Shown here: positions 1-20,812 of the stretch, one piece after another
Position numbering within the stretch: position 1 is the stretch's first letter
Layout: each line of letters starts with the position of its first letter
Origin: a virus
Taxonomy: Duplodnaviria > Heunggongvirae > Uroviricota > Caudoviricetes
Direction: 5' to 3' (one strand)
Length of the DNA: 20,812 bases
IMG/VR virus record: IMGVR_UViG_2534681662_000008
Span: 1 to 20,812 of that record
Notes under the pieces: model-generated
Seen by the model: only the letters and a program-made list of their open reading frames with translations
What the model was told of the DNA's origin: nothing
The model's database searches: none
Made by a program: the position numbers and the translations under genes

Positions 1-291
1 GAGGAGGGAAAGCGTTATCGCCGGGCTGTGGCGCTTATTGTTCGCCAGCAGCGGCTGAAATTAAGGCTGTCCGGAAGGCTGGCGATAAAGGTGATTGCAG
101 AGCCACCGGATAAGCGTCGTCGCGACCTGGACAATATCCTGAAAGCACCGCTGGATGCGCTGACGCATGCGGGAGTGTTAATGGACGATGAGCAGTTTGA
201 TGAAATCAATATTGTGCGCGGTCAGCTCGTTCCTGGTGGTCGGCTGGGCGTGAAGATTTACGAAATTACAGGTGATAACGATGGCGCGTGA
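1..291 (+). CDS. rusA: Holliday-junction resolvase RusA, 3' portion (5' end lies outside the window)
   Basis: Frame 1 is open from base 1 to TGA at 289-291. The translation (...[31 protein letters not shown]...[13 protein letters not shown]) matches the RusA C-terminal core as I recall it, and RusA sits immediately upstream of Q in lambdoid prophages. Confidence 0.75.
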
Positions 292-667
292 TATTCAGCA
301 GGTTATGGAGCGGTGGGGAGCATGGGCTGCAAACAATCACGAAGATGTGTCATGGGAGTCAATAGCTGCTGGTTTTAAAGGATTAATCCCGCCGAAAGTG
401 AAATCACGCCCTCAGTGTTCTGATGATGATGCAATGATAATTTGTGGCTGCATGGCCCGGTTGAACAAGAAAAATCAGGATTTGCACGATTTGTTGGTGG
501 ATTATTACGTAGGTGGAATGACTTTTATGGGGCTGGCACGAAAGCATGGGTGTTCGGATACCTGTATTGGCAAGCGCCTGCAGAAAGCGGAAGGGGTTAT
601 TGATGGCATGTTGATGATGCTTGATATCCGACTGGAGATGGACAGATACGTAGAACGAATCATGTAG
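281..667 (+). CDS. Q: Late-gene antitermination protein Q (QuuD-like family)
   Basis: ATG at 281 is preceded by AGGTGA (270-275); stop TAG 665-667. [36 protein letters not shown]...CGCMARL...[20 protein letters not shown] closely resembles the cryptic-prophage Q homologue of E. coli (recalled). Overlaps the rusA stop by 11 nt. Confidence 0.8.
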
Positions 668-671
668 GAGC

Positions 672-701
672 TTGACCAGACACATTGTCCGGGGCTATAT
701 T
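672..701 (+). promoter_or_regulatory. Candidate Q-dependent late promoter (pR'-like): -35 TTGACC (672-677), 18-bp spacer, -10 TATATT (696-701)
   Basis: Sigma70-like hexamers 5 nt downstream of the Q stop codon, which is the canonical position of pR' in lambdoid phages. Not verified experimentally or by a promoter model. Confidence 0.4.
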
Positions 702-764
702 TCCGACGCAACCGCAAAATCGGTTGTCGGGATTAGCACCCCGGATGTTTACGGAGCGATATGA

Positions 765-785
765 GGCGCGCCCGCGTCTTTTTTC
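765..785 (+). terminator. Weak hairpin plus T6 tract, candidate tR'-like terminator about 60 nt downstream of the candidate pR' start
   Basis: GGCGC(765-769)/GCGTC(774-778) stem with one G-U pair, followed by TTTTTT (779-784). Position fits the short pR'-tR' unit on which Q acts. Confidence 0.3.
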
Positions 786-948
786 ATATCGTTTGCACAG
801 TCATATTCGCGATTTATGGCGGGCTGTGTGGGGGAGCCGAAAGGCTCGCCGGTTTCCGTACCCGGTAGTGCTAACCCCGCACAGTTCGCCACCACGATGA
901 TTAGCACCTGACGGTGGCGATAATGTCCAAATGTACGGAGTTATCGTT

Positions 949-1536
949 ATGACCACTCAGATTTCTGTCGAAACTCTTTCCCCAATTACACACAACCAAA
1001 TTCCCGTTATCACTACCGAGTTACTGGCACAGCTTTACTGTACCGATATCAACAACATCAAAGTAAATTACACCCGTAATTCCGAGCGTTTTGTTGAGGG
1101 TAAACACTTTTTCAAGGTTGTTGGTGATGAGTTGAAAAATTTGCGGGTTACTTTAAGTAACTCACAAAATTTGCAACCATCTTTAAGAGGGTTACAAATT
1201 TCCCCGAAAACCCGCTCCCTTATCCTCTGGACAGAACGCGGAGCAGCCCGTCATGCCAAAATGCTGGAAACCGATCAGGCGTGGGATGTGTTCGAAAAAC
1301 TGGAAGACTGTTATTTCAGCCAGAAACAGCCACCAGCAGCACAAAACTCCCCAACACCAAATGATGGATGCGCATTGCTGATCCACTTCGATAAACATGG
1401 TCAGGTCGAATTCACGGAAAAAGCCCCCGCCGATGCGATGGTATGCACTCTGGAACGGTTTAAATTTTATCTGGAGCAATACGGCTGGATCGTTGCCCGT
1501 AAAGAGCAACTGGTGGAACGACTGATGAGGCTTTAA
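949..1536 (+). CDS. ORF6N-domain protein (phage antirepressor/KilA-like DNA-binding family)
   Basis: ATG 949 with GGAG 8 nt upstream; 195 aa. Motifs IPVITTELLAQLYCTDINNIKVNYTRNSERFVEGKHFFKVVGDELKNL and LILWTERGAARHAKML fit the ORF6N-domain pattern as I recall it. Call rests on motif recognition only. Confidence 0.55.
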   Translation: MTTQISVETLSPITHNQIPVITTELLAQLYCTDINNIKVNYTRNSERFVEGKHFFKVVGDELKNLRVTLSNSQNLQPSLRGLQISPKTRSLILWTERGAARHAKMLETDQAWDVFEKLEDCYFSQKQPPAAQNSPTPNDGCALLIHFDKHGQVEFTEKAPADAMVCTLERFKFYLEQYGWIVARKEQLVERLMRL

Positions 1537-1611
1537 AAATTTCCCCCGAACGCTTTACGATCGTAAAAAGTTGAATATCCTGTTAAGAGTGGTTACTACG
1601 CCACACAGCTT

Positions 1612-1638
1612 AAACCCGCCGCCGAGCGGGTTTTTTTG
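1612..1638 (+). terminator. Rho-independent terminator after the ORF6N gene
   Basis: Stem CCCGC(1615-1619)/GCGGG(1626-1630) flanked by AAA, followed by TTTTTTT (1631-1637). Confidence 0.6.
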
Positions 1639-1833
1639 TGTCCGGAAAGTGGTGCAGTACGTTAAATGCGCATGTTATTTTTCTAAAATTCATGAATAAT
1701 AAAAATACATACATATATTTACGAATATTGACATGATTTTCTATTGAAAAAAGAGCCGGCATTATTAATATCCATCTTCGGTTCCGAATGGGATATAAAG
1801 CGCGGTCATTTTTATTTCTCTTGAGGAACCAAT

Positions 1834-1909
<76 letters not shown>

Positions 1910-1912
1910 TAT

Positions 1913-1987
<75 letters not shown>

Positions 1988-2352
1988 GCATTTGCAACAA
2001 GCCTTATTGTATTGCGGCACTGGTGTATTTTTTATTACGTGGGAGCAGGTTGTTTTGAAAAAGCATTCTGTTCTCTGGCTATAATTTGAGGCCAGGTGTA
2101 GCCTCAGTGCTGATTTTTTTACGACAGCAGAATGGTGCATTATCGGTGGAGATTTTGTATTTCCTGGCAGGGTCGGTGATGCATCATTCTGGTGTTGTAA
2201 ATCGCACCAAAGAGGCGCACCTAAGTGCGAGTGTGGTTTAAAGAGTCGGTTTAGCTGGAAATCACAGTATCCATACAGCACGGAATACTTCGGGAGGCGC
2301 CAGACGCCTCGGTTTAATAACAATTAAAAAATTCATCCCTTGCATTGACCAA

Positions 2353-2377
2353 CCGCCATATCTGGCGGTTTTTTTAT
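2353..2377 (+). terminator. Rho-independent terminator (palindrome CCGCCA-TATC-TGGCGG plus T7)
   Basis: Perfect 6-bp stem (2353-2358 / 2363-2368) followed by TTTTTTTATT. Confidence 0.55.
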
Positions 2378-2702
2378 TCCTTTCTCATGACGAAAAAAGA
2401 CACGAGCATCCAGGAATACTCGTGGGACAACGTCCTTTGGATAGCAATTTGCGAGAGGGTGAAAAGTAGCGCGGTCGTCGGATTAAGACCGCGGGACAAA
2501 GTCCATGAAGAATAATAAGTATTGGCCCCCTTCCGGGGACATGTTCATACTACTAAGATTCAGAAGTGGTTTAAATCCTCAAATTAACATTAATTTCCGA
2601 TAAGTCTTATTTCATTTCTTTGCGCCACATCTGGCGCGCATCAAATAACGCCACGCAAAGGGCATCTGCGGATGCCGGTGCTTTTGACGGGGTGTTTTTT
2701 AC

Positions 2703-2725
2703 GGGCCGCTGGTGGCCCTTTTTTA
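2703..2725 (+). terminator. Rho-independent terminator 18 nt upstream of the holin ribosome-binding site
   Basis: Stem GGGCC(2703-2707)/GGCCC(2714-2718), loop GCTGGT, then TTTTTT (2719-2724). A second hairpin, GGCATC-TGCG-GATGCC at 2661-2676, lies just upstream. Confidence 0.55.
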
Positions 2726-2743
2726 TTTACAGGAGAAAAAAGT

Positions 2744-3136
2744 ATGTCTGAACCCTTATCCGGTTCCGGCACGGCTGCGGCGCTCGGCGGGGCGACGGTG
2801 TACGGGCTGTTTACCGGGACGGATTTCGGGATTGTGTTTGGTGCGTTCGCCGGTGCGTTATTTGTGGCAACGATGCCGCAGGCGCTTTCAGCCTGGCGTG
2901 TGGCGGCGCATTTTCTGGTGTCGTTCATTATCGGCGTGCTGGGGGCAGAGGTTCTGGCGTCCTGGCTGGTAAAGCATACAGGGTTTGACGGTGCACCTGT
3001 CGACGCACTGTGTGCAGTGCTGGTGTCAGTGGTGTCGGTGAAGATTCTGTCGTTCATCCACCAGCAGGATATTGCATCACTGGTGTCCGGTGTGTTCTCC
3101 CGCCTGCGGGGCGGAGGAGGCGGCAATGTTAAGTAA
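2744..3136 (+). CDS. Putative holin (Gly-rich membrane protein with 3 predicted TM helices)
   Basis: ATG 2744 with AGGAGA at 2731-2736; 130 aa. Three hydrophobic segments and a charged C-terminus (SRLRGGGGGNVK). First gene of the lysis cassette, directly upstream of the endolysin. Family not pinned down. Confidence 0.55.
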   Translation: MSEPLSGSGTAAALGGATVYGLFTGTDFGIVFGAFAGALFVATMPQALSAWRVAAHFLVSFIIGVLGAEVLASWLVKHTGFDGAPVDALCAVLVSVVSVKILSFIHQQDIASLVSGVFSRLRGGGGGNVK

Positions 3137-3404
3137 CCTTCCCGGATTGCTGAATGTGGCGTTATGCACGGTTATCGTGCTGACGCTCTTTTTTTATCGT
3201 CGTCGTGACTCCAGACACAAACCGCTGATGTCATGGCTGGCCTGGCTGCTGATGCTGCTGTATGCCTTTGCGCCCCTCAGCTATCTGTGCGGTCGCCCGT
3301 TAGCGGCGAACTGGCTGGCGGTGGGGCTTAATCTGCTGTTCTGCGTGTTGGTGATTCGCGCACGCGGGAACGTTTCAAAAATCTTTGTATTACGAAGGCG
3401 CTGA
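3126..3404 (+). CDS. Second holin or antiholin-like lysis membrane protein (3 predicted TM helices)
   Basis: ATG 3126 with GGAGG at 3113-3117; overlaps the upstream gene by 11 nt; 92 aa. Hydrophobic segments LLNVALCTVIVLTLFFY, LMSWLAWLLMLLYAFAPL and ANWLAVGLNLLFCVLVI, with a basic C-terminal tail. Confidence 0.5.
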   Translation: MLSNLPGLLNVALCTVIVLTLFFYRRRDSRHKPLMSWLAWLLMLLYAFAPLSYLCGRPLAANWLAVGLNLLFCVLVIRARGNVSKIFVLRRR

Positions 3405-3405
3405 T

Positions 3406-3951
3406 ATGAAGTCGAAAGATGAAATTTTTGACGAAGTTCTGGGAAAAGAGGGCGGTTACGTCAATCACCAGGATGATAAAGGCGGACCGACAAAATGGGG
3501 TATTACTGAAAAAGTTGCCCGTGCGCACGGATACCAGGGCGATATGCGTGATCTGACGCGCGGACAGGCGCTGGAAATACTCGAGGCGGACTACTGGTAT
3601 GGACCACGTTTTGACCAGGTGGCAGCGTTATCCCCTGATATTGCCGCAGAGTTGTGTGATACGGGCGTCAACATGGGGCCAGCCGTGGCGTCAAAAATGC
3701 TTCAACGCTGGCTGAACGTTTTCAACCTGCGCGGGAAACTGTATCCGGATATGGATGCAGACGGACGTATCGGGCCGCGTACTCTTAATGCATTACGGGT
3801 ATATCTGAAAAATCGTGGCAGGGATGGAGAGCTGGTAATGCTGACCGCACTGAACTGTACGCAGGGTGACCGCTATCTGGAGCTGGCAGAGAAACGGGAG
3901 GCTAACGAGTCGTTTGTTTACGGCTGGATGAAAGAGCGCGTAGCAGTTTAA
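3406..3951 (+). CDS. Endolysin: GH108-type N-acetylmuramidase domain with a C-terminal peptidoglycan-binding domain
   Basis: ATG 3406 with GAAGG upstream; 181 aa. Contains the GH108 signature EGGYVNHQDDKGGPTKWGIT near the N-terminus, and the C-terminal half fits a PG_binding_3-like domain. Starts 1 nt after the stop of the preceding membrane protein. Confidence 0.85.
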   Translation: MKSKDEIFDEVLGKEGGYVNHQDDKGGPTKWGITEKVARAHGYQGDMRDLTRGQALEILEADYWYGPRFDQVAALSPDIAAELCDTGVNMGPAVASKMLQRWLNVFNLRGKLYPDMDADGRIGPRTLNALRVYLKNRGRDGELVMLTALNCTQGDRYLELAEKREANESFVYGWMKERVAV

Positions 3952-4046
3952 AAACTGACACTGAAGTGCTGAACACCCTCAACTCATGCAGGCTCTTTTT
4001 TGGGGTTACGATGAGCGAAGATAAGGGGGGGCAGCATCAGATAGCA

Positions 4047-4086
4047 AAAACCCCGGCTGCTGGAACAGTCCGGGGTTTTCTGTTTC
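4047..4086 (+). terminator. Strong rho-independent terminator downstream of the endolysin
   Basis: AAAACCCCGG (4047-4056) pairs with CCGGGGTTTT (4070-4079), followed by a TTTCTGTTTCT tract. Confidence 0.65.
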
Positions 4087-4112
4087 TGACCCTGGGTAAG
4101 GCAAAGGAGAAC

Positions 4113-4295
4113 ATGAGGAAGTATAAACTAATTCTGTTGAGGTTGACTATGAAAAACGGCCTTGAATTGAAAGCGCCCGTAACTGATGACATCAGCAGAG
4201 CGGTGGCTTTTGCCATTAAGTGGGTGGCTGTCGGTATCACTGTGTCTCCGATGCTGTATGGGATGGCAAAATTGATCATTGCTGTGAAATCGTAA
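4113..4295 (+). CDS. Small membrane protein (60 aa, C-terminal TM helix), function unknown
   Basis: ATG 4113 with a strong AAGGAG at 4103-4108. MRKYKLILLRLTMKNGLELKAPVTDDISRAVAFAIKWVAVGITVSPMLYGMAKLIIAVKS. An in-frame ATG at 4011 would extend the ORF through the terminator hairpin, which I consider less likely. Confidence 0.45.
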   Translation: MRKYKLILLRLTMKNGLELKAPVTDDISRAVAFAIKWVAVGITVSPMLYGMAKLIIAVKS

Positions 4296-4312
4296 GTGGG
4301 GCAGGGGTAAAT

Positions 4313-4447
4313 ATGTCAGATAGCATTATAAAACTGGCGCGAATTCTCTGTGTGGTTGTTGGCCTTTCATTTTCAGCAATGTTGGTTGCCATTTTCATTT
4401 CCACCACCTGGCGAGTATTGAGCTTATCCGGATTGATTGGTGGATAG
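4313..4447 (+). CDS. Very small single-TM protein (44 aa), function unknown
   Basis: ATG 4313, 18 nt after the previous stop. MSDSIIKLARILCVVVGLSFSAMLVAIFISTTWRVLSLSGLIGG. Weak ribosome-binding site. Coding status rests on tight packing and hydrophobic architecture only. Confidence 0.35.
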   Translation: MSDSIIKLARILCVVVGLSFSAMLVAIFISTTWRVLSLSGLIGG

Positions 4448-4451
4448 TGAG

Positions 4452-4634
4452 ATGAAGCGAAAACACTGGACACACAGAATGCCGCGAACGGCGGCGAAAT
4501 GGGCACTGGTAGCGATACTGGTGCCTTTTTTATTGGTGGGATGCGTCAGCCTGGATAAGGCGCGCCAGCTTTTCGATACAGCTTCTCAGGTCTGCAAAAT
4601 TGTCGACGGTGTCCGGCATTGTATGCAGAACTGA
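4452..4634 (+). CDS. Small predicted lipoprotein (lipobox LLVG-C, mature peptide about 30 aa with 3 further Cys)
   Basis: ATG 4452 (alternative ATG 4479), 5 nt after the previous stop. Basic N-region, hydrophobic core WALVAILVPFLL, lipobox LVGC, mature part CVSLDKARQLFDTASQVCKIVDGVRHCMQN. Not proline-rich like lambda Rz1. Confidence 0.5.
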   Translation: MKRKHWTHRMPRTAAKWALVAILVPFLLVGCVSLDKARQLFDTASQVCKIVDGVRHCMQN

Positions 4635-4805
4635 TCGCCTGTAAGAGCAGAATATTTTGCTGAAAAATGAAGGATGCGTCAGCGTCCGGAAAGCATGAAA
4701 TTCTGTGTTTGTGGCTACTCAATAAAATAAATTCTTTCTTTCGCCGCGAATACTCAAATGTTGATCAGTGCCCGGTGCGGTGACGGGCTTCGATATCAGG
4801 AGACG

Positions 4806-5156
4806 ATGATGGAAACAACAGAAAACAAACCGATTGTAATTGGTGCCGCTACTGTCCCGTTTAAGTTTGAGTTGTCTCAACTGGTGGAGATGCGCATCAG
4901 TGATGAATGGGGTGAGGTTAAAGCTCGCGCGCAGTATGCGGATGGCGAAAACCAGTACTTGATCCACTACAAGGCTGCTGATGGTCGCGCCACAACGGCG
5001 TGGTTTGGTGAGTCAATGCTGGGAGCAACAGAAGATGATCGCCATCCGGGCTGTCCGGTATTTGCCGGTATGAAATTACCGGAAGGTGCAGTTGAACTGC
5101 AGCCGGGGGCGGTGTTCGTAATGACAGACATCATTGATGGTAAACCGCAGTATTAG
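4806..5156 (+). CDS. Hypothetical soluble protein (116 aa), no family recognised
   Basis: ATG 4806 or 4809 with AGGAG at 4798-4802; stop TAG 5154-5156. No TM segments; acidic. Lies between the lysis region and cos. Confidence 0.5.
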   Translation: MMETTENKPIVIGAATVPFKFELSQLVEMRISDEWGEVKARAQYADGENQYLIHYKAADGRATTAWFGESMLGATEDDRHPGCPVFAGMKLPEGAVELQPGAVFVMTDIIDGKPQY

Positions 5157-5205
5157 CGTATTGAAATGAATAGTAAGAGTGCTCGCCTGATTCGTGAGTA
5201 ACAGG

Positions 5206-5244
5206 CATTACAGCAGCCCTTCACTCTAAGGGGTTGCTGTAATG
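5206..5244 (+). repeat. Long inverted repeat (hairpin with about 14-bp stem), not followed by a U-tract
   Basis: CATTACAGCAGCCC (5206-5219) pairs with GGGGTTGCTGTAATG (5230-5244): 10 perfect bp plus a G-U pair and 3 G-C pairs. Confidence 0.5.
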
Positions 5245-5597
5245 TGAGAAATAAAAAACCGGTCACAGGGAGCAGCTACACAGAAGCGGCCGGCGAAGAC
5301 CGCCAATACCACCCATGCATTGATGTAACATACTAATGACAATAGCCGCTATTGATGTAAATGCAATGTTATGCATCGACGAAAATAAAAAACCGGCAGG
5401 GGAAATCCATTGAAGATTTGCCGGTGGCAAAAGAGGGCCATGTTTTTAACCTTAGTCGCAGAGTTACGGAGTGCAACTACGAATGCTGCCGGTATATGGC
5501 TGAATGGCGTTTCAATGATGTACGTCATCTTATCTGTAAATGTTAATGACAAACGCTCTCATTTGTGCGGGTCCTTCCGGTGGGGTGGCCTGCCACG

Positions 5598-5609
5598 GGG
5601 CGGCAGCGG
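5598..5609 (+). other. cos site: cosN-like 12-mer GGGCGGCAGCGG, with a cosB-like terminase-binding region downstream (to about 5785)
   Basis: ACG-GGGCGGCAGCGG-CGCGGATTTTCGCTATTTATGAAAATTTTTCGG aligns with the phage lambda left end as I recall it (GGGCGGCGACCT-CGCGGGTTTTCGCTATTTATGAAAATTTTCCGG) and sits immediately upstream of the Nu1 gene, as in lambda. Confidence 0.6.
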
Positions 5610-5785
5610 CGCGGATTTTCGCTATTTATGAAAATTTTTCGGGAAAAAGCGTGTCGGTACTTCTCGTGTATAACTCATTGTTTTTTCATAAATCACATCC
5701 GTAAAAGGTACGACATGAAAGTGCCCGAAAAAGACGTTTTTGAGCACTTCCATGTCGGACCCTGCATTTGATATGGAAATGTTTT

Positions 5786-6334
5786 ATGAAGGTTAACAAA
5801 AAGAAGCTCGCGGAAATTTTCAACGTGGATCCACGAACGATTGAACGCTGGCAGTCTCAGGGGCTCTCTTGTGTCTCTGGTGGTAGTAAGGGGGTTGAAT
5901 CTGTATTTGATACCGCCATGGCAATTCAGTGGTATGCGCAGCGCGAAGCCGATATTGAAAACGAAAAACTCCGCAAAGAGACCGAGGATTTGCGTGCGGC
6001 TGCGGAATCATATTTACAACCCGGCACCATTGACTATGAGCGCTACCGACTCACAAAAGCACAGGCTGATGCACAGGAACTGAAAAATGCCCGCGAAGAA
6101 GGGCTGGTACTGGAAACGGAATTGTTTACCTTCATTCTGCAACGTGTGGCACAGGAGATTTCGGGGATACTTGTACGTGTGCCGCTGACATTACAGCGTA
6201 AATATCCGGATATTTCACCGTCACACCTTGATGTGGTGAAAACTGAAATCGCAAAAGCCTCCAACGTTGCAGCTAAAGCTGGTGAGAACGTAGGCGGGGG
6301 GATTGATGATTTCAGACGCACAGAAGGCAGCTAA
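5786..6334 (+). CDS. nu1: Terminase small subunit (lambda Nu1-like)
   Basis: [27 protein letters not shown]...IENEKLRKE...[23 protein letters not shown] is strongly similar to lambda Nu1. 182 aa; its 3' end overlaps the start of A. Confidence 0.9.
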
Positions 6335-8219
6335 TGCAGCCGGTGCGATAGCAACAGGGCTTGTATCTCTCAATATTCCGGTACCACTGACGACAGTTCA
6401 GTGGGCTGATCAGTATTATTATCTGCCAAAAGAGTCTTCATATACTCCCGGGCAATGGGAAACACTGCCGTTTCAGGTTGCCATCATGAACAGCATGGGG
6501 AATGACCGGATCCGCACCGTTAATCTGATTAAATCGGCGCGTGTTGGTTACACCAAAATGCTGTTGGGGGTGGAGGCTTATTTTATTGAACACAAATCCC
6601 GTAACAGCCTGCTTTTTCAGCCGACAGATTCTGCGGCAGAAGATTTTATGAAATCCCATGTCGAACCAACGATAAGAGACGTTCCTGTATTACTGGAGCT
6701 GGCTCCGTGGTTTGGCAGAAAACATCGGGACAACACGCTTACCCTGAAACGTTTCTCCTCCGGTGTGGGATTCTGGTGTCTGGGCGGAGCTGCTGCCAAA
6801 AACTACCGTGAAAAATCTGTGGATGTGGTCTGCTATGACGAACTCTCCTCGTTTGAACCGGATGTGGAAAAAGAAGGTTCACCAACCCTGCTTGGCGATA
6901 AGCGTATCGAAGGTTCGGTATGGCCTAAATCCATACGCGGCTCAACGCCCAAAATTAAAGGTTTTTGCCAGATTGAAAAAGCCGCGAATGAATCTGCGCA
7001 TTTCATGCGATTTTATGTCCCTTGCCCTCATTGTGGTGAAGCCCAGTATCTGAAGTTTGGCGATGATGCGACGCCGTTTGGCCTGAAATGGGAGAAGGGT
7101 AAACCGGAGACGGTGTATTACCTGTGTGAACATAATGGCTGTGTGATCCGGCAGTCGGAACTTGACCAGACCGACGGGCGGTGGATTTGTGACAATACCG
7201 GGATGTGGACGCGTGACGGTCTGACATTTTACAGAGCCGGTGATGAGGAAATCCCGCCGCGCTCAATCTCGTACCACATCTGGACGGCATACAGCCCGTT
7301 CACCACCTGGGTACAGATTGTTTATGACTGGCTTGATGCACTGAAGGATCCGAATGGCGTCAAGACGTTCATTAACACCACGCTGGGGGAGCCTTATGAA
7401 GAGGCTGTGGCAGAAAAACTGAGCTTTGAGTTGTTGCTGGAAAAAGTCTGCCACTATGATGCGCAGGTTCCCCTGCGGGTGGTTTACCTGACCGCAGGGA
7501 TCGACTCTCAGAAAAACCGTTATGAGATTTATGTCTGGGGGTGGGCTCCTGGCGAAGAAGCTTTTCTGATTGACAAGCAGATCATCATGGGGAGACCGGA
7601 AGATGAGGACACCCTTAAACGCGTTGATGCCGTGATCCGGAAAAAATACCGTCATGCAGATGGCACTGAAATTTCCATTTCCCGCGTCTGCTGGGATACC
7701 GGTGGTATTGACCAGGACATTGTGTATCAGCGATCCAGAAAACACGGCACTTTTTTTGTGCTCCCCATCAAAGGGGCGTCGGTGTACGGCAAGCCGGTGA
7801 TCACCATGCCAAAAAAGCGAAACCAGCGTGGGGTGTTTTTGTGTGAGGTGGGTTCCGATACCGTCAAGGAAATGCTGTATGCGCGTTTTGCCCTGCCGGT
7901 GGTATCTCCCAGTGAAGTCGCACCGTATACCTTCCGTTTTCCGGATAACCCGGACATTTTTTCTGATGTTGAAGCTAAACAACTCGTGGCAGAAGAGCTG
8001 GTTGAAAAAGTTGTGAACGGGCGGGTGAAACTCCAGTGGGATGCCAGAAAACGGCGTAATGAAGCTCTGGACTGTCTGGTGTATGCCTATGCAGCGCTGC
8101 GCATTTCCGTTCAGCGGTGGCAACTGGATCTGGATGCACTGGCCCGCGCCAGAAGAGATGAACAGGACGACGATGAAATGACTATTGAAGAAATCGCAGC
8201 TGCTCTGAGTGGAGGATAA
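6306..8219 (+). CDS. A: Terminase large subunit (lambda gpA-like)
   Basis: 637 aa. Long collinear similarity to lambda gpA ([12 protein letters not shown]...WETLPFQ...[13 protein letters not shown]...HVEPTIRD...[18 protein letters not shown]...CPHCGE...ICWDTGGID...KRRNEALDC). ATG 6306; a TTG at 6303 is an alternative start. Confidence 0.95.
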
Positions 8220-8222
8220 GGG

Positions 8223-8432
8223 ATGATTTATACGCATGAAATGCTATGCGATGCCCGCCGGGCGTTACATGAACTGATGATCGGACGTGCTGTGGTTTCC
8301 GTCAGCAAGGACGGGCGTCAGGTTCAGTATTCGCGGGCGACAATTGGTGAACTGCGTCAGTATATTGAAGAGCTGGAAAGTGCGCTGGGTGTATCCGGAC
8401 GGCGTCGTGGCCCGGCAGGAGTGGGGCTGTGA
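8223..8432 (+). CDS. W: Head-tail joining protein (lambda gpW-like)
   Basis: 69 aa. ...ARRALHELMIGRAVVSVSKDGRQVQYSRATIGELRQYIEELE...RRRGPAG matches lambda W. GGAGG at 8211-8215. Confidence 0.85.
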   Translation: MIYTHEMLCDARRALHELMIGRAVVSVSKDGRQVQYSRATIGELRQYIEELESALGVSGRRRGPAGVGL

Positions 8433-10000
8433 ACGGGGAACTGGTGGATATTCATGGGCAGCCTTTACGGCAAAGCATGGGATATTCTGGTGGTGGTTCC
8501 GGGTTCGGTGGGCAAATGGCAGAATGGCTGCCTGCACCGGAAAGTGCCGACGTGGCGCTCTTACCTTCCATTCATCTGGGTAACGCCCGCGCGGATGATC
8601 TGGTCCGTAACAACGGTATTGCATCGAATGCAGTGGAAATTCATAAGGATCATATTGTCGGGCACATGTTTCGTCTGAGTTACCGTCCCAACTGGCGCTG
8701 GCTGGGGATGTCGGAAGCAGATTCACATGCTTTTATTGAAGATGTTGAGGCGGCGTGGATGGAATACTGCGATCCGGTGTTTGGTATGATGGATGTGGAA
8801 GGGCGTCGTTCGTTTACCGAATTCATTCGTGAAGGGGTGGGGGTCCATACGTTTAACGGTGAAATTTTTGTCCAGCCCGTATGGGATGCGGAATCCACGT
8901 CATTATTCCGGACGAAATTCAAAACCATCAGCCCGAAGCGTGTCAGTACACCCGGTTATGGTACCAGCGATCGTTTTATGCGTGCCGGGGTGGAAATAAA
9001 CCGACACGGAAAAGCGCTGGCCTACCATGTTCAGGATGATGACTGGCCCGGCTACGGTGTCAGTAAATGGACACGAATTACGGCAACACTGCCTTCCGGA
9101 CGACCGGGAATGATCCATGTGTTTCAGCCACAGGAAGACGGGCAGACCCGCGGGGCCAACCAGTTTTATTCTGTAATGGAGCGTCTCAAGATGCTCGACA
9201 CACTGCAGGCCACGCAACTGCAGTCGGCGGTGGTTCGCGCCATGTATGCCGCCACGATTGAATCCACACTGGATTCGGAAAAAGCGTTTGAATATATCGC
9301 CGGGGTGGGAGATGGAGGTAAAAATCCCCTGAACACCATCATGAAAGGCTACGCGCGTTATTACGCCACCAATACGGTAAAACTGGGCGGGGTCCGTATT
9401 CCGCATCTTTACCCGGGAGATTCACTGAATCTGCAGACAGCCCAGAATGCGGATAATGGTTTTTCTGAACTGGAAAAGGCGCTGTTACGTTACATTGCTG
9501 CCGGACTGGGTGTGTCGTATGAGCAGCTTTCCCGTGATTATTCACAGGTCAGTTATTCCAGTGCCAGGGCATCCGCCAATGAGTCGTGGCGGTATTTTAT
9601 GGGAAAACGAAAATTTGTGGCCAGTCGCCTGGCGTCACAGATGTTTGCCTGCTGGCTGGAGGAAGCCCTTATTCGTGGTGTGATCCGTCCGCCGAAATCC
9701 CGTTTCTCATTCTGGGAGGCCCGTTCCGGGTGGTGCCGTGCCGAGTGGATTGGTGCCGGTCGCATGGCGATTGATGGCCTTAAGGAAGTGCAGGAAGCGG
9801 TGATGCGCATTGAAGGCGGCCTGAGTACATACGAGAAAGAGCTGGCCCTGATGGGGGATGACTATCAGGAGATTTTCCGCCAGCAGCTACGGGAAACTCA
9901 GGAGCGACAGGCTGCCGGTCTTCCGCGTCCGGTCTGGATAAAGGACGCGTTTCAACAGCAGATCCGACAGACAACGGGAGAAAAAGGCGATGCGCTGTAA
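8429..10000 (+). CDS. B: Portal protein (lambda gpB-like)
   Basis: 523 aa with collinear similarity to lambda B (...FYSVMERLKMLDTLQATQLQSAVVRAMYAATIES...LLRYIAAGLGVSYEQLSRDY...). GTG start at 8429 overlaps the W stop; GGAG lies 8 nt upstream. Confidence 0.9.
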   Translation: MNGELVDIHGQPLRQSMGYSGGGSGFGGQMAEWLPAPESADVALLPSIHLGNARADDLVRNNGIASNAVEIHKDHIVGHMFRLSYRPNWRWLGMSEADSHAFIEDVEAAWMEYCDPVFGMMDVEGRRSFTEFIREGVGVHTFNGEIFVQPVWDAESTSLFRTKFKTISPKRVSTPGYGTSDRFMRAGVEINRHGKALAYHVQDDDWPGYGVSKWTRITATLPSGRPGMIHVFQPQEDGQTRGANQFYSVMERLKMLDTLQATQLQSAVVRAMYAATIESTLDSEKAFEYIAGVGDGGKNPLNTIMKGYARYYATNTVKLGGVRIPHLYPGDSLNLQTAQNADNGFSELEKALLRYIAAGLGVSYEQLSRDYSQVSYSSARASANESWRYFMGKRKFVASRLASQMFACWLEEALIRGVIRPPKSRFSFWEARSGWCRAEWIGAGRMAIDGLKEVQEAVMRIEGGLSTYEKELALMGDDYQEIFRQQLRETQERQAAGLPRPVWIKDAFQQQIRQTTGEKGDAL

Positions 10001-11606
10001 TTTATCACATATTGCCGCGATGGCATTTAATGAGCCGCTTTTACTGGAACCCGCCTATGCGCGGGTTTTCTTTTGCGCACTGGGTAAGGAGATGGGGGCG
10101 GGCAGCCTTGCCGTTCCGCAGCAGGCCGTTCAGCTTGATGCCGATGGTATGCAGCTGGAGGTTACCGATTATATGACTGGTGGTCCGCGTCCGGTAAAGA
10201 GTTACCAGGTGAAAAATGGTATTGCCATTCTGCCGGTGAGCGGCACGCTGGTACATAAAATGGGTACCCTGCAGCCATATTCCGGTATGACCAGTTATGA
10301 CGGTCTGACTGCCCGTCTTAAGTCAGCGGTGAACGACCCGGATGTACGCGGCATTTTACTGGATATCGACAGTCCGGGCGGTCAGGCTGCCGGGGCGTTT
10401 GACTGTGCTGACATGATTTACCGTCTGCGGGAACAGAAGCCCGTGTGGGCGCTGTGTAATGACATGGCCTGTTCAGCCGCCATGTTGCTGGCGGCGGCCT
10501 GTACGCGTCGGCTGGTCACGCAGACGGCAAAAATTGGTTCGATTGGGGTGATGATGGCGCACACCAGTTACGAGAAACAACTGGCACAGGAAGGCGTGGA
10601 TATCACGCTGATTTACTCCGGGCAGCACAAGGTTGACGGCAACAGTATTCAGGCGTTGCCGACAGGTGTGCGTGCGGATTTTCAGCGCCGTATTGATGAT
10701 GCCCGCCGGATGTTTGTCGACAAGGTGGCACTTTATACGGGGCTGAGTTCAGAGGTGGTGATGAATACCGAGGCTGCCGTTTATGACGGTCAGGCAGGCA
10801 TTGATACAGGCCTGGCTGATCAACTGATTAATGCTGCAGATGCCGTTGATGTAATGGTTTCTGCTCTGAACGACTCTGTTACACAGGAGAATACGATGAC
10901 ACCAAAAAATCTCACCGTTGCTGAAGCGGTGTCCCAGGAAAATCAGCGCGTGATGGGGATCCTGAATTGTCAGGAGGCGAAAGGACGCGAAAAACTGGCG
11001 CAGATGCTGGCAGGTCAGCAGGGAATGTCAGTTGAGCAGGCAAAAACATTACTGGCAGCGGCACCGGCAACCGGCACGGCAAGTTCCGGCGATCAAATTA
11101 TTGCGTTGCCGGAAGCAAAAGGACGTGAACAACTGGCACGGACGCTGGCTGAACAGCCGGGAATGACGGTGGAGCAGGCGAAAACGTTACTGGCAGCGGC
11201 ACCGGCAACCGGCACGGCAAGTTCCGGCGATCAAATTATTGCGTTGCCGGAAGCAAAAGGACGTGAACAACTGGCACGGACGCTGGCTGAACAGCCGGGA
11301 ATGACGGTGGAGCAGGCGAAAACGTTACTGGCAGCGGCACCGGCAACCGGCACGGCAAGTTCCGGCGATCAAATTATTGCGTTGCCGGAAGCAAAAGGAC
11401 GCGAAAAACTGGCACAGGCGCTGGCTGAACAACCGGGAATGACAGTGGAGCAGGCGAAAACGCTGCTGGCAGCTGCGCCATCAGTATCGCAACCGTCACA
11501 GGTAACACTTTTTGAGCGCTTCATGGCACAGCATGCCGCCAGTGCCGTTTCCGGTGGCGGAACTGCCGGGAACGGGGAAAAAGAACTGCTGATGAGTATG
11601 CCGTAA
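9990..11606 (+). CDS. C: Head maturation protease / minor capsid protein (lambda gpC-like, S49 peptidase family) with an expanded C-terminal scaffold (Nu3-like) region
   Basis: 538 aa. N-terminus MAFNEPLLLEPAYARVFFCAL and the core ...ILPVSGTLVHKMGTLQPYSGMTSYDG...GILLDIDSPGGQAAGAFDCADMIYRLRE...TGSIGVMMAH match lambda C. The C-terminal third carries 46-aa tandem repeats. Confidence 0.9.
   Translation: MRCNLSHIAAMAFNEPLLLEPAYARVFFCALGKEMGAGSLAVPQQAVQLDADGMQLEVTDYMTGGPRPVKSYQVKNGIAILPVSGTLVHKMGTLQPYSGMTSYDGLTARLKSAVNDPDVRGILLDIDSPGGQAAGAFDCADMIYRLREQKPVWALCNDMACSAAMLLAAACTRRLVTQTAKIGSIGVMMAHTSYEKQLAQEGVDITLIYSGQHKVDGNSIQALPTGVRADFQRRIDDARRMFVDKVALYTGLSSEVVMNTEAAVYDGQAGIDTGLADQLINAADAVDVMVSALNDSVTQENTMTPKNLTVAEAVSQENQRVMGILNCQEAKGREKLAQMLAGQQGMSVEQAKTLLAAAPATGTASSGDQIIALPEAKGREQLARTLAEQPGMTVEQAKTLLAAAPATGTASSGDQIIALPEAKGREQLARTLAEQPGMTVEQAKTLLAAAPATGTASSGDQIIALPEAKGREKLAQALAEQPGMTVEQAKTLLAAAPSVSQPSQVTLFERFMAQHAASAVSGGGTAGNGEKELLMSMP
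10896..11606 (+). CDS. nu3: Candidate internal in-frame scaffolding protein (lambda Nu3-like) translated from within C
   Basis: In-frame ATG at 10896 preceded by AGGAG (10885-10889). In lambda, Nu3 is the in-frame C-terminal part of C. ...ENQRVMGILNCQEAKGRE... matches the lambda Nu3 motif ENSRIMGILNCEEAHGRE (recalled). Confidence 0.4.
   Translation: MTPKNLTVAEAVSQENQRVMGILNCQEAKGREKLAQMLAGQQGMSVEQAKTLLAAAPATGTASSGDQIIALPEAKGREQLARTLAEQPGMTVEQAKTLLAAAPATGTASSGDQIIALPEAKGREQLARTLAEQPGMTVEQAKTLLAAAPATGTASSGDQIIALPEAKGREKLAQALAEQPGMTVEQAKTLLAAAPSVSQPSQVTLFERFMAQHAASAVSGGGTAGNGEKELLMSMP
10973..11472 (+). repeat. Tandem direct repeat array, 138-bp unit, about 3.6 copies (in-frame 46-aa repeat in C/Nu3)
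   Basis: Copies at 11111-11248 and 11249-11386 are identical. The copy at 10973-11110 is diverged in its first half. A partial diverged copy starts at 11387. Protein unit: EAKGREQLARTLAEQPGMTVEQAKTLLAAAPATGTASSGDQIIALP. Confidence 0.85.
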
Positions 11607-11646
11607 GCGTGGATCCGTGATTCAGATAAATCAGGAGACTGAGAAA

Positions 11647-11982
11647 ATGATTAAAACCACCACAGAAAAGCGCGCGGACGGGCGCATTTTTGCCGGAAGC
11701 GATCCGGTATATACCGCAACAGGTACCAGTGGTATCAGTGTTGCCACGCCTTCACTGACGCCACTGATGCTGGATGACGCCAGCGGAAAACTGGTGGCAT
11801 GGGATGGTCAGAAAGCCGGAACGGCTGTGGGGGGGCTGGTACTGGCGCTGGCCGGGACCGAGCCCACACTGACGTACTACAAAAGTGGTACGTTTGCCAC
11901 CGAATCGCTGGTCTGGCCGGATTCGGTGGATGCGGTGAAAAAAGCCAACGCGTTTGTGGGAAGTGCCATCAGCCACGCCTGA
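11647..11982 (+). CDS. D: Head decoration protein (lambda gpD-like)
   Basis: 111 aa; AGGAG at 11633-11637. ...SDPVYTATG...TPLMLDDASGKLVAWDG...YYKSGTFATESLVWPD...AFVGSAIS matches lambda D. Confidence 0.85.
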   Translation: MIKTTTEKRADGRIFAGSDPVYTATGTSGISVATPSLTPLMLDDASGKLVAWDGQKAGTAVGGLVLALAGTEPTLTYYKSGTFATESLVWPDSVDAVKKANAFVGSAISHA

Positions 11983-12002
11983 TGGTGAAATGATTAACTG
12001 AA

Positions 12003-12036
12003 AAAACGGGTCGTGATGCGGCCCGTTTGTGTTTTT
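12003..12036 (+). terminator. Terminator-like hairpin between D and E (possible attenuator)
   Basis: AAACGGG (12004-12010) pairs with CCCGTTT (12022-12028), followed by a TTTGTGTTTTT tract. Confidence 0.4.
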
Positions 12037-12051
12037 AAAGGAAAGTCAATT

Positions 12052-13080
12052 ATGGGGTTATTTACCACGCGTCAGTTGCTCGGCTACACCGAGCAGAAAG
12101 TGAAATTCCGTGCGCTGTTTCTGGAGCTGTTTTTTCGTCGTACGGTCACTTTCCATACTCAGGAAGTGATGCTGGATAAAATCACTGGAAAAACACCGGT
12201 TGCGGCATATGTGTCTCCGGTTGTGTCAGGTAAGGTACTGCGCAGTCGTGGTGGTGAAACCCGCGTGTTACGCCCCGGCTATGTTAAACCAAAACACCGG
12301 CTGGATTATCAGCAGGCGGTGGAGCGTCTTCCGGGGGAAGATCCGGCCCGTCTTAATGACCCGGCCTACCGTCGCCTGCGTATTCTGACTGACAACCTGA
12401 AACAGGAAGAGCAGGCGATTGTGCAGGTGGAAGAAATGCAGGCGGTCAGCGCTGTTCTGCAGGGTAAGTACACCATGAGCGGTGAACAGTTTGAGACGGT
12501 GGAAGTGGATTTTGGACGTTCTGCCGCCAATAACATAACGCAGGCAGATGGACGCGAATGGTCAAAACAGAATGTTGACACCTTTGATCCGACGCATGAT
12601 CTGGATGCGTACTGCGATTTTGCTTCCGGTACCATCAATATTGCGATTATGGACGGTACTGTCTGGCGTATGCTGAACGGTTTTAAGCTGTTTCGTGAAA
12701 AACTGGATACCCGCCGTGGCTCAAAATCTGAACTGGAAACCGCGCTGAAAGATCTGGGTTCCGTGGTTTCTTTTAAAGGTTATTACGGTGATCTGGCCAT
12801 CATGGTGGCGAAAACAACGTATGTTGATGAAAGCGGGGATGAGCAGCGCTATCTGCCGGAAGGCACACTGATTCTTGGAAACACTCAGGTGGATGGTGTC
12901 CGTTGTTATGGCGCAATCCAGGATAACCAGGCGTTGAGTGAAGGGATCACCTCTGCAATTCGTTATCCGAAACACTGGTTAGAGGTGGGGGACCCGGGGT
13001 GCGAATATACCATGACGCAATCTGCGCCGTTGATGGTGTTGCCGGATCCGGACGCGTTTGTGGTAGTTAAGGTGAAATAA
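12052..13080 (+). CDS. E: Major capsid protein (lambda gpE-like)
   Basis: 342 aa, collinear with lambda E (...VSPVVSGKVLRSRGG...PGYVKPKH...DPAYRRLRI...EEQAIVQVEEMQAVSAVLQGKYTMSGE...LDTRRGSKSELETALKDLG...TMTQSAPLMVLPDPDAFVVV). AAGGA ribosome-binding site. Confidence 0.95.
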   Translation: MGLFTTRQLLGYTEQKVKFRALFLELFFRRTVTFHTQEVMLDKITGKTPVAAYVSPVVSGKVLRSRGGETRVLRPGYVKPKHRLDYQQAVERLPGEDPARLNDPAYRRLRILTDNLKQEEQAIVQVEEMQAVSAVLQGKYTMSGEQFETVEVDFGRSAANNITQADGREWSKQNVDTFDPTHDLDAYCDFASGTINIAIMDGTVWRMLNGFKLFREKLDTRRGSKSELETALKDLGSVVSFKGYYGDLAIMVAKTTYVDESGDEQRYLPEGTLILGNTQVDGVRCYGAIQDNQALSEGITSAIRYPKHWLEVGDPGCEYTMTQSAPLMVLPDPDAFVVVKVK

Positions 13081-13085
13081 GGTCA

Positions 13086-13110
13086 GGTGGGATATTCCCG
13101 CCTTTTTCTT
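13086..13110 (+). terminator. Terminator-like hairpin after the major capsid gene
   Basis: GGTGGG (13086-13091) pairs with CCCGCC (13097-13102) with one G-U pair, followed by TTTTTCTTT. Confidence 0.35.
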
Positions 13111-13130
13111 TATCGCACAGGAGAGATGTG

Positions 13131-13511
13131 ATGACAAAAGAAGAAATAACAGCGCGTCTTCAGGAGCTGGCGGTAGCACTCGGGCGCGATGCCGATATTT
13201 CAGGCTCTAAAGCTGATCTTGAACAACGTCTGGCGGAGGGGGAAGAAGAATTAAGTGATGGTTCAGACGGCCTGTATAAGGATGATGAAGAACCACAACA
13301 AAAAAACGAAACACGATCCGAACGTGGGGAGAGTGAGAACCGAAATTCTGTGGATATGGTCATGGTCAAAGCTGTGGTGATGTTACATGTCAATGCACTC
13401 CACGGCACACGGGATAACCCCGTGGAATTTGTACGTCCGGGAGAAGTGTTTCGTGTATCTGCTGTGGTGGCAGCCAGCATGGCAGAAAGTGGCCTCGTGA
13501 AAATGTGTTGA
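13131..13511 (+). CDS. FI: DNA packaging / head-completion protein (lambda gpFI-like)
   Basis: AGGAG at 13119-13123. MTKEEITARLQELAVALGRDADISGSKADLEQRLAEGEEEL... and the C-terminus ...LHVNALHGTRDNPVEFVRPGEVFRVSA... match lambda FI (recalled). Confidence 0.8.
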   Translation: MTKEEITARLQELAVALGRDADISGSKADLEQRLAEGEEELSDGSDGLYKDDEEPQQKNETRSERGESENRNSVDMVMVKAVVMLHVNALHGTRDNPVEFVRPGEVFRVSAVVAASMAESGLVKMC

Positions 13512-13524
13512 ATGTGGGGGAAAG

Positions 13525-13899
13525 GTGGCAGATTTCGATAATCCGTTTGATGCCGCCGTCGCCATGGCTGACGAGGTCATTCTTTGTCATATGGGGATTA
13601 CGGCGGTAATTACGTCCGGTCAGCTTGAAGGAAAAACACTCAGGGGTGTTTTTGATGATCCTGAAAAAATTTCTTTCGTTGCCGGAGGAGTACGGTTTGA
13701 AGATTCTTCACCGTCTTTGTTTGTGAAAACAGCAGATATTACGGGACTGCGCCGTCTGGATACGCTGGAGGTTGGTGGGGATCTTTTTCGGGTGGATCGC
13801 ATTACTCCGGACGACGGGGGATGCTGTTATATCCGCCTGCAACGGTGTGACACTTCCCGGGGTGATATCAGTACTGGGCGATATTATGAAAGGTCTTGA
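13525..13899 (+). CDS. FII: Head-tail connector protein (lambda gpFII-like)
   Basis: (M)ADFDNPFDAAVAMADEVI...GVFDDPEKISFV...SSPSLFVKT...DDGG matches lambda FII. Apparent GTG start at 13525; the 3' end overlaps the Z start. Confidence 0.8.
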   Translation: MADFDNPFDAAVAMADEVILCHMGITAVITSGQLEGKTLRGVFDDPEKISFVAGGVRFEDSSPSLFVKTADITGLRRLDTLEVGGDLFRVDRITPDDGGCCYIRLQRCDTSRGDISTGRYYERS

Positions 13900-14464
13900 A
13901 AACGCCATCCGTAATCTGAACAGCCTTGATACCCGTATGGTGCCACAGGCCAGCGCATGGGCGATAAACCGTGTAGCGCAGAAAGCGGTCTCGGTAGCTA
14001 CCCGGCAGGTTGCGCAGAATACCGTTGCGGGTGACAACCACGTCAAAGGGATCCCCCTGAAAACGGTGCGTCAGCGCGTCCGGGTATTGAAGGCCAGCCC
14101 GTCAGGAAAAATGTATGCCCGTATCCGGATTAACCGGGGCAACCTGCCAGCCATTAAGCTGGGGGCGGCTCAGGTCAGGCTGGCGCGGCGTGGCGGAAAG
14201 CTACGGTACCGGGGAAGTGTGCTGAAGGTGGGCAAATATCTTTTCCGGGATGCGTTTATTCAGCAACTGGCGAATGGTCGCTGGCATGTGATGCGGCGTA
14301 TTGATGGCAAAAATCGTTACCCCATTGATGTGGTGAAAATCCCGTTGTCCGGACCGCTGACGCAGGCATTTACGGAAGCCAGTCGGCATATTGCTGAAAC
14401 GGAGATGCCGAAACAACTGGGTTATGCACTGAAGCAGCAACTGAGGTTATTTCTGACACGATGA
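13886..14464 (+). CDS. Z: Tail completion protein (lambda gpZ-like)
   Basis: 192 aa. MKGLENAIRNLNSLD...GNLPAIKLGAAQVRLARRGG...GRWHVMRRIDGKNRYPIDVVKIPLSGPLTQAF...PKQLGYALKQQLRL matches lambda Z. Confidence 0.85.
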   Translation: MKGLENAIRNLNSLDTRMVPQASAWAINRVAQKAVSVATRQVAQNTVAGDNHVKGIPLKTVRQRVRVLKASPSGKMYARIRINRGNLPAIKLGAAQVRLARRGGKLRYRGSVLKVGKYLFRDAFIQQLANGRWHVMRRIDGKNRYPIDVVKIPLSGPLTQAFTEASRHIAETEMPKQLGYALKQQLRLFLTR

Positions 14465-14862
14465 ACAGACATACAAAAATCCGTCAGGCGGTACTGGCAC
14501 GTCTGTGTGAGGAGTGTGGCGAGTGCGCCACATTTTTTGACGGGCTTCCGGCCTTTATTGATGCACAGGAGTTGCCCGCTGTGGCGGTCTGGCTGAGCGA
14601 TGCCCGGTATACCGGAAAAATGACAGATGAGGACGACTGGCAGGCCGTTCTGCATATCGCTGTGTTTATCCGTGCGCAGGCACCGGATTCAGAGCTGGAT
14701 GAGTGGATGGAAAATAGCATTTATCCGGCGCTGAGGCATATACCGGCGCTTTCCGGGCTGATCGACACCATGACACCGCAGGGGTTTAACTACCAGCGCG
14801 ATGATGAGATGGCGACGTGGGCGATGGCGGAAATCACGTATCAGATCGCCTACACGAACTGA
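14461..14862 (+). CDS. U: Tail terminator protein (lambda gpU-like)
   Basis: 133 aa. ...ATFFDGLPAFIDAQELPAVAVWLSDARYTG...WQAVLHIAVFIRAQAPDSELDEWMENSIYPAL..IPALSGLI matches lambda U. The ATGA start overlaps the Z stop. Confidence 0.9.
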   Translation: MNRHTKIRQAVLARLCEECGECATFFDGLPAFIDAQELPAVAVWLSDARYTGKMTDEDDWQAVLHIAVFIRAQAPDSELDEWMENSIYPALRHIPALSGLIDTMTPQGFNYQRDDEMATWAMAEITYQIAYTN

Positions 14863-14884
14863 ATAAATAATGTAAGGAGGAGTG

Positions 14885-15655
14885 ATGTCCACACCGAATC
14901 CACTGGAGAAAACGAAAGGCGCAGGGACAACATTCTGGATGTATACCGGGATGGGAGATCCGTTTGCGTCTGCATTGTCAGACACGGACTGGCTGCGACT
15001 GGCAATGGTGAAGGATTTGCAGCCGGGCGAAATGACGGCTGATGCGGAAGACGACACGTATCTTGATGATGAGAATGCGGACTGGAAGAGCACATCTCAG
15101 GGCCAGAAAACCGCTGGCGATACGTCTGCCACACTGGCATGGCGTCCGGGCGACAGCGGACAGAAAAAACTGGTTGAGTTGTTTTATTCCGGCGAGGTTT
15201 GTGCGTTTCGCATTCTGTACCCCAACGGCACAGTTGATGTTTTTCGTGGCTGGTTGAGTTCGCTGGGCAAAGCGGTGACGTCAACGGAAGTGATGACCCG
15301 GACCATCAAAATCACCGGGATTGGGCGTCCGTACCTGGCGGAAGAGTGTCAGGAGGTGGTCAGCGTCACCGGTGTGACGGTGACACCGATGGCGGTGACA
15401 CTGCATCCTGGTGAAACGTCCAAACTGACGTTTGTGCTTGTACCGGAAAACGCCTCGGATAAAACGCTCACGGTGTTTTCCACGGATCCGCAGACAGCAA
15501 CGGTAAGCCTGAGCGGCCTTGTGGCTACGGTATCTGCCCGCCAGGAAGGGACGGTCAGTATTGTGGGTATGAGCGGTGATGGCCGTACGGGGCAGGTGGT
15601 CAAGGTGACCGTGGCCCCTGCTGAGGAGAAGAGTACCGGACGTACCCGGGGATAA
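14885..15655 (+). CDS. V: Major tail protein (lambda gpV-like) with C-terminal Ig-like (Big_2-type) domain
   Basis: AAGGAGG ribosome-binding site. ...KGAGTTFWMYTGMGDPFASALSDTDWLRLAMVKDLQPGEMTA...DTYLDDENADW...GQKTAGDTSATLAW...YPNGTVDVFRGWLSSLGKAVT... is collinear with lambda V. Confidence 0.95.
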   Translation: MSTPNPLEKTKGAGTTFWMYTGMGDPFASALSDTDWLRLAMVKDLQPGEMTADAEDDTYLDDENADWKSTSQGQKTAGDTSATLAWRPGDSGQKKLVELFYSGEVCAFRILYPNGTVDVFRGWLSSLGKAVTSTEVMTRTIKITGIGRPYLAEECQEVVSVTGVTVTPMAVTLHPGETSKLTFVLVPENASDKTLTVFSTDPQTATVSLSGLVATVSARQEGTVSIVGMSGDGRTGQVVKVTVAPAEEKSTGRTRG

Positions 15656-15675
15656 CAGGGCCATGTTTATCATCA

Positions 15676-15700
15676 GCCCCGGTTCGCCGGGGTTTTTTAT
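15676..15700 (+). terminator. Rho-independent terminator between V and G (UUCG tetraloop hairpin plus T6)
   Basis: CCCCGG (15677-15682) pairs with CCGGGG (15687-15692), loop TTCG, followed by TTTTTT (15693-15698). Confidence 0.65.
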
Positions 15701-15715
15701 TCGGGGAGAAGAGAA

Positions 15716-16105
15716 ATGTTTCTGAAACAGGATACGTTTAATTACGGCAATCAGTCGGTGGTACTGAATGAACTGTCTGGTCTGCAGCGTGTGGAATACC
15801 TGGCTTATGCCCGTGAACGCGCGGCGCAGTTTGATGAGGCTTCTGCAGGAATGGAAGAAGGGGCCCGCCAGATTGCTTTTATGGAAATGGGGATGGACAT
15901 CAACGCCTGGCTGGTTTCCCGTTCGCTGTGGAATGCCGACCAGTCTCAGAATGTGGCGGCGCTTTTTTCCTCCGTGCGCGTGACATGGTCCTGGGATGCG
16001 CTGGGGATGGCGGCGGAAAGCATTCTGGCGCTGAGCGGTATGGCACTGACAGTGGCGACAGAGGGGGATGACGTGAAGGAGGTGCTGACGCCGGAAAAGT
16101 CCTGA
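15716..16105 (+). CDS. G: Tail assembly chaperone (lambda gpG-like)
   Basis: 129 aa. MFLKQDTFNYGNQSVVLNELSGLQRVEYLAYARERAAQ matches lambda G (MFLKTESFEHNGVTVTLSELSALQRIEHLA, recalled). Confidence 0.9.
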   Translation: MFLKQDTFNYGNQSVVLNELSGLQRVEYLAYARERAAQFDEASAGMEEGARQIAFMEMGMDINAWLVSRSLWNADQSQNVAALFSSVRVTWSWDALGMAAESILALSGMALTVATEGDDVKEVLTPEKS

Positions 16106-16428
16106 CGCAGGAAATGCAGTTTGTCATGCGGCTGGCCCGGGAGTTCCGGCGGGGCGACTGGCGGCGAATGCTGTCAGAAATGTCAGCCACAGAACTGGGA
16201 GAGTGGGGGGATTATTTCCGGCGGCAGAGTTTCAGTGATGTGTGGCTGGATGCGCAATTTGCCACACTGAAAACGCTGATTGTGCAGATGGTTTCCGGAA
16301 AAACCGTGGCGGCGGATATGTTCAGCTTGTTGCCTTCAGAGACAGAAGCGCCCGTCCGGACAGATGAAGAGCTGATGTTTCTGGGGGAAGGTATCGCGGG
16401 AGGAATAAGAATTGAGCCAGATAGCTGA
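15716..16428 (+). CDS. T: Tail assembly protein G-T fusion made by programmed -1 ribosomal frameshift near the 3' end of G
   Basis: The -1 frame is open from 16072 through the G stop (16103-16105) to TGA at 16426-16428, encoding a lambda gpT-like segment. Slippery-type heptamer G-GAA-AAG at 16093-16099. Confidence 0.7.
16076..16099 (+). other. Frameshift cassette: internal SD-like AAGGAGG (16076-16082) 10 nt upstream of slippery G-GAA-AAG (16093-16099)
   Basis: Read directly from the sequence. The spacing resembles the stimulatory SD element of the E. coli dnaX -1 frameshift site. Confidence 0.45.
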
Positions 16429-19400
16429 CCTTGTTATTGATTTAAGTGTTGATACGGCTGATTTTAAGGAACAGCTTCCGCGTATTAAAGCGCAACTCAA
16501 TGGTACCGCCAGCGAAGCGGCGCGCGCAGAAGCGCGGGTCAGACAGTTTGAAGCGAGTCAGAAGCAGGCGGCGACTACCGCGGTGAAACAGACTCAGGCA
16601 CTGGCGGGGAATGCGCAGGCGCATGTTTCGTTGTCAGAGGATGTGGAACAGACCCGTCAGCGACTTGATGCCCTGAACCGGAAAATGCGTGAGGAGCAGG
16701 CGCAGGCGGCGGCACTGGCTGCTGCTCAGGATAAAGCCGCTGCTGCATTTTATCGTCAGATTGACAGTGTGAAACAGGCGGGGGCCGGACTGCAGGAGCT
16801 GCAGCGTATTCAGCAGCAGGTCCGTCAGGCCAGAAACAATGGTGGCATCGCGCAGCAGGATTATCTGGCGTTAATCTCCGAAGTGACGGCAAAAACCCGC
16901 GTGCTGGCTCAGGCTGAAGAATCCGCCACCCGCCAGAAGACGGCCTTTATCCGGCGGCTGAAGGAGCAGGTATCCGCTCAGAATCTTTCATCCACGGAGC
17001 TGCTCAGGGCAAAAGCCGCGCAGCTGGGTGTCAGTAGTGCGGCTGAGGTGTATATCAGCAAAATGGAAAAAGCCGGGAAGGTCACGCATTCGCTGGGGCT
17101 GAAAAGTGCGGCGGCCCGCCAGGAGATAGGTGTTCTGATAGGTGAAATTGCCCGGGGTAATTTCGGTGCGCTTCGTGGCTCCGGGATCACCCTGGCTAAC
17201 CGTGCCGGATGGATTGACGCGCTGATGTCCCCGAAAGGCATGGCTGTCGGCGGGGTTATCGGTGGACTCACTGCTGCTGTTGTCGGGCTGGGAAAGGCCT
17301 GGTATGACGGTCAGAAGGAGGGGGAGGTGTTTAATCGTCAGCTGGCGTTGACAGGGCATTATGCGGGCATCACTACCGGACAGCTGTGGACTCTCAGTCG
17401 CGCCATTTCCGGGAATGGTATCACGCAACATGCTGCAGCCAGTGCGCTGGCTCAGGCGGTTGGCAGCGGTGCATTTCGTGGAGGTGATATCGCCATGGTG
17501 GCGAAAGCTGCCGCGCAAATGGAAAGTTCAGTGGGGCAGTCTGTCAGCGACACCATCAGTCAGTTTAAGCGACTGAAGGATGACCCGGTAAATGCAGCCA
17601 GGACGCTGGATAATGAACTGCATTTCCTGACTGCCACCCAGCTTGAACAAATCCGTGTTCTCGGGGAACAGGGGCGTGCCAGTGATGCTGCCCGGATCGC
17701 CATGTCAGCGCTGGCAGAGGAAACCGGTAAACGCACATCTGATATTGATAATAATCTCAATGCGCTGGGCAGTACGCTGCAAACCTTATCTGACTGGTGG
17801 AAGCAGTTCTGGGATGCCGCCATGAATATCGGGCGTAATGATTCCCTTGATGCGCAGATTGCGGCGCTGCAGGAAAAAATTCAGCGTGCGAAAAAATCGC
17901 CCTGGACAAATGCATCCACCACAGTGGAATACGACCAGCAGCGCCTTGATGAACTTCAGGAGAAAAAGCGCCAGAAAGATTTACAGGATGCAAAAGAGCA
18001 GGCAGAGCGGAATTATCAGGAGCAACAGAAACGCCGTAATGCTGAAAATGCTGCACTGAACCGGATGAATGAAACGGAAGCAGCACGACATCAGCGTGAA
18101 ATTGCGCGTATTAATGCCATGCAGTACGCAGATCAGTCGGTCAGGGACGCAGCGATACAGCGTGAAAATAAACGTCACAAAAAAGCCATTAAGAAAGAAA
18201 CGCCTGCCACCCGTAATGATGAGGCCACCCGGTTATTACTGCAGTACAGCCAGCAACAGGCGCAGGTGGAGGGGCAGATCGCCGCCGCCAGACAGTCCGC
18301 GGGACTGACCACGAAAAAAATGACGGAAGCGCATAAGCAGCTTCTGGCCCTGCAGCAGCGTATCAGTGATTTAGCCGGTAAAAAGCTGACGGCAGATGAA
18401 AAAAGCGTGCTGGCGCATAAGGATGAACTGATTCAGGCGCTGACGCTGCTGGATGCAAAACAGCAGGAGCTGCAGAAGCAGACGGCGCTGAATGACCTTA
18501 AGAAAAAATCCATTCAGCTTGCCAGCCAGCTGGCGGAAGAGGAGCGGGTTCTGCGTCAGCAACATGACCTGGATATCGCCACGACAGGGATGGGGGATAA
18601 ACAGCGTCAGCGATACCAGGCACAGTTCAGTCTGCAACAAAAATATCAGCAGCAGCGGGAACAGTTGGAGCGTGACAGTAAGCGGAAAGGAACATATGGC
18701 ACAGATGAATACCGGAATGCTGAGCAGACGCTGACAGACAGTCTTAACCGGCAACTGAACGAAAACAGACGCTACTGGCAGGAGCAGGAACTGATGCAGG
18801 CAGACTGGAAAAACGGTGCCATGCGGGCGTTTCAGAATTTTACGGCAGATGCGGATAATGCGGCAGGAACTGCTGAGCAGATGTTTACAGCGGCATTTAA
18901 CAGTGCAGGTAATGCACTGGCGACGTTCTGCACGACAGGTAAACTGAATTTCAAATCCTTTACCGCCTCGCTTCTTTCCGACCTGGCAAAAATCATGGCG
19001 CAGATGGCCATTATGCAGGCGGTGAAGGGGATTGGTTCGGCGTTTGGCTGGGGGAGCGCATCCGCTGCCAGTGTGACGCCCAATGCGGATGGCGGTGTTT
19101 ATCAGTCTGCGGATTTGAGCCGTTACAGTGGCTCAGTGGTTAACCGCCCGACGTTTTTTGCCTTTGCAAAAGGCGCGGGGGTGATGGGAGAAGCGGGGCC
19201 TGAAGCCATTCTGCCACTGCGTCGTGGTGCCGACGGTAAGCTGGGTGTTGTGGCGGATATTGGTGGTTCAGGCATGGTGATGTTTGCCCCGCAGTACAAC
19301 ATCGCGATCAATAACGACGGTACGAACGGGCAGATAGGTCCGGCTGCCCTGAAGGTGGTTTATGACCTCGGGAAAAAAGCTGCAGCGGACTTTATGCAAC

Positions 19401-19444
19401 AGCAGTCCCGTGATGGCGGTCAGTTAAGCGGAGTGTATCGGTAA
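16412..19444 (+). CDS. H: Tail tape measure protein (lambda gpH-like), 1010 aa
   Basis: TTG start at 16412 with GGAGG 8 nt upstream. N-terminus ...ADLVIDLSVDTADFKEQL... and C-terminus ...IAINNDGTNGQIGPAALKVVYDL...RDGGQLSGV match lambda H. About 157 aa longer than lambda H (853 aa, recalled). Confidence 0.9.
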   Translation: MSQIADLVIDLSVDTADFKEQLPRIKAQLNGTASEAARAEARVRQFEASQKQAATTAVKQTQALAGNAQAHVSLSEDVEQTRQRLDALNRKMREEQAQAAALAAAQDKAAAAFYRQIDSVKQAGAGLQELQRIQQQVRQARNNGGIAQQDYLALISEVTAKTRVLAQAEESATRQKTAFIRRLKEQVSAQNLSSTELLRAKAAQLGVSSAAEVYISKMEKAGKVTHSLGLKSAAARQEIGVLIGEIARGNFGALRGSGITLANRAGWIDALMSPKGMAVGGVIGGLTAAVVGLGKAWYDGQKEGEVFNRQLALTGHYAGITTGQLWTLSRAISGNGITQHAAASALAQAVGSGAFRGGDIAMVAKAAAQMESSVGQSVSDTISQFKRLKDDPVNAARTLDNELHFLTATQLEQIRVLGEQGRASDAARIAMSALAEETGKRTSDIDNNLNALGSTLQTLSDWWKQFWDAAMNIGRNDSLDAQIAALQEKIQRAKKSPWTNASTTVEYDQQRLDELQEKKRQKDLQDAKEQAERNYQEQQKRRNAENAALNRMNETEAARHQREIARINAMQYADQSVRDAAIQRENKRHKKAIKKETPATRNDEATRLLLQYSQQQAQVEGQIAAARQSAGLTTKKMTEAHKQLLALQQRISDLAGKKLTADEKSVLAHKDELIQALTLLDAKQQELQKQTALNDLKKKSIQLASQLAEEERVLRQQHDLDIATTGMGDKQRQRYQAQFSLQQKYQQQREQLERDSKRKGTYGTDEYRNAEQTLTDSLNRQLNENRRYWQEQELMQADWKNGAMRAFQNFTADADNAAGTAEQMFTAAFNSAGNALATFCTTGKLNFKSFTASLLSDLAKIMAQMAIMQAVKGIGSAFGWGSASAASVTPNADGGVYQSADLSRYSGSVVNRPTFFAFAKGAGVMGEAGPEAILPLRRGADGKLGVVADIGGSGMVMFAPQYNIAINNDGTNGQIGPAALKVVYDLGKKAAADFMQQQSRDGGQLSGVYR

Positions 19445-19773
19445 TGGAGACGTTTCACTGGAAAATTCGTCCTGATATGACAGTGGCATCGGAACCGAAG
19501 GTGTTGACGGTAAAGCTGGGGGATGGCTATGAACAGCGGCGACCGGCAGGACTGAATAATTTATTGTCTGTTTACAGTGTGACTATCCGGATACGTAAAG
19601 GAGAACATCAGTCACTGGAGGATTTTCTGGCGCGGCATGGCGGTGTCAGGGCGTTTCAGTGGGTGCCGCCTTATGGCTGGAAACCAGTCAGGGTGGTTTG
19701 TCGTAAATGGTCGGCAAGCGTGGGGGCGTTGTGGGTGACCATAACGGCAGATTTTGAACAGGTCGTGGCATAG
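19444..19773 (+). CDS. M: Minor tail protein (lambda gpM-like)
   Basis: 109 aa. METFHWKIRPDMTVASEPKVLTVKLGDGYEQRRPAGLNN...YSVT...FLARHGG...FQWVPPYGW matches lambda M. Start overlaps the H stop (TAATG). Confidence 0.9.
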   Translation: METFHWKIRPDMTVASEPKVLTVKLGDGYEQRRPAGLNNLLSVYSVTIRIRKGEHQSLEDFLARHGGVRAFQWVPPYGWKPVRVVCRKWSASVGALWVTITADFEQVVA

Positions 19774-19781
19774 GAGGCCTG

Positions 19782-20473
19782 ATGCAGGATATTCACAGGA
19801 AACACATCATGAGACGACACGCCTCACTCAGTCAGCCCAGGTGGTGCTCTGGGAAATCGATCTGACAGAGGTCGGTGGTGAACGTTATTTTTTCTGTAAT
19901 GAGCAGAACGAAAAAGGTGAGCCGGTCACCTGGCAGGGGCGACAGTATCAGGCGTATCCCATTCAGGGGACGGATTTGAACTGAACGGCAAGGGCAGTGC
20001 TGCCCGTCCGACACTGACGGTTTCTAACCTGCACGGCATGGTCACCGGGATGGCGGAAGACCTGCAGAGTCTGGTCGGCGGAACGGTGGTCGGCGTAAGG
20101 TTTACGCCCGTTTTCTGGATGCGGTGAACTTCGTCAACGGAAACAGTGACGCCGACCGGAGCAGGAGGTGATCAGCCGCTGGCGCATGAGCAGTGCAGGA
20201 ACTGAGCGCGGTGAGTGCTCTTTTGTACTGTCCACGCCGACGGAAACGGACGGCGCTGTTTTTCCGGGACGTATCATGCTGGCCAACACCTGCACCTGGA
20301 CCTATCGCGGTGATGAGTGCGGTTATCACGGTCCGGCGGTCGCGGATGAATATGATCAGCCGACGTCCGATATCACGAAGGATAAATGCAGCAAATGCCT
20401 GAGCGGCTGTAAGTTTCGCAATAACGTCGGCAACTTTGGCGGCTTCCTTTCCATTAACAAACTTTCGCAGTAA
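19782..20473 (+). pseudogene. L: Minor tail protein L homologue disrupted by multiple single-base frameshifts
   Basis: ATG 19782 with AGGAGG upstream gives MQDI, then a stop after 27 codons. Lambda-L-like sequence continues in shifted frames: SQETHHETTRLTQSAQVVLWEIDLTEVGGERYFFCNEQNEKGEPVTWQGRQYQ, then FELNGKG...TLTVSNLHGMVTGMAEDLQSLVGGTVV, then RRKVYARFLDAVNFVNGNS, and finally an intact FVLSTPTETDGAVFPGRIMLANTCTWTYRGDECGY...KCLSGCKFRNNVGNFGGFLSINKLSQ. Confidence 0.75.
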
Positions 20474-20477
20474 TCCC

Positions 20478-20564
20478 ATGACAGAGACAGAATCAGCGAT
20501 TCTGGCGCACGCCCGGCGATGTGCGCCAGCGGAGTCGTGCGGCTTCGTGGTGAGAACACCGGAG
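20478..20564 (+). pseudogene. K: Tail assembly protein K homologue, 5' fragment only (about 29 codons)
   Basis: ATG 20478 directly after L. MTETESAILAHARRCAPAESCGFVVRTPE matches the lambda K N-terminus (recalled); similarity ends near 20564. Confidence 0.55.
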
Positions 20565-20812
20565 CCCGGGATGCGTCAGCTTCAAAAGAGGCGGCAAAAT
20601 CATCAGAAACGAGCGCAGCCTCGAGCGCCAGCAGCGCAGCTTCCTCGGCAACGGCGACAGCAAATTCCGCGAAGGCGGCAAAAACGTCAGAGACGAACGC
20701 CAGGTCTTCTGAAACGGCAGCGGGACAGAGCGCCTCGGCTGCGGCAGGCTCAAAAACAGCGGCTGCGTCGTCTGCCAGTGCAGCGTCAACAAGTGCCGGG
20801 CAGGCCTCAGCC
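20565..20812 (+). pseudogene. stf: Side tail fibre (Stf-like) internal fragment, Ala/Ser-rich repeat region, out of frame with the K fragment; continues beyond the window end
   Basis: Frame 2 translation ...ARDASASKEAAKSSETSAASSASSAASSATATANSAKAAKTSETNARSSETAAGQSASAAAGSKTAAASSASAASTSAGQASA is typical of the repeat region about 250-300 aa into lambdoid side tail fibres. The normal N-terminal part is absent. Confidence 0.5.

Follow-up and report, generated by a model that had tools for sequence, protein, structure and literature searches.

An ORF6N-domain gene between Q and the late promoter of a lambdoid prophage belongs to a predicted isrK–C4–ant antirepressor cassette

The ORF6N-domain gene located downstream of the Q antiterminator gene in the DNA stretch analysed here (20,812 nt of IMG/VR virus record IMGVR_UViG_2534681662_000008, hereafter referred to as the window) is very probably part of an isrK–C4–ant cassette, similar to the immI system of P1, which lies upstream of the late promoter pR' and controls an AnrP/Ant-type antirepressor. 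The gene, its RNA control elements and its Q-adjacent position correspond to a published and experimentally dissected locus, namely the antQ-isrK-orf45-anrP-isrJ locus of Salmonella Gifsy-1 (Hershko-Shalev et al. 2016, PMC4825925), and the gene is an ordinary member of the system already described there. An earlier note on this DNA had regarded the role of the gene as not described; this view does not hold, as the homologous Gifsy-1 locus has been studied (PMC4825925) and the related Ant of the Stx phage phi24B has been knocked out (PMC3064807).

The window opens with a RusA gene (28–291). The next gene, which is the first of a series of features all located on the plus strand, codes for a Q antiterminator of the 933W/phage-21 family (272–667; PF06530, E = 7e-52). 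Homologues of this Q protein are annotated from the ATG at 284, which corresponds to a product of 127 aa. The gap between Q and the ORF6N reading frame measures 280 bp, while the Q stop codon and the pR' homologue described below are ~890 bp apart, and this space is occupied by the ant cassette. The predicted promoter of the cassette (672–701) begins 4 nt past the Q stop codon.

To locate the late promoter, we relied on the close relationship between the Q protein of the window and those of the 933W type. Specifically, the window protein shows 81% identity with Sakai Sp5 Q over aa 2–125, and does not include the last 19 aa of the Sp5 protein; by tblastn, it is 80–83% identical to Q of 933W, VT2-Sakai and BP-4795. 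The region annotated in phi24B as pR', qut and first terminator (TTTACGATCGTAAAAATCTGCATATCATGATAAGAGTGGTTAC...AACCCGCCGATGCGCGGGTTTTTTT) has its homologue at 1554–1640 of the window (TTTACGATCGTAAAAAGTTGAATATCCTGTTAAGAGTGGTTAC...AAACCCGCCGCCGAGCGGGTTTTTTT). Here, a −35 element TTTACG (1554–1559) and a −10 element TATCCT (1576–1581), weaker than the TATCAT of 933W, precede a predicted start at A1588, and a four-way alignment showed that the homology starts at the −35 element and stops directly past the T-run. The position of the start is in agreement with the transcripts of Sakai Sp5, for which mapping placed 258 nt between the start at pR' and the 3' end at tR' (PMC7547250): counting this distance back from the second terminator U-tract in the Sakai sequence leads to a start 6–7 nt after TATCAT, equivalent to A1588 of the window. 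This version-independent distance was taken instead of the published start coordinate (1,266,203), which falls inside Q in the RefSeq version used. In addition, for the Q21 family, to which the window Q belongs by Pfam, the Q-binding element is contained within −40 to −1 of pR'; this stretch is conserved at 1548–1587 of the window, while the region 668–707 is by eye unlike it.

The predicted cognate pR' (1554–1588; homology to phi24B pR' and Sakai Sp5) thus lies past the stop codon of the ORF6N gene (1536). The earlier note had proposed the ORF6N gene as the first gene of the Q-dependent transcript; since the gene is not downstream of pR', it does not qualify as a Q-dependent late gene. Nor does it stand ahead of the lysis genes in the transcript from pR', as had been supposed. 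The first genes after pR' are two tRNA genes, tRNA-Thr(UGU) and tRNA-Gly(UCC) (1834–1987; ARAGORN and Rfam tRNA), followed by the lysis genes (2672–3951), which code for two holins and a GH108 endolysin (PF16931, PF05449, and PF05838 with PF09374) and with which the protein-coding part of the late operon begins; other lambdoid and Stx phages show the same order. The gene for the small terminase subunit Nu1 comes after them. With its Q gene, a cognate pR' with leader hairpin, and tRNA and then lysis genes downstream, the region resembles a lambda-type late operon.

A terminator behind the ORF6N gene had also been noticed before, and indeed a GC-rich, terminator-like hairpin (1612–1633) followed by a T-run is present at this position; its identity, however, is that of the pR' leader hairpin (1612–1640; detected by terminator scan and conserved with the phi24B/Sakai leader). 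By analogy with Gifsy-1, this hairpin is likely to provide the 3' end of the ant mRNA, in which case the predicted read-through transcript of the cassette would extend from 708 to 1640 and measure 933 nt. Unmodified transcripts from pR' are likely to meet their first stop signal here as well. How efficiently the hairpin terminates is uncertain, because the homologous leader hairpin of Sp5 does not stop all transcripts, as judged by the 258-nt RNA seen in that phage (PMC7547250). In contrast to the Stx phage leader, the part that gives rise to the 74-nt StxS RNA (PMC7547250) is absent in the window, where the homology stops past the first hairpin.

The block upstream of pR' was then compared with other phages and prophages. 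From the promoter to about codon 125 of the ORF, the window is 77–82% identical to DNA of the nin region of phi24B, CP-1639 and VT2-Sakai. In the Stx phages the cassette is found between ninE/dam and roi, ~2.2 kb 5' of Q and ahead of the annotated ant gene, and Rfam finds isrK, c4-a1b1 and C4 in this nin region as well. When the comparison is extended to the Ant systems of phi24B, 933W and VT2-Sakai, the promoter–isrK–C4 leader shows 77–94% nucleotide identity, the N-terminal ORF6N domain is the same, and Q and pR' are of one type with those of the window. These systems differ from the window in the location of the cassette, in the nin region between ninE and roi, and in the C-terminal domain of the protein, which is P22-Ant-like. 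Moreover, the end of Q and pR' overlap in phages of the 933W type, whereas in the window the ant cassette lies in between.

A similar picture emerged from 80 IMG/VR loci encoding relatives of the ant protein, onto which segments of the window were mapped. About 35–40 of these loci carry Q (92–100% nucleotide identity), the cassette, the window-type ant C-terminus and a conserved pR' block starting ~14 nt past the ant stop codon, and in 4 further loci ~720 nt of extra DNA are found between ant and the conserved block. Loci with a different ant C-terminus have no adjacent Q; in these, Q, where found, and the pR' block are located 2.3–3.3 kb downstream. Where Q and the cassette are not adjacent, the pR' block directly follows Q. 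Furthermore, segments spanning the two junctions have matches in 133 and 145 of 5,426 complete E. coli genomes, with at least 80% of the junction segment matched in 37 and 22 genomes, respectively. The Q–cassette–pR' arrangement is common. To judge from these sequence contexts, promoter–isrK–C4–ant is a mobile, self-contained cassette which appears inserted between Q and its cognate pR'.

These comparisons also bear on a different reading of the region, according to which 672–701 would itself be the late promoter pR', with Q modifying RNA polymerase at this site, the ORF6N gene as the first Q-dependent late gene and IsrK as the short terminated pR' transcript. The start of this promoter 4 nt past the Q stop codon and the short terminated RNA behind it superficially recall pR', 6S RNA and tR' of lambda; the Q-adjacent cassettes share a promoter spacer (AGACACATTGTCC) that is missing from the nin-region cassettes, and in Gifsy-1, too, a Q-like gene lies directly 5' of isrK (PMC4825925). 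However, the 933W-type pR' homologue, including the −40 to −1 Q21-family binding region, is located after the gene, 668–707 shows by eye no similarity to it, and the promoter–isrK–C4–ant block also occurs in the nin region, far upstream of Q. In a Salmonella locus, the cassette follows a different, apparently unrelated ORF of 224 aa which occupies the Q position. In addition, the isrK promoter of Gifsy-1 drives lacZ fusions in uninduced cells (PMC4825925). We consider it very improbable that 672–701 is pR', and we assign the late promoter to the homologous region behind ant.

The cassette begins with the predicted sigma-70 promoter PisrK (672–701; TTGACC, 18-nt spacer, TATATT), which scored 10 of 12 in a promoter scan and sits 7 nt 5' of the IsrK 5' end. 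The sequences TTGAC and TATA(T/G)T, with an invariant distance between them, recur downstream of at least six different flanks. Because the hexamers are conserved while spacer and flank differ, this argues for a promoter that is predicted to be functional and to belong to the cassette. Consistent with this, the isrK promoter of Gifsy-1 drives anrP transcription (280 vs 3 Miller units; PMC4825925). The IsrK small RNA, which represents the a1b1 element, maps to 708–784 and matches the Rfam family RF01394 over all 77 family positions with 71.2 bits (cut-off 50). It is closed by an intrinsic terminator (763–785; terminator scan), and its hairpin 1 shows compensatory changes among the cassettes. 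The c4-a1b1 family (RF03163) overlaps IsrK at 695–747, with a score of 45.6 bits that is just below the cut-off of 46.7; the corresponding element of phi24B reaches 50.6 bits. Within IsrK, we assigned the sites a1 (UUAGCAC, 733–739) and b1 (UACGGAG, 750–756).

Downstream of IsrK, the window contains a C4-type antisense RNA (812–896; Rfam RF01695, 78 bits vs a cut-off of 45). In the immI loci of P1 and P7, the c4 antisense RNA gene is accompanied by icd and ant, and the P1 and P7 members of the C4 family are trans-acting repressors. The window has the same kind of organisation: regulator RNA and target would be co-transcribed from one promoter, sites a' and b' are carried by C4, complementary sites a1 and b1 are located upstream and a2 and b2 downstream, with b2 at a ribosome-binding site. 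Specifically, b' (UUCCGUAC, 854–861) lies in the loop of hairpin 2 and a' (GUGCUAA) maps to 868–874, while the predicted target sites in the ant leader (901–940; identified by pairing and covariation) consist of a2 (UUAGCAC, 901–907) and b2 (GUACGGAG, 933–940). The latter contains the Shine-Dalgarno sequence of ant, GGAG (937–940), 8 nt before the ATG. Hence the ribosome-binding site reported earlier, and described as strong, is present, with the addition that it doubles as the b2 target of the C4 antisense RNA. As in P1 and P7, it is the co-varying a and b sequences that set the specificity types apart. The window differs from immI in that no conserved ORF is found between C4 and ant, that is, icd is missing, and b2 overlaps the Shine-Dalgarno sequence of ant itself; furthermore, the a1b1 element has its own terminator and forms a separate small RNA, IsrK, and Ant itself is of the ORF6N type, with 195 aa.

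The a and b sites were assigned by reading the sequence together with an alignment of 38 distinct cassettes, and the same alignment was used to assess the conservation of pairing. Across the C4 fold and the a'–a2 helix, pairing holds in 99.7% of the cells, compared to 34–44% in slid controls, and both partners have changed in 18 pairs. The a'–a2 and a1–a' helices, taken individually, are each 100% paired, with compensatory double changes in five of eight pairs; slid controls across these two analyses ranged from 24 to 44%. At least six a-types are found in the 38 cassettes (AGCAC, GGCGU, AGGAAC, GAGAC, GGUCU and GGAAC), together with five b-types (UACGGA, UCGAAAC, GAAACC, GAAAAAGG and UCAACC), and within each cassette b1, b' and b2 change together. 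For the b sites, column-based counting of covariation is inapplicable, as the registers of b' and b2 shift between types, and duplex energies were used instead. Cognate b duplexes have a mean energy of −11.0 kcal/mol vs −7.6 for non-cognate ones, although the values are noisy and some non-cognate duplexes are equally stable; because of this noise, the argument for the b sites rests mainly on direct reading of the alignment. In the minimum free energy fold of the leader (708–960), both the C4 structure and the hairpins of IsrK are recovered (z = −4.46 relative to shuffled sequences). We also considered a decayed cassette remnant and rejected this possibility: the ORF is intact, the RNA elements score at or near their family cut-offs, and pairing is kept by compensatory change.

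The reading frame at 949–1536 has an ATG start and encodes 195 aa. The earlier note had described the product as an ORF6N-type, antirepressor-like protein, to be verified by profile search, and both parts of this description are borne out. An ORF6N domain (PF10543) was found above the curated cut-off at aa 12–105, covering profile positions 3–86 of 86 (E = 3e-19; 69.5 bits vs 27.8). The whole protein, aa 1–195, matches PHROG 2379, annotated as 'anti-repressor', over profile positions 1–187 of 187 (E = 1e-90), and further anti-repressor PHROGs match the N-terminal 130 residues. Moreover, the protein is 54% identical to Gifsy-1 AnrP over its full length (aa 1–192; E = 1e-63; AnrP sequence as given in PMC4825925, S8 Fig); the two proteins agree at each of the first 27 residues and throughout the LILWTERGAARHAKMLETDQAW motif. 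More than 5,000 related proteins are found in the databases; the closest relatives, from E. coli, E. albertii, Shigella and Salmonella, carry annotations as ORF6N-domain proteins or antirepressors. From its sequence, the ORF6N gene encodes a predicted AnrP/Ant-type antirepressor.

In terms of domain structure, the N-terminal ORF6N domain is followed by a disordered linker (~121–138) and by a small alpha/beta C-terminal domain (142–194) in an AF2 model with a mean pLDDT of 74.7. Pfam contains no domain for the C-terminal 90 residues, which matched unnamed PHROGs and the C-terminus of one 'transcriptional regulator' as sole hits; NCBIfam yielded no family assignment, either for the ORF6N protein or for Q. 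A sequence search of the PDB gave nothing at E up to 1, and Foldseek against the PDB gave nothing at E below 0.4.

The ORF6N protein might also be a transcription regulator of the KilA-N/Bro-N kind, which would bind DNA at promoters instead of binding a repressor. The weak fold matches, with nothing detected by Foldseek, lend no strength to this idea, and the matched PHROG families are all annotated as anti-repressor, which is an annotation and not a test. Functional data from homologues point in the same direction: expression of AnrP raises antQ-operon RNA and induces Gifsy-1 phage production (PMC4825925), and the phenotype of the phi24B Ant knockout fits a faster derepression brought about by Ant (PMC3064807). 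Specifically, deletion of phi24B ant lowered a pR' reporter after norfloxacin to ~30–55% of the wild type (Fogg et al. 2011, PMC3064807), and the authors regarded ant, which they located ahead of qut, as an early gene whose product accelerates derepression. We regard a promoter-binding regulator as improbable, and action on prophage repressors as the best-supported role of the ant protein by analogy with these homologues. The prophage repressor gene is located outside the window.

The comparison with Gifsy-1 extends to the whole arrangement. In both loci, a Q-type antiterminator gene is followed by an isrK promoter, a 77-nt IsrK and its terminator, then by a structured RNA, a ~190-aa antirepressor and a short terminated RNA; the STnc1160 region of Gifsy-1 is the equivalent of C4 in the window. 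The read-through RNA measures 933 nt in the window and ~910 nt in Gifsy-1, where it ends at the IsrJ terminator (PMC4825925). Differences are also evident. The window Q is 933W/21-like, whereas the antQ primer of Gifsy-1 predicts another N-terminus; the orf45 equivalent has 31 codons in the window and does not adjoin ant; the C-terminal domains of AnrP and of the window protein are only loosely similar; and the position of isrJ is taken in the window by the 933W-type pR' leader. In agreement with the last point, no isrJ homologue was detected by Rfam in 1520–1840 at E up to 10, the best hit being a chance-level match to Trp_leader (21.7 bits). Homologues from E. coli already appear in PMC4825925, along with a 31-codon 'orf45' that is almost the same as that of the window.

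Based on these observations, we propose the following sequence of events. PisrK would fire in the lysogen, and most transcripts would stop at the IsrK terminator, giving rise to the 77-nt IsrK with a1 and b1. Transcripts that read through would contain C4 with a' and b', then a2, b2 and ant, and would end at the hairpin at 1612–1640. In such an RNA, we infer that a' and b' of C4 pair with a2 and b2 and cover the ant Shine-Dalgarno sequence, so that Ant would not be translated in the lysogen. As IsrK accumulates, a1 and b1 would compete for a' and b' and free the ribosome-binding site, and Ant would then inactivate its target, presumably the prophage repressor, allowing early transcription and the synthesis of Q. 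Finally, Q would act at pR' (~1588), and transcription would continue across the tRNA genes to reach the lysis and structural genes. Once the prophage is induced, ant could also be read as the last gene of an early transcript running through Q. The activating steps of this scheme are modelled on homologues, in which IsrK activates anrP translation, AnrP induces Gifsy-1 and the phi24B Ant boosts pR' after induction. In particular, the read-through mRNA of Gifsy-1 is translationally silent, and anrP translation increases more than 100-fold when IsrK is provided in trans (PMC4825925).

Two results obtained in Gifsy-1 are not predicted by a simple picture of C4 as repressor and IsrK as decoy, which is therefore incomplete: constitutive co-expression of STnc1160 (orf45/C4) strengthened the toxicity of IsrK and did not relieve it, and cis mutations in a1 raised the basal translation of anrP (both PMC4825925). 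The model published for Gifsy-1 is a different one. There, cis pairing of a1 with a' inactivates the leader, IsrK in trans exposes the orf45 ribosome-binding site, the antirepressor is translated by coupling to orf45, and C4 is not a trans-acting repressor. Mutational and structural data obtained in Gifsy-1 (PMC4825925) support this model, and in the window, too, an ATG at 817 opens a 31-codon ORF at the position of orf45. This small ORF stops 37 nt before ant, and thus translational coupling appears unlikely in the window cassette; among the 38 cassettes the corresponding ORFs vary from 14 to 36 codons, shift in frame and end 21–90 nt before ant. Furthermore, the model makes no use of a2 and b2, which covary with a' and b', and it would leave aside the match of the region to the C4 family, in which the RNAs of P1 and P7 act as repressors in trans. 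We judge it somewhat unlikely that the published orf45-coupling model applies to the window, and we favour control of ant through C4 and its a2 and b2 sites.

The main value of these results is that of a correction: an AnrP/Ant-type antirepressor controlled by the IsrK and C4 RNAs is the appropriate annotation for the gene, the prophage's late promoter belongs at ~1554–1588, and both small RNAs deserve annotation. More generally, an ORF that directly follows Q need not depend on Q for its expression, as a mobile cassette may lie between Q and pR'. What remains is of milder interest and concerns the precise insertion between Q and pR' and the reassortment of the specificity types, as a-types and b-types occur in ~10 combinations among the 38 cassettes. 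We tentatively suggest, while considering it rather doubtful, that the isrK–C4–ant cassettes of enterobacterial lambdoid prophages constitute a combinatorial RNA 'immunity code', and that the exact placement between Q and pR', which recurs behind a different ORF in the Q position of a Salmonella locus, might also link the ant mRNA end with the pR' leader. If this were true, the code could determine which co-resident prophages respond to repression by one another's C4 and activation by one another's IsrK and which evade them, and hence which are induced together. A control of prophage cross-talk by specificity types would have a bearing on the co-induction of Stx and other prophages, and would extend the known biology of P1 and P7 without introducing a new principle. 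A second cassette is present on the source contig of the window; it has the same b site and a different a site, and as such it would be a natural test case for an RNA code.

An alignment of 38 distinct isrK-C4-ant cassettes, taken from the compared loci L001 to L085, allowed us to sort the pairing sites of IsrK, C4 and the ant leader into at least six a-types and five b-types, found in about ten combinations, which suggests that the a and b specificities reassort independently. In the same alignment, the recombination boundaries of the cassettes map within the promoter spacer and near ant codon 125.

A second C4-ant cassette is present on the window's own IMG/VR contig (L010, positions 1-145), on the opposite strand and about 4-9 kb past the right end of the window. 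Its b'/b2 sites are identical to those of the window cassette, while its a'/a2 sites read ACGCC/GGCGU, as compared to GUGCU/AGCAC in the window. The contig terminates within this cassette, and its IsrK is therefore not visible.

Two opposed isrK-C4 cassettes, at 538-726 on the minus strand and 2751-2949 on the plus strand, were also found in a locus of Izhakiella australiensis (L087), where both lie within about 2.3 kb. In a Salmonella enterica locus (L086; CP191473.1, 1-5100), the isrK-C4-ant cassette lies behind a different ORF, of 224 aa, in the Q position. There, the cassette is followed by a 254-aa ORF resembling, by eye, the A subunit of an ADP-ribosylating toxin, and a partial second ant C-terminus appears at the locus start. 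A cassette 97-99% identical to that of E. coli is carried by PP818812.1 (L004), deposited as 'Actinobacillus phage vB_Apl-pPE4'; the genes of this record (Ead/Ea22-like, Hok, TerB, holins) follow an order that is usual for lambdoid prophages, and the Actinobacillus host label looks doubtful.

The C4 gene of the window is overlapped by a 31-codon ORF (MAGCVGEPKGSPVSVPGSANPAQFATTMIST; 817-912), the counterpart of the Salmonella Gifsy-1 orf45, located between isrK and anrP. Among the cassettes neither the length nor the frame of this ORF is conserved; therefore, the conservation is at the RNA level.

As for the Q gene preceding the cassette, comparison with L134 (390-824) showed that the window Q protein (272-667) ends in ...YVERIM, without the C-terminal tail of 19 residues present in the 933W/Sakai Q. 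The cassette -35 hexamer begins 4 nt past the Q stop codon. Since this short allele is kept at 92-100% nucleotide identity across dozens of loci, it is, judging from sequence conservation, probably functional.

Downstream of the cassette, comparison of the pR' leader with L003 (8976-9233) and L134 (846-1103) revealed that the window retains only the first ~50 nt of the 933W-type leader, from the start to the first hairpin (1588-1640). Homology ends past the T-run, and thus the leader part yielding the 74-nt StxS small RNA in Sakai is missing. Immediately behind this leader lie tRNA-Thr(UGU) and tRNA-Gly(UCC) genes (1834-1987), preceded by a weak promoter-like site (1744-1771); at the equivalent position, upstream of stx, Stx phages carry Ile/Arg tRNA genes.

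Finally, the ~680 bp between these tRNAs and the holin gene (1990-2670) contain few ORFs. A strong terminator-like hairpin (2351-2370; AACCGCC...GGCGGTT followed by T7) is found in this stretch, shortly upstream of the lysis genes. In related prophages, the matching region encodes either TerB and DUF3927 proteins or a DNA methyltransferase.

Follow-up and report, generated by a model that had tools for sequence, protein, structure and literature searches.

A mosaic of conserved RNA elements, including a predicted STnc100-like sRNA, between the tRNA genes and the holin gene of a lambdoid prophage

What does a lambdoid prophage keep between its tRNA genes and its lysis genes when no protein appears to be encoded there? 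The window analyzed here, the whole 20,812-nt stretch of viral DNA, raises this question with a 750-base interval (1988–2743) flanked by tRNA-Gly and a Phage_holin_8 holin (2744–3136). The initial annotation had described a non-coding slot between the tRNAs and the holin, and this was borne out: a Pfam search of the interval ORFs matched no family. Its further proposal, that the cargo slot encodes at least one phage sRNA or else a structured RNA, gained support from covariation and from the STnc100 homology of 2197–2314, with the amendment that one candidate sRNA sits on the opposite strand. On balance, we favor describing the interval as a cluster of conserved RNA elements and transcription punctuation, and not as a dead or decayed gene; this preference applies to such an island of RNA genes as a whole, its expression and function being inferred. 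Comparison of related loci shows that the interval is assembled as a mosaic from four interchangeable segments. These recombine with one another independently in lambdoid prophages and are found separately in the relatives L004, L008, L009 and L132. The features discussed below are collected in Table 1.

Table 1. Features in and next to the interval, in window coordinates
Feature	Position	Strand	Basis or description
Sigma-70-type promoter of the phage tRNA operon	1744–1771	+	−35 TTGAAA, 16-nt spacer, −10 TAATAT; consensus scan
tRNA-Thr(UGU)	1834–1909	+	ARAGORN; Rfam tRNA
tRNA-Gly(UCC)	1913–1987	+	ARAGORN; Rfam tRNA
Segment 1988–2377	1988–2377	+	Trailer of the phage tRNA-Thr/tRNA-Gly operon: 84-nt hairpin, STnc100-like sRNA, terminator
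Long-range helix, GGCACUG (2016–2022) with CAGUGCU (2105–2111)	2016–2111	+	RNAalifold prediction
Long hairpin, 84 nt	2118–2201	+	Fold energy, pairing in relatives
Core of diverged STnc100-family sRNA	2197–2314	+	Rfam STnc100 alignment of relatives; model R1
Intrinsic terminator T1	2351–2377	+	AACCGCC-loop-GGCGGUU then U7; terminator scan; ends tRNA/sRNA unit
Segment 2378–2645	2378–2645	−	Candidate minus-strand sRNA gene
Candidate minus-strand sRNA	2392–2539	−	About 78 nt to t1 or about 148 nt to t2; folds
Terminator hairpin t2	2424–2401	−	Then U6
Terminator hairpin t1	2495–2471	−	U-run after stem
ORF of 32 aa	2505–2603	+	ATG start; only tidy plus-strand ORF
5′ hairpin of minus-strand candidate	2538–2526	−	Loop GGAA
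Promoter of minus-strand sRNA candidate	2546–2574	−	−35 TTTAAA (2574–2569), 17-nt spacer, −10 TAGTAT (2551–2546)
Hairpin GCGCC-ACAUCU-GGCGC	2622–2637	+	Upstream of minus-strand promoter
Segment 2647–2724	2647–2724	+	Two tandem terminators directly 5′ of the holin ribosome-binding site
T2 terminator-like hairpin	2647–2696, U-run to 2700	+	Terminator scan, fold
T3 terminator-like hairpin	2703–2718, then U6	+	Terminator scan, fold

Some part of the interval is present in 548 of 5426 complete E. coli genomes (about 10%), and among the matches listed it is either unannotated or labeled ‘hypothetical protein’; E. coli M8, JNEC-KY178 and H3 are examples of strains with the element. Scanning a genome-contig collection returned one locus, in Escherichia ruysiae, and the phage records that match the trailer or the long hairpin are all Escherichia phages. 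An Rfam search of 5 kb at E ≤ 1 returned no known family covering the interval; at E ≤ 10 only weak partial matches appeared, those to microRNA precursors merely reflecting the long hairpin. No paper was found when the literature was searched with sequence strings of the interval, and a keyword search on LT-II prophages yielded nothing bearing on it.

Terminator-like sites are abundant in this region, with 12 between 600 and 3200 in the terminator scan compared with 2.6 ± 1.8 in shuffled sequences. The plus strand of 1988–2377 folds with unusual stability (z = −5.4), whereas the stability of 2378–2743 taken as a whole is not unusual (z = −1.7), and for that latter stretch the initial description needs qualifying. 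Every hairpin that had been listed was located, with coordinates within about 2 nt; the list lacked the largest and best-conserved structure, at 2118–2201. Covariation across relatives, though drawn from a small number of independent events in closely related sequences, supports the structures, and these comparisons show at the sequence level that the interval hairpins are maintained by selection.

The two tRNAs (Rfam tRNA scores of 69.8 and 65.6 bits) appear, from the promoter sequence and its conservation, to have a promoter of their own that also drives the unit of segment 1988–2377. This promoter lies outside the interval, has an AT-rich stretch upstream, and keeps its position in five loci with different upstream genes, in the forms TTGAAA or TTGCGA and TAATAT, TATCAT or TATTAT at a spacer of 16. 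Of the initial suggestion that the RNAs are processed from the late transcript, we retain the processing and place the origin of the plus-strand elements more probably at this dedicated promoter than in the late transcript alone. In the mechanism that we propose, constitutive transcription would produce tRNA-Thr, tRNA-Gly and a 390-nt trailer, stopping at T1. The tRNAs would be freed by RNase P and RNase E, and the trailer would next be cut by RNase E at a U-rich stretch or by RNase III within the 84-nt hairpin, leaving the STnc100-like sRNA as a stable 3′ fragment. Near the start of the trailer, the predicted long-range helix encloses a variable domain that includes a hairpin at 2089–2104, and is followed by a U7 run (2114–2120). 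The helix is 99% paired in 57 sequences and shows little covariation because four of its seven pairs never vary; in the same set the hairpin at 2089–2104 is 89% paired, and two of its pairs differ on both sides.

Stable RNAs other than tRNAs can share a transcript with tRNA genes and be set free when the tRNAs are processed, as with the glyW-cysT-leuZ 3′ external transcribed spacer of E. coli and the species 1 and 2 RNAs of the phage T4 tRNA cluster. The RNA proposed here would be analogous as a putative stable non-tRNA RNA from a tRNA operon, whereas its trailer is much longer, contains the 84-nt hairpin and is not known to be related in sequence. The processing route also resembles that of StxS, an sRNA of Stx phages: during lysogeny the short PR′–tR′ transcript stops at an intrinsic terminator, and RNase E trims this longer, terminated phage transcript to a stable 3′ sRNA (PMC7547250). 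We propose that the tRNA-operon trailer, with its different sequence and promoter, would follow this route as well. The StxS-like position in the window is 1562–1646, outside the interval.

The 84-nt hairpin is built from a lower stem of about 25 bp with many G·U pairs and an apical stem of 4–6 bp, with a conserved 3′ internal loop, UGGCAGGG, between the two. The plus-strand fold has a predicted energy of −43.2 kcal/mol (z = −7.0), the minus-strand fold one of −20.3 kcal/mol. Across 57 distinct sequences its 29 pairs are 99.6–100% paired with compensatory changes, 14 pairs varying on one side and 5 on both, and G·U occurs at individual pairs in up to 56 of the 57. The conserved core starts 130–147 nt 3′ of the tRNA-Gly gene in 110 of 118 instances, and the internal loop persists where the apical stem has been replaced (L164). 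Being the most conserved element, and surviving where the STnc100-like core is deleted, the hairpin probably has a role of its own, which could be that of a processing or stability determinant or of a protein-binding RNA. The stem, with 19 of its pairs contiguous in the window’s fold, attains the duplex length of RNase III substrates (about two helical turns or more), and by duplex size it would be a possible processing site for this enzyme. Long imperfect duplexes are likewise found in phage transcripts in the form of lambda sib and the T7 hairpins, where RNase III cleavage controls the fate of the flanking RNA. The candidate site differs from these in its conserved asymmetric internal loop, of which we know no counterpart. 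A duplex scan for a cis target of the loop found nothing convincing. A sigma-54 promoter in UGGCAGGG...UGCA was considered and rejected by eye, the spacing being 13 rather than 10.

The long hairpin is followed by the STnc100-like element. Alignment and covariance models show 2197–2314 to be homologous to STnc100 (RF02076), and the diverged sRNA spans about 2197–2377, with its predicted 3′ end at T1. In the core, a closing helix pairs 2212–2217 with 2305–2310 around three or four hairpins, among them one with the loop GUGCG and UCGGG-AGGCA-CCCGA. The Rfam STnc100 model aligns over its full length with the relatives L004, L017 and L032 (27.3–27.9 bits) and only partially, over 2308–2379, with the window (14.7 bits, E = 1.1); neither the window nor the best relatives (at most 28 bits) reach the Rfam gathering score of 47 bits. 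R1, a covariance model built from the window’s STnc100-like family, gives reciprocal matches in L008 (3411–3546, E = 3e-4), at a site that Rfam scores at 129 bits, in L115 of E2348/69 (186–308, E = 3e-9), and in L187 of Sakai Sp5 (3138–3272, E = 3e-6), 90 nt downstream of stx2B. The multi-branched fold consists of internal hairpins enclosed by a closing helix and followed by a terminator. In 19 distinct sequences the structure transferred from the Rfam alignment shows 95.3% pairing, and its closing helix 99.1%, with a UA/CG split of 10/9. T1 combines an invariant stem with a variable loop and is 95% paired in 57 sequences.

Nearly all relatives have the conserved hairpin CGGGAGGCACCCG and the GUGCG-loop hairpin. 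The window’s copies of both are altered (GGGAGGCGCCAGA; CCUAAGUGCGAGU), and these mutations suggest that its STnc100-like copy may be decaying. Mutations particular to this copy are also the main reason for two hairpins of the initial annotation, CGCAC/GTGCG (2216–2229) and GAGGCG/CGCCTC (2294–2310), of which the first and the inner pairs of the second disagree with the conserved fold. Relatives instead pair CCUC with GAGG and, at long range, GAGGYG (2212–2217) with CRCCUC (2305–2310).

Experiments on Stx2 phages have found STnc100-family members from this same slot bound to Hfq (PMC12711010), the canonical STnc100 lying 75 nt downstream of stx2 and overlapping the Hfq-bound EcOnc27 (PMC12370729, PMC12711010). 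Stable Hfq-associated transcripts are known for canonical copies, namely EcOnc27 (PMC12711010) and PasD (PMC8550237), and a common origin of PasD and STnc100 has been proposed (bioRxiv 10.64898/2026.05.13.724894). The named counterparts of the window’s STnc100-like sRNA are STnc100 itself, EcOnc27/sRNA103 of E. coli O157 and PasD of EPEC. With them it shares the lambdoid-prophage slot 3′ of Q, the tRNAs and any cargo and 5′ of the lysis genes, a place at the 3′ end of the upstream unit with an intrinsic terminator at the end, and a common multi-branched fold whose motifs are the GUGCG loop and the hairpin CGGGAGGCACCCG, the covariance models matching both ways. In contrast, the window branch lies 3′ of a tRNA operon and the long hairpin, not of stx2B or a DUF3927 gene; its middle hairpins are unlike, and its sequence scores below the Rfam threshold. 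We hypothesize that it would regulate by base pairing with the help of Hfq, in the manner of EcOnc27 and PasD. Its presence would extend the STnc100/PasD family to prophages without Shiga toxin and tie it to a tRNA operon, which suggests that such sRNAs are generally 3′-end products of cargo units.

In the segment that follows, the signals point to the minus strand. The promoter motif T(T/G)TAAA, 17 nt, TA(A/G)TAT is kept in 57 of 59 unique sequences, and none of its bases belonged to the pattern used for collecting them; the window’s copy is weak, with 4/6 plus 4/6 matches, and falls below the scan threshold. After its 5′ hairpin, the candidate RNA has a U-rich single strand, CCAAUACUUAUUAUUCUUCAU, and then a GGAC-UUU-GUCC hairpin. 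The U-tail of t1 is U6–8 in the L004, L006, L007 and L024 types and only U4 in the window type, where t2 has U6–7. Across 54 distinct sequences, pairing of the minus-strand structure reaches 92.4%, with a covariation score of 0.227 against 0.140 in shuffles and 0.04–0.09 in slid controls, and at three pairs the commonest state is U·G, which becomes a C·A mismatch if read on the plus strand. The hairpins initially placed on the plus strand at 2401–2424 and 2471–2495 do exist, but are best read as minus-strand terminators, the plus strand fitting better for 2471–2495 in the L005-type lineage. Our own early inference from a few G·U pairs, that all hairpins belong to the plus strand, was likewise reversed for 2401–2424 and 2526–2538 by the minus-strand counts.

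Of 5426 complete E. coli genomes, 369 contain this element, and none of the 40 matches listed has an RNA gene annotation. With its own promoter and an intrinsic terminator with a U tail, the candidate has the makings of an Hfq-type trans-acting sRNA gene, and its sequence features mark it as a probable, so far unannotated small RNA. The weak sigma-70 promoter would give rise to a convergent RNA of 78–148 nt with a 5′ stem-loop, a U-rich seed (putatively CUUAUUAUUCUUCAU) and intrinsic terminators. Besides possible action in trans, it would be perfectly antisense to the late-transcript leader. PasA and PasC of EPEC E2348/69 likewise lie directly 5′ of the holin/lysozyme operon and are transcribed in the opposite direction, with a terminal stem-loop and poly-U tract and with TerB-family genes as frequent neighbors (bioRxiv 10.64898/2026.05.13.724894). 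The candidate is analogous to them in position and design, not demonstrably homologous: BLAST at word size 7 against both EPEC loci gave chance matches only. Identity with PasA, PasC or PasD2 was rejected because BLAST against the PasA/PasD2 and PasC loci of E2348/69 found no similarity, and identity with PasB because the E2348/69 PasB sits in a tail-gene context; the loci considered were these three.

The last segment reaches the lysis genes. T2 and T3 adjoin the holin ribosome-binding site AGGAG (2731–2735; ATG at 2744), and upstream of the same holin type a crude pattern finds that, of 52 unique sequences, 42 have kept T3 and 39 have kept T2. We propose that T1, T2 and T3 keep transcription from the tRNA promoter, or from the late promoter without Q, out of the holin, and that Q-modified polymerase would read through all three. 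Stacked terminators show how a constitutive promoter can sit safely 5′ of lysis genes. A put-like cis-antiterminator was rejected on logic, as it would send tRNA-promoter transcripts into these genes.

Could the interval instead be protein-coding, as what is left of a cargo gene (TerB, for example) or as the source of a genuine 32-aa protein from 2505–2603? We regard this as highly improbable. TerB and DUF3927 genes do occupy the same slot in relatives, and RefSeq annotation calls ORFs here in some genomes, but the annotated ORFs lie in differing frames and belong to no Pfam family. In UMNK88 the TerB and DUF3927 genes form an insertion at the 2644/2645 junction, just 5′ of the T2/T3 segment, with intact flanks, and the window contains no cargo-gene remnant. 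The homologous prophages reveal no decayed gene, and 42 of 56 relatives differ from the window in segment A by indels not divisible by three. The initial statement that the plus strand has no credible ORF must be qualified, since the ATG ORF exists, and it holds as regards protein-level selection. Length and stop codon of this ORF are kept in 29 of 40 unique variants (about 73%), with ATG or GTG starts, and a real protein was favored first for its kept frame, length and Arg codons in sequences ~77% identical. It was dropped on dN/dS (0.44, where the remaining five frames give 0.51–0.94 and the holin 0.05) and on frameshifts. Of 40 unique sequences, 11 have lost the frame, by several different routes, while the hairpins are kept; moreover, 29 nucleotide variants encode 26 different peptides. 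As judged by these comparisons, this and the other interval ORFs are without purifying selection on amino acids and their frame is not kept, and conservation at 2505–2603 is better explained by the minus-strand promoter and sRNA features.

It is also very unlikely that the inverted repeats act as DNA, whether as recombination linkers at the mosaic joints or as protein-binding or cruciform sites. Hairpins and terminators do fall at the segment boundaries, and it is at such boundaries that recombination of lambdoid phages takes place; however, many stem positions are G·U, which pairs in RNA only and on one strand only, and the strand difference in energy and the G·U counts of the long hairpin, together with the U·G state of the three minus-strand pairs, argue for RNA. 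It is extremely improbable that the interval forms a single large ornate RNA of the GOLLD or ROOL sort, whose genes adjoin tRNA genes in phages infecting other bacteria: length and neighborhood (a prophage, by tRNAs, near lysis genes) are similar to those of GOLLD and ROOL, but Rfam at E ≤ 10 gives no match to either, a strong internal terminator and convergent units split the interval, and its segments occur independently of each other. Punctuation alone would mean that terminators and RNase III/E sites separate the tRNAs from the lysis mRNA without any trans-acting RNA, stable fragments being by-products. This would account for four or five terminator-like hairpins within 756 bp, for the RNase III-substrate size of the 84-nt hairpin and for tandem terminators right 5′ of the holin and conserved together with it, and a strong tRNA promoter 5′ of lysis genes does need insulation. 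Terminators have no need, however, of a conserved opposite-strand −35/−10 pair or of a conserved multi-branched core common to a known sRNA family, and diversity is lowest in single-stranded stretches (2490–2519, π = 0.04–0.06), not in terminator stems; we consider punctuation alone unlikely and keep to a cluster of RNA elements together with punctuation.

Prophage sRNAs such as StxS, AgvB, AsxR, EcOnc27 and the Pas RNAs rewire host regulation in pathogenic E. coli. The interval offers two candidate RNA genes and one strongly conserved hairpin; the known kinds of prophage sRNA gain a new member or variant here, alongside this hairpin. A bolder proposal, which we put forward tentatively and with some doubt, is that the hairpin and the invariant GCACUG/CAGUGC helix upstream of it (about 2016–2201) form a class of structured RNA not described before. 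It would be physically linked to phage tRNA-Gly(UCC) genes and have its own function, for example as a protein-binding or processing switch that connects the output of the tRNA operon with what becomes of late RNA further downstream. The proposal includes that, separately, the minus-strand RNA is a new prophage sRNA silencing leaky late transcripts by antisense pairing. Finally, in 47 sequences the small hairpin at 2622–2637 is 92.7% paired; two of its pairs differ on both sides, and as a plus-strand structure it has several G·U pairs.

The window represents late-region DNA of a lambdoid prophage, and the larger ORFs beyond the GH108 endolysin look like a structural module. The interval between tRNA-Gly and the holin includes a new branch of a known sRNA family, one strongly conserved hairpin, and a new candidate prophage sRNA of familiar design. 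The initial annotation had described this interval as a hairpin-rich, non-coding cargo slot that might encode phage sRNAs. The slot label proved correct, as UMNK88 carries TerB and DUF3927 genes at the same place, and the idea of phage sRNAs is supported. Every hairpin it listed is present, and terminator-like sites number 12, against 2.6 ± 1.8 expected. Its hairpin map needed correction. Folding is far more stable than in shuffles for 1988-2377 (z = -5.4) but not for 2378-2743 (z = -1.7).

Features of the late region and of the interval before the holin
Feature	Position	Strand	Remarks
RusA	28-291
Q antiterminator	281-667		family PF06530
isrK / C4-antisense / ORF6N module	695-1536
Terminator	1612-1640
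Promoter-like site	1744-1771	+	-35 TTGAAA, 16 nt, -10 TAATAT; AT-rich stretch 5' of it
tRNA-Thr	1834-1909
tRNA-Gly	1913-1987
Structured interval	1988-2743
Segment A	1988-2377		moves with tRNA genes
Helix GCACUG/CAGUGC	2016-2022 with 2105-2111	+	near-invariant; closes variable domain, followed by U7; 5' of 84-nt hairpin
Segment B	2378-2468
Segment C	2469-2645
Predicted minus-strand RNA start	near 2539	-
5' stem-loop		-	first element of predicted RNA; often GNRA loop
U-rich single strand, 21 nt, CCAAUACUUAUUAUUCUUCAU		-	after 5' stem-loop
GGAC-UUU-GUCC hairpin		-	small; 3' of CCAAUACUUAUUAUUCUUCAU
Terminator hairpin	2495-2471	-	U6-8 next in most lineages, only U4 in window
Second terminator	2424-2401	-	U6 next
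Segment D	2645-2743		moves with window's holin type
Two terminator-like hairpins	2647-2700, 2703-2724	+	directly 5' of holin ribosome-binding site
Phage_holin_8 holin	2744-3136
Second holin, GH108 endolysin			3' of Phage_holin_8 holin

Of 5426 complete E. coli genomes, 548 contain some part of 1988-2743, 215 of them with at least 80% covered, and the matches listed are unannotated or called "hypothetical protein". Only two phage records match over most of this length; about 170 additional loci came from scanning viral and metagenome contigs with sequence patterns. Comparison of these loci reveals a mosaic of four segments (A to D). The TerB and DUF3927 genes of UMNK88 form an insertion precisely at the C/D joint, with other DNA in place of B. 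FDAARGOS_1267 has B and C by themselves, flanked by Q and a tRNA-Ile gene, and certain loci contain only the first part of A, a terminator, and D. The two hairpins before the holin are kept, as judged by a crude pattern, in most loci with the window's holin type. The DNA replacing B in UMNK88 (425 bp, 2777-3202 of that locus) brings two further plus-strand terminators and a tRNA/tmRNA-like 3' fragment with a weak Rfam tmRNA match at 3011-3106. The LT-IIb toxin phage SerU-LTIIb carries the tRNA/trailer/holin module twice in tandem (1122-2424 and 3028-4127), the first copy ending in a truncated holin pair.

Sequence comparison argues that the interval is not a gene. None of its ORFs has a Pfam match, and in 42 of 56 relatives segment A carries, compared with the window, 1 to 13 indels of length not a multiple of three. 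Although 29 of 40 unique variants preserve the length of the one tidy plus-strand ORF (2505-2603, 32 aa), 29 nucleotide variants yield 26 different peptides. Its dN/dS is 0.44; the remaining five frames give 0.51-0.94 and the holin start 0.05. Several different lesions break the frame and leave the hairpins in place, one insertion even extending a stem. The "hypothetical proteins" annotated in relatives use differing frames and look like noise.

The 3' part of segment A resembles STnc100 (Rfam RF02076), a prophage sRNA family. The Rfam model, which scores 129 bits on the canonical copy in FDAARGOS_1267, aligns over its full length to homologues of window 2190-2377 in three relatives (27-28 bits), with a common closing helix, a GUGCG-loop hairpin, and the hairpin CGGGAGGCACCCG. 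Transferred to 19 distinct window-family sequences, the STnc100 fold is 95.3% paired; its closing helix, in which 2212-2217 pairs with 2305-2310, reaches 99.1% pairing, with U-A and C-G split 10/9. Conversely, a covariance model built exclusively from window-family sequences finds canonical STnc100 in FDAARGOS_1267 (E = 3e-4), in E2348/69 prophage PP5 (E = 3e-9), and in Sakai Sp5, 90 nt past stx2B (E = 3e-6). STnc100 has been placed 75 nt 3' of the stx2 operon, where it overlaps EcOnc27/sRNA103, an sRNA bound by Hfq (PMC12370729, PMC12711010), and a shared origin with the EPEC sRNA PasD has been argued (bioRxiv 10.64898/2026.05.13.724894). On these alignments, fold transfer, model matches, and published work, we file 2197-2377, with its terminator T1 (2351-2377), as a diverged candidate STnc100-family sRNA. 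Two conserved hairpins are mutated in the window's copy, which may be decaying or changing specificity. These mutations create the CGCAC/GTGCG hairpin and inner GAGGCG/CGCCTC pairs of the initial annotation, which exist in the window but can be formed by few relatives. The four derived substitutions in the two hairpins (2223, 2233, 2299, and 2302) are common to only a few relatives (L022, L058, and L094). In FDAARGOS_1267, these RNA genes appear in a reshuffled order: the minus-strand module comes first, canonical STnc100 160 nt further on, and then tRNA-Ile, all three lying between Q and the holin (2960-3593 of that locus).

Upstream of this core, RNAalifold predicts an 84-nt hairpin at 2118-2201 from 57 distinct sequences. 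Over these sequences 29 pairs show 99.6-100% pairing, 14 of them variable on one side via G.U intermediates and 5 altered on both sides; slid controls reach 35-52% over the whole tested structure. Since the predicted fold is far stronger on the plus strand (-43.2 kcal/mol, z = -7.0) than on the minus strand (only -20.3 kcal/mol), the hairpin is an RNA feature of the plus strand. Nucleotide diversity is 0.09-0.17 over 2106-2200, compared with 0.25-0.35 in the flanks. In 110 of 118 instances the conserved core starts 130-147 nt past tRNA-Gly, and the hairpin is still present in loci where the sRNA-like core is deleted. Its 3' internal loop UGGCAGGG is retained in a metagenome variant with a swapped apical stem. 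In that locus (1898-1964), an unrelated stem-loop GGGCU...AGCCC has been exchanged for the apical stem, and the lower stem and UGGCAGG loop remain. Five loci whose upstream genes are unrelated all have the promoter-like site at the same place before tRNA-Thr, so the tRNA operon looks like an autonomous unit, which suggests Q-independent expression of the phage tRNAs. More speculatively, the helix closing the variable domain, with its U7, might be a first, conditional terminator.

The conserved bases of B and C make most sense on the minus strand. A promoter-like T(T/G)TAAA, 17 nt, TA(A/G)TAT is found there in 57 of 59 unique sequences, and none of these bases was in the pattern used to collect them. 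The aligned structure is 92.4% paired, with a covariation score of 0.227 compared with 0.140 for shuffles and 0.04-0.09 for slid controls. Three pairs are most often U.G, a state that the plus strand would show as C.A; in an L005-type lineage, read as a degenerate copy, one hairpin fits the plus strand better. The U-rich strand varies less than any other stretch (pi = 0.04-0.06), a value partly biased because most of the strand lies inside the search pattern; in BLAST-ascertained relatives, too, it is the best-conserved stretch. The module occurs in 369 of 5426 genomes, with no annotated RNA gene beneath it among the 40 matches listed, and no Rfam match. Its position and orientation are analogous to those of EPEC PasA and PasC, to which it has no sequence similarity. 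The motif YCGYGGGACAANGUCC occurs twice (2419-2436 and 2489-2505), each time as a hairpin end followed by a GGAC-NNN-GUCC mini-hairpin, and the one at 2419-2436 covaries from GGAC/GUCC to UGGC/GCCA. A stand-alone match (89% identity) to 2462-2506, comprising the terminator hairpin and GGGACAAAGUCC, is found in O103:H2 and other genomes without the remainder of the module, so it may be a piece that other RNA genes also contain.

We propose that in lysogeny the tRNA promoter would drive the tRNAs and a trailer ending at T1, whose processing would free the STnc100-like 3' fragment, analogous to the release of the Stx-phage sRNA StxS by RNase E (PMC7547250). The long hairpin could be a processing or stability element, or have its own role. 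The product of the minus-strand promoter would be a second sRNA, and one that lies antisense to the late leader as well. T1 and the two hairpins before the holin would bar Q-independent transcription from the lysis genes, with Q-modified polymerase passing.

Further upstream, a P1-type c4/ant-like immunity module, with a likeness to Gifsy-1 isrK-anrP, forms an insertion that separates the Q gene from the late-promoter-like region; an ORF6N-domain ORF (949-1536) comes after isrK (71 bits), the a1/b1 sites targeted by C4, and the C4 antisense RNA (78 bits). The stretch 1562-1646, which ends in the terminator at 1612-1640, is 86% identical to FDAARGOS_1267 locus positions 2644-2728, directly 3' of a different Q gene, and L005 is similar; at the corresponding position Stx phages have PR'-tR' and StxS.

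Follow-up and report, generated by a model that had tools for sequence, protein, structure and literature searches.

The closest described counterparts of the lysis region analyzed here are found in the Stx2e phage phiP27 (NC_003356, L28-L32), in phiSTEC1575-Stx2k, and in the LT-II prophages SerU-LTIIb and Rac-SA53, in all of which the lysis genes lie between Q/tRNAs and the terminase and Rz/Rz1 are lacking. phiP27 was catalogued as having a "separated" two-component spanin with the shortest combined periplasmic length in the set (62 residues), its lipoprotein being entered as the o-spanin; about 13% of the phages of Gram-negative hosts had no identifiable spanin, and the authors noted that unconventional i-spanin topologies fall outside their criteria (Kongari et al. 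2018). Among more distant phages, mEp390, HK639, and Klebsiella phage Seifer carry a holin pair of the same two Pfam families as the region studied here, and Seifer also has a GH108-type endolysin. These three phages have ordinary i-/o-spanin pairs (small ones of phrog_1026/phrog_1275 in mEp390 and HK639), located at the exact slot that a small lipoprotein gene occupies in our sequence.

We examined a stretch of 20,812 nucleotides of Caudoviricetes DNA (IMG/VR record IMGVR_UViG_2534681662_000008), referred to here as the window. Judged from its sequence, the region serves for lysis in the late operon of a lambda-like prophage, with a cassette of the phiP27 type. The lysis genes at 2744-3951 lie between Q and Nu1, where they open a late operon of the lambda type, with gpA also flanking, and the structural genes of the window are intact ORFs. 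Relative to phiP27, the holin pair is the same (94% DNA identity), as is the lipoprotein (90% amino acid identity). However, phiP27 and phiSTEC1575 have an M15 L-Ala-D-Glu peptidase in place of the GH108 muramidase of the window, and phiP27 has a minus-strand gene of 90 amino acids where the window has two small genes, p60 and p44. SerU-LTIIb has a GH108 enzyme, as the window does, but LT-IIb toxin genes replace the lipoprotein gene. The features of the region are as follows.

272-667: Q, before the lysis genes
2744-3136, plus strand: Phage_holin_8 gene, 130 amino acids (PF16931, phrog_198)
3126-3404, plus strand: Phage_holin_3_7 gene, 92 amino acids (PF05449, phrog_217)
3406-3951, plus strand: GH108 plus PG_binding_3 endolysin gene, 181 amino acids (PF05838, PF09374)
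4037-4089, plus strand: strong intrinsic-terminator hairpin with which the p60/p44 insert starts (folding energy, conservation)
4113-4295, plus strand: p60, 60 amino acids, with a C-terminal hydrophobic anchor, accessory (phrog_1115)
4313-4447, plus strand: p44, 44 amino acids, with a single TMD, accessory (phrog_4906)
4452-4634, plus strand: prolipoprotein gene, 60 amino acids, candidate outer-membrane disruption factor (lipobox LVGC, phrog_7528, synteny)
4501-4531, plus strand: terminator-like hairpin and U-run inside the signal-peptide codons of the lipoprotein gene (conserved pairing, synonymous-site constraint)
5789-6334: Nu1, after the lysis genes

Holin pair and GH108 endolysin

An earlier note on this DNA had described two overlapping membrane proteins of 130 and 92 amino acids, each with three TMDs, upstream of the endolysin, and the ORF calls and profile matches bear this out. 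The first gene (2744-3136) lies just downstream of terminator-like hairpins at 2661-2718 and is preceded by an SD sequence, AGGAGA. Its product matched Phage_holin_8 in Pfam (PF16931; E value, 7.7e-22; score, 78.1 bits; cut-off, 26.4) and the "holin" family phrog_198 in PHROGs (E value, 1.8e-42). The second gene (3126-3404) starts within the first, with an overlap of 11 nt, and its product matched Phage_holin_3_7 (PF05449; E value, 2.9e-21; score, 75.7 bits; cut-off, 25.4) and phrog_217, also labeled "holin" (E value, 2.2e-37). By hydropathy, the 130-amino-acid protein has three strong hydrophobic segments together with an additional weak one, rich in Gly and Ala, at the N terminus, and the 92-amino-acid protein has three segments followed by the basic C-terminal tail RARGNVSKIFVLRRR. 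The two families travel as a pair, which is labeled "hypothetical Holin-antiholin" in the Seifer record; a profile search of genome contigs with the Holin_3_7 alignment returned one locus. A literature search on Phage_holin_8 found no experimental paper on the family, and one by Pfam accessions returned nothing relevant. Probably one of the two proteins is a holin and the other an antiholin or co-holin.

The endolysin gene starts at 3406, one base past the holin stop codon, and the span given for it previously was correct. Its product exceeded the gathering score for both Glyco_hydro_108 (PF05838; E value, 6e-26) and PG_binding_3 (PF09374; E value, 4e-26) and was assigned to "endolysin" by PHROGs. 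It also matched the Salmonella enzyme structures PDB 6V3Z (Sen1395; E value, 2.5e-108) and 6V40 (E value, 2.8e-85), so that its description as a GH108/PG_binding_3 muramidase, rather than an enzyme of the lambda R type, stands. A match to the NCBIfam model "holin-associated N-acetylmuramidase" (E value, 2e-18) fell under the cut-off of that model. The EGGY motif occupies residues 15 to 18, the N terminus is hydrophilic, and hydropathy revealed no signal or SAR segment. TtsA and Sen1395 of Salmonella (PDB 6V40 and 6V3Z) share this GH108 plus PG_binding_3 architecture, and type 10 secretion modules likewise combine a holin-dependent muramidase, as that of the window is predicted to be, with the lack of a canonical spanin. 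In contrast to those modules, the enzyme of the window is located within a phage late operon that is complete, packaging and head/tail genes included, a context that implies lytic release rather than nonlytic secretion.

The spanin slot

We scanned all six frames, with all possible starts, for ORFs with the shape of an i-spanin (a TMD at the N terminus and 45 or more residues after it) and for lipoboxes, calling TMDs and lipoboxes by simple hydropathy rules rather than with dedicated predictors. Nothing credible of i-spanin shape was found in the window, nor did the complete phiP27 and phiSTEC1575-Stx2k genomes contain such an ORF. In five control loci, the same scans picked up Rz and Rz1 as well as other spanins, and no Rz/Rz1 homologue was found in the window. 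Thus, the statement that no ORF of i-spanin architecture follows the endolysin holds, and the lipobox and TMD scans revealed no missed spanin gene, embedded or overlapping. Neither is one of the two three-TMD proteins an i-spanin. Both lack a periplasmic domain, distant phages with the Holin_8 and Holin_3_7 pair also have normal two-component spanins, and the lipoprotein described below is also found after holin cassettes of the lambda S type.

The spanin position is, however, not empty, contrary to what the earlier note implied. It is occupied by the third of the small genes (4452-4634), whose lipoprotein signal the first reading of the sequence missed and whose homologue in phiP27, 90% identical, is the catalogued o-spanin. 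The i-spanin assigned to phiP27 as its partner (Kongari et al. 2018) has a TTG start, belongs to no PHROG, has no counterpart in the window, and is antisense to a 90-amino-acid gene of phrog_36812 (E value, 5e-20). The ORF behind this i-spanin call, being antisense, looks spurious.

The endolysin had also been described as being followed by a strong terminator and three tiny genes. The hairpin and the three genes exist, but they are two different things: an insert of the terminator, p60, and p44, corresponding to the R-Rz module of Stx phages, and the native lipoprotein gene. The hairpin (about 4037-4089), which lies ∼95 nt past the endolysin stop codon, has a folding energy of −28.5 kcal/mol (z = −5.06; 0 of 200 shuffles as stable) and is also kept in phiSTEC1575 and GER2. 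Positions 4043-4411, which include the hairpin, match the R-Rz interval of phage PhiR5_2 at 82%. Homologues of p60 (phrog_1115; E value, 1.9e-32, or 3.3e-44 for the longer ORF 4011-4295), which has the SD sequence AAGGAG 3 nt 5' of its start, occupy the R-Rz interval of PhiR5_2 and of GER2. p44 (phrog_4906; E value, 6.6e-19) was found by tblastn in 276 phage records, mostly of Stx-converting phages, and likewise has a homologue between R and Rz in PhiR5_2. The module is followed by the lipoprotein gene in the window and its homologue by Rz in PhiR5_2; p60 and p44 are absent from 60 of 136 lipoprotein loci. By these comparisons, the terminator, p60, and p44 (4037-4447) are an inserted accessory module that would stand outside the core mechanism. 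p44 and p60 were also considered as a general i-spanin partner of the lipoprotein, and both were rejected on account of the 60 loci that lack them and their presence alongside intact Rz/Rz1 in Stx phages.

The small lipoprotein: sequence, synteny, and selection

Across the 20.8-kb window, the 4452-4634 gene was the one ORF with a credible lipobox. The predicted lipobox is LVGC, with the lipidated residue expected at Cys31 (4542-4544) and Val at position +2, leaving a mature part of 30 amino acids with two further invariant Cys in the family alignment. The protein belongs to phrog_7528 ("unknown function"), has a net charge of +1, and is amphipathic, with a hydrophobic moment of 1.5 to 1.9 compared with 0.70 for shuffled sequences. 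An AlphaFold2 model suggests a single helix, at low confidence (pLDDT, 66.8). No Pfam family, Lysis_col included, was matched at an E value of ≤1, there was no NCBIfam match, and no homology to Rz1, u-spanins, disruptin, or colicin lysis proteins was detected in Pfam, PHROG, or NCBIfam searches. A profile search of 1.84 billion proteins returned only 21 representatives, all from the lipoprotein family itself. With o-spanins the protein appears to share a lipobox, the lack of an inner-membrane retention signal, and a location in the lysis cassette. It is shorter than a spanin would need to be, with a mature part of 30 amino acids, or 62 residues even when the disputed phiP27 partner is added, and the C-terminal TMD of a u-spanin is missing (no hydrophobic segment was found beyond residue 31). 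Speaking against a disruptor role, the mature part is too short to reach across the periplasm and lacks the Pro richness that typical o-spanins show.

The lipoprotein gene lies 3' of an endolysin gene in all 136 nonidentical loci examined, usually abutting the endolysin or inserted small genes, although most of these loci are closely related E. coli prophages and the synteny may partly reflect shared ancestry. It directly abuts an M15 enzyme in 58 of these loci, a GH108 enzyme in 3, and a CHAP enzyme in 2. For instance, it overlaps the GH108 stop codon by 4 nt in Yersinia kristensenii, and in Salmonella the gap between M15 and the lipoprotein gene is 15 nt. This arrangement extends across Escherichia, Salmonella, and Yersinia, with further family members in Citrobacter and Cronobacter. 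The accompanying holins are either the Holin_8 and Holin_3_7 pair or a lambda S-type holin (PF05106). Such a range of partners, covering two holin sets and endolysins of three types unrelated to one another, argues against a role tied to one holin or endolysin. An inhibitor or immunity protein specific to the endolysin is likewise unlikely, given that the partner enzymes include M15, GH108, and CHAP.

The gene is under purifying constraint (pN/pS = 0.24 across 69 alleles) and is present in 64 of 70 loci centered on Holin_8. It is missing or frameshifted in ∼9% of Holin_8 cassettes and is thus dispensable at least in resident prophages. Copies beside other lysis cassettes were decayed in every case found, of which there were only three: a copy with three in-frame stops in GER2 and a truncated copy in L158, both next to Rz/Rz1 cassettes, and a truncated copy adjoining a lambda-type holin and GH24 endolysin in strain EC12.

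Within the signal-peptide codons, the hairpin at 4501-4531 had 98.2% of its stem cells paired in 56 alleles, and covariation among these alleles was not significant. Synonymous variation in the stem and T-run was 1.2/56, compared with 9.9/56 elsewhere (p = 0.0009), and it is this contrast by itself that points to constraint at the RNA or DNA level. The coupling to the endolysin gene and the constrained internal hairpin are evidence that the lipoprotein would be expressed with the late lysis genes and not as an autonomous moron.

Breaking the outer membrane

The cassette type is already known, and our best reading is that a stand-alone small lipoprotein would carry out its outer-membrane step. 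Lysis may proceed as follows. Q-modified RNA polymerase would read through the terminators, and the Phage_holin_8 and Phage_holin_3_7 proteins would build up in the inner membrane and form holes at a set time. The soluble GH108/PG_binding_3 muramidase would exit through these holes and degrade the murein. The outer membrane would then be broken most likely by the 4452-4634 product, the Rz/Rz1 complex being absent. On balance we think it probable that, within this phiP27-type cassette, the lipoprotein performs the outer-membrane step without Rz/Rz1, and it is the best candidate for the outer-membrane break in these E. coli prophages.

Lambda Rz/Rz1 and small spanin pairs resemble the window in having, right after the endolysin, a small lipoprotein of the outer-membrane type with extra Cys residues. 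The window differs from Rz/Rz1-type systems in the lack of an i-spanin partner and of similarity to any Rz1 family, and the mature lipoprotein is predicted to be helical and amphipathic instead of Pro-rich and unstructured, and too short for the periplasm. Colicin lysis proteins (BRP, Lysis_col) are prolipoproteins of ∼45 to 60 amino acids with a mature part of ∼28 to 30 amino acids and an LVGC-type lipobox, a size and lipobox with which the window lipoprotein agrees. They are sorted to the outer membrane by the Lol pathway and act alone to permeabilize the envelope, and by analogy the window lipoprotein might do the same. A terminator directly ahead of the gene restricts their expression, whereas the candidate terminator of the window lipoprotein lies within the gene; further, the window lipoprotein has no sequence homology to Lysis_col, and its gene follows an endolysin gene in a phage late operon rather than belonging to a colicin operon. 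A second analogy may be drawn with the phiKT gp28 disruptin and the T1 gp11 u-spanin, single genes that disrupt the outer membrane without Rz/Rz1. gp28 is an amphipathic helical protein, as the lipoprotein is predicted to be, but is strongly cationic, nonlipidated, antimicrobial-peptide-like, and free of membrane-targeting signals, whereas the lipoprotein has a charge of +1 and a lipobox; T1 gp11 reaches the inner membrane through a C-terminal TMD, which the lipoprotein lacks. A literature search for "orphan" or "lone" o-spanins returned nothing relevant. We suggest, tentatively, that the lipoprotein could represent a further class of outer-membrane disruptor, apart from two-component spanins, unimolecular spanins, and disruptin: a stand-alone protein of ∼30 residues that does not span the periplasm, perhaps acts like colicin lysis proteins (by phospholipase A activation or direct perturbation of the inner leaflet), and is gated by a terminator in its own signal-peptide codons.

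A different account, which we consider unlikely, is that the cassette is truly spanin-less, with the lipoprotein doing some other job (superinfection exclusion, envelope modification, toxin release, or lysis timing) and the outer membrane rupturing passively, through shear or low divalent cations, or by another factor. A share of the phages of Gram-negative hosts has no identifiable spanin (Kongari et al. 2018), and the Salmonella T10SS modules, which derive from holin-muramidase cassettes, function without spanins. The mature peptide is unlike any known lysis protein, and certain cassettes lack the lipoprotein or have LT-II toxin genes in its place. In lambda, bor, another lipoprotein gene, adjoins Rz. 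Unlike morons expressed in the lysogen, however, the lipoprotein gene is coupled to endolysin translation within the late operon, has an internal terminator, and showed no detectable promoter of its own. Its position is the spanin slot of related cassettes, its link to endolysins of three types and to two holin sets extends over several genera, and its copies beside Rz/Rz1 have decayed, all of which favors a function in lysis over a separate task.

We also weighed whether the lipoprotein could be the o-spanin of a miniature two-component spanin whose inner-membrane partner goes unrecognized, be it p44, p60, a holin-family protein, a host protein, or the uncleaved lipoprotein precursor, and find this rather improbable. 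The two extra invariant Cys recall Rz1, which is disulfide-linked. The TMD of p44 is N-terminal, and 4 nt separate the end of its gene from the start of the lipoprotein gene, but p44 and p60 are dispensed with in many loci and co-occur with intact Rz/Rz1 in Stx phages, and 30 plus 14 periplasmic residues are too short to bridge the envelope. The holins, for their part, vary by locus (PF05106 versus PF16931 plus PF05449). The 62-residue two-component entry for phiP27 and the unconventional i-spanin topologies outside the criteria of the catalogue (Kongari et al. 2018) would fit such a pair, yet the phiP27 "i-spanin" is antisense to the phrog_36812 gene and without a window counterpart, and two complete phage genomes contain no i-spanin-like ORF. 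It is very improbable that the cassette is a degenerate remnant in a defective prophage, with the ancestral Rz/Rz1 lost and the lipoprotein a functionless leftover o-spanin. Many of the loci are indeed resident prophages and some lipoprotein copies are frameshifted or truncated, but the pN/pS of the 69 intact alleles, conservation reaching Yersinia and members of ∼60% identity, the intact structural genes of the window, and the same arrangement in phiP27 and phiSTEC1575-Stx2k, deposited as complete phage genomes, all argue against decay.

The stand-alone lipoprotein that we favor bears on how "spanin-less" phages breach the Gram-negative outer membrane, for which the candidate would be a single 183-bp gene; the only published assignment, the two-component spanin of phiP27, rests on the seemingly spurious i-spanin call. 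Among the carriers of this cassette type are toxin-converting phages, in which it adjoins stx2e or stx2k or precedes LT-II genes, so that the lysis step would be the toxin-release step too. In Enterobacterales the lipoprotein forms 155 protein clusters, and the gene is found in 316 of 5,426 complete E. coli genomes (about 6%). PGAP often leaves the gene out or places its start incorrectly.

Lysis genes and their setting

The window corresponds to the late region of a lambda-like prophage; 3' of Nu1 it runs through the gpA terminase and head and tail genes as far as a tape-measure gene. Its relevant features are listed below.

Features of the lysis region and its surroundings
272-667, antiterminator Q (PF06530)
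931-1536, ORF6N gene
1834-1987, tRNA-Thr and tRNA-Gly, between the ORF6N gene and the lysis genes
2744-3136, 130-aa membrane protein, Phage_holin_8 (PF16931, 7.7e-22), holin in PHROGs
3126-3404, 92-aa membrane protein, Phage_holin_3_7 (PF05449, 2.9e-21), holin in PHROGs
3406-3951, 181-aa endolysin, Glyco_hydro_108 (6e-26) and PG_binding_3 (4e-26), endolysin in PHROGs
4037-4447, terminator hairpin followed by phrog_1115 (60 aa, C-terminally anchored) and phrog_4906 (44 aa, single TMD), here the p60/p44 module
4452-4634, + strand, 60-aa prolipoprotein
5789-6334, Nu1 (PF07471), 3' of the lysis genes

The cassette is of a known, common type, phiP27-like. Every Pfam match of the three lysis genes exceeded its gathering threshold, and the genes are densely packed, with an 11-nt overlap between the two membrane protein genes and the endolysin starting one base past the second stop. 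By simple hydropathy, each of the two membrane proteins has three strong hydrophobic segments. The endolysin contains the EGGY motif and is closely homologous to solved Salmonella muramidases (Sen1395, 6V3Z, E 2.5e-108; 6V40, 2.8e-85); its N terminus is not hydrophobic, and therefore it needs a hole-forming holin. An earlier note had described a strong terminator and three tiny genes 3' of the endolysin, and all are real: the terminator lies at 4037-4089 (dG -28.5 kcal/mol, z -5.1) and the genes at 4113-4295, 4313-4447, and 4452-4634.

Two RNA families matched above the Rfam gathering score between Q and the ORF6N gene: isrK, an Hfq-binding sRNA, at 708-784 (71 bits), and C4 antisense RNA at 812-896 (78 bits). 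This layout resembles a P1/Gifsy immunity or antirepressor control region. The ∼750 nt from the tRNAs to the first holin gene (1990-2740) held no convincing ORF and several terminator-like hairpins (2351-2370, 2661-2676, and 2703-2718). This segment looks like an empty toxin-cargo site because stx2e fills the corresponding slot in phiP27.

Search for spanins and the small lipoprotein

No protein of the lysis region matched an Rz or Rz1 family, and when every frame and every start codon of the window was scanned for i-spanin-like ORFs (N-terminal TMD plus at least 45 residues), no credible one emerged. The scan was sensitive enough, since it recovered Rz/Rz1 pairs or i-spanins in GER2, PhiR5_2, mEp390, Seifer, and comparison locus L158. 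An i-spanin-like gene was likewise absent from phiP27 and phiSTEC1575-Stx2k across their complete genomes. The earlier claim that a recognisable Rz/Rz1 spanin is absent is thus borne out, but the spanin slot is not empty; it holds the lipoprotein gene 4452-4634. This third tiny gene, overlooked in the earlier note, was the sole credible match of a lipobox scan across the whole window.

In the protein (MKRKHWTHRMPRTAAKWALVAILVPFLLVG-C-VSLDKARQLFDTASQVCKIVDGVRHCMQN), a basic n-region and hydrophobic core precede the lipobox LVGC. Its +2 residue is Val, i.e., there is no inner-membrane retention signal. The mature form has 30 residues and a net charge of +1, and would be amphipathic if helical (moment, 1.5 to 1.9, vs 0.70 in shuffles). 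The family was found in Enterobacterales only, including 316 of 5,426 complete E. coli genomes. Across the family Met1 never varies, whereas residue 10 may be M, T, V, or I; PGAP often omits the gene or calls a 51-aa start at Met10 (window 4479, not 4452; comparison loci L002 and L175). One record labeled "Actinobacillus phage vB_Apl-pPE4" (PP818812.1; L007) carries this Escherichia-type cassette and the lipoprotein at 85 to 92% amino acid identity, and Actinobacillus looks doubtful as its host.

The best terminator-like site of the region, a hairpin (4501-4526) with a U-run (to 4531), lies within the signal-peptide codons of the lipoprotein gene. Its nucleotides are nearly invariant throughout the family, Yersinia and the ∼60%-identity members included, while the flanks diverge. 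Among 56 alleles, pairing was kept in 98.2% of stem cells, with no significant covariation in the stem. Variability at third-codon positions was eightfold lower in the stem and T-run than elsewhere (1.2 vs 9.9 of 56 variable; p = 0.0009). At these positions, the ATA, GTA, and TTT codons are (nearly) invariant. The hairpin fits tight control of the gene.

Synteny and modularity of the lipoprotein gene

We gathered 165 loci from IMG/VR centred on the lipoprotein or the Holin_8 protein, phage and E. coli records that carry annotation, and additional loci for more distant members of the family. The lipoprotein gene lay 3' of the endolysin in all 136 non-identical loci with sufficient upstream sequence. 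The commonest layout (60 loci) was Holin_8, Holin_3_7, M15 peptidase, and lipoprotein, with an M15-to-lipoprotein gap of ∼15 nt; the M15 form was found again in Salmonella, and in Yersinia kristensenii the lipoprotein gene begins within the GH108 gene, with a 4-nt overlap of start and stop. Among the 70 Holin_8-centred loci that extended 2.5 kb or more downstream, 64 had the lipoprotein, and the six exceptions showed deletions, frameshifted copies, or LT-II toxin genes in its place. The lipoprotein is thus a conserved cassette component. For distant members (∼60% identity, same architecture), the gene order is a lambda-S-type holin (PF05106), an M15 or CHAP endolysin, and the lipoprotein, with no i-spanin in those loci; the gene is therefore independent of holin family and endolysin type.

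LT-II type heat-labile enterotoxin genes occur 3' of the cassette in three loci from E. coli and Yersinia kristensenii (L160, 7332-8550; L166, 7988-9140; L005, 5219-6368), replacing the lipoprotein in two. A 116-aa soluble protein of phrog_1935 (window 4806-5156; 1.4e-67; no assigned function) is common between the lipoprotein and terminase genes and has stop codons in several loci.

Exactly in the lipoprotein's slot, more distant phages that share both holin families carry ordinary spanins. In mEp390 and HK639 these are an i-spanin of 91 aa and an o-spanin of ∼50 aa (phrog_1026/1275); in Klebsiella phage Seifer, which shares the GH108 endolysin type, the endolysin is directly followed by a TMD protein of 128 aa and an o-spanin of 87 aa. 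Compared with the Yersinia and M15-type layouts, the window has ∼500 extra nt (3944-4451) inserted 3' of the endolysin and 5' of the lipoprotein, and window 4043-4411 (terminator and two small genes) is 82% identical to the R-Rz intergenic segment of PhiR5_2. The p60/p44 unit is therefore a mobile module that precedes Rz/Rz1 in one lineage but the lipoprotein in another. Its phrog_4906 protein was present in 276 phage records, for the most part from Stx-converting phages. All three lipoprotein copies that sit next to another lysis cassette are decayed. Two of these cassettes carry Rz/Rz1, and the copies there have three in-frame stops (GER2) and an N-terminal truncation (L158); the third copy, in strain EC12 with a lambda-type holin and GH24 endolysin, is truncated.

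Alternative roles and a proposed mechanism

In a 677-genome survey (Kongari et al. 2018, PMC6139136), the phiP27 homologue (90% identity) is given as o-spanin in a two-component pair classed as "separated," whose combined periplasmic length of 62 residues is the shortest of that survey. The "i-spanin" of that pair (NC_003356 20348-20542; 4265-4459 in L001, our phiP27 locus) has a TTG start, belongs to no PHROG family, is antisense to a well-formed 90-aa gene of phrog_36812 (5e-20), and has no counterpart in the window. It is probably a spurious call, and for these reasons the published assignment looks unsafe; the lipoprotein itself is real. A mini two-component spanin with a partner that escaped recognition seems to us quite unlikely. 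It is somewhat easier to imagine, though still improbable, that the phage is truly spanin-less and the lipoprotein has another role. That it is a functionless remnant we regard as very improbable: purifying selection acts on the gene (pN/pS, 0.24 across 69 alleles).

We favor the lipoprotein as a candidate outer-membrane disruptor. As expected from the gene families and from what is generally known of lambdoid lysis, Q-dependent late transcription would read through the terminators, the holin pair would trigger and open the inner membrane, and the released soluble GH108 muramidase would degrade the wall. Synteny, modularity, and selection point to a last step in which the small lipoprotein may destabilise the outer membrane without a dedicated inner-membrane partner. 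The closest functional analogy is with colicin lysis proteins, 28-residue mature lipoproteins that are Lol-sorted to the outer membrane and activate phospholipase A, and whose expression is restricted by a terminator just 5' (PMC2896534); the lipoprotein has no sequence homology to them. Our literature search found no experimental work on the Phage_holin_8/Phage_holin_3_7 families or on a partner-less o-spanin. A lone tiny lipoprotein as the predicted outer-membrane component of the phiP27-like cassette, common to several otherwise different cassettes, is apparently new to the literature searched. Other recent work shows that additional factors can be concealed in lysis cassettes, both small membrane proteins (LambdaSo Lcc6) and disruptors that are not spanins (phiKT gp28).

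Follow-up and report, generated by a model that had tools for sequence, protein, structure and literature searches.

How phages of Gram-negative hosts that lack a recognisable spanin, about 15% of the total, breach the outer membrane is an open question (bioRxiv 10.1101/515445), and a census found no recognisable spanin in 91 of 677 genomes (PMC6139136). Within a 20.8-kb window (the whole stretch of phage DNA that we analysed), three small plus-strand open reading frames (ORFs) lie 3' of the endolysin gene, in a position that an earlier note on this DNA described as "where spanins should be." We have attempted to establish which of the three, if any, occupies the place of the spanin, and what its product might do there.

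The lysis cassette, all on the plus strand, begins with a holin-like protein of the Phage_holin_8 family (2744..3136; PF16931, 1.4e-21; phrog_198 holin), whose true start is probably M25 of the ORF opening at 2672. A lipobox-like motif, LLTGC, at the beginning of that longer ORF was discarded, as it has no n-region and terminator-like hairpins lie there, 5' of the true holin start. A second holin-like protein with three TMDs (Phage_holin_3_7; 3126..3404; PF05449, 2.9e-21; phrog_217 holin) and a GH108 + PG_binding_3 endolysin (3406..3951; PF05838, 6e-26; PF09374, 4e-26) follow. The three small ORFs are all present as called, encoding 60, 44, and 60 aa at 4113..4295 (ORF1), 4313..4447 (ORF2), and 4452..4634 (ORF3); the gaps between them, earlier given as 18 and 5 nt, are 17 and 4 nt. 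The strong ribosome-binding site ascribed to ORF1 is found as the SD sequence AAGGAG at 4104..4109, 3 nt 5' of the ATG, and our promoter scan detected no sigma-70-like site on the plus strand, in keeping with the suggestion that these genes have no promoter of their own.

All three genes are genuine and conserved, and the purifying selection in relatives on which the earlier note had let its case depend is present, with pairwise dN/dS values of 0.39 for ORF1, 0.12 for ORF2, and 0.19 for ORF3. DNA homologous to the region occurs in 533 of 5426 complete E. coli genomes. Scans of Pfam, NCBIfam, and PADLOC gave nothing significant for any of the three: no PADLOC defence model matched at E<=1, no curated holin family of Pfam or NCBIfam matched ORF1 or ORF2 above threshold, and the sole match, of ORF2 to DUF3930 (E 0.031), is below the cut-off. 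ORF1 and ORF2 belong to phrog_1115 (1e-40) and phrog_4906 (7e-19), respectively, both annotated as families of unknown function, and ORF3 belongs to phrog_7528 (4e-37).

ORF3 encodes a putative prolipoprotein. Its leader consists of a 16-aa basic n-region, a hydrophobic h-region, and the lipobox LLVG|C31, of which G30 and C31 are invariant in both subfamily alignments. Like an o-spanin, it has the lipobox Cys and no Asp at position +2 (Val32), and it is predicted to be lipidated. The hydropathy profile contains a single hydrophobic segment (residues 14-32), and the C-terminal half is polar and amphipathic. The lipobox is thus as first described, but the mature peptide contains two further cysteines, C48 and C57, not three. 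This peptide is 29-30 aa long, amphipathic, and near-neutral (net charge 0 to +1, with a span of -2 to +2 across the family), and C31, C48, and C57 do not vary in Escherichia, Salmonella, Citrobacter, Cronobacter, Yersinia, or a distant (Lelliottia-type) subfamily. The mature part and the n-region each have a dN/dS of 0.15. AlphaFold returns one long helix at a pLDDT of 70, a low confidence that leaves the model uninformative.

The leader of ORF3 (residues 2-33) is homologous to that of the 118970_sal3 o-spanin, a member of phrog_456 (BLASTP, 1e-7; phrog_7528 match, 1.4e-4). The earlier statement that the trio matches no nameable family therefore holds for Pfam, NCBIfam, and PADLOC but not for ORF3 in full, given this leader homology and a homologue in phage phiP27 that is already catalogued as an o-spanin. 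Similarity ends with the leader: BLASTP of ORF1-3 against the spanins of related cassettes yields matches at the signal-peptide level only, and the mature part of ORF3 has none. Pfam has no match to ORF3 at E<=1, Lysis_col (colicin lysis protein/BRP) included, none of the "Rz-like spanin" PHROGs matches it, and nothing similar to colicin lysis proteins, to entericidins, or to the mature domain of any o-spanin turned up in our searches. A profile search of 1.84 billion representative proteins recovered 21 clusters only, all of the same small family, with no bridge to a known one.

The position of ORF3 is more constant than its surroundings. A cassette of one or more holins plus an endolysin precedes it in all 138 distinct neighbourhoods and throughout a set of 84 loci, counts that represent non-independent events, since the loci are mostly close relatives from Enterobacteriaceae prophages; only 4 loci occur among GTDB species representatives. 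In the 84-locus set ORF3 follows an M15 peptidase in 35 loci, at about 20 nt, and GH108 in 3, at 0-10 nt, and in Yersinia kristensenii and one Logan contig it overlaps GH108 by 4 nt. The distant subfamily lies directly 3' of an M15_4, GH108, or CHAP endolysin, accompanied by the two-holin pair or else by a single holin of another kind, so that ORF3 is found beside three endolysin families and two holin systems. One copy, in GER2, a phage with Rz/Rz1, contains in-frame stops, a single case.

Seven sister cassettes with homologous holins (those of mEp390, HK639, Yersinia vB_YpM_39, Klebsiella ST13-OXA48phi12.2, Salmonella 118970_sal3, Klebsiella Seifer, and Cronobacter ENT39118) carry a canonical i-/o-spanin pair right after the endolysin, in the slot of ORF3; their spanin families include phrog_1026 and phrog_214 "Rz-like spanin." The description of the locus as the place of the spanins is thus correct for ORF3, but not for ORF1 and ORF2. 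A scan that recovered the i-spanin in 9 of 10 positive controls detected no plausible i-spanin near ORF3 across the 138 neighbourhoods (its five matches are holin or terminase fragments), and none was found inside the 20.8-kb window.

ORF1 and ORF2 are distributed differently. ORF1 (MRKYKL...) has no N-terminal TMD and ends in a conserved segment of moderate hydrophobicity (AFAIKWVAVG...; 1.75), and ORF2 (MSDSII...) is a strongly hydrophobic single-pass membrane peptide (KD19 2.8) with a periplasmic tail of about 14 aa and 19 invariant columns in its family alignment. Both are missing from about 40 of the 84 ORF3 loci. All 80 ORF1 loci fall within lysis cassettes, of P27 type as well as Stx type, and about 39 of them have the Stx-type order S-R-ORF1-ORF2-Rz/Rz1, in which R is a lysozyme and Rz/Rz1 is intact. 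Because the pair also stands between R and Rz/Rz1 in these phages, it is not a spanin replacement. The combinations seen include ORF3 alone, ORF1+ORF3 without ORF2, and ORF1+ORF2 with Rz/Rz1.

The boundaries of the exchanged segment are sharp. Homology to phiP27 starts precisely at the ORF3 start codon, whereas homology to PhiR5_2 runs from a hairpin, T1, through ORF2. T1 forms the 5' boundary and accompanies ORF1 in every context; the 3' end is tightly joined to the outer-membrane-step gene, ORF2 and the Rz start overlapping by 4 nt in PhiR5_2. The region is therefore a composite of two units, with ORF3 as the constant part and ORF1, ORF2, and the upstream T1 forming, as judged from these sequence comparisons, a portable insert. 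An apparent "Rosetta-stone" fusion of an ORF2-like N-terminus to the ORF1 C-terminus (P0210) was dropped, because the same genes are separate in PhiR5_1; it is a probable frameshift on a single 1.3-kb contig.

Two stable terminator-like hairpins, overlooked in the earlier note, lie in the region. T1 (about 4045..4092; -23 kcal/mol, z -3.1) is located between the endolysin gene and ORF1, and compensatory or wobble changes are seen in its inner stem. An A-tract precedes it and a U-tract follows, so that it could act in both directions. T2 (4501..4536, plus strand; -17.9 kcal/mol, z -4.2), followed by a U-run, lies inside codons 17-28 of the ORF3 signal peptide; the antisense strand folds at only -9.1 kcal/mol. 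The T2 stem is kept at synonymous sites in all subfamilies, and 12 changes within it preserve pairing versus 4 that break it, a pattern of substitution that marks T2 as a conserved sense-strand RNA structure.

We favour, at a probability of roughly 55%, the reading that ORF3 is an orphan lysis lipoprotein, derived from an o-spanin, that serves the outer-membrane step with no dedicated partner, and that ORF1 and ORF2 are accessory membrane peptides. ORF3 would be the ancestral fourth gene of a cassette of holin, holin, endolysin, and ORF3. After export and lipid modification at Cys31, its product would go to the outer membrane, since Val at +2 means that there is no Lol-avoidance signal, leaving a 29-30-residue amphipathic lipopeptide with two cysteines on the periplasmic face of that membrane. 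Homology of the leader peptides suggests descent from an o-spanin, in the course of which any partner dedicated to ORF3 in the inner membrane would have disappeared, and a very short mature domain would have been either retained or gained.

Its localisation, its role at the outer membrane, and its mechanism are our inference: as the last step of lysis, ORF3 would weaken the outer membrane after removal of the wall by the endolysin and, unlike Rz-Rz1, would form no bridge across the periplasm. Disulfide-linked oligomers of amphipathic helices might disturb either the inner leaflet or some outer-membrane component of the host, in the style of colicin lysis lipoproteins; alternatively, mature ORF3 might pair with its own uncleaved precursor anchored in the inner membrane. 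In each of two unrelated lysis cassettes, the ORF1+ORF2+T1 insert would have landed 3' of the endolysin gene and 5' of the outer-membrane-step gene. Its products are probably late-expressed accessory peptides that tune lysis or the outer-membrane step and not spanin substitutes.

More tentatively, ORF3 may represent a new class of phage outer-membrane lysis factor, in which a lone two-Cys lipopeptide of about 30 residues replaces the two-component spanin. Such a factor might be a self-pairing minimal spanin, with precursor held in the inner membrane by an unusually long, conserved, and highly basic leader and joined to mature outer-membrane ORF3 through the amphipathic helix and disulfides. 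It might instead be an outer-membrane permeabiliser like the colicin lysis proteins, its conserved signal peptide being itself active. T2 and its U-run could then serve as a built-in attenuator that confines a dangerous ORF3 to Q-antiterminated late transcripts.

A doubtful proposal, which concerns ORF1 and ORF2 only and is compatible with the reading that we favour, is that ORF1 is a toxic membrane peptide silenced by T1 and a cis-antisense RNA, as in P22 sar/ant or a type I toxin-antitoxin system. Within the first 13 codons of ORF1, our scan identified a candidate sigma-70-like promoter on the minus strand (4120..4149; -35 TAGTCA, 18-nt spacer, -10 TATACT) that would yield an antisense RNA of about 70 nt covering the ORF1 SD and start codon and ending at T1. 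Both hexamers and the spacer are retained in all 30 sequence variants (23 + 7), three of which have TATAAT; the change K3N in ORF1 creates this perfect hexamer, and the -35 of the ORF1v type is TGGACA. The 5' half of ORF1 also has the lower synonymous diversity (pS 0.040 vs 0.088), T1 carries its T-runs on both strands, and there is a full-length match to the Rfam "sar" family. That match is weak and far below threshold (18.8 bits vs 43; E 0.91), however, and the promoter, with matches at just 9 of 12 positions, overlaps conserved codons, so that coding constraint could account for its conservation. Furthermore, the wobble pairs of T1 are valid on the plus strand, but on the minus strand two variants have A.C mismatches in their place, and the confinement of all 80 ORF1 loci to lysis cassettes is unlike TA loci, which are usually scattered. 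Of the superinfection-exclusion and toxin roles proposed earlier, a toxin-like or regulatory one is still conceivable for ORF1/ORF2, but nothing positive supports either for ORF3.

It is unlikely, in our judgement, that ORF3 is a conventional o-spanin whose partner has escaped recognition, be it ORF1, ORF2, a holin-like protein, a distant phage gene, or a host protein, although ORF3 may have a partner far from the cassette or in the host. The homologous leader is that of a true o-spanin, and the two cysteines of ORF3 fit the commonest spanin pattern, two periplasmic Cys in the o-spanin and none in the i-spanin (PMC6139136). The phiP27 homologue is moreover listed, as a singleton, as the o-spanin of a "separated" two-component system in the census of Kongari et al. 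2018 (PMC6139136), but the same census flags the combined periplasmic length in phiP27, 62 aa, as the shortest of all. Those 62 aa count in a doubtful i-spanin: 3 of 84 loci contain the published 64-aa "i-spanin," which matches no PHROG and is antisense to a phrog_36812 gene. The mature ORF3 peptide by itself is unable to span the periplasm, falling short of the membrane-bridging length of a two-component spanin, and the neighbourhoods and window contain no i-spanin-like ORF. ORF1 and ORF2 do adjoin the outer-membrane-step gene, but their absence from nearly half of the ORF3 loci, their presence beside complete Rz/Rz1, the short tail of ORF2, and the lack of an N-terminal TMD in ORF1 argue against either as partner; retention of the ORF3 slot when holins are swapped argues against a holin. 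Our literature search found nothing relevant on lone or orphan o-spanins, and the paper on the LT-II prophages does not discuss the ORF3 gene.

We also consider it improbable that ORF3 has no function in lysis, whether as a decaying o-spanin remnant or as a lipoprotein moron involved in exclusion or receptor blocking (like Cor and Llp) or serum resistance (like Bor). Lysis without spanins can work in laboratory conditions, and these phages might therefore omit the outer-membrane step and use ORF3 for something else. The mature domain is extremely short, and morons are known to occupy the slot that follows the lysis genes, as the LT-II toxin genes do in Rac-SA53 and a Yersinia locus; lambda bor lies in the same general area. 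Against this, ORF3 is on the same strand as the endolysin gene, abuts or overlaps its stop codon, and has no promoter of its own; it has invariant cysteines and is under purifying selection across six genera; it persists while the surrounding endolysins and holins change; and Pfam, PHROG, and NCBIfam scans show no similarity to Bor, Cor, or Llp. The earlier proposal that the trio forms a single non-canonical spanin-equivalent envelope-disruption module is hardly credible, for despite the tight packing in the window and the occurrence of the full trio in Cronobacter with an unrelated terminase, its parts assort independently in our census, with about 40 of 84 ORF3 loci lacking ORF1/ORF2, about 39 of 80 ORF1 loci having Rz/Rz1, and a mosaic junction exactly at the ORF3 start codon.

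The ORF3 cassette family is common in prophages of E. coli, Salmonella, Citrobacter, Cronobacter, and Yersinia; among its members are the Stx2e phage phiP27, an Stx2k phage, and prophages with LT-II-type toxin genes. It offers a natural experiment in which the same holins and endolysins are followed either by a canonical spanin pair or by a single 30-residue lipoprotein. If ORF3 alone suffices, it would be the smallest known factor for the outer-membrane step, with a mechanism that does not span the periplasm, and the census entry of phiP27 as a "two-component spanin" would be corrected. The insert, for its part, points to a preference of small membrane-peptide genes, in unrelated cassettes, for landing where the endolysin gene meets the outer-membrane-step gene.

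Like the o-spanins of two-component systems (lambda Rz1, T4 PseT.2, and 118970_sal3 phrog_456), ORF3 is a small predicted outer-membrane lipoprotein at the end of the cassette, after the endolysin, with two periplasmic cysteines and a leader of phrog_456 type. Unlike them, it has no i-spanin adjacent, overlapping, embedded, or nearby, and its mature part is helical-amphipathic and not proline-rich, shares no similarity with o-spanin mature domains, and at 29-30 aa is too short for a periplasm-spanning complex of normal length. With the unimolecular spanin gp11 of T1 it shares an N-terminal lipoprotein signal and the status of a single gene in the spanin slot, but ORF3 is much too short and lacks a transmembrane domain at its C-terminus; the u-spanins of the census have no periplasmic Cys (PMC6139136), whereas ORF3 has two that are invariant.

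The colicin lysis proteins, or BRPs (Lysis_col), resemble ORF3 in their very small precursor and mature lipopeptide of about 30 residues, and their gene, closing an induced operon whose outcome is envelope permeabilisation, has a place comparable to that of ORF3 at the cassette end. They share no sequence similarity with ORF3, which is phage-borne and coupled to an endolysin, and we know of no two-Cys motif among them. BRPs trigger quasi-lysis and activate outer-membrane phospholipase A (PMC9517006), and their signal peptide, in the work of van der Wal (1994, 1995) as cited in PMC5727409, is stable and functional in itself, a precedent for the conserved leader of ORF3.

The disruptin gp28 of phiKT is likewise a small single protein, one that takes the place of spanins in disrupting the outer membrane in a "spaninless" phage (bioRxiv 10.1101/515445). 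It is cationic and antimicrobial-peptide-like, whereas ORF3, being near-neutral, is unlike it, and carries a lipobox for a predicted lipid anchor; to our knowledge gp28 has no lipoprotein signal. For ORF1 and ORF2 the closest analogy, by description, is Lcc6 of the Shewanella phage LambdaSo, a 65-aa transmembrane protein of unknown family from the lysis region without which, even with its holin, endolysin, and spanin, this phage does not achieve lysis (bioRxiv 10.1101/2024.01.23.576932). The step served by Lcc6 is that of the holin, whereas ORF1 and ORF2 adjoin the outer-membrane-step gene, but the requirement for Lcc6 shows that a small membrane peptide of accessory kind can have a genuine part in lysis.

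The three small plus-strand ORFs lie in a lambdoid late region that comprises, from its 5'-most listed gene, a Q antiterminator (272-667), an ORF6N gene, tRNA-Thr and tRNA-Gly (1834-1987), two holin-like genes (2744-3136, PF16931; 3126-3404, PF05449), and a GH108/PG_binding_3 endolysin gene (3406-3951). ORF1 (4113-4295), ORF2 (4313-4447), and ORF3 (4452-4634) follow, at 60, 44, and 60 aa, as the earlier note has it; the gaps between them are 17 and 4 nt; a phrog_1935 gene and then Nu1-type and A-type terminase genes lie 3' of them. All three are real genes. They match PHROGs of unknown function (phrog_1115, 1e-40; phrog_4906, 7e-19; phrog_7528, 4e-37), their pairwise dN/dS values are 0.39, 0.12, and 0.19, respectively, homologous DNA is present in 533 of 5426 complete E. 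coli genomes, and a protein identical to ORF3 is recorded from E. coli. The strong ribosome-binding site of ORF1 (AAGGAG, 3 nt 5' of the start) and the lipoprotein signal of ORF3 (lipobox LLVG/C31) were correctly recognized from the start; the mature part of ORF3, credited with three additional cysteines, has only two (C48 and C57). Two terminator-like hairpins (2661-2718) fall just 5' of where the first holin gene really starts, within what looks like an N-terminal extension of the 2672 ORF; they may serve the late operon as Q-dependent tR'-type terminators.

Reference proteins were mapped onto 84 ORF3-bearing loci (80 IMG/VR contigs and four GTDB species representatives). ORF3 lies 3' of the holin or holins and the endolysin in every one, the endolysin being either GH108 or a phiP27-type M15 peptidase. 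It starts about 20 nt 3' of the M15 gene at 35 loci and 0-10 nt 3' of GH108 at three; alternative inserts between endolysin and ORF3 are ORF1 plus ORF2, ORF1 alone, a reverse-strand 90-aa gene of phiP27, and an ORF6N-like gene. A 4-nt overlap of ORF3 with the GH108 stop occurs in Yersinia kristensenii and in a Logan contig. Searched as a profile against 1.84 billion representative proteins, the family yielded only 21 clusters, among them a second subfamily (...CVSLEKARNWFGVAADVCDTVKKIKDRCNDRK) that is also found directly 3' of an endolysin (M15_4, GH108, or a CHAP-domain enzyme), accompanied either by the pair of holins or by another, single holin. Toxin genes flank the lysis cassette in Y. 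kristensenii (comparison locus L091, 6988-8140), Rac-SA53 (L094, 3416-4556; holins and GH108 present without ORF3), and Cronobacter (L092, 2489-3217), with LT-II-like A/B genes on the downstream side of ORF3 or of the endolysin and, upstream of the holin, a pertussis-S1-like gene. An E. coli-type holin and ORF3 (85-94% identity) also occur at 18645-20332 of PP818812.1 (Actinobacillus phage vB_Apl-pPE4), whose host label, Actinobacillus pleuropneumoniae, looks doubtful.

The suggestion that the trio sits where spanins should be is borne out for ORF3, which occupies the spanin slot of sister cassettes, and not for the trio as a unit. Seven annotated phages carry homologues of the window's holins (mEp390, HK639, Yersinia vB_YpM_39, Klebsiella ST13-OXA48phi12.2, Salmonella 118970_sal3, Klebsiella Seifer, and Cronobacter ENT39118). 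All seven have an i-spanin directly 3' of the endolysin, including phrog_1026 and phrog_214 "Rz-like spanin" members (4e-35 to 4e-45), and an o-spanin lipoprotein that is overlapped, embedded, or separate; the i-spanin of vB_YpM_39 overlaps GH108 by 4 nt, the same overlap as that of ORF3 in Y. kristensenii. No i-spanin was found within the 20.8-kb window, and a rule-based scan (N-terminal TMD, then at least 40 polar residues) found no credible one across 138 distinct ORF3 neighbourhoods, while recovering the i-spanin in 9 of 10 control loci. Five scan matches proved to be internal starts of holins, an upstream membrane protein, or terminase. We consider it very probable (roughly 85%) that ORF3 is a resident spanin-slot gene lacking a dedicated i-spanin.

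A partner has been proposed in print. A spanin census (Kongari et al. 2018; PMC6139136) lists phiP27 as having a "separated" two-component spanin, both subunits being singleton families: an o-spanin (20706-20861; 51 aa, mature part 30 aa) and an i-spanin (20348-20542), a 64-aa ORF with a TTG start; the periplasmic parts of the two subunits together come to 62 aa, the census minimum. This o-spanin is an ORF3 homologue. We regard the 64-aa ORF as a shadow ORF, because it is found in only 3 of the 84 ORF3 loci, has no PHROG match, and is antisense to a 90-aa ORF of phrog_36812 (4.8e-19); the published partner is thus probably spurious. The phiP27 GenBank record (AJ298298; comparison locus L002, 3154-3683) leaves the lipoprotein gene unannotated (record 20679-20861), and its L32 (record 20630-20785) is out of frame with that gene. 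Our literature search found no paper testing the ORF3 family or discussing lone o-spanins. ORF3 appears to be an orphan, o-spanin-derived mini-lipoprotein, catalogued earlier and never examined.

The ORF3 leader, MKRKHWTHRMPRTAAKW-ALVAILVPFLLVG/C, is homologous to the overlapped o-spanin leader of 118970_sal3 (MQNSRSHWSHREPRKISKW...LLTG/C; BLASTP 1e-7). That o-spanin matches phrog_7528 at 1.4e-4, and its remainder belongs to phrog_456 "Rz-like spanin"; the mature parts of the two proteins are unrelated. The n-region homology lies in the N-terminal extension MQNSRSHWSHREPRKISKW given by an upstream-ATG reading (L258, the 118970_sal3 locus, 3298-3642). An unusually long, basic, conserved n-region is common to lipoprotein leaders of different lysis proteins. 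The simplest history would derive ORF3 from the o-spanin of a sister cassette, with loss of the i-spanin and a short mature domain, new or truncated. ORF3 is not decaying: dN/dS is low both in the mature part (0.15) and in the 16-residue basic n-region (0.15), where synonymous change is ample (pS 0.28), and C31, C48, and C57 are invariant across both subfamilies. The single case of a copy with in-frame stops points the same way, being from Escherichia phage GER2 (L090, 3480-3690), which carries S, R, an ORF1 variant, and intact Rz/Rz1.

The trio had been taken as one unit; megablast matches and locus censuses indicate instead that ORF1-ORF2 and ORF3 assort separately. Among phage genomes, phiP27 similarity starts at the first base of ORF3 (window 4452-4800, 95%), and PhiR5_2/PhiR12-type phages, with the order S, lysozyme R, ORF1, ORF2, Rz/Rz1, match only from a hairpin, T1, through ORF2 (4071-4403, ~85%). 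The 80 ORF1-bearing viral loci divide between this S-R-[ORF1-ORF2]-Rz/Rz1 context (~39) and holin-holin-GH108-[ORF1-ORF2]-ORF3 (~41). Other gene orders and shorter ORF1 variants also occur. T1 and the ribosome-binding site accompany ORF1 in all contexts, and the 3' end of the insert adjoins an outer-membrane-step gene, with ORF2 running 4 nt past the start of Rz in PhiR5_2 and a shorter ORF1 variant ending 1-2 nt 5' of Rz in GER2 and of ORF3 in Stx2k phage. Cronobacter malonaticus has the complete trio alongside a different terminase. ORF1-ORF2 is therefore a portable accessory insert rather than a spanin substitute, and ORF3 is the resident gene of the site. The junction 3' of the endolysin is an insertion hotspot; a 93-aa gene (phrog_33497, unknown function) lies between endolysin and T1 in E. 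coli E423 (L004, 3717-3998) and at the same position in Stx2k phage (L089, 2473-2754). PhiR5_1 (L098, 2367-2715) has the order ORF2-like, short ORF1-like, second ORF1 variant, Rz/Rz1, with a 231-aa gene inserted 3' of R; such peptide genes undergo duplication and shuffling.

ORF2, with 19 invariant alignment columns, is clearly a single-pass peptide; in ORF1 the N-terminus varies and a C-terminal segment (AFAIKWVAVG...LYGLAKLII) is conserved. Both are confined to lysis cassettes, beside the outer-membrane-step gene, in two unrelated holin/endolysin systems. We take them as putative accessory late membrane peptides modulating lysis, for which Lcc6 of LambdaSo offers a precedent.

The region also holds two strong terminator-like hairpins absent from the earlier note. 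T1 (~4045-4092; -23 kcal/mol, z -3.1) lies between endolysin and ORF1, and its inner-stem changes keep pairing. T2 (4501-4536; -17.9 kcal/mol, z -4.2), GGCACUGGUA-gcga-UACUGGUGCC plus a U-run, occupies ORF3 signal-peptide codons 17-28 and is kept at synonymous sites even in Lelliottia and Yersinia homologues with diverged mature parts. Across 30 distinct versions, pairing survives 12 stem changes and is broken by four; most of the 12 create or remove a G.U pair, possible only in the sense RNA. T2 resembles an intrinsic terminator or an attenuator, placed within the last of the lysis genes. At T1, an antisense role is possible: a conserved minus-strand promoter-like site (-35 4149-4144, -10 4125-4120) within the first 13 codons of ORF1, with T1 acting bidirectionally, could yield a ~70-nt RNA from the 4043-4149 region covering the ORF1 Shine-Dalgarno sequence and start codon, an arrangement resembling P22 sar or a type I toxin-antitoxin pair. 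The T1 wobble pairs, however, favour the plus strand, and the Rfam "sar" match is far below threshold (18.8 bits, E 0.91); a rimP-leader match in the same region is also sub-threshold (E 0.026).

ORF3 belongs to the late operon, is co-directional with the endolysin gene, and frequently adjoins or overlaps it, so that translational coupling is likely. Its signal lacks an inner-membrane retention residue, and the protein would be lipidated and then delivered to the outer membrane; the mature part is amphipathic (muH 0.55-0.65) and near neutral, with two conserved cysteines 8-9 residues apart. We lean slightly towards ORF3 performing the outer-membrane step of lysis, and it makes the question of "spaninless lysis" directly testable by a standard complementation assay. 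ORF3 is unable to bridge the periplasm, and its action therefore differs from that of Rz-Rz1 or T1 gp11. Two modes would fit the anatomy. An inner-membrane-anchored precursor could pair with the outer-membrane mature form, or ORF3 could be a membrane-perturbing lipopeptide resembling the colicin lysis proteins, lipoproteins of ~30 residues which activate phospholipase A and bring about quasi-lysis (PMC9517006). The stable signal peptide of those proteins is functional, according to references cited in PMC5727409, and a similarly functional signal peptide would explain the conservation of the ORF3 leader.

Follow-up and report, generated by a model that had tools for sequence, protein, structure and literature searches.

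A recurrent intercistronic stem-loop and a candidate accessory-gene cassette at the lysis/packaging junction of a lambda-like prophage

At its junction of lysis and packaging genes, this prophage has what may be a single accessory-gene cassette, composed of a small open reading frame (ORF) and an intercistronic mRNA stem-loop that would double as a recombination joint, a reading to which, judging from sequence comparisons, we assign a probability of about 0.5. The stem-loop belongs to a widespread, apparently undescribed family of repeated elements. The ORF is an ordinary member of a known, uncharacterised phage family; its fold assignment is new, and the hairpin is the more interesting part of the cassette.

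The window (the whole 20,812-nt stretch of DNA that was analysed) is the late region of a lambda-like prophage. It begins with an anti-repressor gene, with C4 and isrK RNAs 5' of that gene, and two tRNAs; these are followed by holins, an endolysin, small lysis-region genes and the cos site, and then by the small and large terminase, portal and head protease genes. The cassette and its immediate surroundings comprise the following features.

4437 to 4634, plus strand: small lipoprotein-like gene with lipobox LVGC (PHROG 7528, E = 4.9e-37), the final lysis-region gene before the cassette
4640 to 4805, plus strand: leader co-inherited with the ORF, forming the left part of a 565-bp indel (4640 to 5204) relative to contig L163
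4798 to 4802, plus strand: Shine-Dalgarno sequence AGGAG, read from the sequence
4809 to 5156, plus strand: the ORF, 115 amino acids (aa) from the ATG at 4809 (116 aa from 4806), a truncated allele of PHROG 1935
5154 to 5156, plus strand: premature amber stop, TCG (Ser) to TAG through C5155A, from alignment with H10407, L017 and L046
5157 to 5201, plus strand: remnant of the last 14 codons (RIEMNSKSARLIRE) with the ancestral TAA at 5199 to 5201
5205 to 5245, plus strand: cassette-terminal stem-loop with outer arms GCAUUA and UAAUGU, a G+C-rich inner stem and a 7-nt loop
5598 to 5609, plus strand: cosN, where the lambda-type cohesive end starts; cosB and the small terminase gene come next

Positions 1 to 88 of lambda (J02459) align to 5598 to 5685 of the window, with lambda base 1 at 5598. 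The cassette had been described as adjacent to cos, which holds in that the two are near each other but not in the sense of immediate contact, cosN lying 353 nt downstream of the hairpin. Over 4640 to 5700, the nearest relatives are prophages of enterotoxigenic E. coli (ETEC), such as that of H10407 (96% identity), and the ORF region is 95.6% identical in the Shiga-toxin phage phiP27, where a different packaging module comes next. The leader is 85 to 99% identical (mostly at least 90%) over all or part of its length among the ORF-carrying loci that can be aligned there.

Translation of 4806 to 5156 yields 116 aa followed by TAG, and the product is acidic (pI 4.6; 18 D+E versus 10 K+R), as the initial annotation of this DNA stated. 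Its ribosome-binding site is also present but is better matched to the second ATG, at 4809, which is the likelier start because it lies at a 6-nt spacing from AGGAG and because RefSeq uses the equivalent start in the H10407 homologue. Comparisons of the ORF with seven homologues give dN/dS values of 0.13 to 0.30, indicating that the gene is under purifying selection.

The gap of 50 nt that was thought to separate the ORF from the hairpin is a truncated part of the reading frame. The amber mutation removes the last 14 codons and leaves the conserved core intact, and since full-length relatives read through to the TAA at 5199 to 5201, the sequence from 5157 to 5204 is dead coding sequence; the hairpin starts 3 nt past this ancestral stop. 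The 14 remnant codons and the TAA are identical in the close relatives ETEC H10407 and L017 and differ by two bases in L046, and the H10407 homologue has 130 aa, its extra length being C-terminal and not N-terminal. The same stop position occurs in eight IMG/VR loci, with the TAG itself read directly in one of them (L009), and the 25 sequences of a protein cluster with the same 116-aa length (P0001) may carry the same amber allele. For annotation, the ORF in the window should be flagged as a nonsense-truncated allele.

On the plus strand, the cassette-terminal hairpin folds as RNA into 17 bp, G-U pairs included, between 5205 to 5221 and 5229 to 5245, with a folding energy of -26.8 kcal/mol (z = -5.7) that none of 200 shuffled sequences equalled; the minus strand folds more weakly (-20.1 kcal/mol). 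A repeat finder delimits arms of 14 nt each (5206 to 5219 and 5231 to 5244), 13 of 14 positions being complementary as DNA and the remaining one a G:T, so the hairpin is not the perfect one that had been claimed. With the covariance model, the window copy reaches 34.4 bits on the plus strand and 14.3 bits on the minus strand, and it is the sole copy that the model recognizes in the window. A match at 3790 to 3840, inside the endolysin gene (E = 0.11), was taken as chance, and a decayed second hairpin, plausible by eye where the indel starts on the left (4640 to 4670), was negative with the covariance model to an E value of 10. Rfam returned nothing at 5205 to 5245, either at the gathering threshold or at E values up to 5. 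There is no U-tract 3' of the hairpin (the tail reads UGAGAAAUAAAAAA), and a terminator scan does not call the site. A canonical intrinsic terminator was rejected, the G+C-rich hairpin (17 bp) being present and the U-tract absent.

The hairpin is not confined to the window. At 88 related loci it occurs 0 to 6 nt after the stop codon of both long and short forms of the gene, a placement seen in five genera, and the loci include those of Edwardsiella, Yersinia, Phytobacter, Pseudocitrobacter and, through P2-like phages, Enterobacter; the outer arms are constant among them and the inner stems differ. When IMG/VR was searched with the outer arms alone (GCATTACAG-N14-30-CGATAATG), at least 120 viral contigs were recovered. 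Among the matches listed, 110 of 121 fold below -12 kcal/mol, and only 4 of the hairpins follow the present protein family. The upstream genes represent at least 35 unrelated families; those recognized by eye include spanins, a protein of Rha/antirepressor type (Rha family in the phi80 annotation) and a tail protein, and there are many small unknowns. The downstream ORFs, again among the matches listed, form 40 clusters; the largest resembles small terminases and another HNH endonucleases, identities that, like all those downstream, were read by eye from the sequence, except for one cluster that is P2 gpR by Pfam. The repetition of the hairpin after dozens of unrelated genes had escaped the initial annotation. 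The element is unannotated in the GenBank phage records inspected, and literature searches, whether for the motif sequence or for the topic, yielded no account of it.

Base changes in the stem indicate that its pairing has been maintained. In 43 distinct 38-mers, of which the search had fixed the arms alone, 99.1% of cells form standard pairs, as opposed to 34 to 55% with slid partners, and six pairs change on both sides, in 68 cells. The element is about 38 nt overall, with a lower stem of 5 to 6 bp, a 2x2 internal loop and an upper stem of 10 bp. Most copies retain the CA/GA mismatch that forms this loop, but it has been closed by GA to TG in the lineage of the window, where the positions form C-G and A-U pairs, and by CA to TC in another lineage, suggesting that pairing there is tolerated. 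Given these patterns, we regard it as close to certain that the element family is real and that its structure is under selection.

The element also has a direction. Across the inner-stem positions of 65 distinct matches, taken with no energy filter, there are 438 Watson-Crick pairs, 94 G-U pairs and 4 A-C mismatches, which implies that the structure is needed neither on both strands nor merely as duplex DNA. We note that G-T wobble pairs fold in single-stranded DNA as well, and that strand asymmetry alone is compatible with a DNA-hairpin mechanism. An ORF of at least 50 aa ends within 20 nt of the element on the sense strand in 70 of 103 copies, versus 26 on the opposite strand. Most contexts have 0 to 4 nt between stop codon and stem, the commonest distance from the stem to the next start codon is 19 to 22 nt, and a T-rich tail follows in only 10 of 155 distinct contexts. 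Taken with the bare tail in the window, the last figure bears out the initial view of a structured element of RNA type and not a terminator. The element probably acts on the sense strand as RNA; its assignment specifically to stability, processing or insulation is tentative, and we would not expect it to prove correct as often as not.

In the reading we prefer, that of one cassette with a dual-purpose stem-loop, the hairpin would be a structural element between cistrons of the late polycistronic mRNA. There it could serve as a barrier to 3' exonucleases or as a processing point, in either case determining how stable the upstream cistron is, and it could insulate neighbouring cistrons from each other. 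At the DNA level, 38 bp of shared sequence would offer ordinary recombination a common joint at which cassettes are swapped, inserted or lost. The invariant A/U-rich outer arms would be superfluous for a barrier based on structure only, and imply a sequence-specific partner.

The distribution of copies along genomes is consistent with such a joint. In three complete phage genomes, the covariance model finds 1, 3 (within 1 kb) and 1 copies; in the one annotated genome, the copy is past the lysis genes and directly ahead of the large-terminase region, the records of the other two being without annotation. K-12 laboratory strains contain one copy, in a lambdoid prophage, after a rha-like gene that follows the lysis cassette, and because TOP10 and EPI300 also match, this prophage is taken as phi80-derived. 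Contigs L132, L119, L111, L150 and L125 carry arrays of hairpin, gene and hairpin in one orientation, in which an 81-aa gene flanked by two hairpins is a common unit. Immediately 3' of the hairpin that follows the ORF, sequences diverge into at least 8 different continuations. Upstream, contig L163 has the same lipoprotein gene as that at 4437 to 4634 joined directly to the hairpin, such that 4640 to 5204 of the window (leader plus ORF) corresponds to a 565-bp indel ending exactly at the element; this agrees with the earlier placement of the ORF in a variable accessory slot between lysis and packaging. Conversely, the stem variant AGCCAC... keeps the same downstream sequence while the upstream gene changes (read by eye from the listing). 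These comparisons show hairpin copies marking mosaic boundaries, and exchange seems to have taken place on both sides of the hairpin.

The same observations could be explained if the hairpin were a single-stranded DNA recombination site, of the attC-like or IS200/REP HUH type, at which a dedicated enzyme moves cassettes from one phage to another and the gene is cargo. Such a site would fit the hairpin-gene-hairpin arrays, the combination of invariant outer arms with a hypervariable, covarying stem middle, the 2x2 mismatch kept in most copies, and the mosaic junctions and indels that end exactly at the hairpin; a folded DNA strand would also predict the strand asymmetry, and the putative sequence-specific partner implied by the invariant stem base keeps this explanation alive. 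However, no recombinase, HUH or Y1 transposase is consistently near the element, whose neighbours are spanins, terminases, HNH and tail genes, and it has neither the GTTRRRY/RYYYAAC boxes of attC nor a REP-type GTAG. The stems of attC sites, by general estimate, are longer than the element's stem of about 17 bp. Moreover, homologous recombination between 38-bp repeats explains the same mosaicism, and the tight 0- to 4-nt spacing from the stop codon points to an mRNA or translation context. We therefore consider a dedicated single-stranded site unlikely. An equally unlikely elaboration is a phage cassette system in which small accessory genes, all closed by this hairpin, are stacked between lysis and packaging modules, in which a factor recognizes the invariant hairpin base, processes the late mRNA and exchanges cassettes across unrelated types of phage, and in which a recurrent cargo is a minimal HspQ mimic that reprograms Lon or ClpS-ClpAP late in infection; such a system would be the phage analogue of integron cassettes or of the PeSLs of T4-type phages.

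How the gene is transcribed bears on whether the hairpin closes an autonomous unit. In all annotated or gene-called loci that were read, except the short contig L095, it is a late gene after or next to the lysis genes. It precedes cos and lambda-type terminase genes in lambdoid phages, and an HNH gene and cos in phiP27; in P2-like Enterobacter prophages its start overlaps the stop codon of a DUF2514 lysis gene and tail gene R comes next; and in a Serratia P2-like phage it is beside or after the lysis genes in the late operon. In Salmonella, it follows an Rz-type gene, and the next gene overlaps its stop codon, with no such hairpin, and a Serratia family member has a different G+C-rich hairpin instead. 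These members of the gene family without the element count against the explanation we favour. A promoter scan of 4300 to 6000 detected no sigma-70-like promoter on the plus strand. A promoter in the 3' arm of the hairpin (GATAAT) was considered and rejected, the TG extension not being conserved across the family and no -35 element lying, by eye, at a workable distance. With no promoter-like site upstream on the plus strand, and in view of the lysis-gene context, the gene behaves like a late gene that travels with the lysis module, and not like a self-transcribed moron.

This context weighs on the possibility that the hairpin is a weak terminator closing a moron, which would halt unmodified host RNA polymerase in lysogens but let Q-modified polymerase pass during lytic growth. 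A G+C-rich stem right after a stop codon is the classic layout of a moron, and a few copies do have T-runs, such as TTTTT in P2-like Enterobacter phages and TTTTTGGTTTTT in L064 and L081. But T-rich tails are as scarce as noted above and the window has none. The missing upstream promoter and the overlap with the lysis gene in P2-like phages indicate that the gene is not an independent transcription unit, and essential tail genes are situated just downstream in those phages, in whose late operons we know of no antitermination. Invariant A/U-rich basal arms across genera are also abnormal for terminators. A weak terminator seems to us slightly less plausible still than a recombination site of the kind described.

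The protein encoded by the cassette had been considered to have no recognizable family. It matches PHROG 1935, a phage family of unknown function, over residues 2 to 116 (profile positions 1 to 116; E = 1.4e-67), and has no match in Pfam, NCBIfam, PDB sequences or PADLOC. Its 107 homologues come from Escherichia, Salmonella, Yersinia, Edwardsiella, Enterobacter and Klebsiella. Many of these have only 82 to 98 aa and end after LPEGAVVE, suggesting that the core spans approximately aa 17 to 96 and that the C-terminal extension is optional. A profile search of 1.8 billion representative proteins matched a core of about 57 aa in 720 representative clusters, many of which are proteins about 60 aa long with nothing beyond the core.

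From an alignment of 91 sequences, AlphaFold predicts a small SH3-like beta-barrel (pLDDT 87.8, about 97 in the core); this depth was needed, as a shallow alignment of 36 sequences gave a pLDDT of only 48.7. The predicted model has the same fold as the solved structure of HspQ (PDB 5ycq), against which the HspQ sequence used here was confirmed. Comparing the family with a profile of HspQ orthologues, hhalign returned a probability of 90.1% (E = 1.6e-6, 77 columns), with an aligned span that runs from the barrel into a shared D-x-HP-x-x-P segment, as opposed to 64.9% against a single HspQ sequence. The gathering score of PF08755 (YccV-like) was not reached: the window protein gave no match, and the best result was for one of 91 family members, at E = 0.11. 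The alignment stops at HspQ residue 88, beyond which the phage protein continues as an unrelated PVFAGMKLPEGAV tail, and the phage protein lacks both an insertion of about 15 residues and the C-terminal tail with K96 that are present in HspQ. It differs further from HspQ/YccV in being phage-encoded and located beside lysis genes. Profile and model together make it quite likely that the protein is a remote, minimal homologue of HspQ/YccV.

HspQ modulates the AAA+ proteases Lon and ClpS-ClpAP. By analogy, the phage protein might tune a host protease late in infection, a speculative step that we offer as a lead only and would not bet on. K96, in the C-terminal tail of HspQ, governs its interaction with Lon, and acetylation of this residue switches HspQ from an activator and substrate of Lon to an inhibitor of ClpS (PMC6719616).

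A different function was proposed in the initial annotation, which suggested that the protein could be an anti-defence factor; in this case it would be unrelated to protease control, and its likeness to HspQ would reflect a generic SH3-like fold. The protein is small, acidic and encoded in an accessory slot, the viral proteins closest to it in structure are without exception small phage proteins that are uncharacterised, and SH3-like barrels are very common. The searches nevertheless turned up no supporting evidence. The gene is a late one that is co-transcribed with lysis genes and, in one lineage, translationally coupled to them, a poor timing for countering early-acting defences, and the profile similarity to HspQ, at 90% probability, reaches past the barrel into the HP-x-x-P segment. 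The lack of a PADLOC match counts only weakly, that library comprising defence and not anti-defence proteins. On balance, an anti-defence role appears improbable, somewhat more so than a weak terminator does for the hairpin.

Last among the alternatives, and by far the least credible, is an inverted repeat serving as a double-stranded operator for a dimeric protein, in line with the protein-binding palindrome once proposed: the conserved outer half-sites, CATTACAG and C(G/T)(A/G)TAATG, show a rough symmetry, but the inter-arm distance varies from 14 to 30 nt, the inner stem covaries although duplex binding does not require it, the excess of G-U over A-C pairs means that just one strand folds well, and most copies have arms that are not truly complementary (CA facing GA).

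Among known elements, we classify this one, by analogy, with the intercistronic stem-loops and repeat elements of phages. A cos-linked packaging signal was rejected, since the element also occurs between a lysis gene and tail gene R in P2-like phages, and in a phage with a large terminase of the PBSX family (headful type); in P2-type genomes, cos is far from the site between the lysis gene and R. The element resembles the REPs (repetitive extragenic palindromic elements) of enterobacterial chromosomes in being an imperfect palindrome of about 35 to 40 nt that lies just after stop codons inside operons and shows compensatory stem changes. REPs protect upstream mRNA from 3' exonucleases and affect translation if they are within about 15 nt of a stop codon. 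Unlike REPs, which have GTAG, are associated with RAYT and number tens to hundreds per genome, the element has the arms GCATTACAG and CGATAATG and is present in 1 to 3 copies per phage at one junction. Membership in the REP family was rejected for lack of a 5' GTAG and of any RAYT association, and no transposase was seen by eye among the neighbouring ORFs and cluster representatives listed. Membership among integron attC sites was likewise rejected, the RYYYAAC/GTTRRRY core boxes being absent from the consensus and no integrase lying beside the arrays.

Two groups of phage elements offer closer parallels. Like RNase III hairpins of the T7 R1.1 type, the element is intercistronic and of the sense strand, has no U-tract and would be embedded in a long phage transcript, and in both a small internal loop separates the lower stem from an upper one of about 10 bp; it differs from RNase III hairpins in that its helix is just 17 to 19 bp and in that the internal loop is closed in the window copy. 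In T4-type phages, according to Arbiol et al. (2010, PMC2839356), the short conserved intergenic stem-loops termed PeSLs (promoter-early stem-loops) flank small non-essential ORFs in the hyperplastic region, coincide with boundaries of insertion, deletion and replacement, and shuffle modules through recombination between copies; they include a strong promoter of sigma-70-like type, and the stem-loops terminate transcription effectively. Relative to that description, the present element is similar in that its copies, too, lie on either side of small accessory ORFs and fall at the boundaries of indels and replacements. It differs in having no plus-strand promoter in 4300 to 6000 and usually no U-tract, and in occurring in temperate lambdoid, P2-like and HK97-like phages with its copies confined to the lysis-packaging junction.

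The hairpin provides a searchable marker for sites of accessory-gene insertion in lambdoid, HK97-like and P2-like prophages of Escherichia, Klebsiella, Enterobacter, Citrobacter, Yersinia and Edwardsiella, including those of the toxin-converting phages phiP27 and cdtI. If it acts as RNA, it would constitute an unannotated regulatory element of late operons that is present in phi80-derived prophages and in ETEC H10407, both of them standard material in the laboratory. If it acts in recombination, it would give physical substance to the "linker" sequences that have long been invoked to explain phage mosaicism. And if the homology to HspQ is true, the gene family would bring phages into the range of the YccV/HspQ fold and would be a candidate for viral control of host AAA+ proteases.

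The clearest example of a hairpin-gene-hairpin cassette is an 81-aa gene (MSEIT..EQIRL.IIKKVNYDTAAAKLAIDWVGDS…) that recurs in IMG/VR loci L132, L119, L111, L150 and L125, flanked on both sides by the conserved cassette-terminal stem-loop (hereafter the hairpin). In four other loci (L110, L146, L162 and L205), N-terminal sequences unrelated to PHROG 1935, the family of small acidic proteins, carry that family's C-terminal end immediately 5' of the hairpin, the fused end being either the optional C-terminal module (…IDGKPQY-x-RIEM…ARLIRE) or the tail of the short form (…PVFAGMKLPEGAVVTE). These fusions suggest that recombination occurs both in the hairpin and within the 3' end of the PHROG 1935 gene. 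A further variant of the family, represented by four homologs of 223 to 226 aa (P0108, P0111, P0250 and P0251), contains the core domain twice, in tandem.

Between the hairpin and cosN, the 350 nt at positions 5245-5597 have zero matches to PHROGs with an annotated function, and their sole PHROG match is a weak one to a family of unknown function (phrog_17397, E = 6e-7; + strand ORF 5410-5631). Among the relatives that align there, conservation is 85 to 100%, and mostly 97 to 100%. The sequence AAATAAAAAACCGG is present as two direct copies, at about 5250 and about 5384, each preceded on the minus strand by a CCGG...CCGG stem and resembling, with that stem, a weak terminator. The annotation of phiSTEC1575-Stx2k places three hypothetical genes in the equivalent region.

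Additional features of the window are as follows:

708-784, isrK RNA (Rfam match)
812-896, C4 antisense RNA (Rfam match)
931-1536, anti-repressor gene (PHROG 2379), directly 3' of the isrK and C4 RNAs
1834-1987, phage-borne pair of tRNA-Thr (UGU) and tRNA-Gly (UCC), upstream of the lysis genes
4501-4526, terminator-like hairpin and T-run, within the signal-peptide coding part of the lipoprotein-like gene (4437-4634, +)
5707-5761, inverted repeat of 25 nt, 84% complementary, 5-nt spacer, after cosB and before the start of the small terminase gene
10973-11473, tandem repeat, 138-nt unit, 3.6 copies, 93% identity

The tandem repeat is in frame (46 codons) within the head protease/scaffold gene (9990-11606, 538 aa), where PHROG matches show 4 to 5 repeated stretches. 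Matches to plant miRNAs in Rfam at 5707-5761 are spurious and caused by the inverted repeat, and the terminator-like hairpin at 4501-4526 is probably a by-product of hydrophobic coding sequence. The position of the tRNA pair is occupied by tRNA-Ile and tRNA-Arg in the related loci of ETEC strain H10407 and the Shiga-toxin phage phiP27. Together, the isrK and C4 RNAs and the anti-repressor gene constitute a c4-ant immunity arrangement of the P1/P7 type within a lambdoid prophage.

What the first reader, a model, noticed from the sequence alone, without database searches (positions are those of the whole stretch)
16072..16105. G-T frameshift site has a variant slippery heptamer and an upstream SD-like stimulator
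Lambda frameshifts at G-GGA-AAG (recalled). Here the only A-rich slippery candidate in the 34-nt overlap window is G-GAA-AAG (16093-16099), which is suboptimal for P-site re-pairing, and it is preceded at a 10-nt spacing by a perfect internal Shine-Dalgarno-like AAGGAGG (16076-16082). That geometry is the one used by the E. coli dnaX -1 frameshift signal, so this phage may compensate a weaker slip site with an rRNA-pairing stimulator.
Basis: partly seen in the sequence, partly recalled or inferred. Interest (0 to 1): 0.5.

Follow-up and report, generated by a model that had tools for sequence, protein, structure and literature searches.

The report
Tail-chaperone frameshift site with upstream ribosome-pairing element
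This is the ordinary programmed -1 frameshift site of a lambda-like prophage's tail-assembly genes G and T; its slip sequence is the family's commonest form rather than a rare variant, and it is preceded at the right distance by an unusually strong rRNA-pairing motif that probably boosts slipping.

Summary
Gene G (15716-16105) overlaps the -1 frame T ORF by 34 nt (16072-16105). The only slip-prone site there is G_GAA_AAG (16093-16099). AAGGAGG (16076-16082, really AAGGAGGTG) lies 10 nt upstream.

G_GAA_AAG is not a rare variant. It is the heptamer in 31 of 41 lineage clusters of lambda-type G-T junctions I sampled, and the phage N15 record already annotates it as the slippery sequence. Lambda's G_GGA_AAG is the minority form (3 of 41).

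The Shine-Dalgarno-like (SD-like) element is real and strong. It forms 9 bp with the 16S rRNA 3' end (-15.4 kcal/mol) and ties for the best such site on the window's + strand. SD-like cores recur at the same spacing in 12 of 13 lineages of the "TPEK" branch. Codon choice at a conserved Glu favours GAG only when the next codon starts with G.

Seventeen lineages use the same heptamer without an SD-like element, so "compensation for a weak heptamer" is not supported. Two of the synonymous-codon tests were not significant. No conserved downstream structure was found.

Verdict: a new member of a known kind, SD-assisted -1 frameshifting. Stimulation is untested. Interest is modest.

The parts
14882..15655 (+). 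Major tail tube protein gene (lambda V homolog). Upstream neighbour that fixes the V-G-T-H gene order.
   Evidence: Pfam PF16461 (E=1e-63) plus Big_2. Its ribosome-binding site is the same 7-mer, AAGGAGG, at 14874-14880, ahead of GTG 14882 and ATG 14885.
15675..15704 (+). Intrinsic-terminator-like hairpin plus T-run between V and G.
   Evidence: Terminator scan: 8-pair stem with 6 G-C pairs, then TTTTTATT. A terminator or stem-loop is annotated at the same place in phages Ayreon and N15.
15716..16105 (+). Gene G, tail assembly chaperone, 129 aa. This is the 0 frame.
   Evidence: ORF list. Pfam PF06894 Phage_TAC_2, E=4.9e-35.
16069..16071 (+). Last stop codon (TGA) in the -1 frame. It sets the 5' limit of the overlap window.
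   Evidence: Read from the sequence and confirmed by script.
16076..16084 (+). Internal Shine-Dalgarno-like element AAGGAGGTG, inside G (codons Lys-Glu-Val). Candidate 5' stimulator of the -1 shift.
   Evidence: 9 bp with the 16S rRNA 3' end, -15.4 kcal/mol. Ties for the strongest 8-mer on the + strand. There is no ATG, GTG or TTG 4-12 nt downstream, so it is not an initiation site. SD-like cores are present at the same spacing in 12 of 13 lineages of the TPEK branch.
16093..16099 (+). Slip site G_GAA_AAG. P-site tRNA-Glu moves GAA to GGA; A-site tRNA-Lys moves AAG to AAA.
   Evidence: Only A_AAG in the overlap. Identical heptamer in 31 of 41 lineage clusters. Annotated as the slippery sequence in N15.
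16103..16105 (+). G stop codon TGA, one codon after the heptamer.
16072..16428 (+). Open -1 frame that carries the T domain. It is translated from about 16096/16099 onward only after the slip. The predicted GT fusion is join(15716..16099, 16099..16428), 237 aa, with junction ...EVLTPEK-VLTQEMQF...
   Evidence: Pfam PF06223 Phage_tail_T, E=4.3e-12. Fusion translated.
16412..19444 (+). Tape measure protein gene (lambda H homolog). Downstream neighbour.
   Evidence: Pfam TMP_2, Tape_meas_lam_C and TMP_4. Its own SD, GGGAGGA, lies before TTG 16412.

Best explanation
This is the programmed -1 ribosomal frameshift site that makes the G-T fusion tail-assembly chaperone of a lambda-like prophage.

Most ribosomes translating G read CCG GAA AAG TCC and stop at TGA, giving the 129-aa G protein. 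A small fraction slip back one base on G_GAA_AAG. The single E. coli tRNA-Lys re-pairs from AAG to AAA. tRNA-Glu re-pairs from GAA to GGA with a G.U pair in the middle position. These ribosomes continue into the T frame and make a 237-aa GT protein.

The heptamer is the standard one for this protein family. Ten nucleotides upstream, AAGGAGGUG can pair over 9 bp with the 3' end of 16S rRNA in the translating ribosome. At this spacing such pairing is known to raise -1 slippage in dnaX and IS911, so it most likely increases the GT fraction here.

Shown: the anatomy, the family membership, the conservation of the heptamer, and the recurrence of SD-like cores at this position in one large branch of the family.

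Inferred: that slipping occurs at this site, and that the SD-like element stimulates it.
For: - G, T, V and H identities and their order.
- Only one slip-prone site lies in the 34-nt overlap.
- The junction CTGACGCCGGAAAAGTCCTGA is kept while the G tail just upstream diverges.
- G_GAA_AAG is found in 31 of 41 lineage clusters and is annotated as the slippery sequence in N15.
- A_AAG is the most shift-prone tetramer, and X_XXA_AAG heptamers are the most efficient class in E. coli (PMC4066793).
- GAA to GGA re-pairing through G.U is noted in PMC10885494.
- SD strength is -15.4 kcal/mol against -7.4 for dnaX.
- The spacing is inside the stimulatory ranges of 9-14 nt and 6-17 nt.
- By the published motif criterion, 11 of 12 TPEK-branch lineages are SD-positive. 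Synonymous recoding predicts 6.8 (P=0.007) and other positions in G predict 2.5 (P=2e-7). A 13th lineage, L371, encodes AAGGAG in a different codon register.
- The anti-SD affinity profile peaks sharply 7-11 nt before the heptamer, in 92% of these lineages.
- The conserved Glu at codon -5 is GAG in 10 of 12 lineages when the next codon starts with G. The background for that context is 0.37 (P=0.0014). It is GAG in only 8 of 20 lineages when the next codon does not start with G.
- No start codon follows the element.
- No downstream structure competes as a stimulator.
Against: - There is no experimental data for this lineage.
- The energy-based synonymous test was not significant (Fisher 0.42; this lineage alone P=0.18).
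- The family-wide motif test against synonymous recoding was not significant (19 SD-positive against 16.4 expected, P=0.22).
- Lineages are related, so the P values overstate independence. After collapsing related lineages, the Glu-codon test gives about P=0.016 (my arithmetic).
- The codon-level tests were partly chosen after seeing the data.
- Sampling was anchored on DNA patterns.
- Seventeen lineage clusters use the same heptamer with no SD-like element, so the element is not required for G-T frameshifting.
- The acidic G tail (Glu or Asp followed by Val, Ala or Asp) yields GAGG or AGGA easily.
- An SD-like GAGGGGGA lies 8 nt further upstream (16061-16068) and could compete for the anti-SD.
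Confidence: 0.55

Rival explanations
1. The frameshift works on the heptamer alone, as in N15 and lambda. The SD-like sequence is a by-product of coding Lys-Glu-Val in an acidic, G-rich-codon tail. It was inherited by descent within one branch and has no selected role, even if it has some small incidental effect.
For: - Given the amino acids, synonymous recoding reproduces an SD-like element this strong in 18% of trials for this lineage.
- Recoding yields some SD-like motif in 64-66% of trials.
- The family-wide excess over synonymous expectation is not significant (P=0.22).
- Seventeen same-heptamer lineage clusters lack any SD-like element.
- The canonical-heptamer G-T gene clusters analysed in PMC4066793 have no conserved SD (Table S8).
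Against: - There is a sharp, position-specific peak of anti-SD affinity, present in 92% of TPEK-branch lineages and absent elsewhere in G.
- The core is kept through different amino acids (Glu, Ala, Asp, Val, Gly at codon -5) and in a different codon register in L371.
- GAG is preferred over GAA only where it creates GAGG.
- The element ties for the strongest anti-SD match on the + strand of a 20.8-kb window and equals the major tail gene's RBS 7-mer.
Confidence: 0.33
2. One reading: the SD-like element exists specifically to compensate for a weak heptamer (G_GAA_AAG against lambda's G_GGA_AAG).
For: - G_GAA_AAG is not a canonical X_XXZ_ZZN motif, and P-site re-pairing has a G.U in the middle position (sequence).
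- The lambda-type G_GGA_AAG and A_AAA_AAG lineages sampled mostly lack an SD-like element.
Against: - Among G_GAA_AAG lineage clusters, 14 have an SD-like element and 17 do not.
- One G_GGA_AAG lineage (L430/L485) does have GGAG at 10 nt.
- Presence of the element tracks the branch of the family (TPEK against EPVTAEK tails), not the identity of the heptamer.
Confidence: 0.08
3. The SD-like element is a true ribosome-binding site for internal initiation, for example of a free T protein, or T is translated on its own from ATG 16114 and no frameshift occurs.
For: Annotation pipelines call T as a separate CDS starting at an internal ATG. An AGGA lies just before ATG 16114.
Against: - No ATG, GTG or TTG lies 4-12 nt after AAGGAGG in any frame. 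ATG 16114 is 31 nt away, and its own AGGA is only 1 nt upstream of it.
- The -1 frame is kept open back across the heptamer in every relative.
- In lambda the T domain is made only as GT (PMC5009743; PMC3296357).
Confidence: 0.03

Closest known systems
Phage lambda G/GT programmed -1 frameshift (Levin 1993; Xu 2004, 2013, 2014)
   Same: Homologous G and T domains. Same V-G-T-H gene order. The slip is near the 3' end of G and ends in A_AAG read by tRNA-Lys. The GT fusion is a minor product.
   Different: Lambda uses G_GGA_AAG with the G stop five codons later, and it has no SD-like element 6-17 nt upstream. Here the heptamer is G_GAA_AAG, the stop is one codon later, and a 9-nt SD-like element lies 10 nt upstream.
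Phage N15 genes 14/15 (also phi80, HK225, mEp237, mEp043)
   Same: Identical heptamer G_GAA_AAG, already annotated in the N15 record as the slippery sequence for the -1 frameshift.
   Different: The tail before the slip site is EPVTAEK, with Glu followed by Pro. There is no SD-like element in range. The G stop is five codons later. A stable hairpin lies about 33 nt downstream.
mEp460 / cdtI / Ayreon, Gifsy-1, Gifsy-2 and Fels-1 G-T junctions
   Same: Same branch of the family. They share ...(L/T)(T/S)PEK(S/P)-stop, the same heptamer, a stop one codon later, and an SD-like core (GAGGTG, GAGG, AAGGA, GAGGA or AGGA) 10-13 nt upstream.
   Different: Their SD-like cores are 4-6 nt long. This lineage has the longest match (9 nt). 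G is only about 64% identical to the mEp460 type.
E. coli dnaX -1 frameshift signal
   Same: A slip motif ending in A_AAG with an internal SD-like element about 10 nt upstream, within the 9-14 nt range reported to stimulate -1 shifts.
   Different: dnaX has the canonical A_AAA_AAG and also needs a downstream stem-loop. No such structure is found here. dnaX frameshifting is far more efficient than the roughly 4% reported for G-T (the dnaX level is from my own knowledge).
IS911 / IS3-family transposase -1 frameshift
   Same: A short SD-like element (GGAG) upstream of an A_AAG-type motif acts as a moderate stimulator. The published motif list and 6-17 nt window come from this system.
   Different: IS elements combine the SD with a stem-loop or pseudoknot and mostly use A_AAA_AAG or A_AAA_AAA. 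The gene family and biological role are unrelated.

Membership tests
Lambda-type G/GT tail assembly chaperone frameshift | Upstream ORF is a gpG-family chaperone. | tested here: met
   PF06894, E=4.9e-35, covering residues 1-118 of 129.
Lambda-type G/GT tail assembly chaperone frameshift | The -1 frame ORF carries a T domain and has no plausible start of its own. | tested here: met
   PF06223, E=4.3e-12. The only nearby ATG (16114) has its AGGA just 1 nt upstream. The frame stays open back across the heptamer.
Lambda-type G/GT tail assembly chaperone frameshift | Located between the major tail protein gene and the tape measure gene. | tested here: met
   V homolog at 14882-15655 and tape measure gene at 16412-19444.
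Lambda-type G/GT tail assembly chaperone frameshift | A slip-prone heptamer in the overlap, conserved among homologs. | tested here: met
   G_GAA_AAG is the only candidate. It is identical in 31 of 41 lineage clusters.
Lambda-type G/GT tail assembly chaperone frameshift | A GT fusion protein is made at a few percent of G. | not testable with these tools
   Needs an immunoblot, mass spectrometry or a reporter assay. Lambda's value of about 4% is from the literature.
SD-stimulated -1 frameshift (dnaX / IS911 type) | Slip motif that allows cognate A-site re-pairing (A_AAG). | tested here: met
   AAG preceded by A at 16096-16099. The motif hierarchy is given in PMC4066793.
SD-stimulated -1 frameshift (dnaX / IS911 type) | Internal sequence complementary to the 16S rRNA 3' end. 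| tested here: met
   AAGGAGGUG, 9 bp, -15.4 kcal/mol.
SD-stimulated -1 frameshift (dnaX / IS911 type) | Spacing of 9-14 nt (or 6-17 nt) from the motif. | tested here: met
   10 nt from AAGGAGG to the heptamer.
SD-stimulated -1 frameshift (dnaX / IS911 type) | The SD-like element is conserved among homologs beyond what coding requires. | tested here: inconclusive
   For: 11 of 12 lineages against 6.8 expected (P=0.007), the positional peak, and the GAG-before-G codon bias (P=0.0014). Against: the energy-based test (Fisher 0.42) and the family-wide test (P=0.22) were not significant, and the lineages are not independent.
SD-stimulated -1 frameshift (dnaX / IS911 type) | A downstream stem-loop or pseudoknot acts together with the SD (dnaX, IS911). 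| tested here: not met
   The window fold has z=-1.16. The consensus fold of 12 lineages is -7.4 kcal/mol with a positive covariation term. The best-hairpin z-score is -0.9 to +0.8 in this branch.
SD-stimulated -1 frameshift (dnaX / IS911 type) | Frameshifting falls when the SD is mutated and is restored by a compensating anti-SD change. | not testable with these tools
   Requires an experiment.

The most novel reading that the evidence does not exclude
One large branch of lambda-like phages (mEp460, cdtI, Gifsy, Fels-1 and this lineage) sets its G:GT ratio with an rRNA-pairing stimulator. The stimulator is maintained through codon choice at a conserved Glu (GAG followed by a G-initial codon). 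The N15, phi80 and lambda branch does without it. This window carries the strongest version. Both slip-site tRNAs here (Glu and Lys) carry mnm5s2U34, so the ratio could also be more sensitive to the host's tRNA thiolation state than lambda's is.
Probability: 0.4. Interest if true: 0.45.

Novelty: new member of a known kind. Interest (0 to 1): 0.33.

Why it matters
G-T frameshifting is among the most widespread recoding events in tailed phages, and in lambda the G:GT ratio must stay high for tail assembly. Lambda, the textbook case, is described as having no conserved SD.

If one branch of the family really uses an upstream SD-like stimulator, three things follow:
- The ratio can be tuned by a few synonymous or conservative changes in a disordered tail.
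- Frameshift predictors and annotation pipelines, which now call G and T as separate genes, could use heptamer plus SD as a signature.
- G_GAA_AAG should be treated as the default lambdoid slip site rather than G_GGA_AAG.

None of this changes the known mechanism, so the finding is incremental.

Tried and rejected
- Downstream stimulatory structure. The single-sequence fold has z=-1.16. The RNAalifold consensus of 12 lineages shows no covariation support. The best-hairpin scan against shuffles gives z from -0.9 to +0.8 in this branch. Rejected. The small UCCUG/CAGGA hairpin begins 1 nt after the heptamer and would be inside the ribosome at the time of the slip.
- Known RNA family. An Rfam scan of 15600-16500 gave only two sub-threshold hits, both on the V-G terminator hairpin.
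- Internal initiation from the SD-like element. No start codon lies at a usable distance.
- Other slip sites or transcriptional slippage. There is no other Z_ZZN tetramer in the overlap, and the A-run is only 4 nt long.
- Energy-based synonymous-recoding test. Not significant. The discreteness of the null limits its power.
- Short overlap as the correlate of the SD-like element. Rejected after the T-anchored scan, which found short-overlap N15-like junctions (GCG GAA AAG CCC TAG) with no SD-like element.
- The genome-contig scan returned only 5 loci.
- The metagenome scan returned mostly mEp460-like copies plus one new lineage.
- A literature search on the bare heptamer string was uninformative.
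- Xu et al. 2004 is not held in the library.

Full report
**What is in the sequence.** The window carries a lambda-like tail module on the + strand. It comprises the major tail protein (14882-15655), gene G (15716-16105, 129 aa, PF06894), a -1 frame ORF with a T domain (open 16072-16428, PF06223) and the tape measure gene (16412-19444). The end of G reads GTG AAG GAG GTG CTG ACG CCG GAA AAG TCC TGA. The only slip-prone site in it is G_GAA_AAG at 16093-16099. AAGGAGG is at 16076-16082, 10 nt upstream.

Two details add to it. Complementarity to the 16S rRNA 3' end runs over nine bases, AAGGAGGTG (-15.4 kcal/mol). This 8-mer also ties for the strongest anti-SD match on the + strand of the whole 20.8-kb window. 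The same 7-mer serves as the ribosome-binding site of the major tail gene. Counted alone, neither motif is enriched in the window. What is unlikely by chance is their juxtaposition, about 3e-4 for a 9-14 nt spacing.

**The heptamer is not a variant.** I collected G-T junctions from four sources:
- annotated phage records;
- viral contigs;
- metagenome contigs;
- genome contigs.

I located each junction by reading-frame logic plus homology to G and T. G_GAA_AAG is present in N15, phi80, HK225, mEp237, mEp043, Gifsy-1, Gifsy-2, Fels-1 and the mEp460/cdtI/Ayreon group. The N15 GenBank record marks exactly these seven bases as the "slippery sequence for -1 translational frameshift".

I clustered the junctions on the 48 nt upstream of the heptamer, which gave 41 lineage clusters. 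Of these, 31 use G_GAA_AAG, 3 use lambda's G_GGA_AAG and 1 uses A_AAA_AAG. The rest use other A_AAG or A_AAA forms. Lambda is therefore the minority form.

Re-pairing of tRNA-Glu from GAA to GGA keeps G-C, G.U and A-U pairs. The same point is made for GGA re-pairing in PMC10885494, which also lists a "twofour" motif class that covers GGAAAA. In E. coli the decisive feature is cognate A-site re-pairing on A_AAG (PMC4066793), and this site has it.

**The SD-like element, evidence for a role.** The literature gives the stimulatory spacing for -1 shifts as 9-14 nt (PMC5009743). [quoted passage not shown] I applied that published criterion.

This window belongs to the branch whose G proteins end ...(L/T)(T/S)PEK(S/P)-stop.
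- In that branch 11 of 12 lineages are positive. Synonymous recoding predicts 6.8 (P=0.007) and other positions within G predict 2.5 (P=2e-7).
- A 13th lineage, L371, has AAGGAG in a different codon register, ahead of G_GAA_AAA_TAG.
- The anti-SD affinity profile has a sharp peak 7-11 nt before the heptamer, reaching -4 kcal/mol or better in 92% of these lineages. Elsewhere in the region the figure is 0-30%.
- Position -14 is G in all 13 lineages, although codon -5 encodes Glu, Ala, Asp, Val or Gly.

In the wider sample, the Glu at codon -5 is conserved family-wide.
- It is GAG in 10 of 12 lineages when the next codon begins with G, which creates GAGG. The background for GAG in that context in the same genes is 0.37 (binomial P=0.0014).
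- Both GAA exceptions still form AGGA with the preceding codon.
- When the next codon does not begin with G, usually Pro, GAG is used 8 times and GAA 12 times, which matches the background (Fisher P=0.028).
- No start codon follows the element at a usable distance.
- No conserved downstream structure exists in this branch. The SD-like element is therefore the only candidate stimulator.

**The SD-like element, evidence against.** Several results limit the claim.
- An energy-based synonymous-recoding test was not significant (Fisher 0.42; this lineage alone P=0.18).
- Across all 44 provisional lineage clusters, the motif-based excess over synonymous expectation was not significant (19 against 16.4, P=0.22). 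Only the positional comparison was (8.9 expected, P=4e-4).
- The lineages are related, and some tests were chosen after looking at the data. After collapsing obviously related lineages, the Glu-codon test gives about P=0.016.
- Sampling was anchored on DNA patterns.
- The acidic G tail makes GAGG and AGGA easy to obtain.
- Seventeen G_GAA_AAG lineage clusters have no SD-like element in range, including N15, phi80 and HK225, whose tails read EPVTAEK. One G_GGA_AAG lineage does have GGAG at 10 nt.

Presence of the element follows the branch of the family, not heptamer strength. An earlier systematic study found no conserved SD in the canonical-heptamer G-T gene clusters (PMC4066793, Table S8), which agrees with my negative result for the lambda-type branch.

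**Most likely mechanism.** Ribosomes slip -1 on G_GAA_AAG with tRNA-Glu in the P site and tRNA-Lys in the A site. This gives a 237-aa GT protein with the junction ...EVLTPEK-VLTQEMQF.... The upstream AAGGAGGUG pairs with the anti-SD of the translating ribosome and probably raises the slip frequency, as in dnaX and IS911. Here, unlike in those systems, there is no helping stem-loop.
- Slipping at this site: probability about 0.9.
- A measurable stimulatory effect of the SD-like element: about 0.55-0.65.
- A specifically compensatory role: about 0.1.

**Comparison and novelty.** The site is a full member of the lambda-type G/GT family on every feature testable here. It works like the SD half of the dnaX or IS911 signals but fails their downstream-structure feature. 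The heptamer is already known. A recurrent SD-like element in one branch of lambdoid G-T junctions is, as far as the searched literature shows, not described. It is a new member of a known kind rather than a new mechanism.

The lineage itself is rare. Copies 97% identical occur in 2 of 5,426 complete E. coli genomes, where G and T are annotated as separate genes.

Noticed in passing
window 15675-15704: An intrinsic-terminator-like hairpin (8-pair stem, then a T-run) sits between the major tail gene and G. A terminator or stem-loop is annotated at the same place in phages Ayreon and N15. It probably lowers expression of G, T and H relative to V.
   Followed up: partly
L089 (N15), L090 (phi80), L096 (mEp043): about +33 to +69 nt after the heptamer: Junctions of the N15 and phi80 type have a stable hairpin inside the T coding region (CUGGCGCG...CGCGCCA, z from -2.0 to -2.8 against shuffles). 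Lambda-type junctions have a weaker version and the TPEK branch has none. It is too far downstream for a classical stimulator, and its role is unknown.
   Followed up: partly
L371/L431, L417/L439/L489, L425, L414, L430/L485 (junction regions): Other slip-site variants occur in the same protein family: G_GAA_AAA_TAG, G_GCA_AAA_TAG (an A_AAA tetramer directly before the stop), G_GTA_AAG, A_GAA_AAG, and G_GGA_AAG_TTT_TAG with GGAG 10 nt upstream.
   Followed up: partly
L405 (E. coli MB06234), L001 (Ayreon), L002 (vB_EcoS-569R4): PGAP and most phage records annotate G and T as two separate genes, with T starting at an internal ATG. They do not annotate a ribosomal-slippage fusion. This is a systematic annotation gap for this branch.
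   Followed up: no
window 14874-14887: The major tail gene's ribosome-binding site is the same 7-mer, AAGGAGG. The ORF tool starts the gene at GTG 14882, but ATG 14885 in the same frame is the more likely start.
   Followed up: partly
window 16094-16099: Both slip-site codons (GAA Glu, AAG Lys) are read by tRNAs carrying mnm5s2U34. In lambda only the Lys tRNA is of this kind, and its thiolation state changes the G:GT ratio and phage yield (PMC3296357). This site might be more sensitive to host tRNA thiolation.
   Followed up: no
long-overlap lineages (lambda, N15, phi80): 24-27 nt upstream of the heptamer. Window 16108-16113 and equivalents in relatives.: There are two further peaks of anti-SD affinity. 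One lies about 25 nt upstream in the long-overlap branch, outside the stimulatory range. The other lies 14-16 nt downstream of the heptamer in 69% of TPEK-branch lineages (GGGAA or AGGAA just before ATG 16114). Neither is explained.
   Followed up: no
window 16061-16068: A second SD-like stretch, GAGGGGGA, lies 8 nt upstream of AAGGAGG. It could compete for the anti-SD, whereas the prfB (release factor 2) frameshift site, which uses an upstream SD stimulator, is reported to lack such upstream competitors.
   Followed up: no

Follow-up and report, generated by a model that had tools for sequence, protein, structure and literature searches.

Frameshifts in the tail gene L of a lambdoid prophage contig are probably a consensus artefact of mixed L copies

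The homologue of the λ tail gene L at the end of a draft Escherichia coli contig is interrupted by a dense series of one-base deletions. Judging from where they fall, the resulting frameshifts are probably not a biological feature but a consensus-calling artefact, created in a draft assembly from mixed paralogous copies of L. The window (the whole stretch of DNA analysed here, 20,812 bp) is the complete contig AQDT01000025.1 of assembly GCA_000355595.1, which was identified by an exact-protein look-up followed by a check of sequence identity. Compared with intact L genes, it carries nine one-base deletions and no insertion at positions 19778-20472. A preliminary description of this DNA considered a localised sequencing or assembly error more likely than a mutational burst. 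That preference is supported, as all nine deletions can be placed at natural variant sites and are close to a contig end. At this locus, the strain itself most likely has an L gene that is intact or of an ordinary kind.

As deposited, gene L (the gpL homologue) extends from position 19782 to 20473 on the plus strand, the strand of all genes and deletions located below. It measures 692 nt instead of 699, and three-frame translation needs seven shifts of frame to read through it. No single frame of about 232 codons is present and the longest ORFs in L frames are of 76 and 101 aa. The deletions were called concordantly by pairwise alignment to the intact L of E. coli 101EVA, by the blast gap lists of six relatives and by an independent global alignment. 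Seven of the nine are within the L frame, one sits 3-4 nt 5' of the ATG and one is in the stop codon. The three alignments agree in placing all seven in-frame losses where the preliminary description had listed frame changes, and its statement that L cannot be translated from this sequence as a single protein is correct, seven shifts being required.

The variation of each site was read from a panel of 71 distinct natural L sequences (from 80 IMG/VR loci plus genome loci), aligned without the window. The IMG/VR loci were gathered with the intact C-terminal 83 codons of the window's L as query. The first deletion (19778-19779) is located between the ribosome-binding site GGAGG and the L ATG (19782). 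The window has CC there and relatives that possess this spacer have CCC or CTC, the panel column being C in 9 sequences, T in 24 and absent in 38. The second (19792-19793) leaves TT in codons 4-5, where 101EVA has TTT; T columns 2 and 3 are both polymorphic (T33/A8/C30 and T5/C66). At the third (19972-19973), GG replaces the GGG of relatives, with a first G column of G27/T31/A4/C9, and at the fourth (20091) a single C replaces CC or CA (second column C53/A18). The following three concern third codon positions outside homopolymers: the T of a GAT is missing between 20155 and 20156 (T69/C2), the C of an ATC between 20187 and 20188 (C56/T14/A1) and the T of an AGT between 20198 and 20199 (T6/C65). 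The eighth (20218) leaves one C of the CC found in relatives in a GCC codon (second C column C69/T2). The ninth (20471-20472) removes a G or an A in or after the stop codon, which reads TGAA or TAAA in some relatives and TAA in the window (G17/A32/absent 22).

Restoring the missing bases gives a protein of 232 aa that differs from the L of 101EVA at 3 residues. This repaired translation matches the family PF05100 (Phage_tail_L) over profile positions 1-206 of 206 (E=1.8e-99) and the λ tail tip protein L (8iyk_L) over residues 1-232 (E=2.6e-148). The gene order H, M, L, K' is that of a λ-type tail module, with L located between M and K. Likeness to λ gpL comprises the length of 232 aa once nine bases are restored, the complete PF05100 profile and the H-M-L-K order, whereas the deposited 692 nt with their seven frame changes cannot encode gpL, and most of K as well as I, J and lom are missing. 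The preliminary description reported that one-base losses were accompanied by essentially no other divergence. The seven losses stand, but the second part is only approximate: the L region shows 8 substitutions relative to 101EVA, and among the more than 10,000 L copies of 5,426 complete E. coli genomes, even the closest is about 5 substitutions and 9 gaps away from the window.

The contig begins inside rusA and stops inside the side-tail-fibre gene stf. Both genes are classic repeats common to lambdoid prophages. L is contained in the last 1,035 bp of the contig, and the deletions are found 340-1,035 bp from the 3' end. Upstream, the tape-measure gene H (16412-19444) is an intact single ORF of 1010 aa, and the exact H protein is encoded on 219 other contigs, one of them 4.96 Mb long. 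The closest DNA relative, L017 (AQEZ prefix), is 99.85% identical to the window with 0 gaps across the 9,284 bp directly upstream. Comparison with relatives revealed no frame-breaking indel outside L in any recognisable gene of the contig. The other indels are of 3 and 6 bp and in frame, of 8 bp in non-coding DNA, or located in intergenic spacers, and H contains a compensating +1/-1 pair; the remaining differences fall in a poorly conserved stretch at 4.0-4.8 kb. Because the upstream sequence is gap-free relative to L017 and the indels elsewhere do not break frames, the nine deletions in 695 bp constitute a sharply bounded cluster. Their clustering is far beyond chance. The end of L and the upstream genes H and M had been described as intact, and M, H and the last 83-84 codons of L are indeed open frames.

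The contig is a natural mosaic of two prophage types. It is of type A (L010-L018, the lineage with identical H) up to about 19691, and of type B from about 19714. Type B refers to the lineage of the defective prophage adjoining ydfJ and tfaQ in strains 101EVA and GPEC1405. The change occurs within gene M (19444-19773), an intact ORF of 109 aa (PF05939, E=8.3e-40) with a hybrid allele, whose 5' 250 nt are of type A and whose 3' 60-80 nt are 101EVA-like. The identical hybrid M protein is encoded by an independent 573-bp ENA metagenome contig (L008), in which the end of H differs. Since this independent contig encodes the same protein, the switch at ~19691-19714 is natural and the recombinant allele is in circulation. 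A misassembled chimeric join within M was considered and rejected, as L008 encodes the same hybrid M with the same switch.

On the other side of L, gene K' (20478-20564) comprises the first 28-29 codons of K and ends at a deletion junction. It is followed up to the contig end by stf sequence out of frame with K' (20565-20812), which is 95.7% identical to the stf of L005 and 100% identical to that of 101EVA. The K'::stf junction at ~20563-20565 displays about 2 bp of microhomology (AG). The genes I, J and lom, present between K and stf in relatives, and the 5' part of stf are absent from the window. This deletion is real and inherited, since the identical junction is found next to tfaQ/ydfJ in the complete genomes of 101EVA (NZ_CP138393.1) and GPEC1405 (NZ_CM142774.1).

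These two genomes are 99% identical to the window over 19700-20812, and from 20268 to the contig end the ninth deletion is the sole difference. The state of the window at that ninth site is the natural one in type A prophages. The two genomes differ from the window in that H and most of M belong to another lineage, with ~82% identity from 13886 to the contig end, and in that their L is an intact gene of 699 nt. Comparison with L in related prophages had been proposed as a check on the frameshifts, and it identified two genomes of the same arrangement in which the gene is not broken.

The distribution of the deletions relative to natural polymorphism was evaluated with a run-aware test. Each deletion was allowed to be any base of its homopolymer run, and a column was considered polymorphic when its minor allele was counted at least twice. 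All nine deletions could be assigned to columns that are polymorphic in the panel, for an expectation of 27% each (binomial p = 7.8e-6). An earlier test, for which the window was part of the multiple alignment, gave eight of nine; it was open to gap-placement bias and was replaced by the run-aware test. Placement is unambiguous for the four deletions of non-repeated bases (the third positions of GAT, ATC and AGT, and the TGA/TAA stop), and all four are at polymorphic positions. The other five are located in short runs (2-3 identical bases), and type A and type B differ at six to seven of the nine sites. Falling on polymorphic sites, the deletions are therefore distributed as expected of merged reads from paralogous prophages and not of random error.

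The variable sites that were not deleted show a related pattern, since the window alternates there between alleles and forms a patchwork. With the best single natural allele, 7 substitutions remain unaccounted for, and a pair of natural alleles accounts for every base. The differences between the members of this same pair also include seven of the nine deletions, a result that is supportive but not decisive given that 2,485 pairs were tried.

E. coli genomes usually hold several lambdoid prophages, and identity between their L genes is 90-98%. In complete E. coli genomes, 10,587 L copies were counted in 4,341 of 5,426 genomes, with a median of 2 and a maximum of 11 per genome. The protein cluster of L is full of 'partial' fragments, presumably pieces cut at contig ends. 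We infer that reads of at least two diverged L copies, one of them a second copy in this strain, were piled together about 1 kb from the contig end, over the conserved DNA that spans the last part of M, all of L and the first part of K. Wherever the copies agree, the consensus would be correct. At sites differing by one base, the caller would in some cases pick one allele, generating the allele patchwork; in others, with no majority base, it may emit nothing, generating a one-base deletion. Two routes could lead to this outcome. In overlap-layout consensus, the two alleles would be set in adjacent half-gap columns, while in flow-space averaging each allele would contribute a signal of about 0.5.

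Dense polymorphism among the reads of a pile is a recognised sign of collapsed repeats and of assembly error (PMC2847712). The window resembles such collapsed-repeat or mixed-paralogue errors by a gene that is typically multi-copy in E. coli genomes, a contig end bounded by repeats, errors that are confined to the conserved stretch and coincide with variants between copies, and interleaved alleles. Three of the features by which an artefact of this kind is recognised were found together, namely errors at inter-copy variant sites, a repeat-bounded end of a draft contig and gap-free adjoining sequence. The difference is that the outcome in the window, deletions only, is more one-sided than the simple model predicts. 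Under pure mixing, one-base insertions should now and then appear as well; none was seen, which is a weakness of the explanation by mixed copies.

That same one-sidedness would suit random base-calling errors where coverage is thin or quality is low towards the contig end, as in a single-read tail, with no second copy involved. Such an origin would agree with the position near the contig end and with the five sites in runs of 2-3 bases. The spacing of the deletions also tightens from 19972 to 20218 (180, 119, 65, 32, 11 and 19 bp) and then stops, as at a fading read end. Nevertheless, random errors have no reason to strike polymorphic sites, as all nine deletions do, they leave the allele patchwork at the non-deleted sites unexplained, and the longest homopolymers of L (T6, A5 and T5) are intact in the window. 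This origin is consequently considered unlikely. Ordinary homopolymer miscalling of the 454, Ion or nanopore type was rejected, as T6, A5 and T5 were spared and four deletions hit non-repeated bases. Errors at methylation motifs were likewise discarded: one deletion takes the T of a GATC, and no motif is common to the others.

The deletions could also be genuine and mark a pseudogene, in which L became useless after the loss of most of K and of the genes between K and stf and then accumulated frameshifts in this strain. With K reduced to about 28 codons that run into stf, no selection would act on L, and in a defective prophage a real L pseudogene would cost the cell nothing, which counts against the reading as an artefact. 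Yet H, M and all upstream head and tail genes are intact, H being shared without change by so many other contigs, and 101EVA and GPEC1405, whose complete genomes share the K'::stf deletion, retain an intact L. Decay would moreover be expected to leave a mixture of substitutions, insertions, deletions and stops across the dispensable genes, whereas only one-base deletions within 695 bp are observed here, all assignable to sites where alleles differ. A pseudogene should finally have lesions that related strains share wholly or partly, and none was found; no intermediate allele bearing part of the deletions was present in the complete genomes, IMG/VR, the representative genomes or the panel. Real decay of L is thus improbable.

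Several searches addressed how private the broken allele is. The 101-aa frameshift product is recorded on no contig other than this one, and a 44-nt stretch spanning the sixth to eighth deletions had no exact match in IMG/VR or in 185,579 representative genomes (one per species). None of the 71 panel sequences shares any deletion with the window, and 68 of these 71 distinct sequences are single ORFs of 232 aa. Private indels were encountered in only two other panel sequences, one base being lost in one and two in the other. All three lost bases lie within homopolymer runs or at their edges, where the panel is monomorphic. A recent mutational burst, which the preliminary description had judged the less likely option, is unsupported, given that no assembly shares the product or the 44-nt stretch and that L is intact in genomes carrying this prophage arrangement.

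The least credible explanation, put at very remote odds, is that recombination between diverged L copies produced real deletions through an error-prone processing of heteroduplex DNA that removed mismatched bases instead of correcting them: the deletions do coincide with sites of allele difference, the patchwork resembles a gene-conversion tract and the adjoining M is a natural recombinant, but no such allele exists elsewhere among thousands of genomes and consensus calling on mixed reads yields the same signature trivially. We know of no repair pathway that removes single mismatched bases. If true, the process would be new to biology and would leave a conversion tract with single bases missing exactly where the mismatches had been.

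A programmed origin of the frame changes was also evaluated. The λ tail genes G and G-T are expressed by programmed ribosomal frameshifting, and L of the window resembles them as a tail gene in which the reading frame changes. The difference is that the frame changes of L are conserved in no homologue, almost all panel sequences being uninterrupted ORFs. Programmed frameshifting or recoding in L was rejected, as the sites are unconserved and seven shifts in one gene constitute no recoding signal. The slippery heptamer GGGAAAG of G-T had no match near the end of G, a result that is irrelevant to L.

With mixed L copies as the preferred explanation, the biological weight of the lesion is small, since L is most likely normal in this strain and belongs to a defective prophage. 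It serves rather as a warning that draft contigs can bear dense local frameshifts in conserved prophage genes. Such frameshifts inflate pseudogene counts and spawn spurious short proteins in databases, of which the 47-aa and 101-aa fragments of L are examples. The combination of one-base deletions on paralogue-variant sites, spared long homopolymers and a repeat-bounded contig end provides a diagnostic that needs no reads and that points to a mixed-copy consensus instead of mutation.

Another broken L was observed in the closest DNA relative of the window, also a draft assembly (L017 9362-10058; AQEZ01000008.1, GCA_000355275.2), where the gene is split into pieces of 38 and 200 aa. Two bases were lost there at the end of the T6 run, at sites that are monomorphic in the panel. 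This lesion is of a different kind, either a homopolymer error or slippage.

Additional observations concern the rest of the contig and its records. Every database match starts at base 11, which leaves the first 10 bases without a counterpart among the sequences retrieved. The look-up record for AQDT01000025.1 carries the entry 'samples_with_this_contig: 3', and in the cluster table the frameshifted L fragment is assigned to one contig and M to one NCBI accession. A prophage-borne tRNA-Thr (TGT, 1834-1909) and tRNA-Gly (TCC, 1913-1987) are found upstream of the lysis genes, a position that matches the one in relatives, where they are downstream of a DNA methyltransferase gene. At window position 7259, the gene of the terminase large subunit has one codon (ACC) fewer than in three relatives, an in-frame difference that leaves the ORF intact. 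The S49-peptidase/scaffold gene (9990-11606) contains a tandem repeat at 10973-11473 with a period of 138 bp (46 codons), 3.6 copies and 93% matches, and relatives have the same internal repeat.

Follow-up and report, generated by a model that had tools for sequence, protein, structure and literature searches.

Near the right end of the E. coli sequence analyzed here, the first codons of the tail-tip gene K run directly into the middle of a side-tail-fiber gene, stf, with none of the genes that separate the two in phage lambda. The locus raises two linked questions: whether the joint is a genuine deletion, and whether the element that owns it also owns the lysis, terminase, head, and tail-shaft genes found upstream. 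An earlier note, made from the letters and their open reading frames, had taken the whole as one element deprived of its tail tip. The window, by which we mean the full 20,812-bp stretch under analysis, was examined here against complete genomes, phage records, and protein and metagenome collections.

Results

The window and its gene content

The window is the entire draft contig AQDT01000025.1 of E. coli assembly GCA_000355595.1 (20,812 bp), as identified by an exact match of its M protein, so that its right end at 20812 marks where the contig breaks off within stf. On the left it carries the 3' part of rusA, Q, an ORF6N gene, genes for tRNA-Thr and tRNA-Gly, two holins, and a GH108 endolysin, followed by the late genes Nu1, A, W, B, C (S49 peptidase), D, E, FI, FII, Z, U, V, G, T, H, M, and L. 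From the lambda-type tail-tip module (M, L, K, I, and J) it retains M and L, with the domains of K and the whole of I and J missing. Features of the joint and its surroundings are collected in Table 1.

Several further features of the contig were recorded. The tRNA-Thr (TGT) and tRNA-Gly (TCC) genes lie at 1834-1987, between the Q/ORF6N region and the holins; in the related TW10690 prophage the equivalent place is taken by genes for Ile, Arg, Lys, and Gly tRNAs. Inside the S49 peptidase/scaffold gene (gpC-Nu3), positions 10973-11473 hold a 138-bp (46-codon) tandem repeat in 3.6 copies with a 93% match, the copy number of which varies between near-identical loci: the product measures 538 aa in the window and in locus L012, and 492 aa in loci L011, L013, and L014. 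A cos-like region, found by eye upstream of Nu1 at about 5597-5650, reads GGGCGGCAGCGG and then CGCGGATTTTCGCTATTTATGAAAATTTTTCGG, which we take to resemble lambda cosN-cosB; its 12-nt end differs from lambda GGGCGGCGACCT at four positions. The lambda cosN sequence GGGCGGCGACCT itself is absent from the window at up to one mismatch, and matches at up to three mismatches occur at chance level.

Table 1. Coordinates of features at and around the K-stf joint (window positions).
Feature	Position	Strand	Extent in relatives or basis
M, 109 aa (Phage_min_tail), hybrid allele	19444..19773	+	
26-bp stretch identical in A and B types, where the contig switches from A-type to B-like	19688..19713	.	site tables
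L (Phage_tail_L), fragmented as deposited	19782..20473	+	
K', first 29 codons of the 247-aa tail-tip assembly protein K	20478..20564	+	parental comparison
K frame continuing into stf in the wrong frame, Arg/Gln-rich product	20478..20812	+	261 aa in complete relatives
99-aa ORF through the Ala/Ser-rich region, counterpart of lambda orf206b	20493..20792	-	
Stf-frame ORF from ATG 20519	20519..20812	+	912 aa to the natural stf stop in relatives
Deletion joint, 2-nt AG overlap common to the K side and the stf side	20563..20564	.	13KWH46 parental sequences
'stf, side-tail-fiber codons 236 to ~318 of 1,132, Ala/Ser-rich, frame 2; cut by the contig end	20565..20812	+	

The joint is a deletion scar with a known parent

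In a megablast search of positions 19400-20812, which covered 5,426 complete E. coli genomes and 50,697 phage records and returned thousands of matches to lambdoid prophages and phages, the K-like match ends at window position 20564 (query base 1165). With K starting at 20478, exactly 29 codons are left (MTETESAILAHARRCAPAESCGFVVRTPE), in agreement with the earlier reading of a K gene cut after about 29 codons. From 20565 on, the window is 100% identical over 248 bp to the middle of the stf gene (1,132 codons in E. coli 13KWH46) found in that strain and several others. The K frame starting at 20478 differs from the Stf frame, which is open from 20474 to the window end with an ATG at 20519, and codon 236 follows the joint; the out-of-frame union with the middle of stf and the uninterrupted frame 2 were thus both described correctly. 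The alignment to lambda K and stf that had been proposed as a check gives the same picture, with a left arm at lambda 13403-14219 (91% identity) and a right arm at lambda 20354-20558 (84%), the latter corresponding to residues ~236-303 of lambda stf (orf-401).

The breakpoint itself can be read by walking the undeleted sequences of 13KWH46 from both sides. On the K side the parental sequence runs through ACACCGGAG up to the breakpoint and continues with GGGGAAAG beyond it (with a longer left arm, GAGAACACCGGAG and then GGGGAAAG), and on the stf side it runs through CCACCTCAG and continues with CCCGGGATGCG (with a longer left arm, GCCACCTCAG and then CCCGGGATGCG). The joint reads GGAG followed by CCCGGG, give or take the 2-nt AG overlap, and the previously proposed break after GGAG agrees with this walk. 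A repeat search found no tandem repeat at the joint, which speaks against repeat-mediated slippage.

E. coli 13KWH46 carries the undeleted parent. Its prophage lies beside a 5'-truncated ydfJ, the Qin site, at the same location as the scarred prophages of strains 101EVA and GPEC1405 described below, with which it shares identical terminase, capsid fusion, tape-measure, M, and L proteins. In it K (247 aa) is intact and is followed by I, J, lom, an Stf of 1,132 aa, and tfaQ, and both window arms match it exactly up to the joint. The deletion measures exactly 6,173 bp and extends from K codon 30 to Stf codon 235, so that the removed segment holds everything that the earlier note had counted as gone: the remainder of K, the genes I, J, and lom, and the 5' part of stf, here its first 235 codons; as 6,173 is not a multiple of three, the K-stf fusion is out of frame. 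In K the NlpC/P60 domain (residues 111-224) is lost completely and the JAB/MPN domain (residues 3-98) nearly so, only the start of the latter being left, with the HSHP metal motif gone. I (Lambda_tail_I), J, and lom are lost entirely, I and J being absent between K' and 'stf in the window, and the N-terminal domain of Stf (PF08400, phage_tail_N, residues 1-134) is likewise missing from a remnant that begins at codon 236. With J, I, and most of K deleted, the element that owns the joint is a defective (cryptic) prophage.

From the 2-nt overlap we infer illegitimate, microhomology-level recombination: such an event in a 13KWH46-type prophage at ydfJ would have removed the 6,173 bp in question, and with them the remainder of K, the genes I, J, and lom, and the domain by which Stf attaches to the tail. 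In lambda, tail assembly starts from J and requires I, K, and L, and J, I, and K are essential for virion formation. Judged by lambda genetics, an element bearing the scar would be unable to build a tail tip and would consequently make no tails; at best it might fill heads, relying on tails or recombination from co-resident prophages.

Distribution of the joint

A 121-bp probe across the joint is matched at 121/121 positions in only two of the 5,426 complete E. coli genomes, those of 101EVA (from a human in Singapore) and GPEC1405 (from a chicken in the USA), which were sequenced independently. These matches and the exact undeleted parent in 13KWH46 bear out the proposed deletion junction, and a real deletion has left its scar at 20564/20565. 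In both genomes L is followed by K', 'stf, tfaQ, one small ORF, and then the host gene ydfJ; the stf part has the C-terminal domains Collar, Phage_fiber_2, and Gp34_trimer in these relatives with the same joint, with tfaQ following. Neither genome has I or J downstream of the joint, and the scenario that had been named as fatal to the deletion, with I and J lying farther on in a rearranged order, is therefore excluded in 101EVA and GPEC1405, where the stf remnant, tfaQ, and ydfJ follow. The prophages of both strains have a ClpP-capsid fusion head module, unlike the lambda-type C, D, and E of the window.

Elsewhere the joint is missing. An exact 30-mer across it (GTGAGAACACCGGAGCCCGGGATGCGTCAG) has no match in the GTDB species representatives and none in IMG/VR, and the joint is absent from the 50,697 phage records. 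A single 20-mer match in the JGI metagenomes proved to lie in unrelated sequence with no flanking similarity and was set aside as a chance hit. The scar is real, rare, and of single origin.

As a separate observation on these prophages, the portal gene has an internal stop in 101EVA and GPEC1405 (loci L001 and L004, 2322-3830) and is intact in 13KWH46; the stop is a further decay of the same prophage lineage.

Open reading frames across the joint

Three open reading frames cross the joint or the adjacent Ala/Ser-rich region (Table 1). RefSeq labels the frame that begins as K either "hypothetical" or "MPN domain-containing protein" in the relatives, the latter name being due to the 29 N-terminal residues of K; its Prok-JAB Pfam score of 23.3 falls below the threshold of 25 bits, no NlpC/P60 domain is present, and the ORF is best treated as junk.

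For the Stf frame, the exact 912-aa product occurs in two contigs of a 15-billion-protein collection, in which the 261-aa K-frame product and the 940-aa and 906-aa start variants of the Stf frame have no exact match. The suggestion that a truncated fiber could still be translated stands as far as the open frame and the ATG at 20519 are concerned, but direct reading reveals no Shine-Dalgarno-like motif before that ATG, and translation is possible only on paper. Since a fragment starting there lacks the N-terminal domain PF08400, it is not expected, from its domain content, to attach to tails. The intact 897 Stf codons and tfaQ could nonetheless serve incoming phages as a recombination substrate.

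The 99-aa ORF on the reverse strand is a by-product of biased composition. Reverse and wrong-frame ORFs in Ala/Ser-rich stf reach 426 aa in relatives (locus L004, 12435-13715, minus strand). In a cluster of 15,543 Stf-type proteins, several full-length members bear the NCBI names "short-chain fatty acid transporter" or "tape measure protein", which appear to be misannotations of Ala/Ser-rich fiber.

The contig changes sequence type within M

To the left of the joint the window resembles two different prophage types: we refer to the lambda-like prophage family of loci L011-L020 as A-type and to the 13KWH46/101EVA prophage as B-type. Between 6274 and 19687 the window is 99.2-99.9% identical to loci L011-L020, which encode the exact H protein, and across 19306-19687 it is A-type at 68 of 68 diagnostic sites. 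The switch to B-like sequence falls in a short stretch that is identical in both types (Table 1), and residues 1-89 of M are accordingly A-type and the last ~20 residues B-type. The A-type loci elsewhere have the full M-L-K-I-J-lom-stf set, with a J of 1,233 aa. The hybrid M protein is matched exactly only by this contig and one 573-bp metagenome contig (L006), as compared with 132 contigs for the A-type parent allele of M. As the metagenome contig combines the same hybrid M with a different 3' end of H, the A-to-B switch at 19688-19713 can be natural.

Single-base deletions in L

The claim that the tail-shaft genes look intact fails at L. As deposited, the gene is broken by seven internal single-base deletions, at about 19794, 19971, 20091, 20155, 20187, 20198, and 20217, and an eighth lies at about 19777 in the M-L spacer, with the result that gene calls split L into Phage_tail_L fragments of 47 and 101 aa. 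All eight deletions are seen against each of three independent relatives, 101EVA, C311, and TW10690, and none of them occurs in the 5,426 complete E. coli genomes, where the best L match is 98.0% identical with 801 window bases against 810 in the subject.

The distribution of these eight private 1-nt losses is peculiar. They fall within 440 bp; the 13.4 kb upstream is free of uncompensated indels, and the 330 bp after L (K'-'stf, up to the contig end) are error-free. The L region has no private substitution: of its A/B-diagnostic sites, 9 carry the A base and all the others, 49, the B base. Five of the seven intragenic deletions coincide with columns at which ten reference alleles vary (binomial P ~1e-4; 2.5e-4 when the less divergent 3' part is taken), and at the deleted bases 20091, 20187, and 20198 most A-type loci have A, T, and C where the B-type has C, C, and T; 20155 and 20217, two of the eight, are on invariant columns. 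Together, the lack of private substitutions, the overlap with polymorphic columns, and the error-free flanks point to artifacts, and the apparent frameshifts in L are very probably consensus errors produced where two L copies were collapsed and tied columns dropped. From the site pattern we conclude that the strain probably holds at least one A-type-like and at least one B-type-like copy of L, in a species in which the number of L copies per genome has a median of 2 and reaches 11.

It should be added that naturally occurring L alleles also combine these polymorphic sites in mosaic fashion; the allele of O121 strain RM8352, for instance, differs from the window at only five sites. Since natural alleles shuffle these sites, the absence of private substitutions is weaker evidence than it appears, and the A/B mosaic in L was rejected as sole proof of chimerism.

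One element or two

Because the errors in L look like the collapse of two copies and the window is a draft contig, the link between the joint and the head and shaft genes is not established. The earlier picture of an element with intact lysis, terminase, head, and shaft genes but no tail tip is therefore upheld in part: the scar does remove the tip, but its linkage to those genes is insecure and L is not intact as deposited. We lean, somewhat better than evenly and on the pattern of sites, toward a true deletion scar carried on a composite contig stitched across the M-3'/L/K-5' repeat. Reads from two prophages resident in the same strain would then have been merged in the stretch at ~19690-20564: an A-type lambda-like one supplying 1-19687 and a B-type scarred one supplying the joint, with the eight apparent deletions in and before L as consensus errors of the collapse. 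In that event the lysis, terminase, head, and shaft genes that look intact would be those of the A-type prophage, itself possibly intact. This reading is the most economical, as it calls for two ordinary prophages, the second a scarred Qin-site one resembling that of 101EVA. Counting against it are the independent hybrid M in the metagenome, the two deletions on invariant columns, and the freedom from errors of the contig's last 330 bp.

A less probable reading, to which we still give appreciable weight, keeps the same scar on a colinear contig: the strain would hold a recombinant in which A-type late genes are joined within M/L to the scarred K'-'stf-tfa end, and the frameshifts in L would still be consensus noise, contributed by a further L copy elsewhere in the genome. 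The hybrid M was seen independently in the metagenome contig, and lambdoids are given to exchanging modules at conserved stretches, loci L017 and L019 combining ClpP-type heads with A-type tails; the 26-bp island of identity is short for an erroneous jump of an assembler, and prophages at the Qin site have been described as hotspots of superintegration and recombination (PMC6379469). Against this, the colinear contig needs a third, A-type copy of L, whereas in 10 of 10 sampled loci A-type L travels with the H of the window; the combination is found in none of the 5,426 complete genomes, both genomes with the junction having B-type left flanks, and the hybrid M is hardly to be found in public data. 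That the scarred end of a dead Qin-site prophage was indeed grafted, via recombination in M/L, onto the complete late region of an unrelated lambda-like phage is rather unlikely in our estimate. Were it so, a lethal deletion would have spread between backbones, and the hybrid could still package DNA into heads while depending on co-resident tails.

We consider it very improbable that the eight deletions in and before L are real mutations and L a decaying pseudogene in an already disabled element. A prophage without J would be under no selection to keep L, and the nonsense mutation in the portal gene of 101EVA and GPEC1405 is in keeping with such decay. Eight deletions accompanied by zero private substitutions are, however, unlike the spontaneous spectrum, in which base substitutions outnumber indels; none struck the equally useless 330 bp of K'-'stf or the 13.4 kb upstream; they coincide with sites at which copies differ, at the probability given above; and none is shared with any other genome.

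Least credible is that the joint is an assembly artifact at a contig end, or else a functional K-Stf fusion gene of an unusual tail tip. It does lie 248 bp from the contig end in a repeat-rich region, and RefSeq attaches an MPN domain name to the K-frame ORF. Yet two closed genomes, whose strains differ in continent and host, have the identical joint, K and stf are joined out of frame, the 29 residues of K have no catalytic motif, the exact parental arrangement is known, and neither any of the 50,697 phage records nor any IMG/VR contig has the joint.

Discussion

The finding is one of ordinary prophage decay, a defective lambdoid prophage at the Qin site, and as such belongs to a well-known class. 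What stands out is the unusually full reconstruction of the event, with the parent, the exact breakpoints, and the 2-nt overlap all recovered. A second lesson, if the preferred reading of a composite contig is right, concerns draft data: a whole contig may look like one odd element and yet stitch together two prophages over a repeated gene, and clustered single-base deletions on sites that are polymorphic between copies are a warning sign of a collapsed repeat.

Relative to lambda (M-L-K-I-J-lom-stf-tfa), the gene order and domains match, and the ~6.1 kb between lambda positions 14219 and 20354 are absent here. The annotated lambda K (199 aa) starts at 14276, downstream of the breakpoint, and the 29 codons refer to the long, 247-aa prophage K, which in the prophage homologs is one continuous protein. 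In lambda NC_001416 (L007), 14133-14276, the first ~48 codons of the long K (ATG 14133) are in a different frame from the 199-aa K. The K of loci L013 and L016, which at first seemed truncated like the 199-aa lambda K, reflects only a difference in gene calling, the DNA encoding 247 aa.

In the strains with complete genomes the scar sits at the site of Qin (Kim), with its stfQ'-tfaQ remnant: in every complete genome that carries the junction or its parent, the prophage abuts a 5'-truncated ydfJ and ends in stf-tfaQ. Integration at ydfJ is thus seen in 101EVA, GPEC1405, and 13KWH46, the window itself ending in stf. K-12 Qin also keeps a truncated stf beside tfaQ. The junction allele differs in that it keeps the late region up to L and has lost only the 6,173 bp from K to stf. 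Qin integrates at the 5' end of ydfJ and ranges from 11 to 97 kb among strains (PMC6379469).

The Sp prophages of O157 Sakai offer a further likeness, being lambda-like and disabled in morphogenesis genes by frameshifts, deletions, and IS elements; near-identical copies among them recombine and complement one another, and the rescue of defective prophages by co-resident ones has been shown in that strain (PMC2669165). They differ from the present case in strain background, and here we have one clean deletion of tip and host-range genes, known from its sequence.

The closest counterpart of the event is found in E. coli ZY22049 (NZ_CP103329.1, locus L002, 9543-9544), where an independent K-to-stf deletion has likewise taken I, J, lom, and the 5' end of stf and left L, K', 'stf, and tfa. 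That deletion joins K codon 227 to Stf codon 158 and spans 5,345 bp relative to 13KWH46, and its scar lies in a short remnant beside a reverse-transcriptase/SLATT gene pair and prfC, not beside ydfJ. Loss of the I-J-lom block is therefore a recurrent event.
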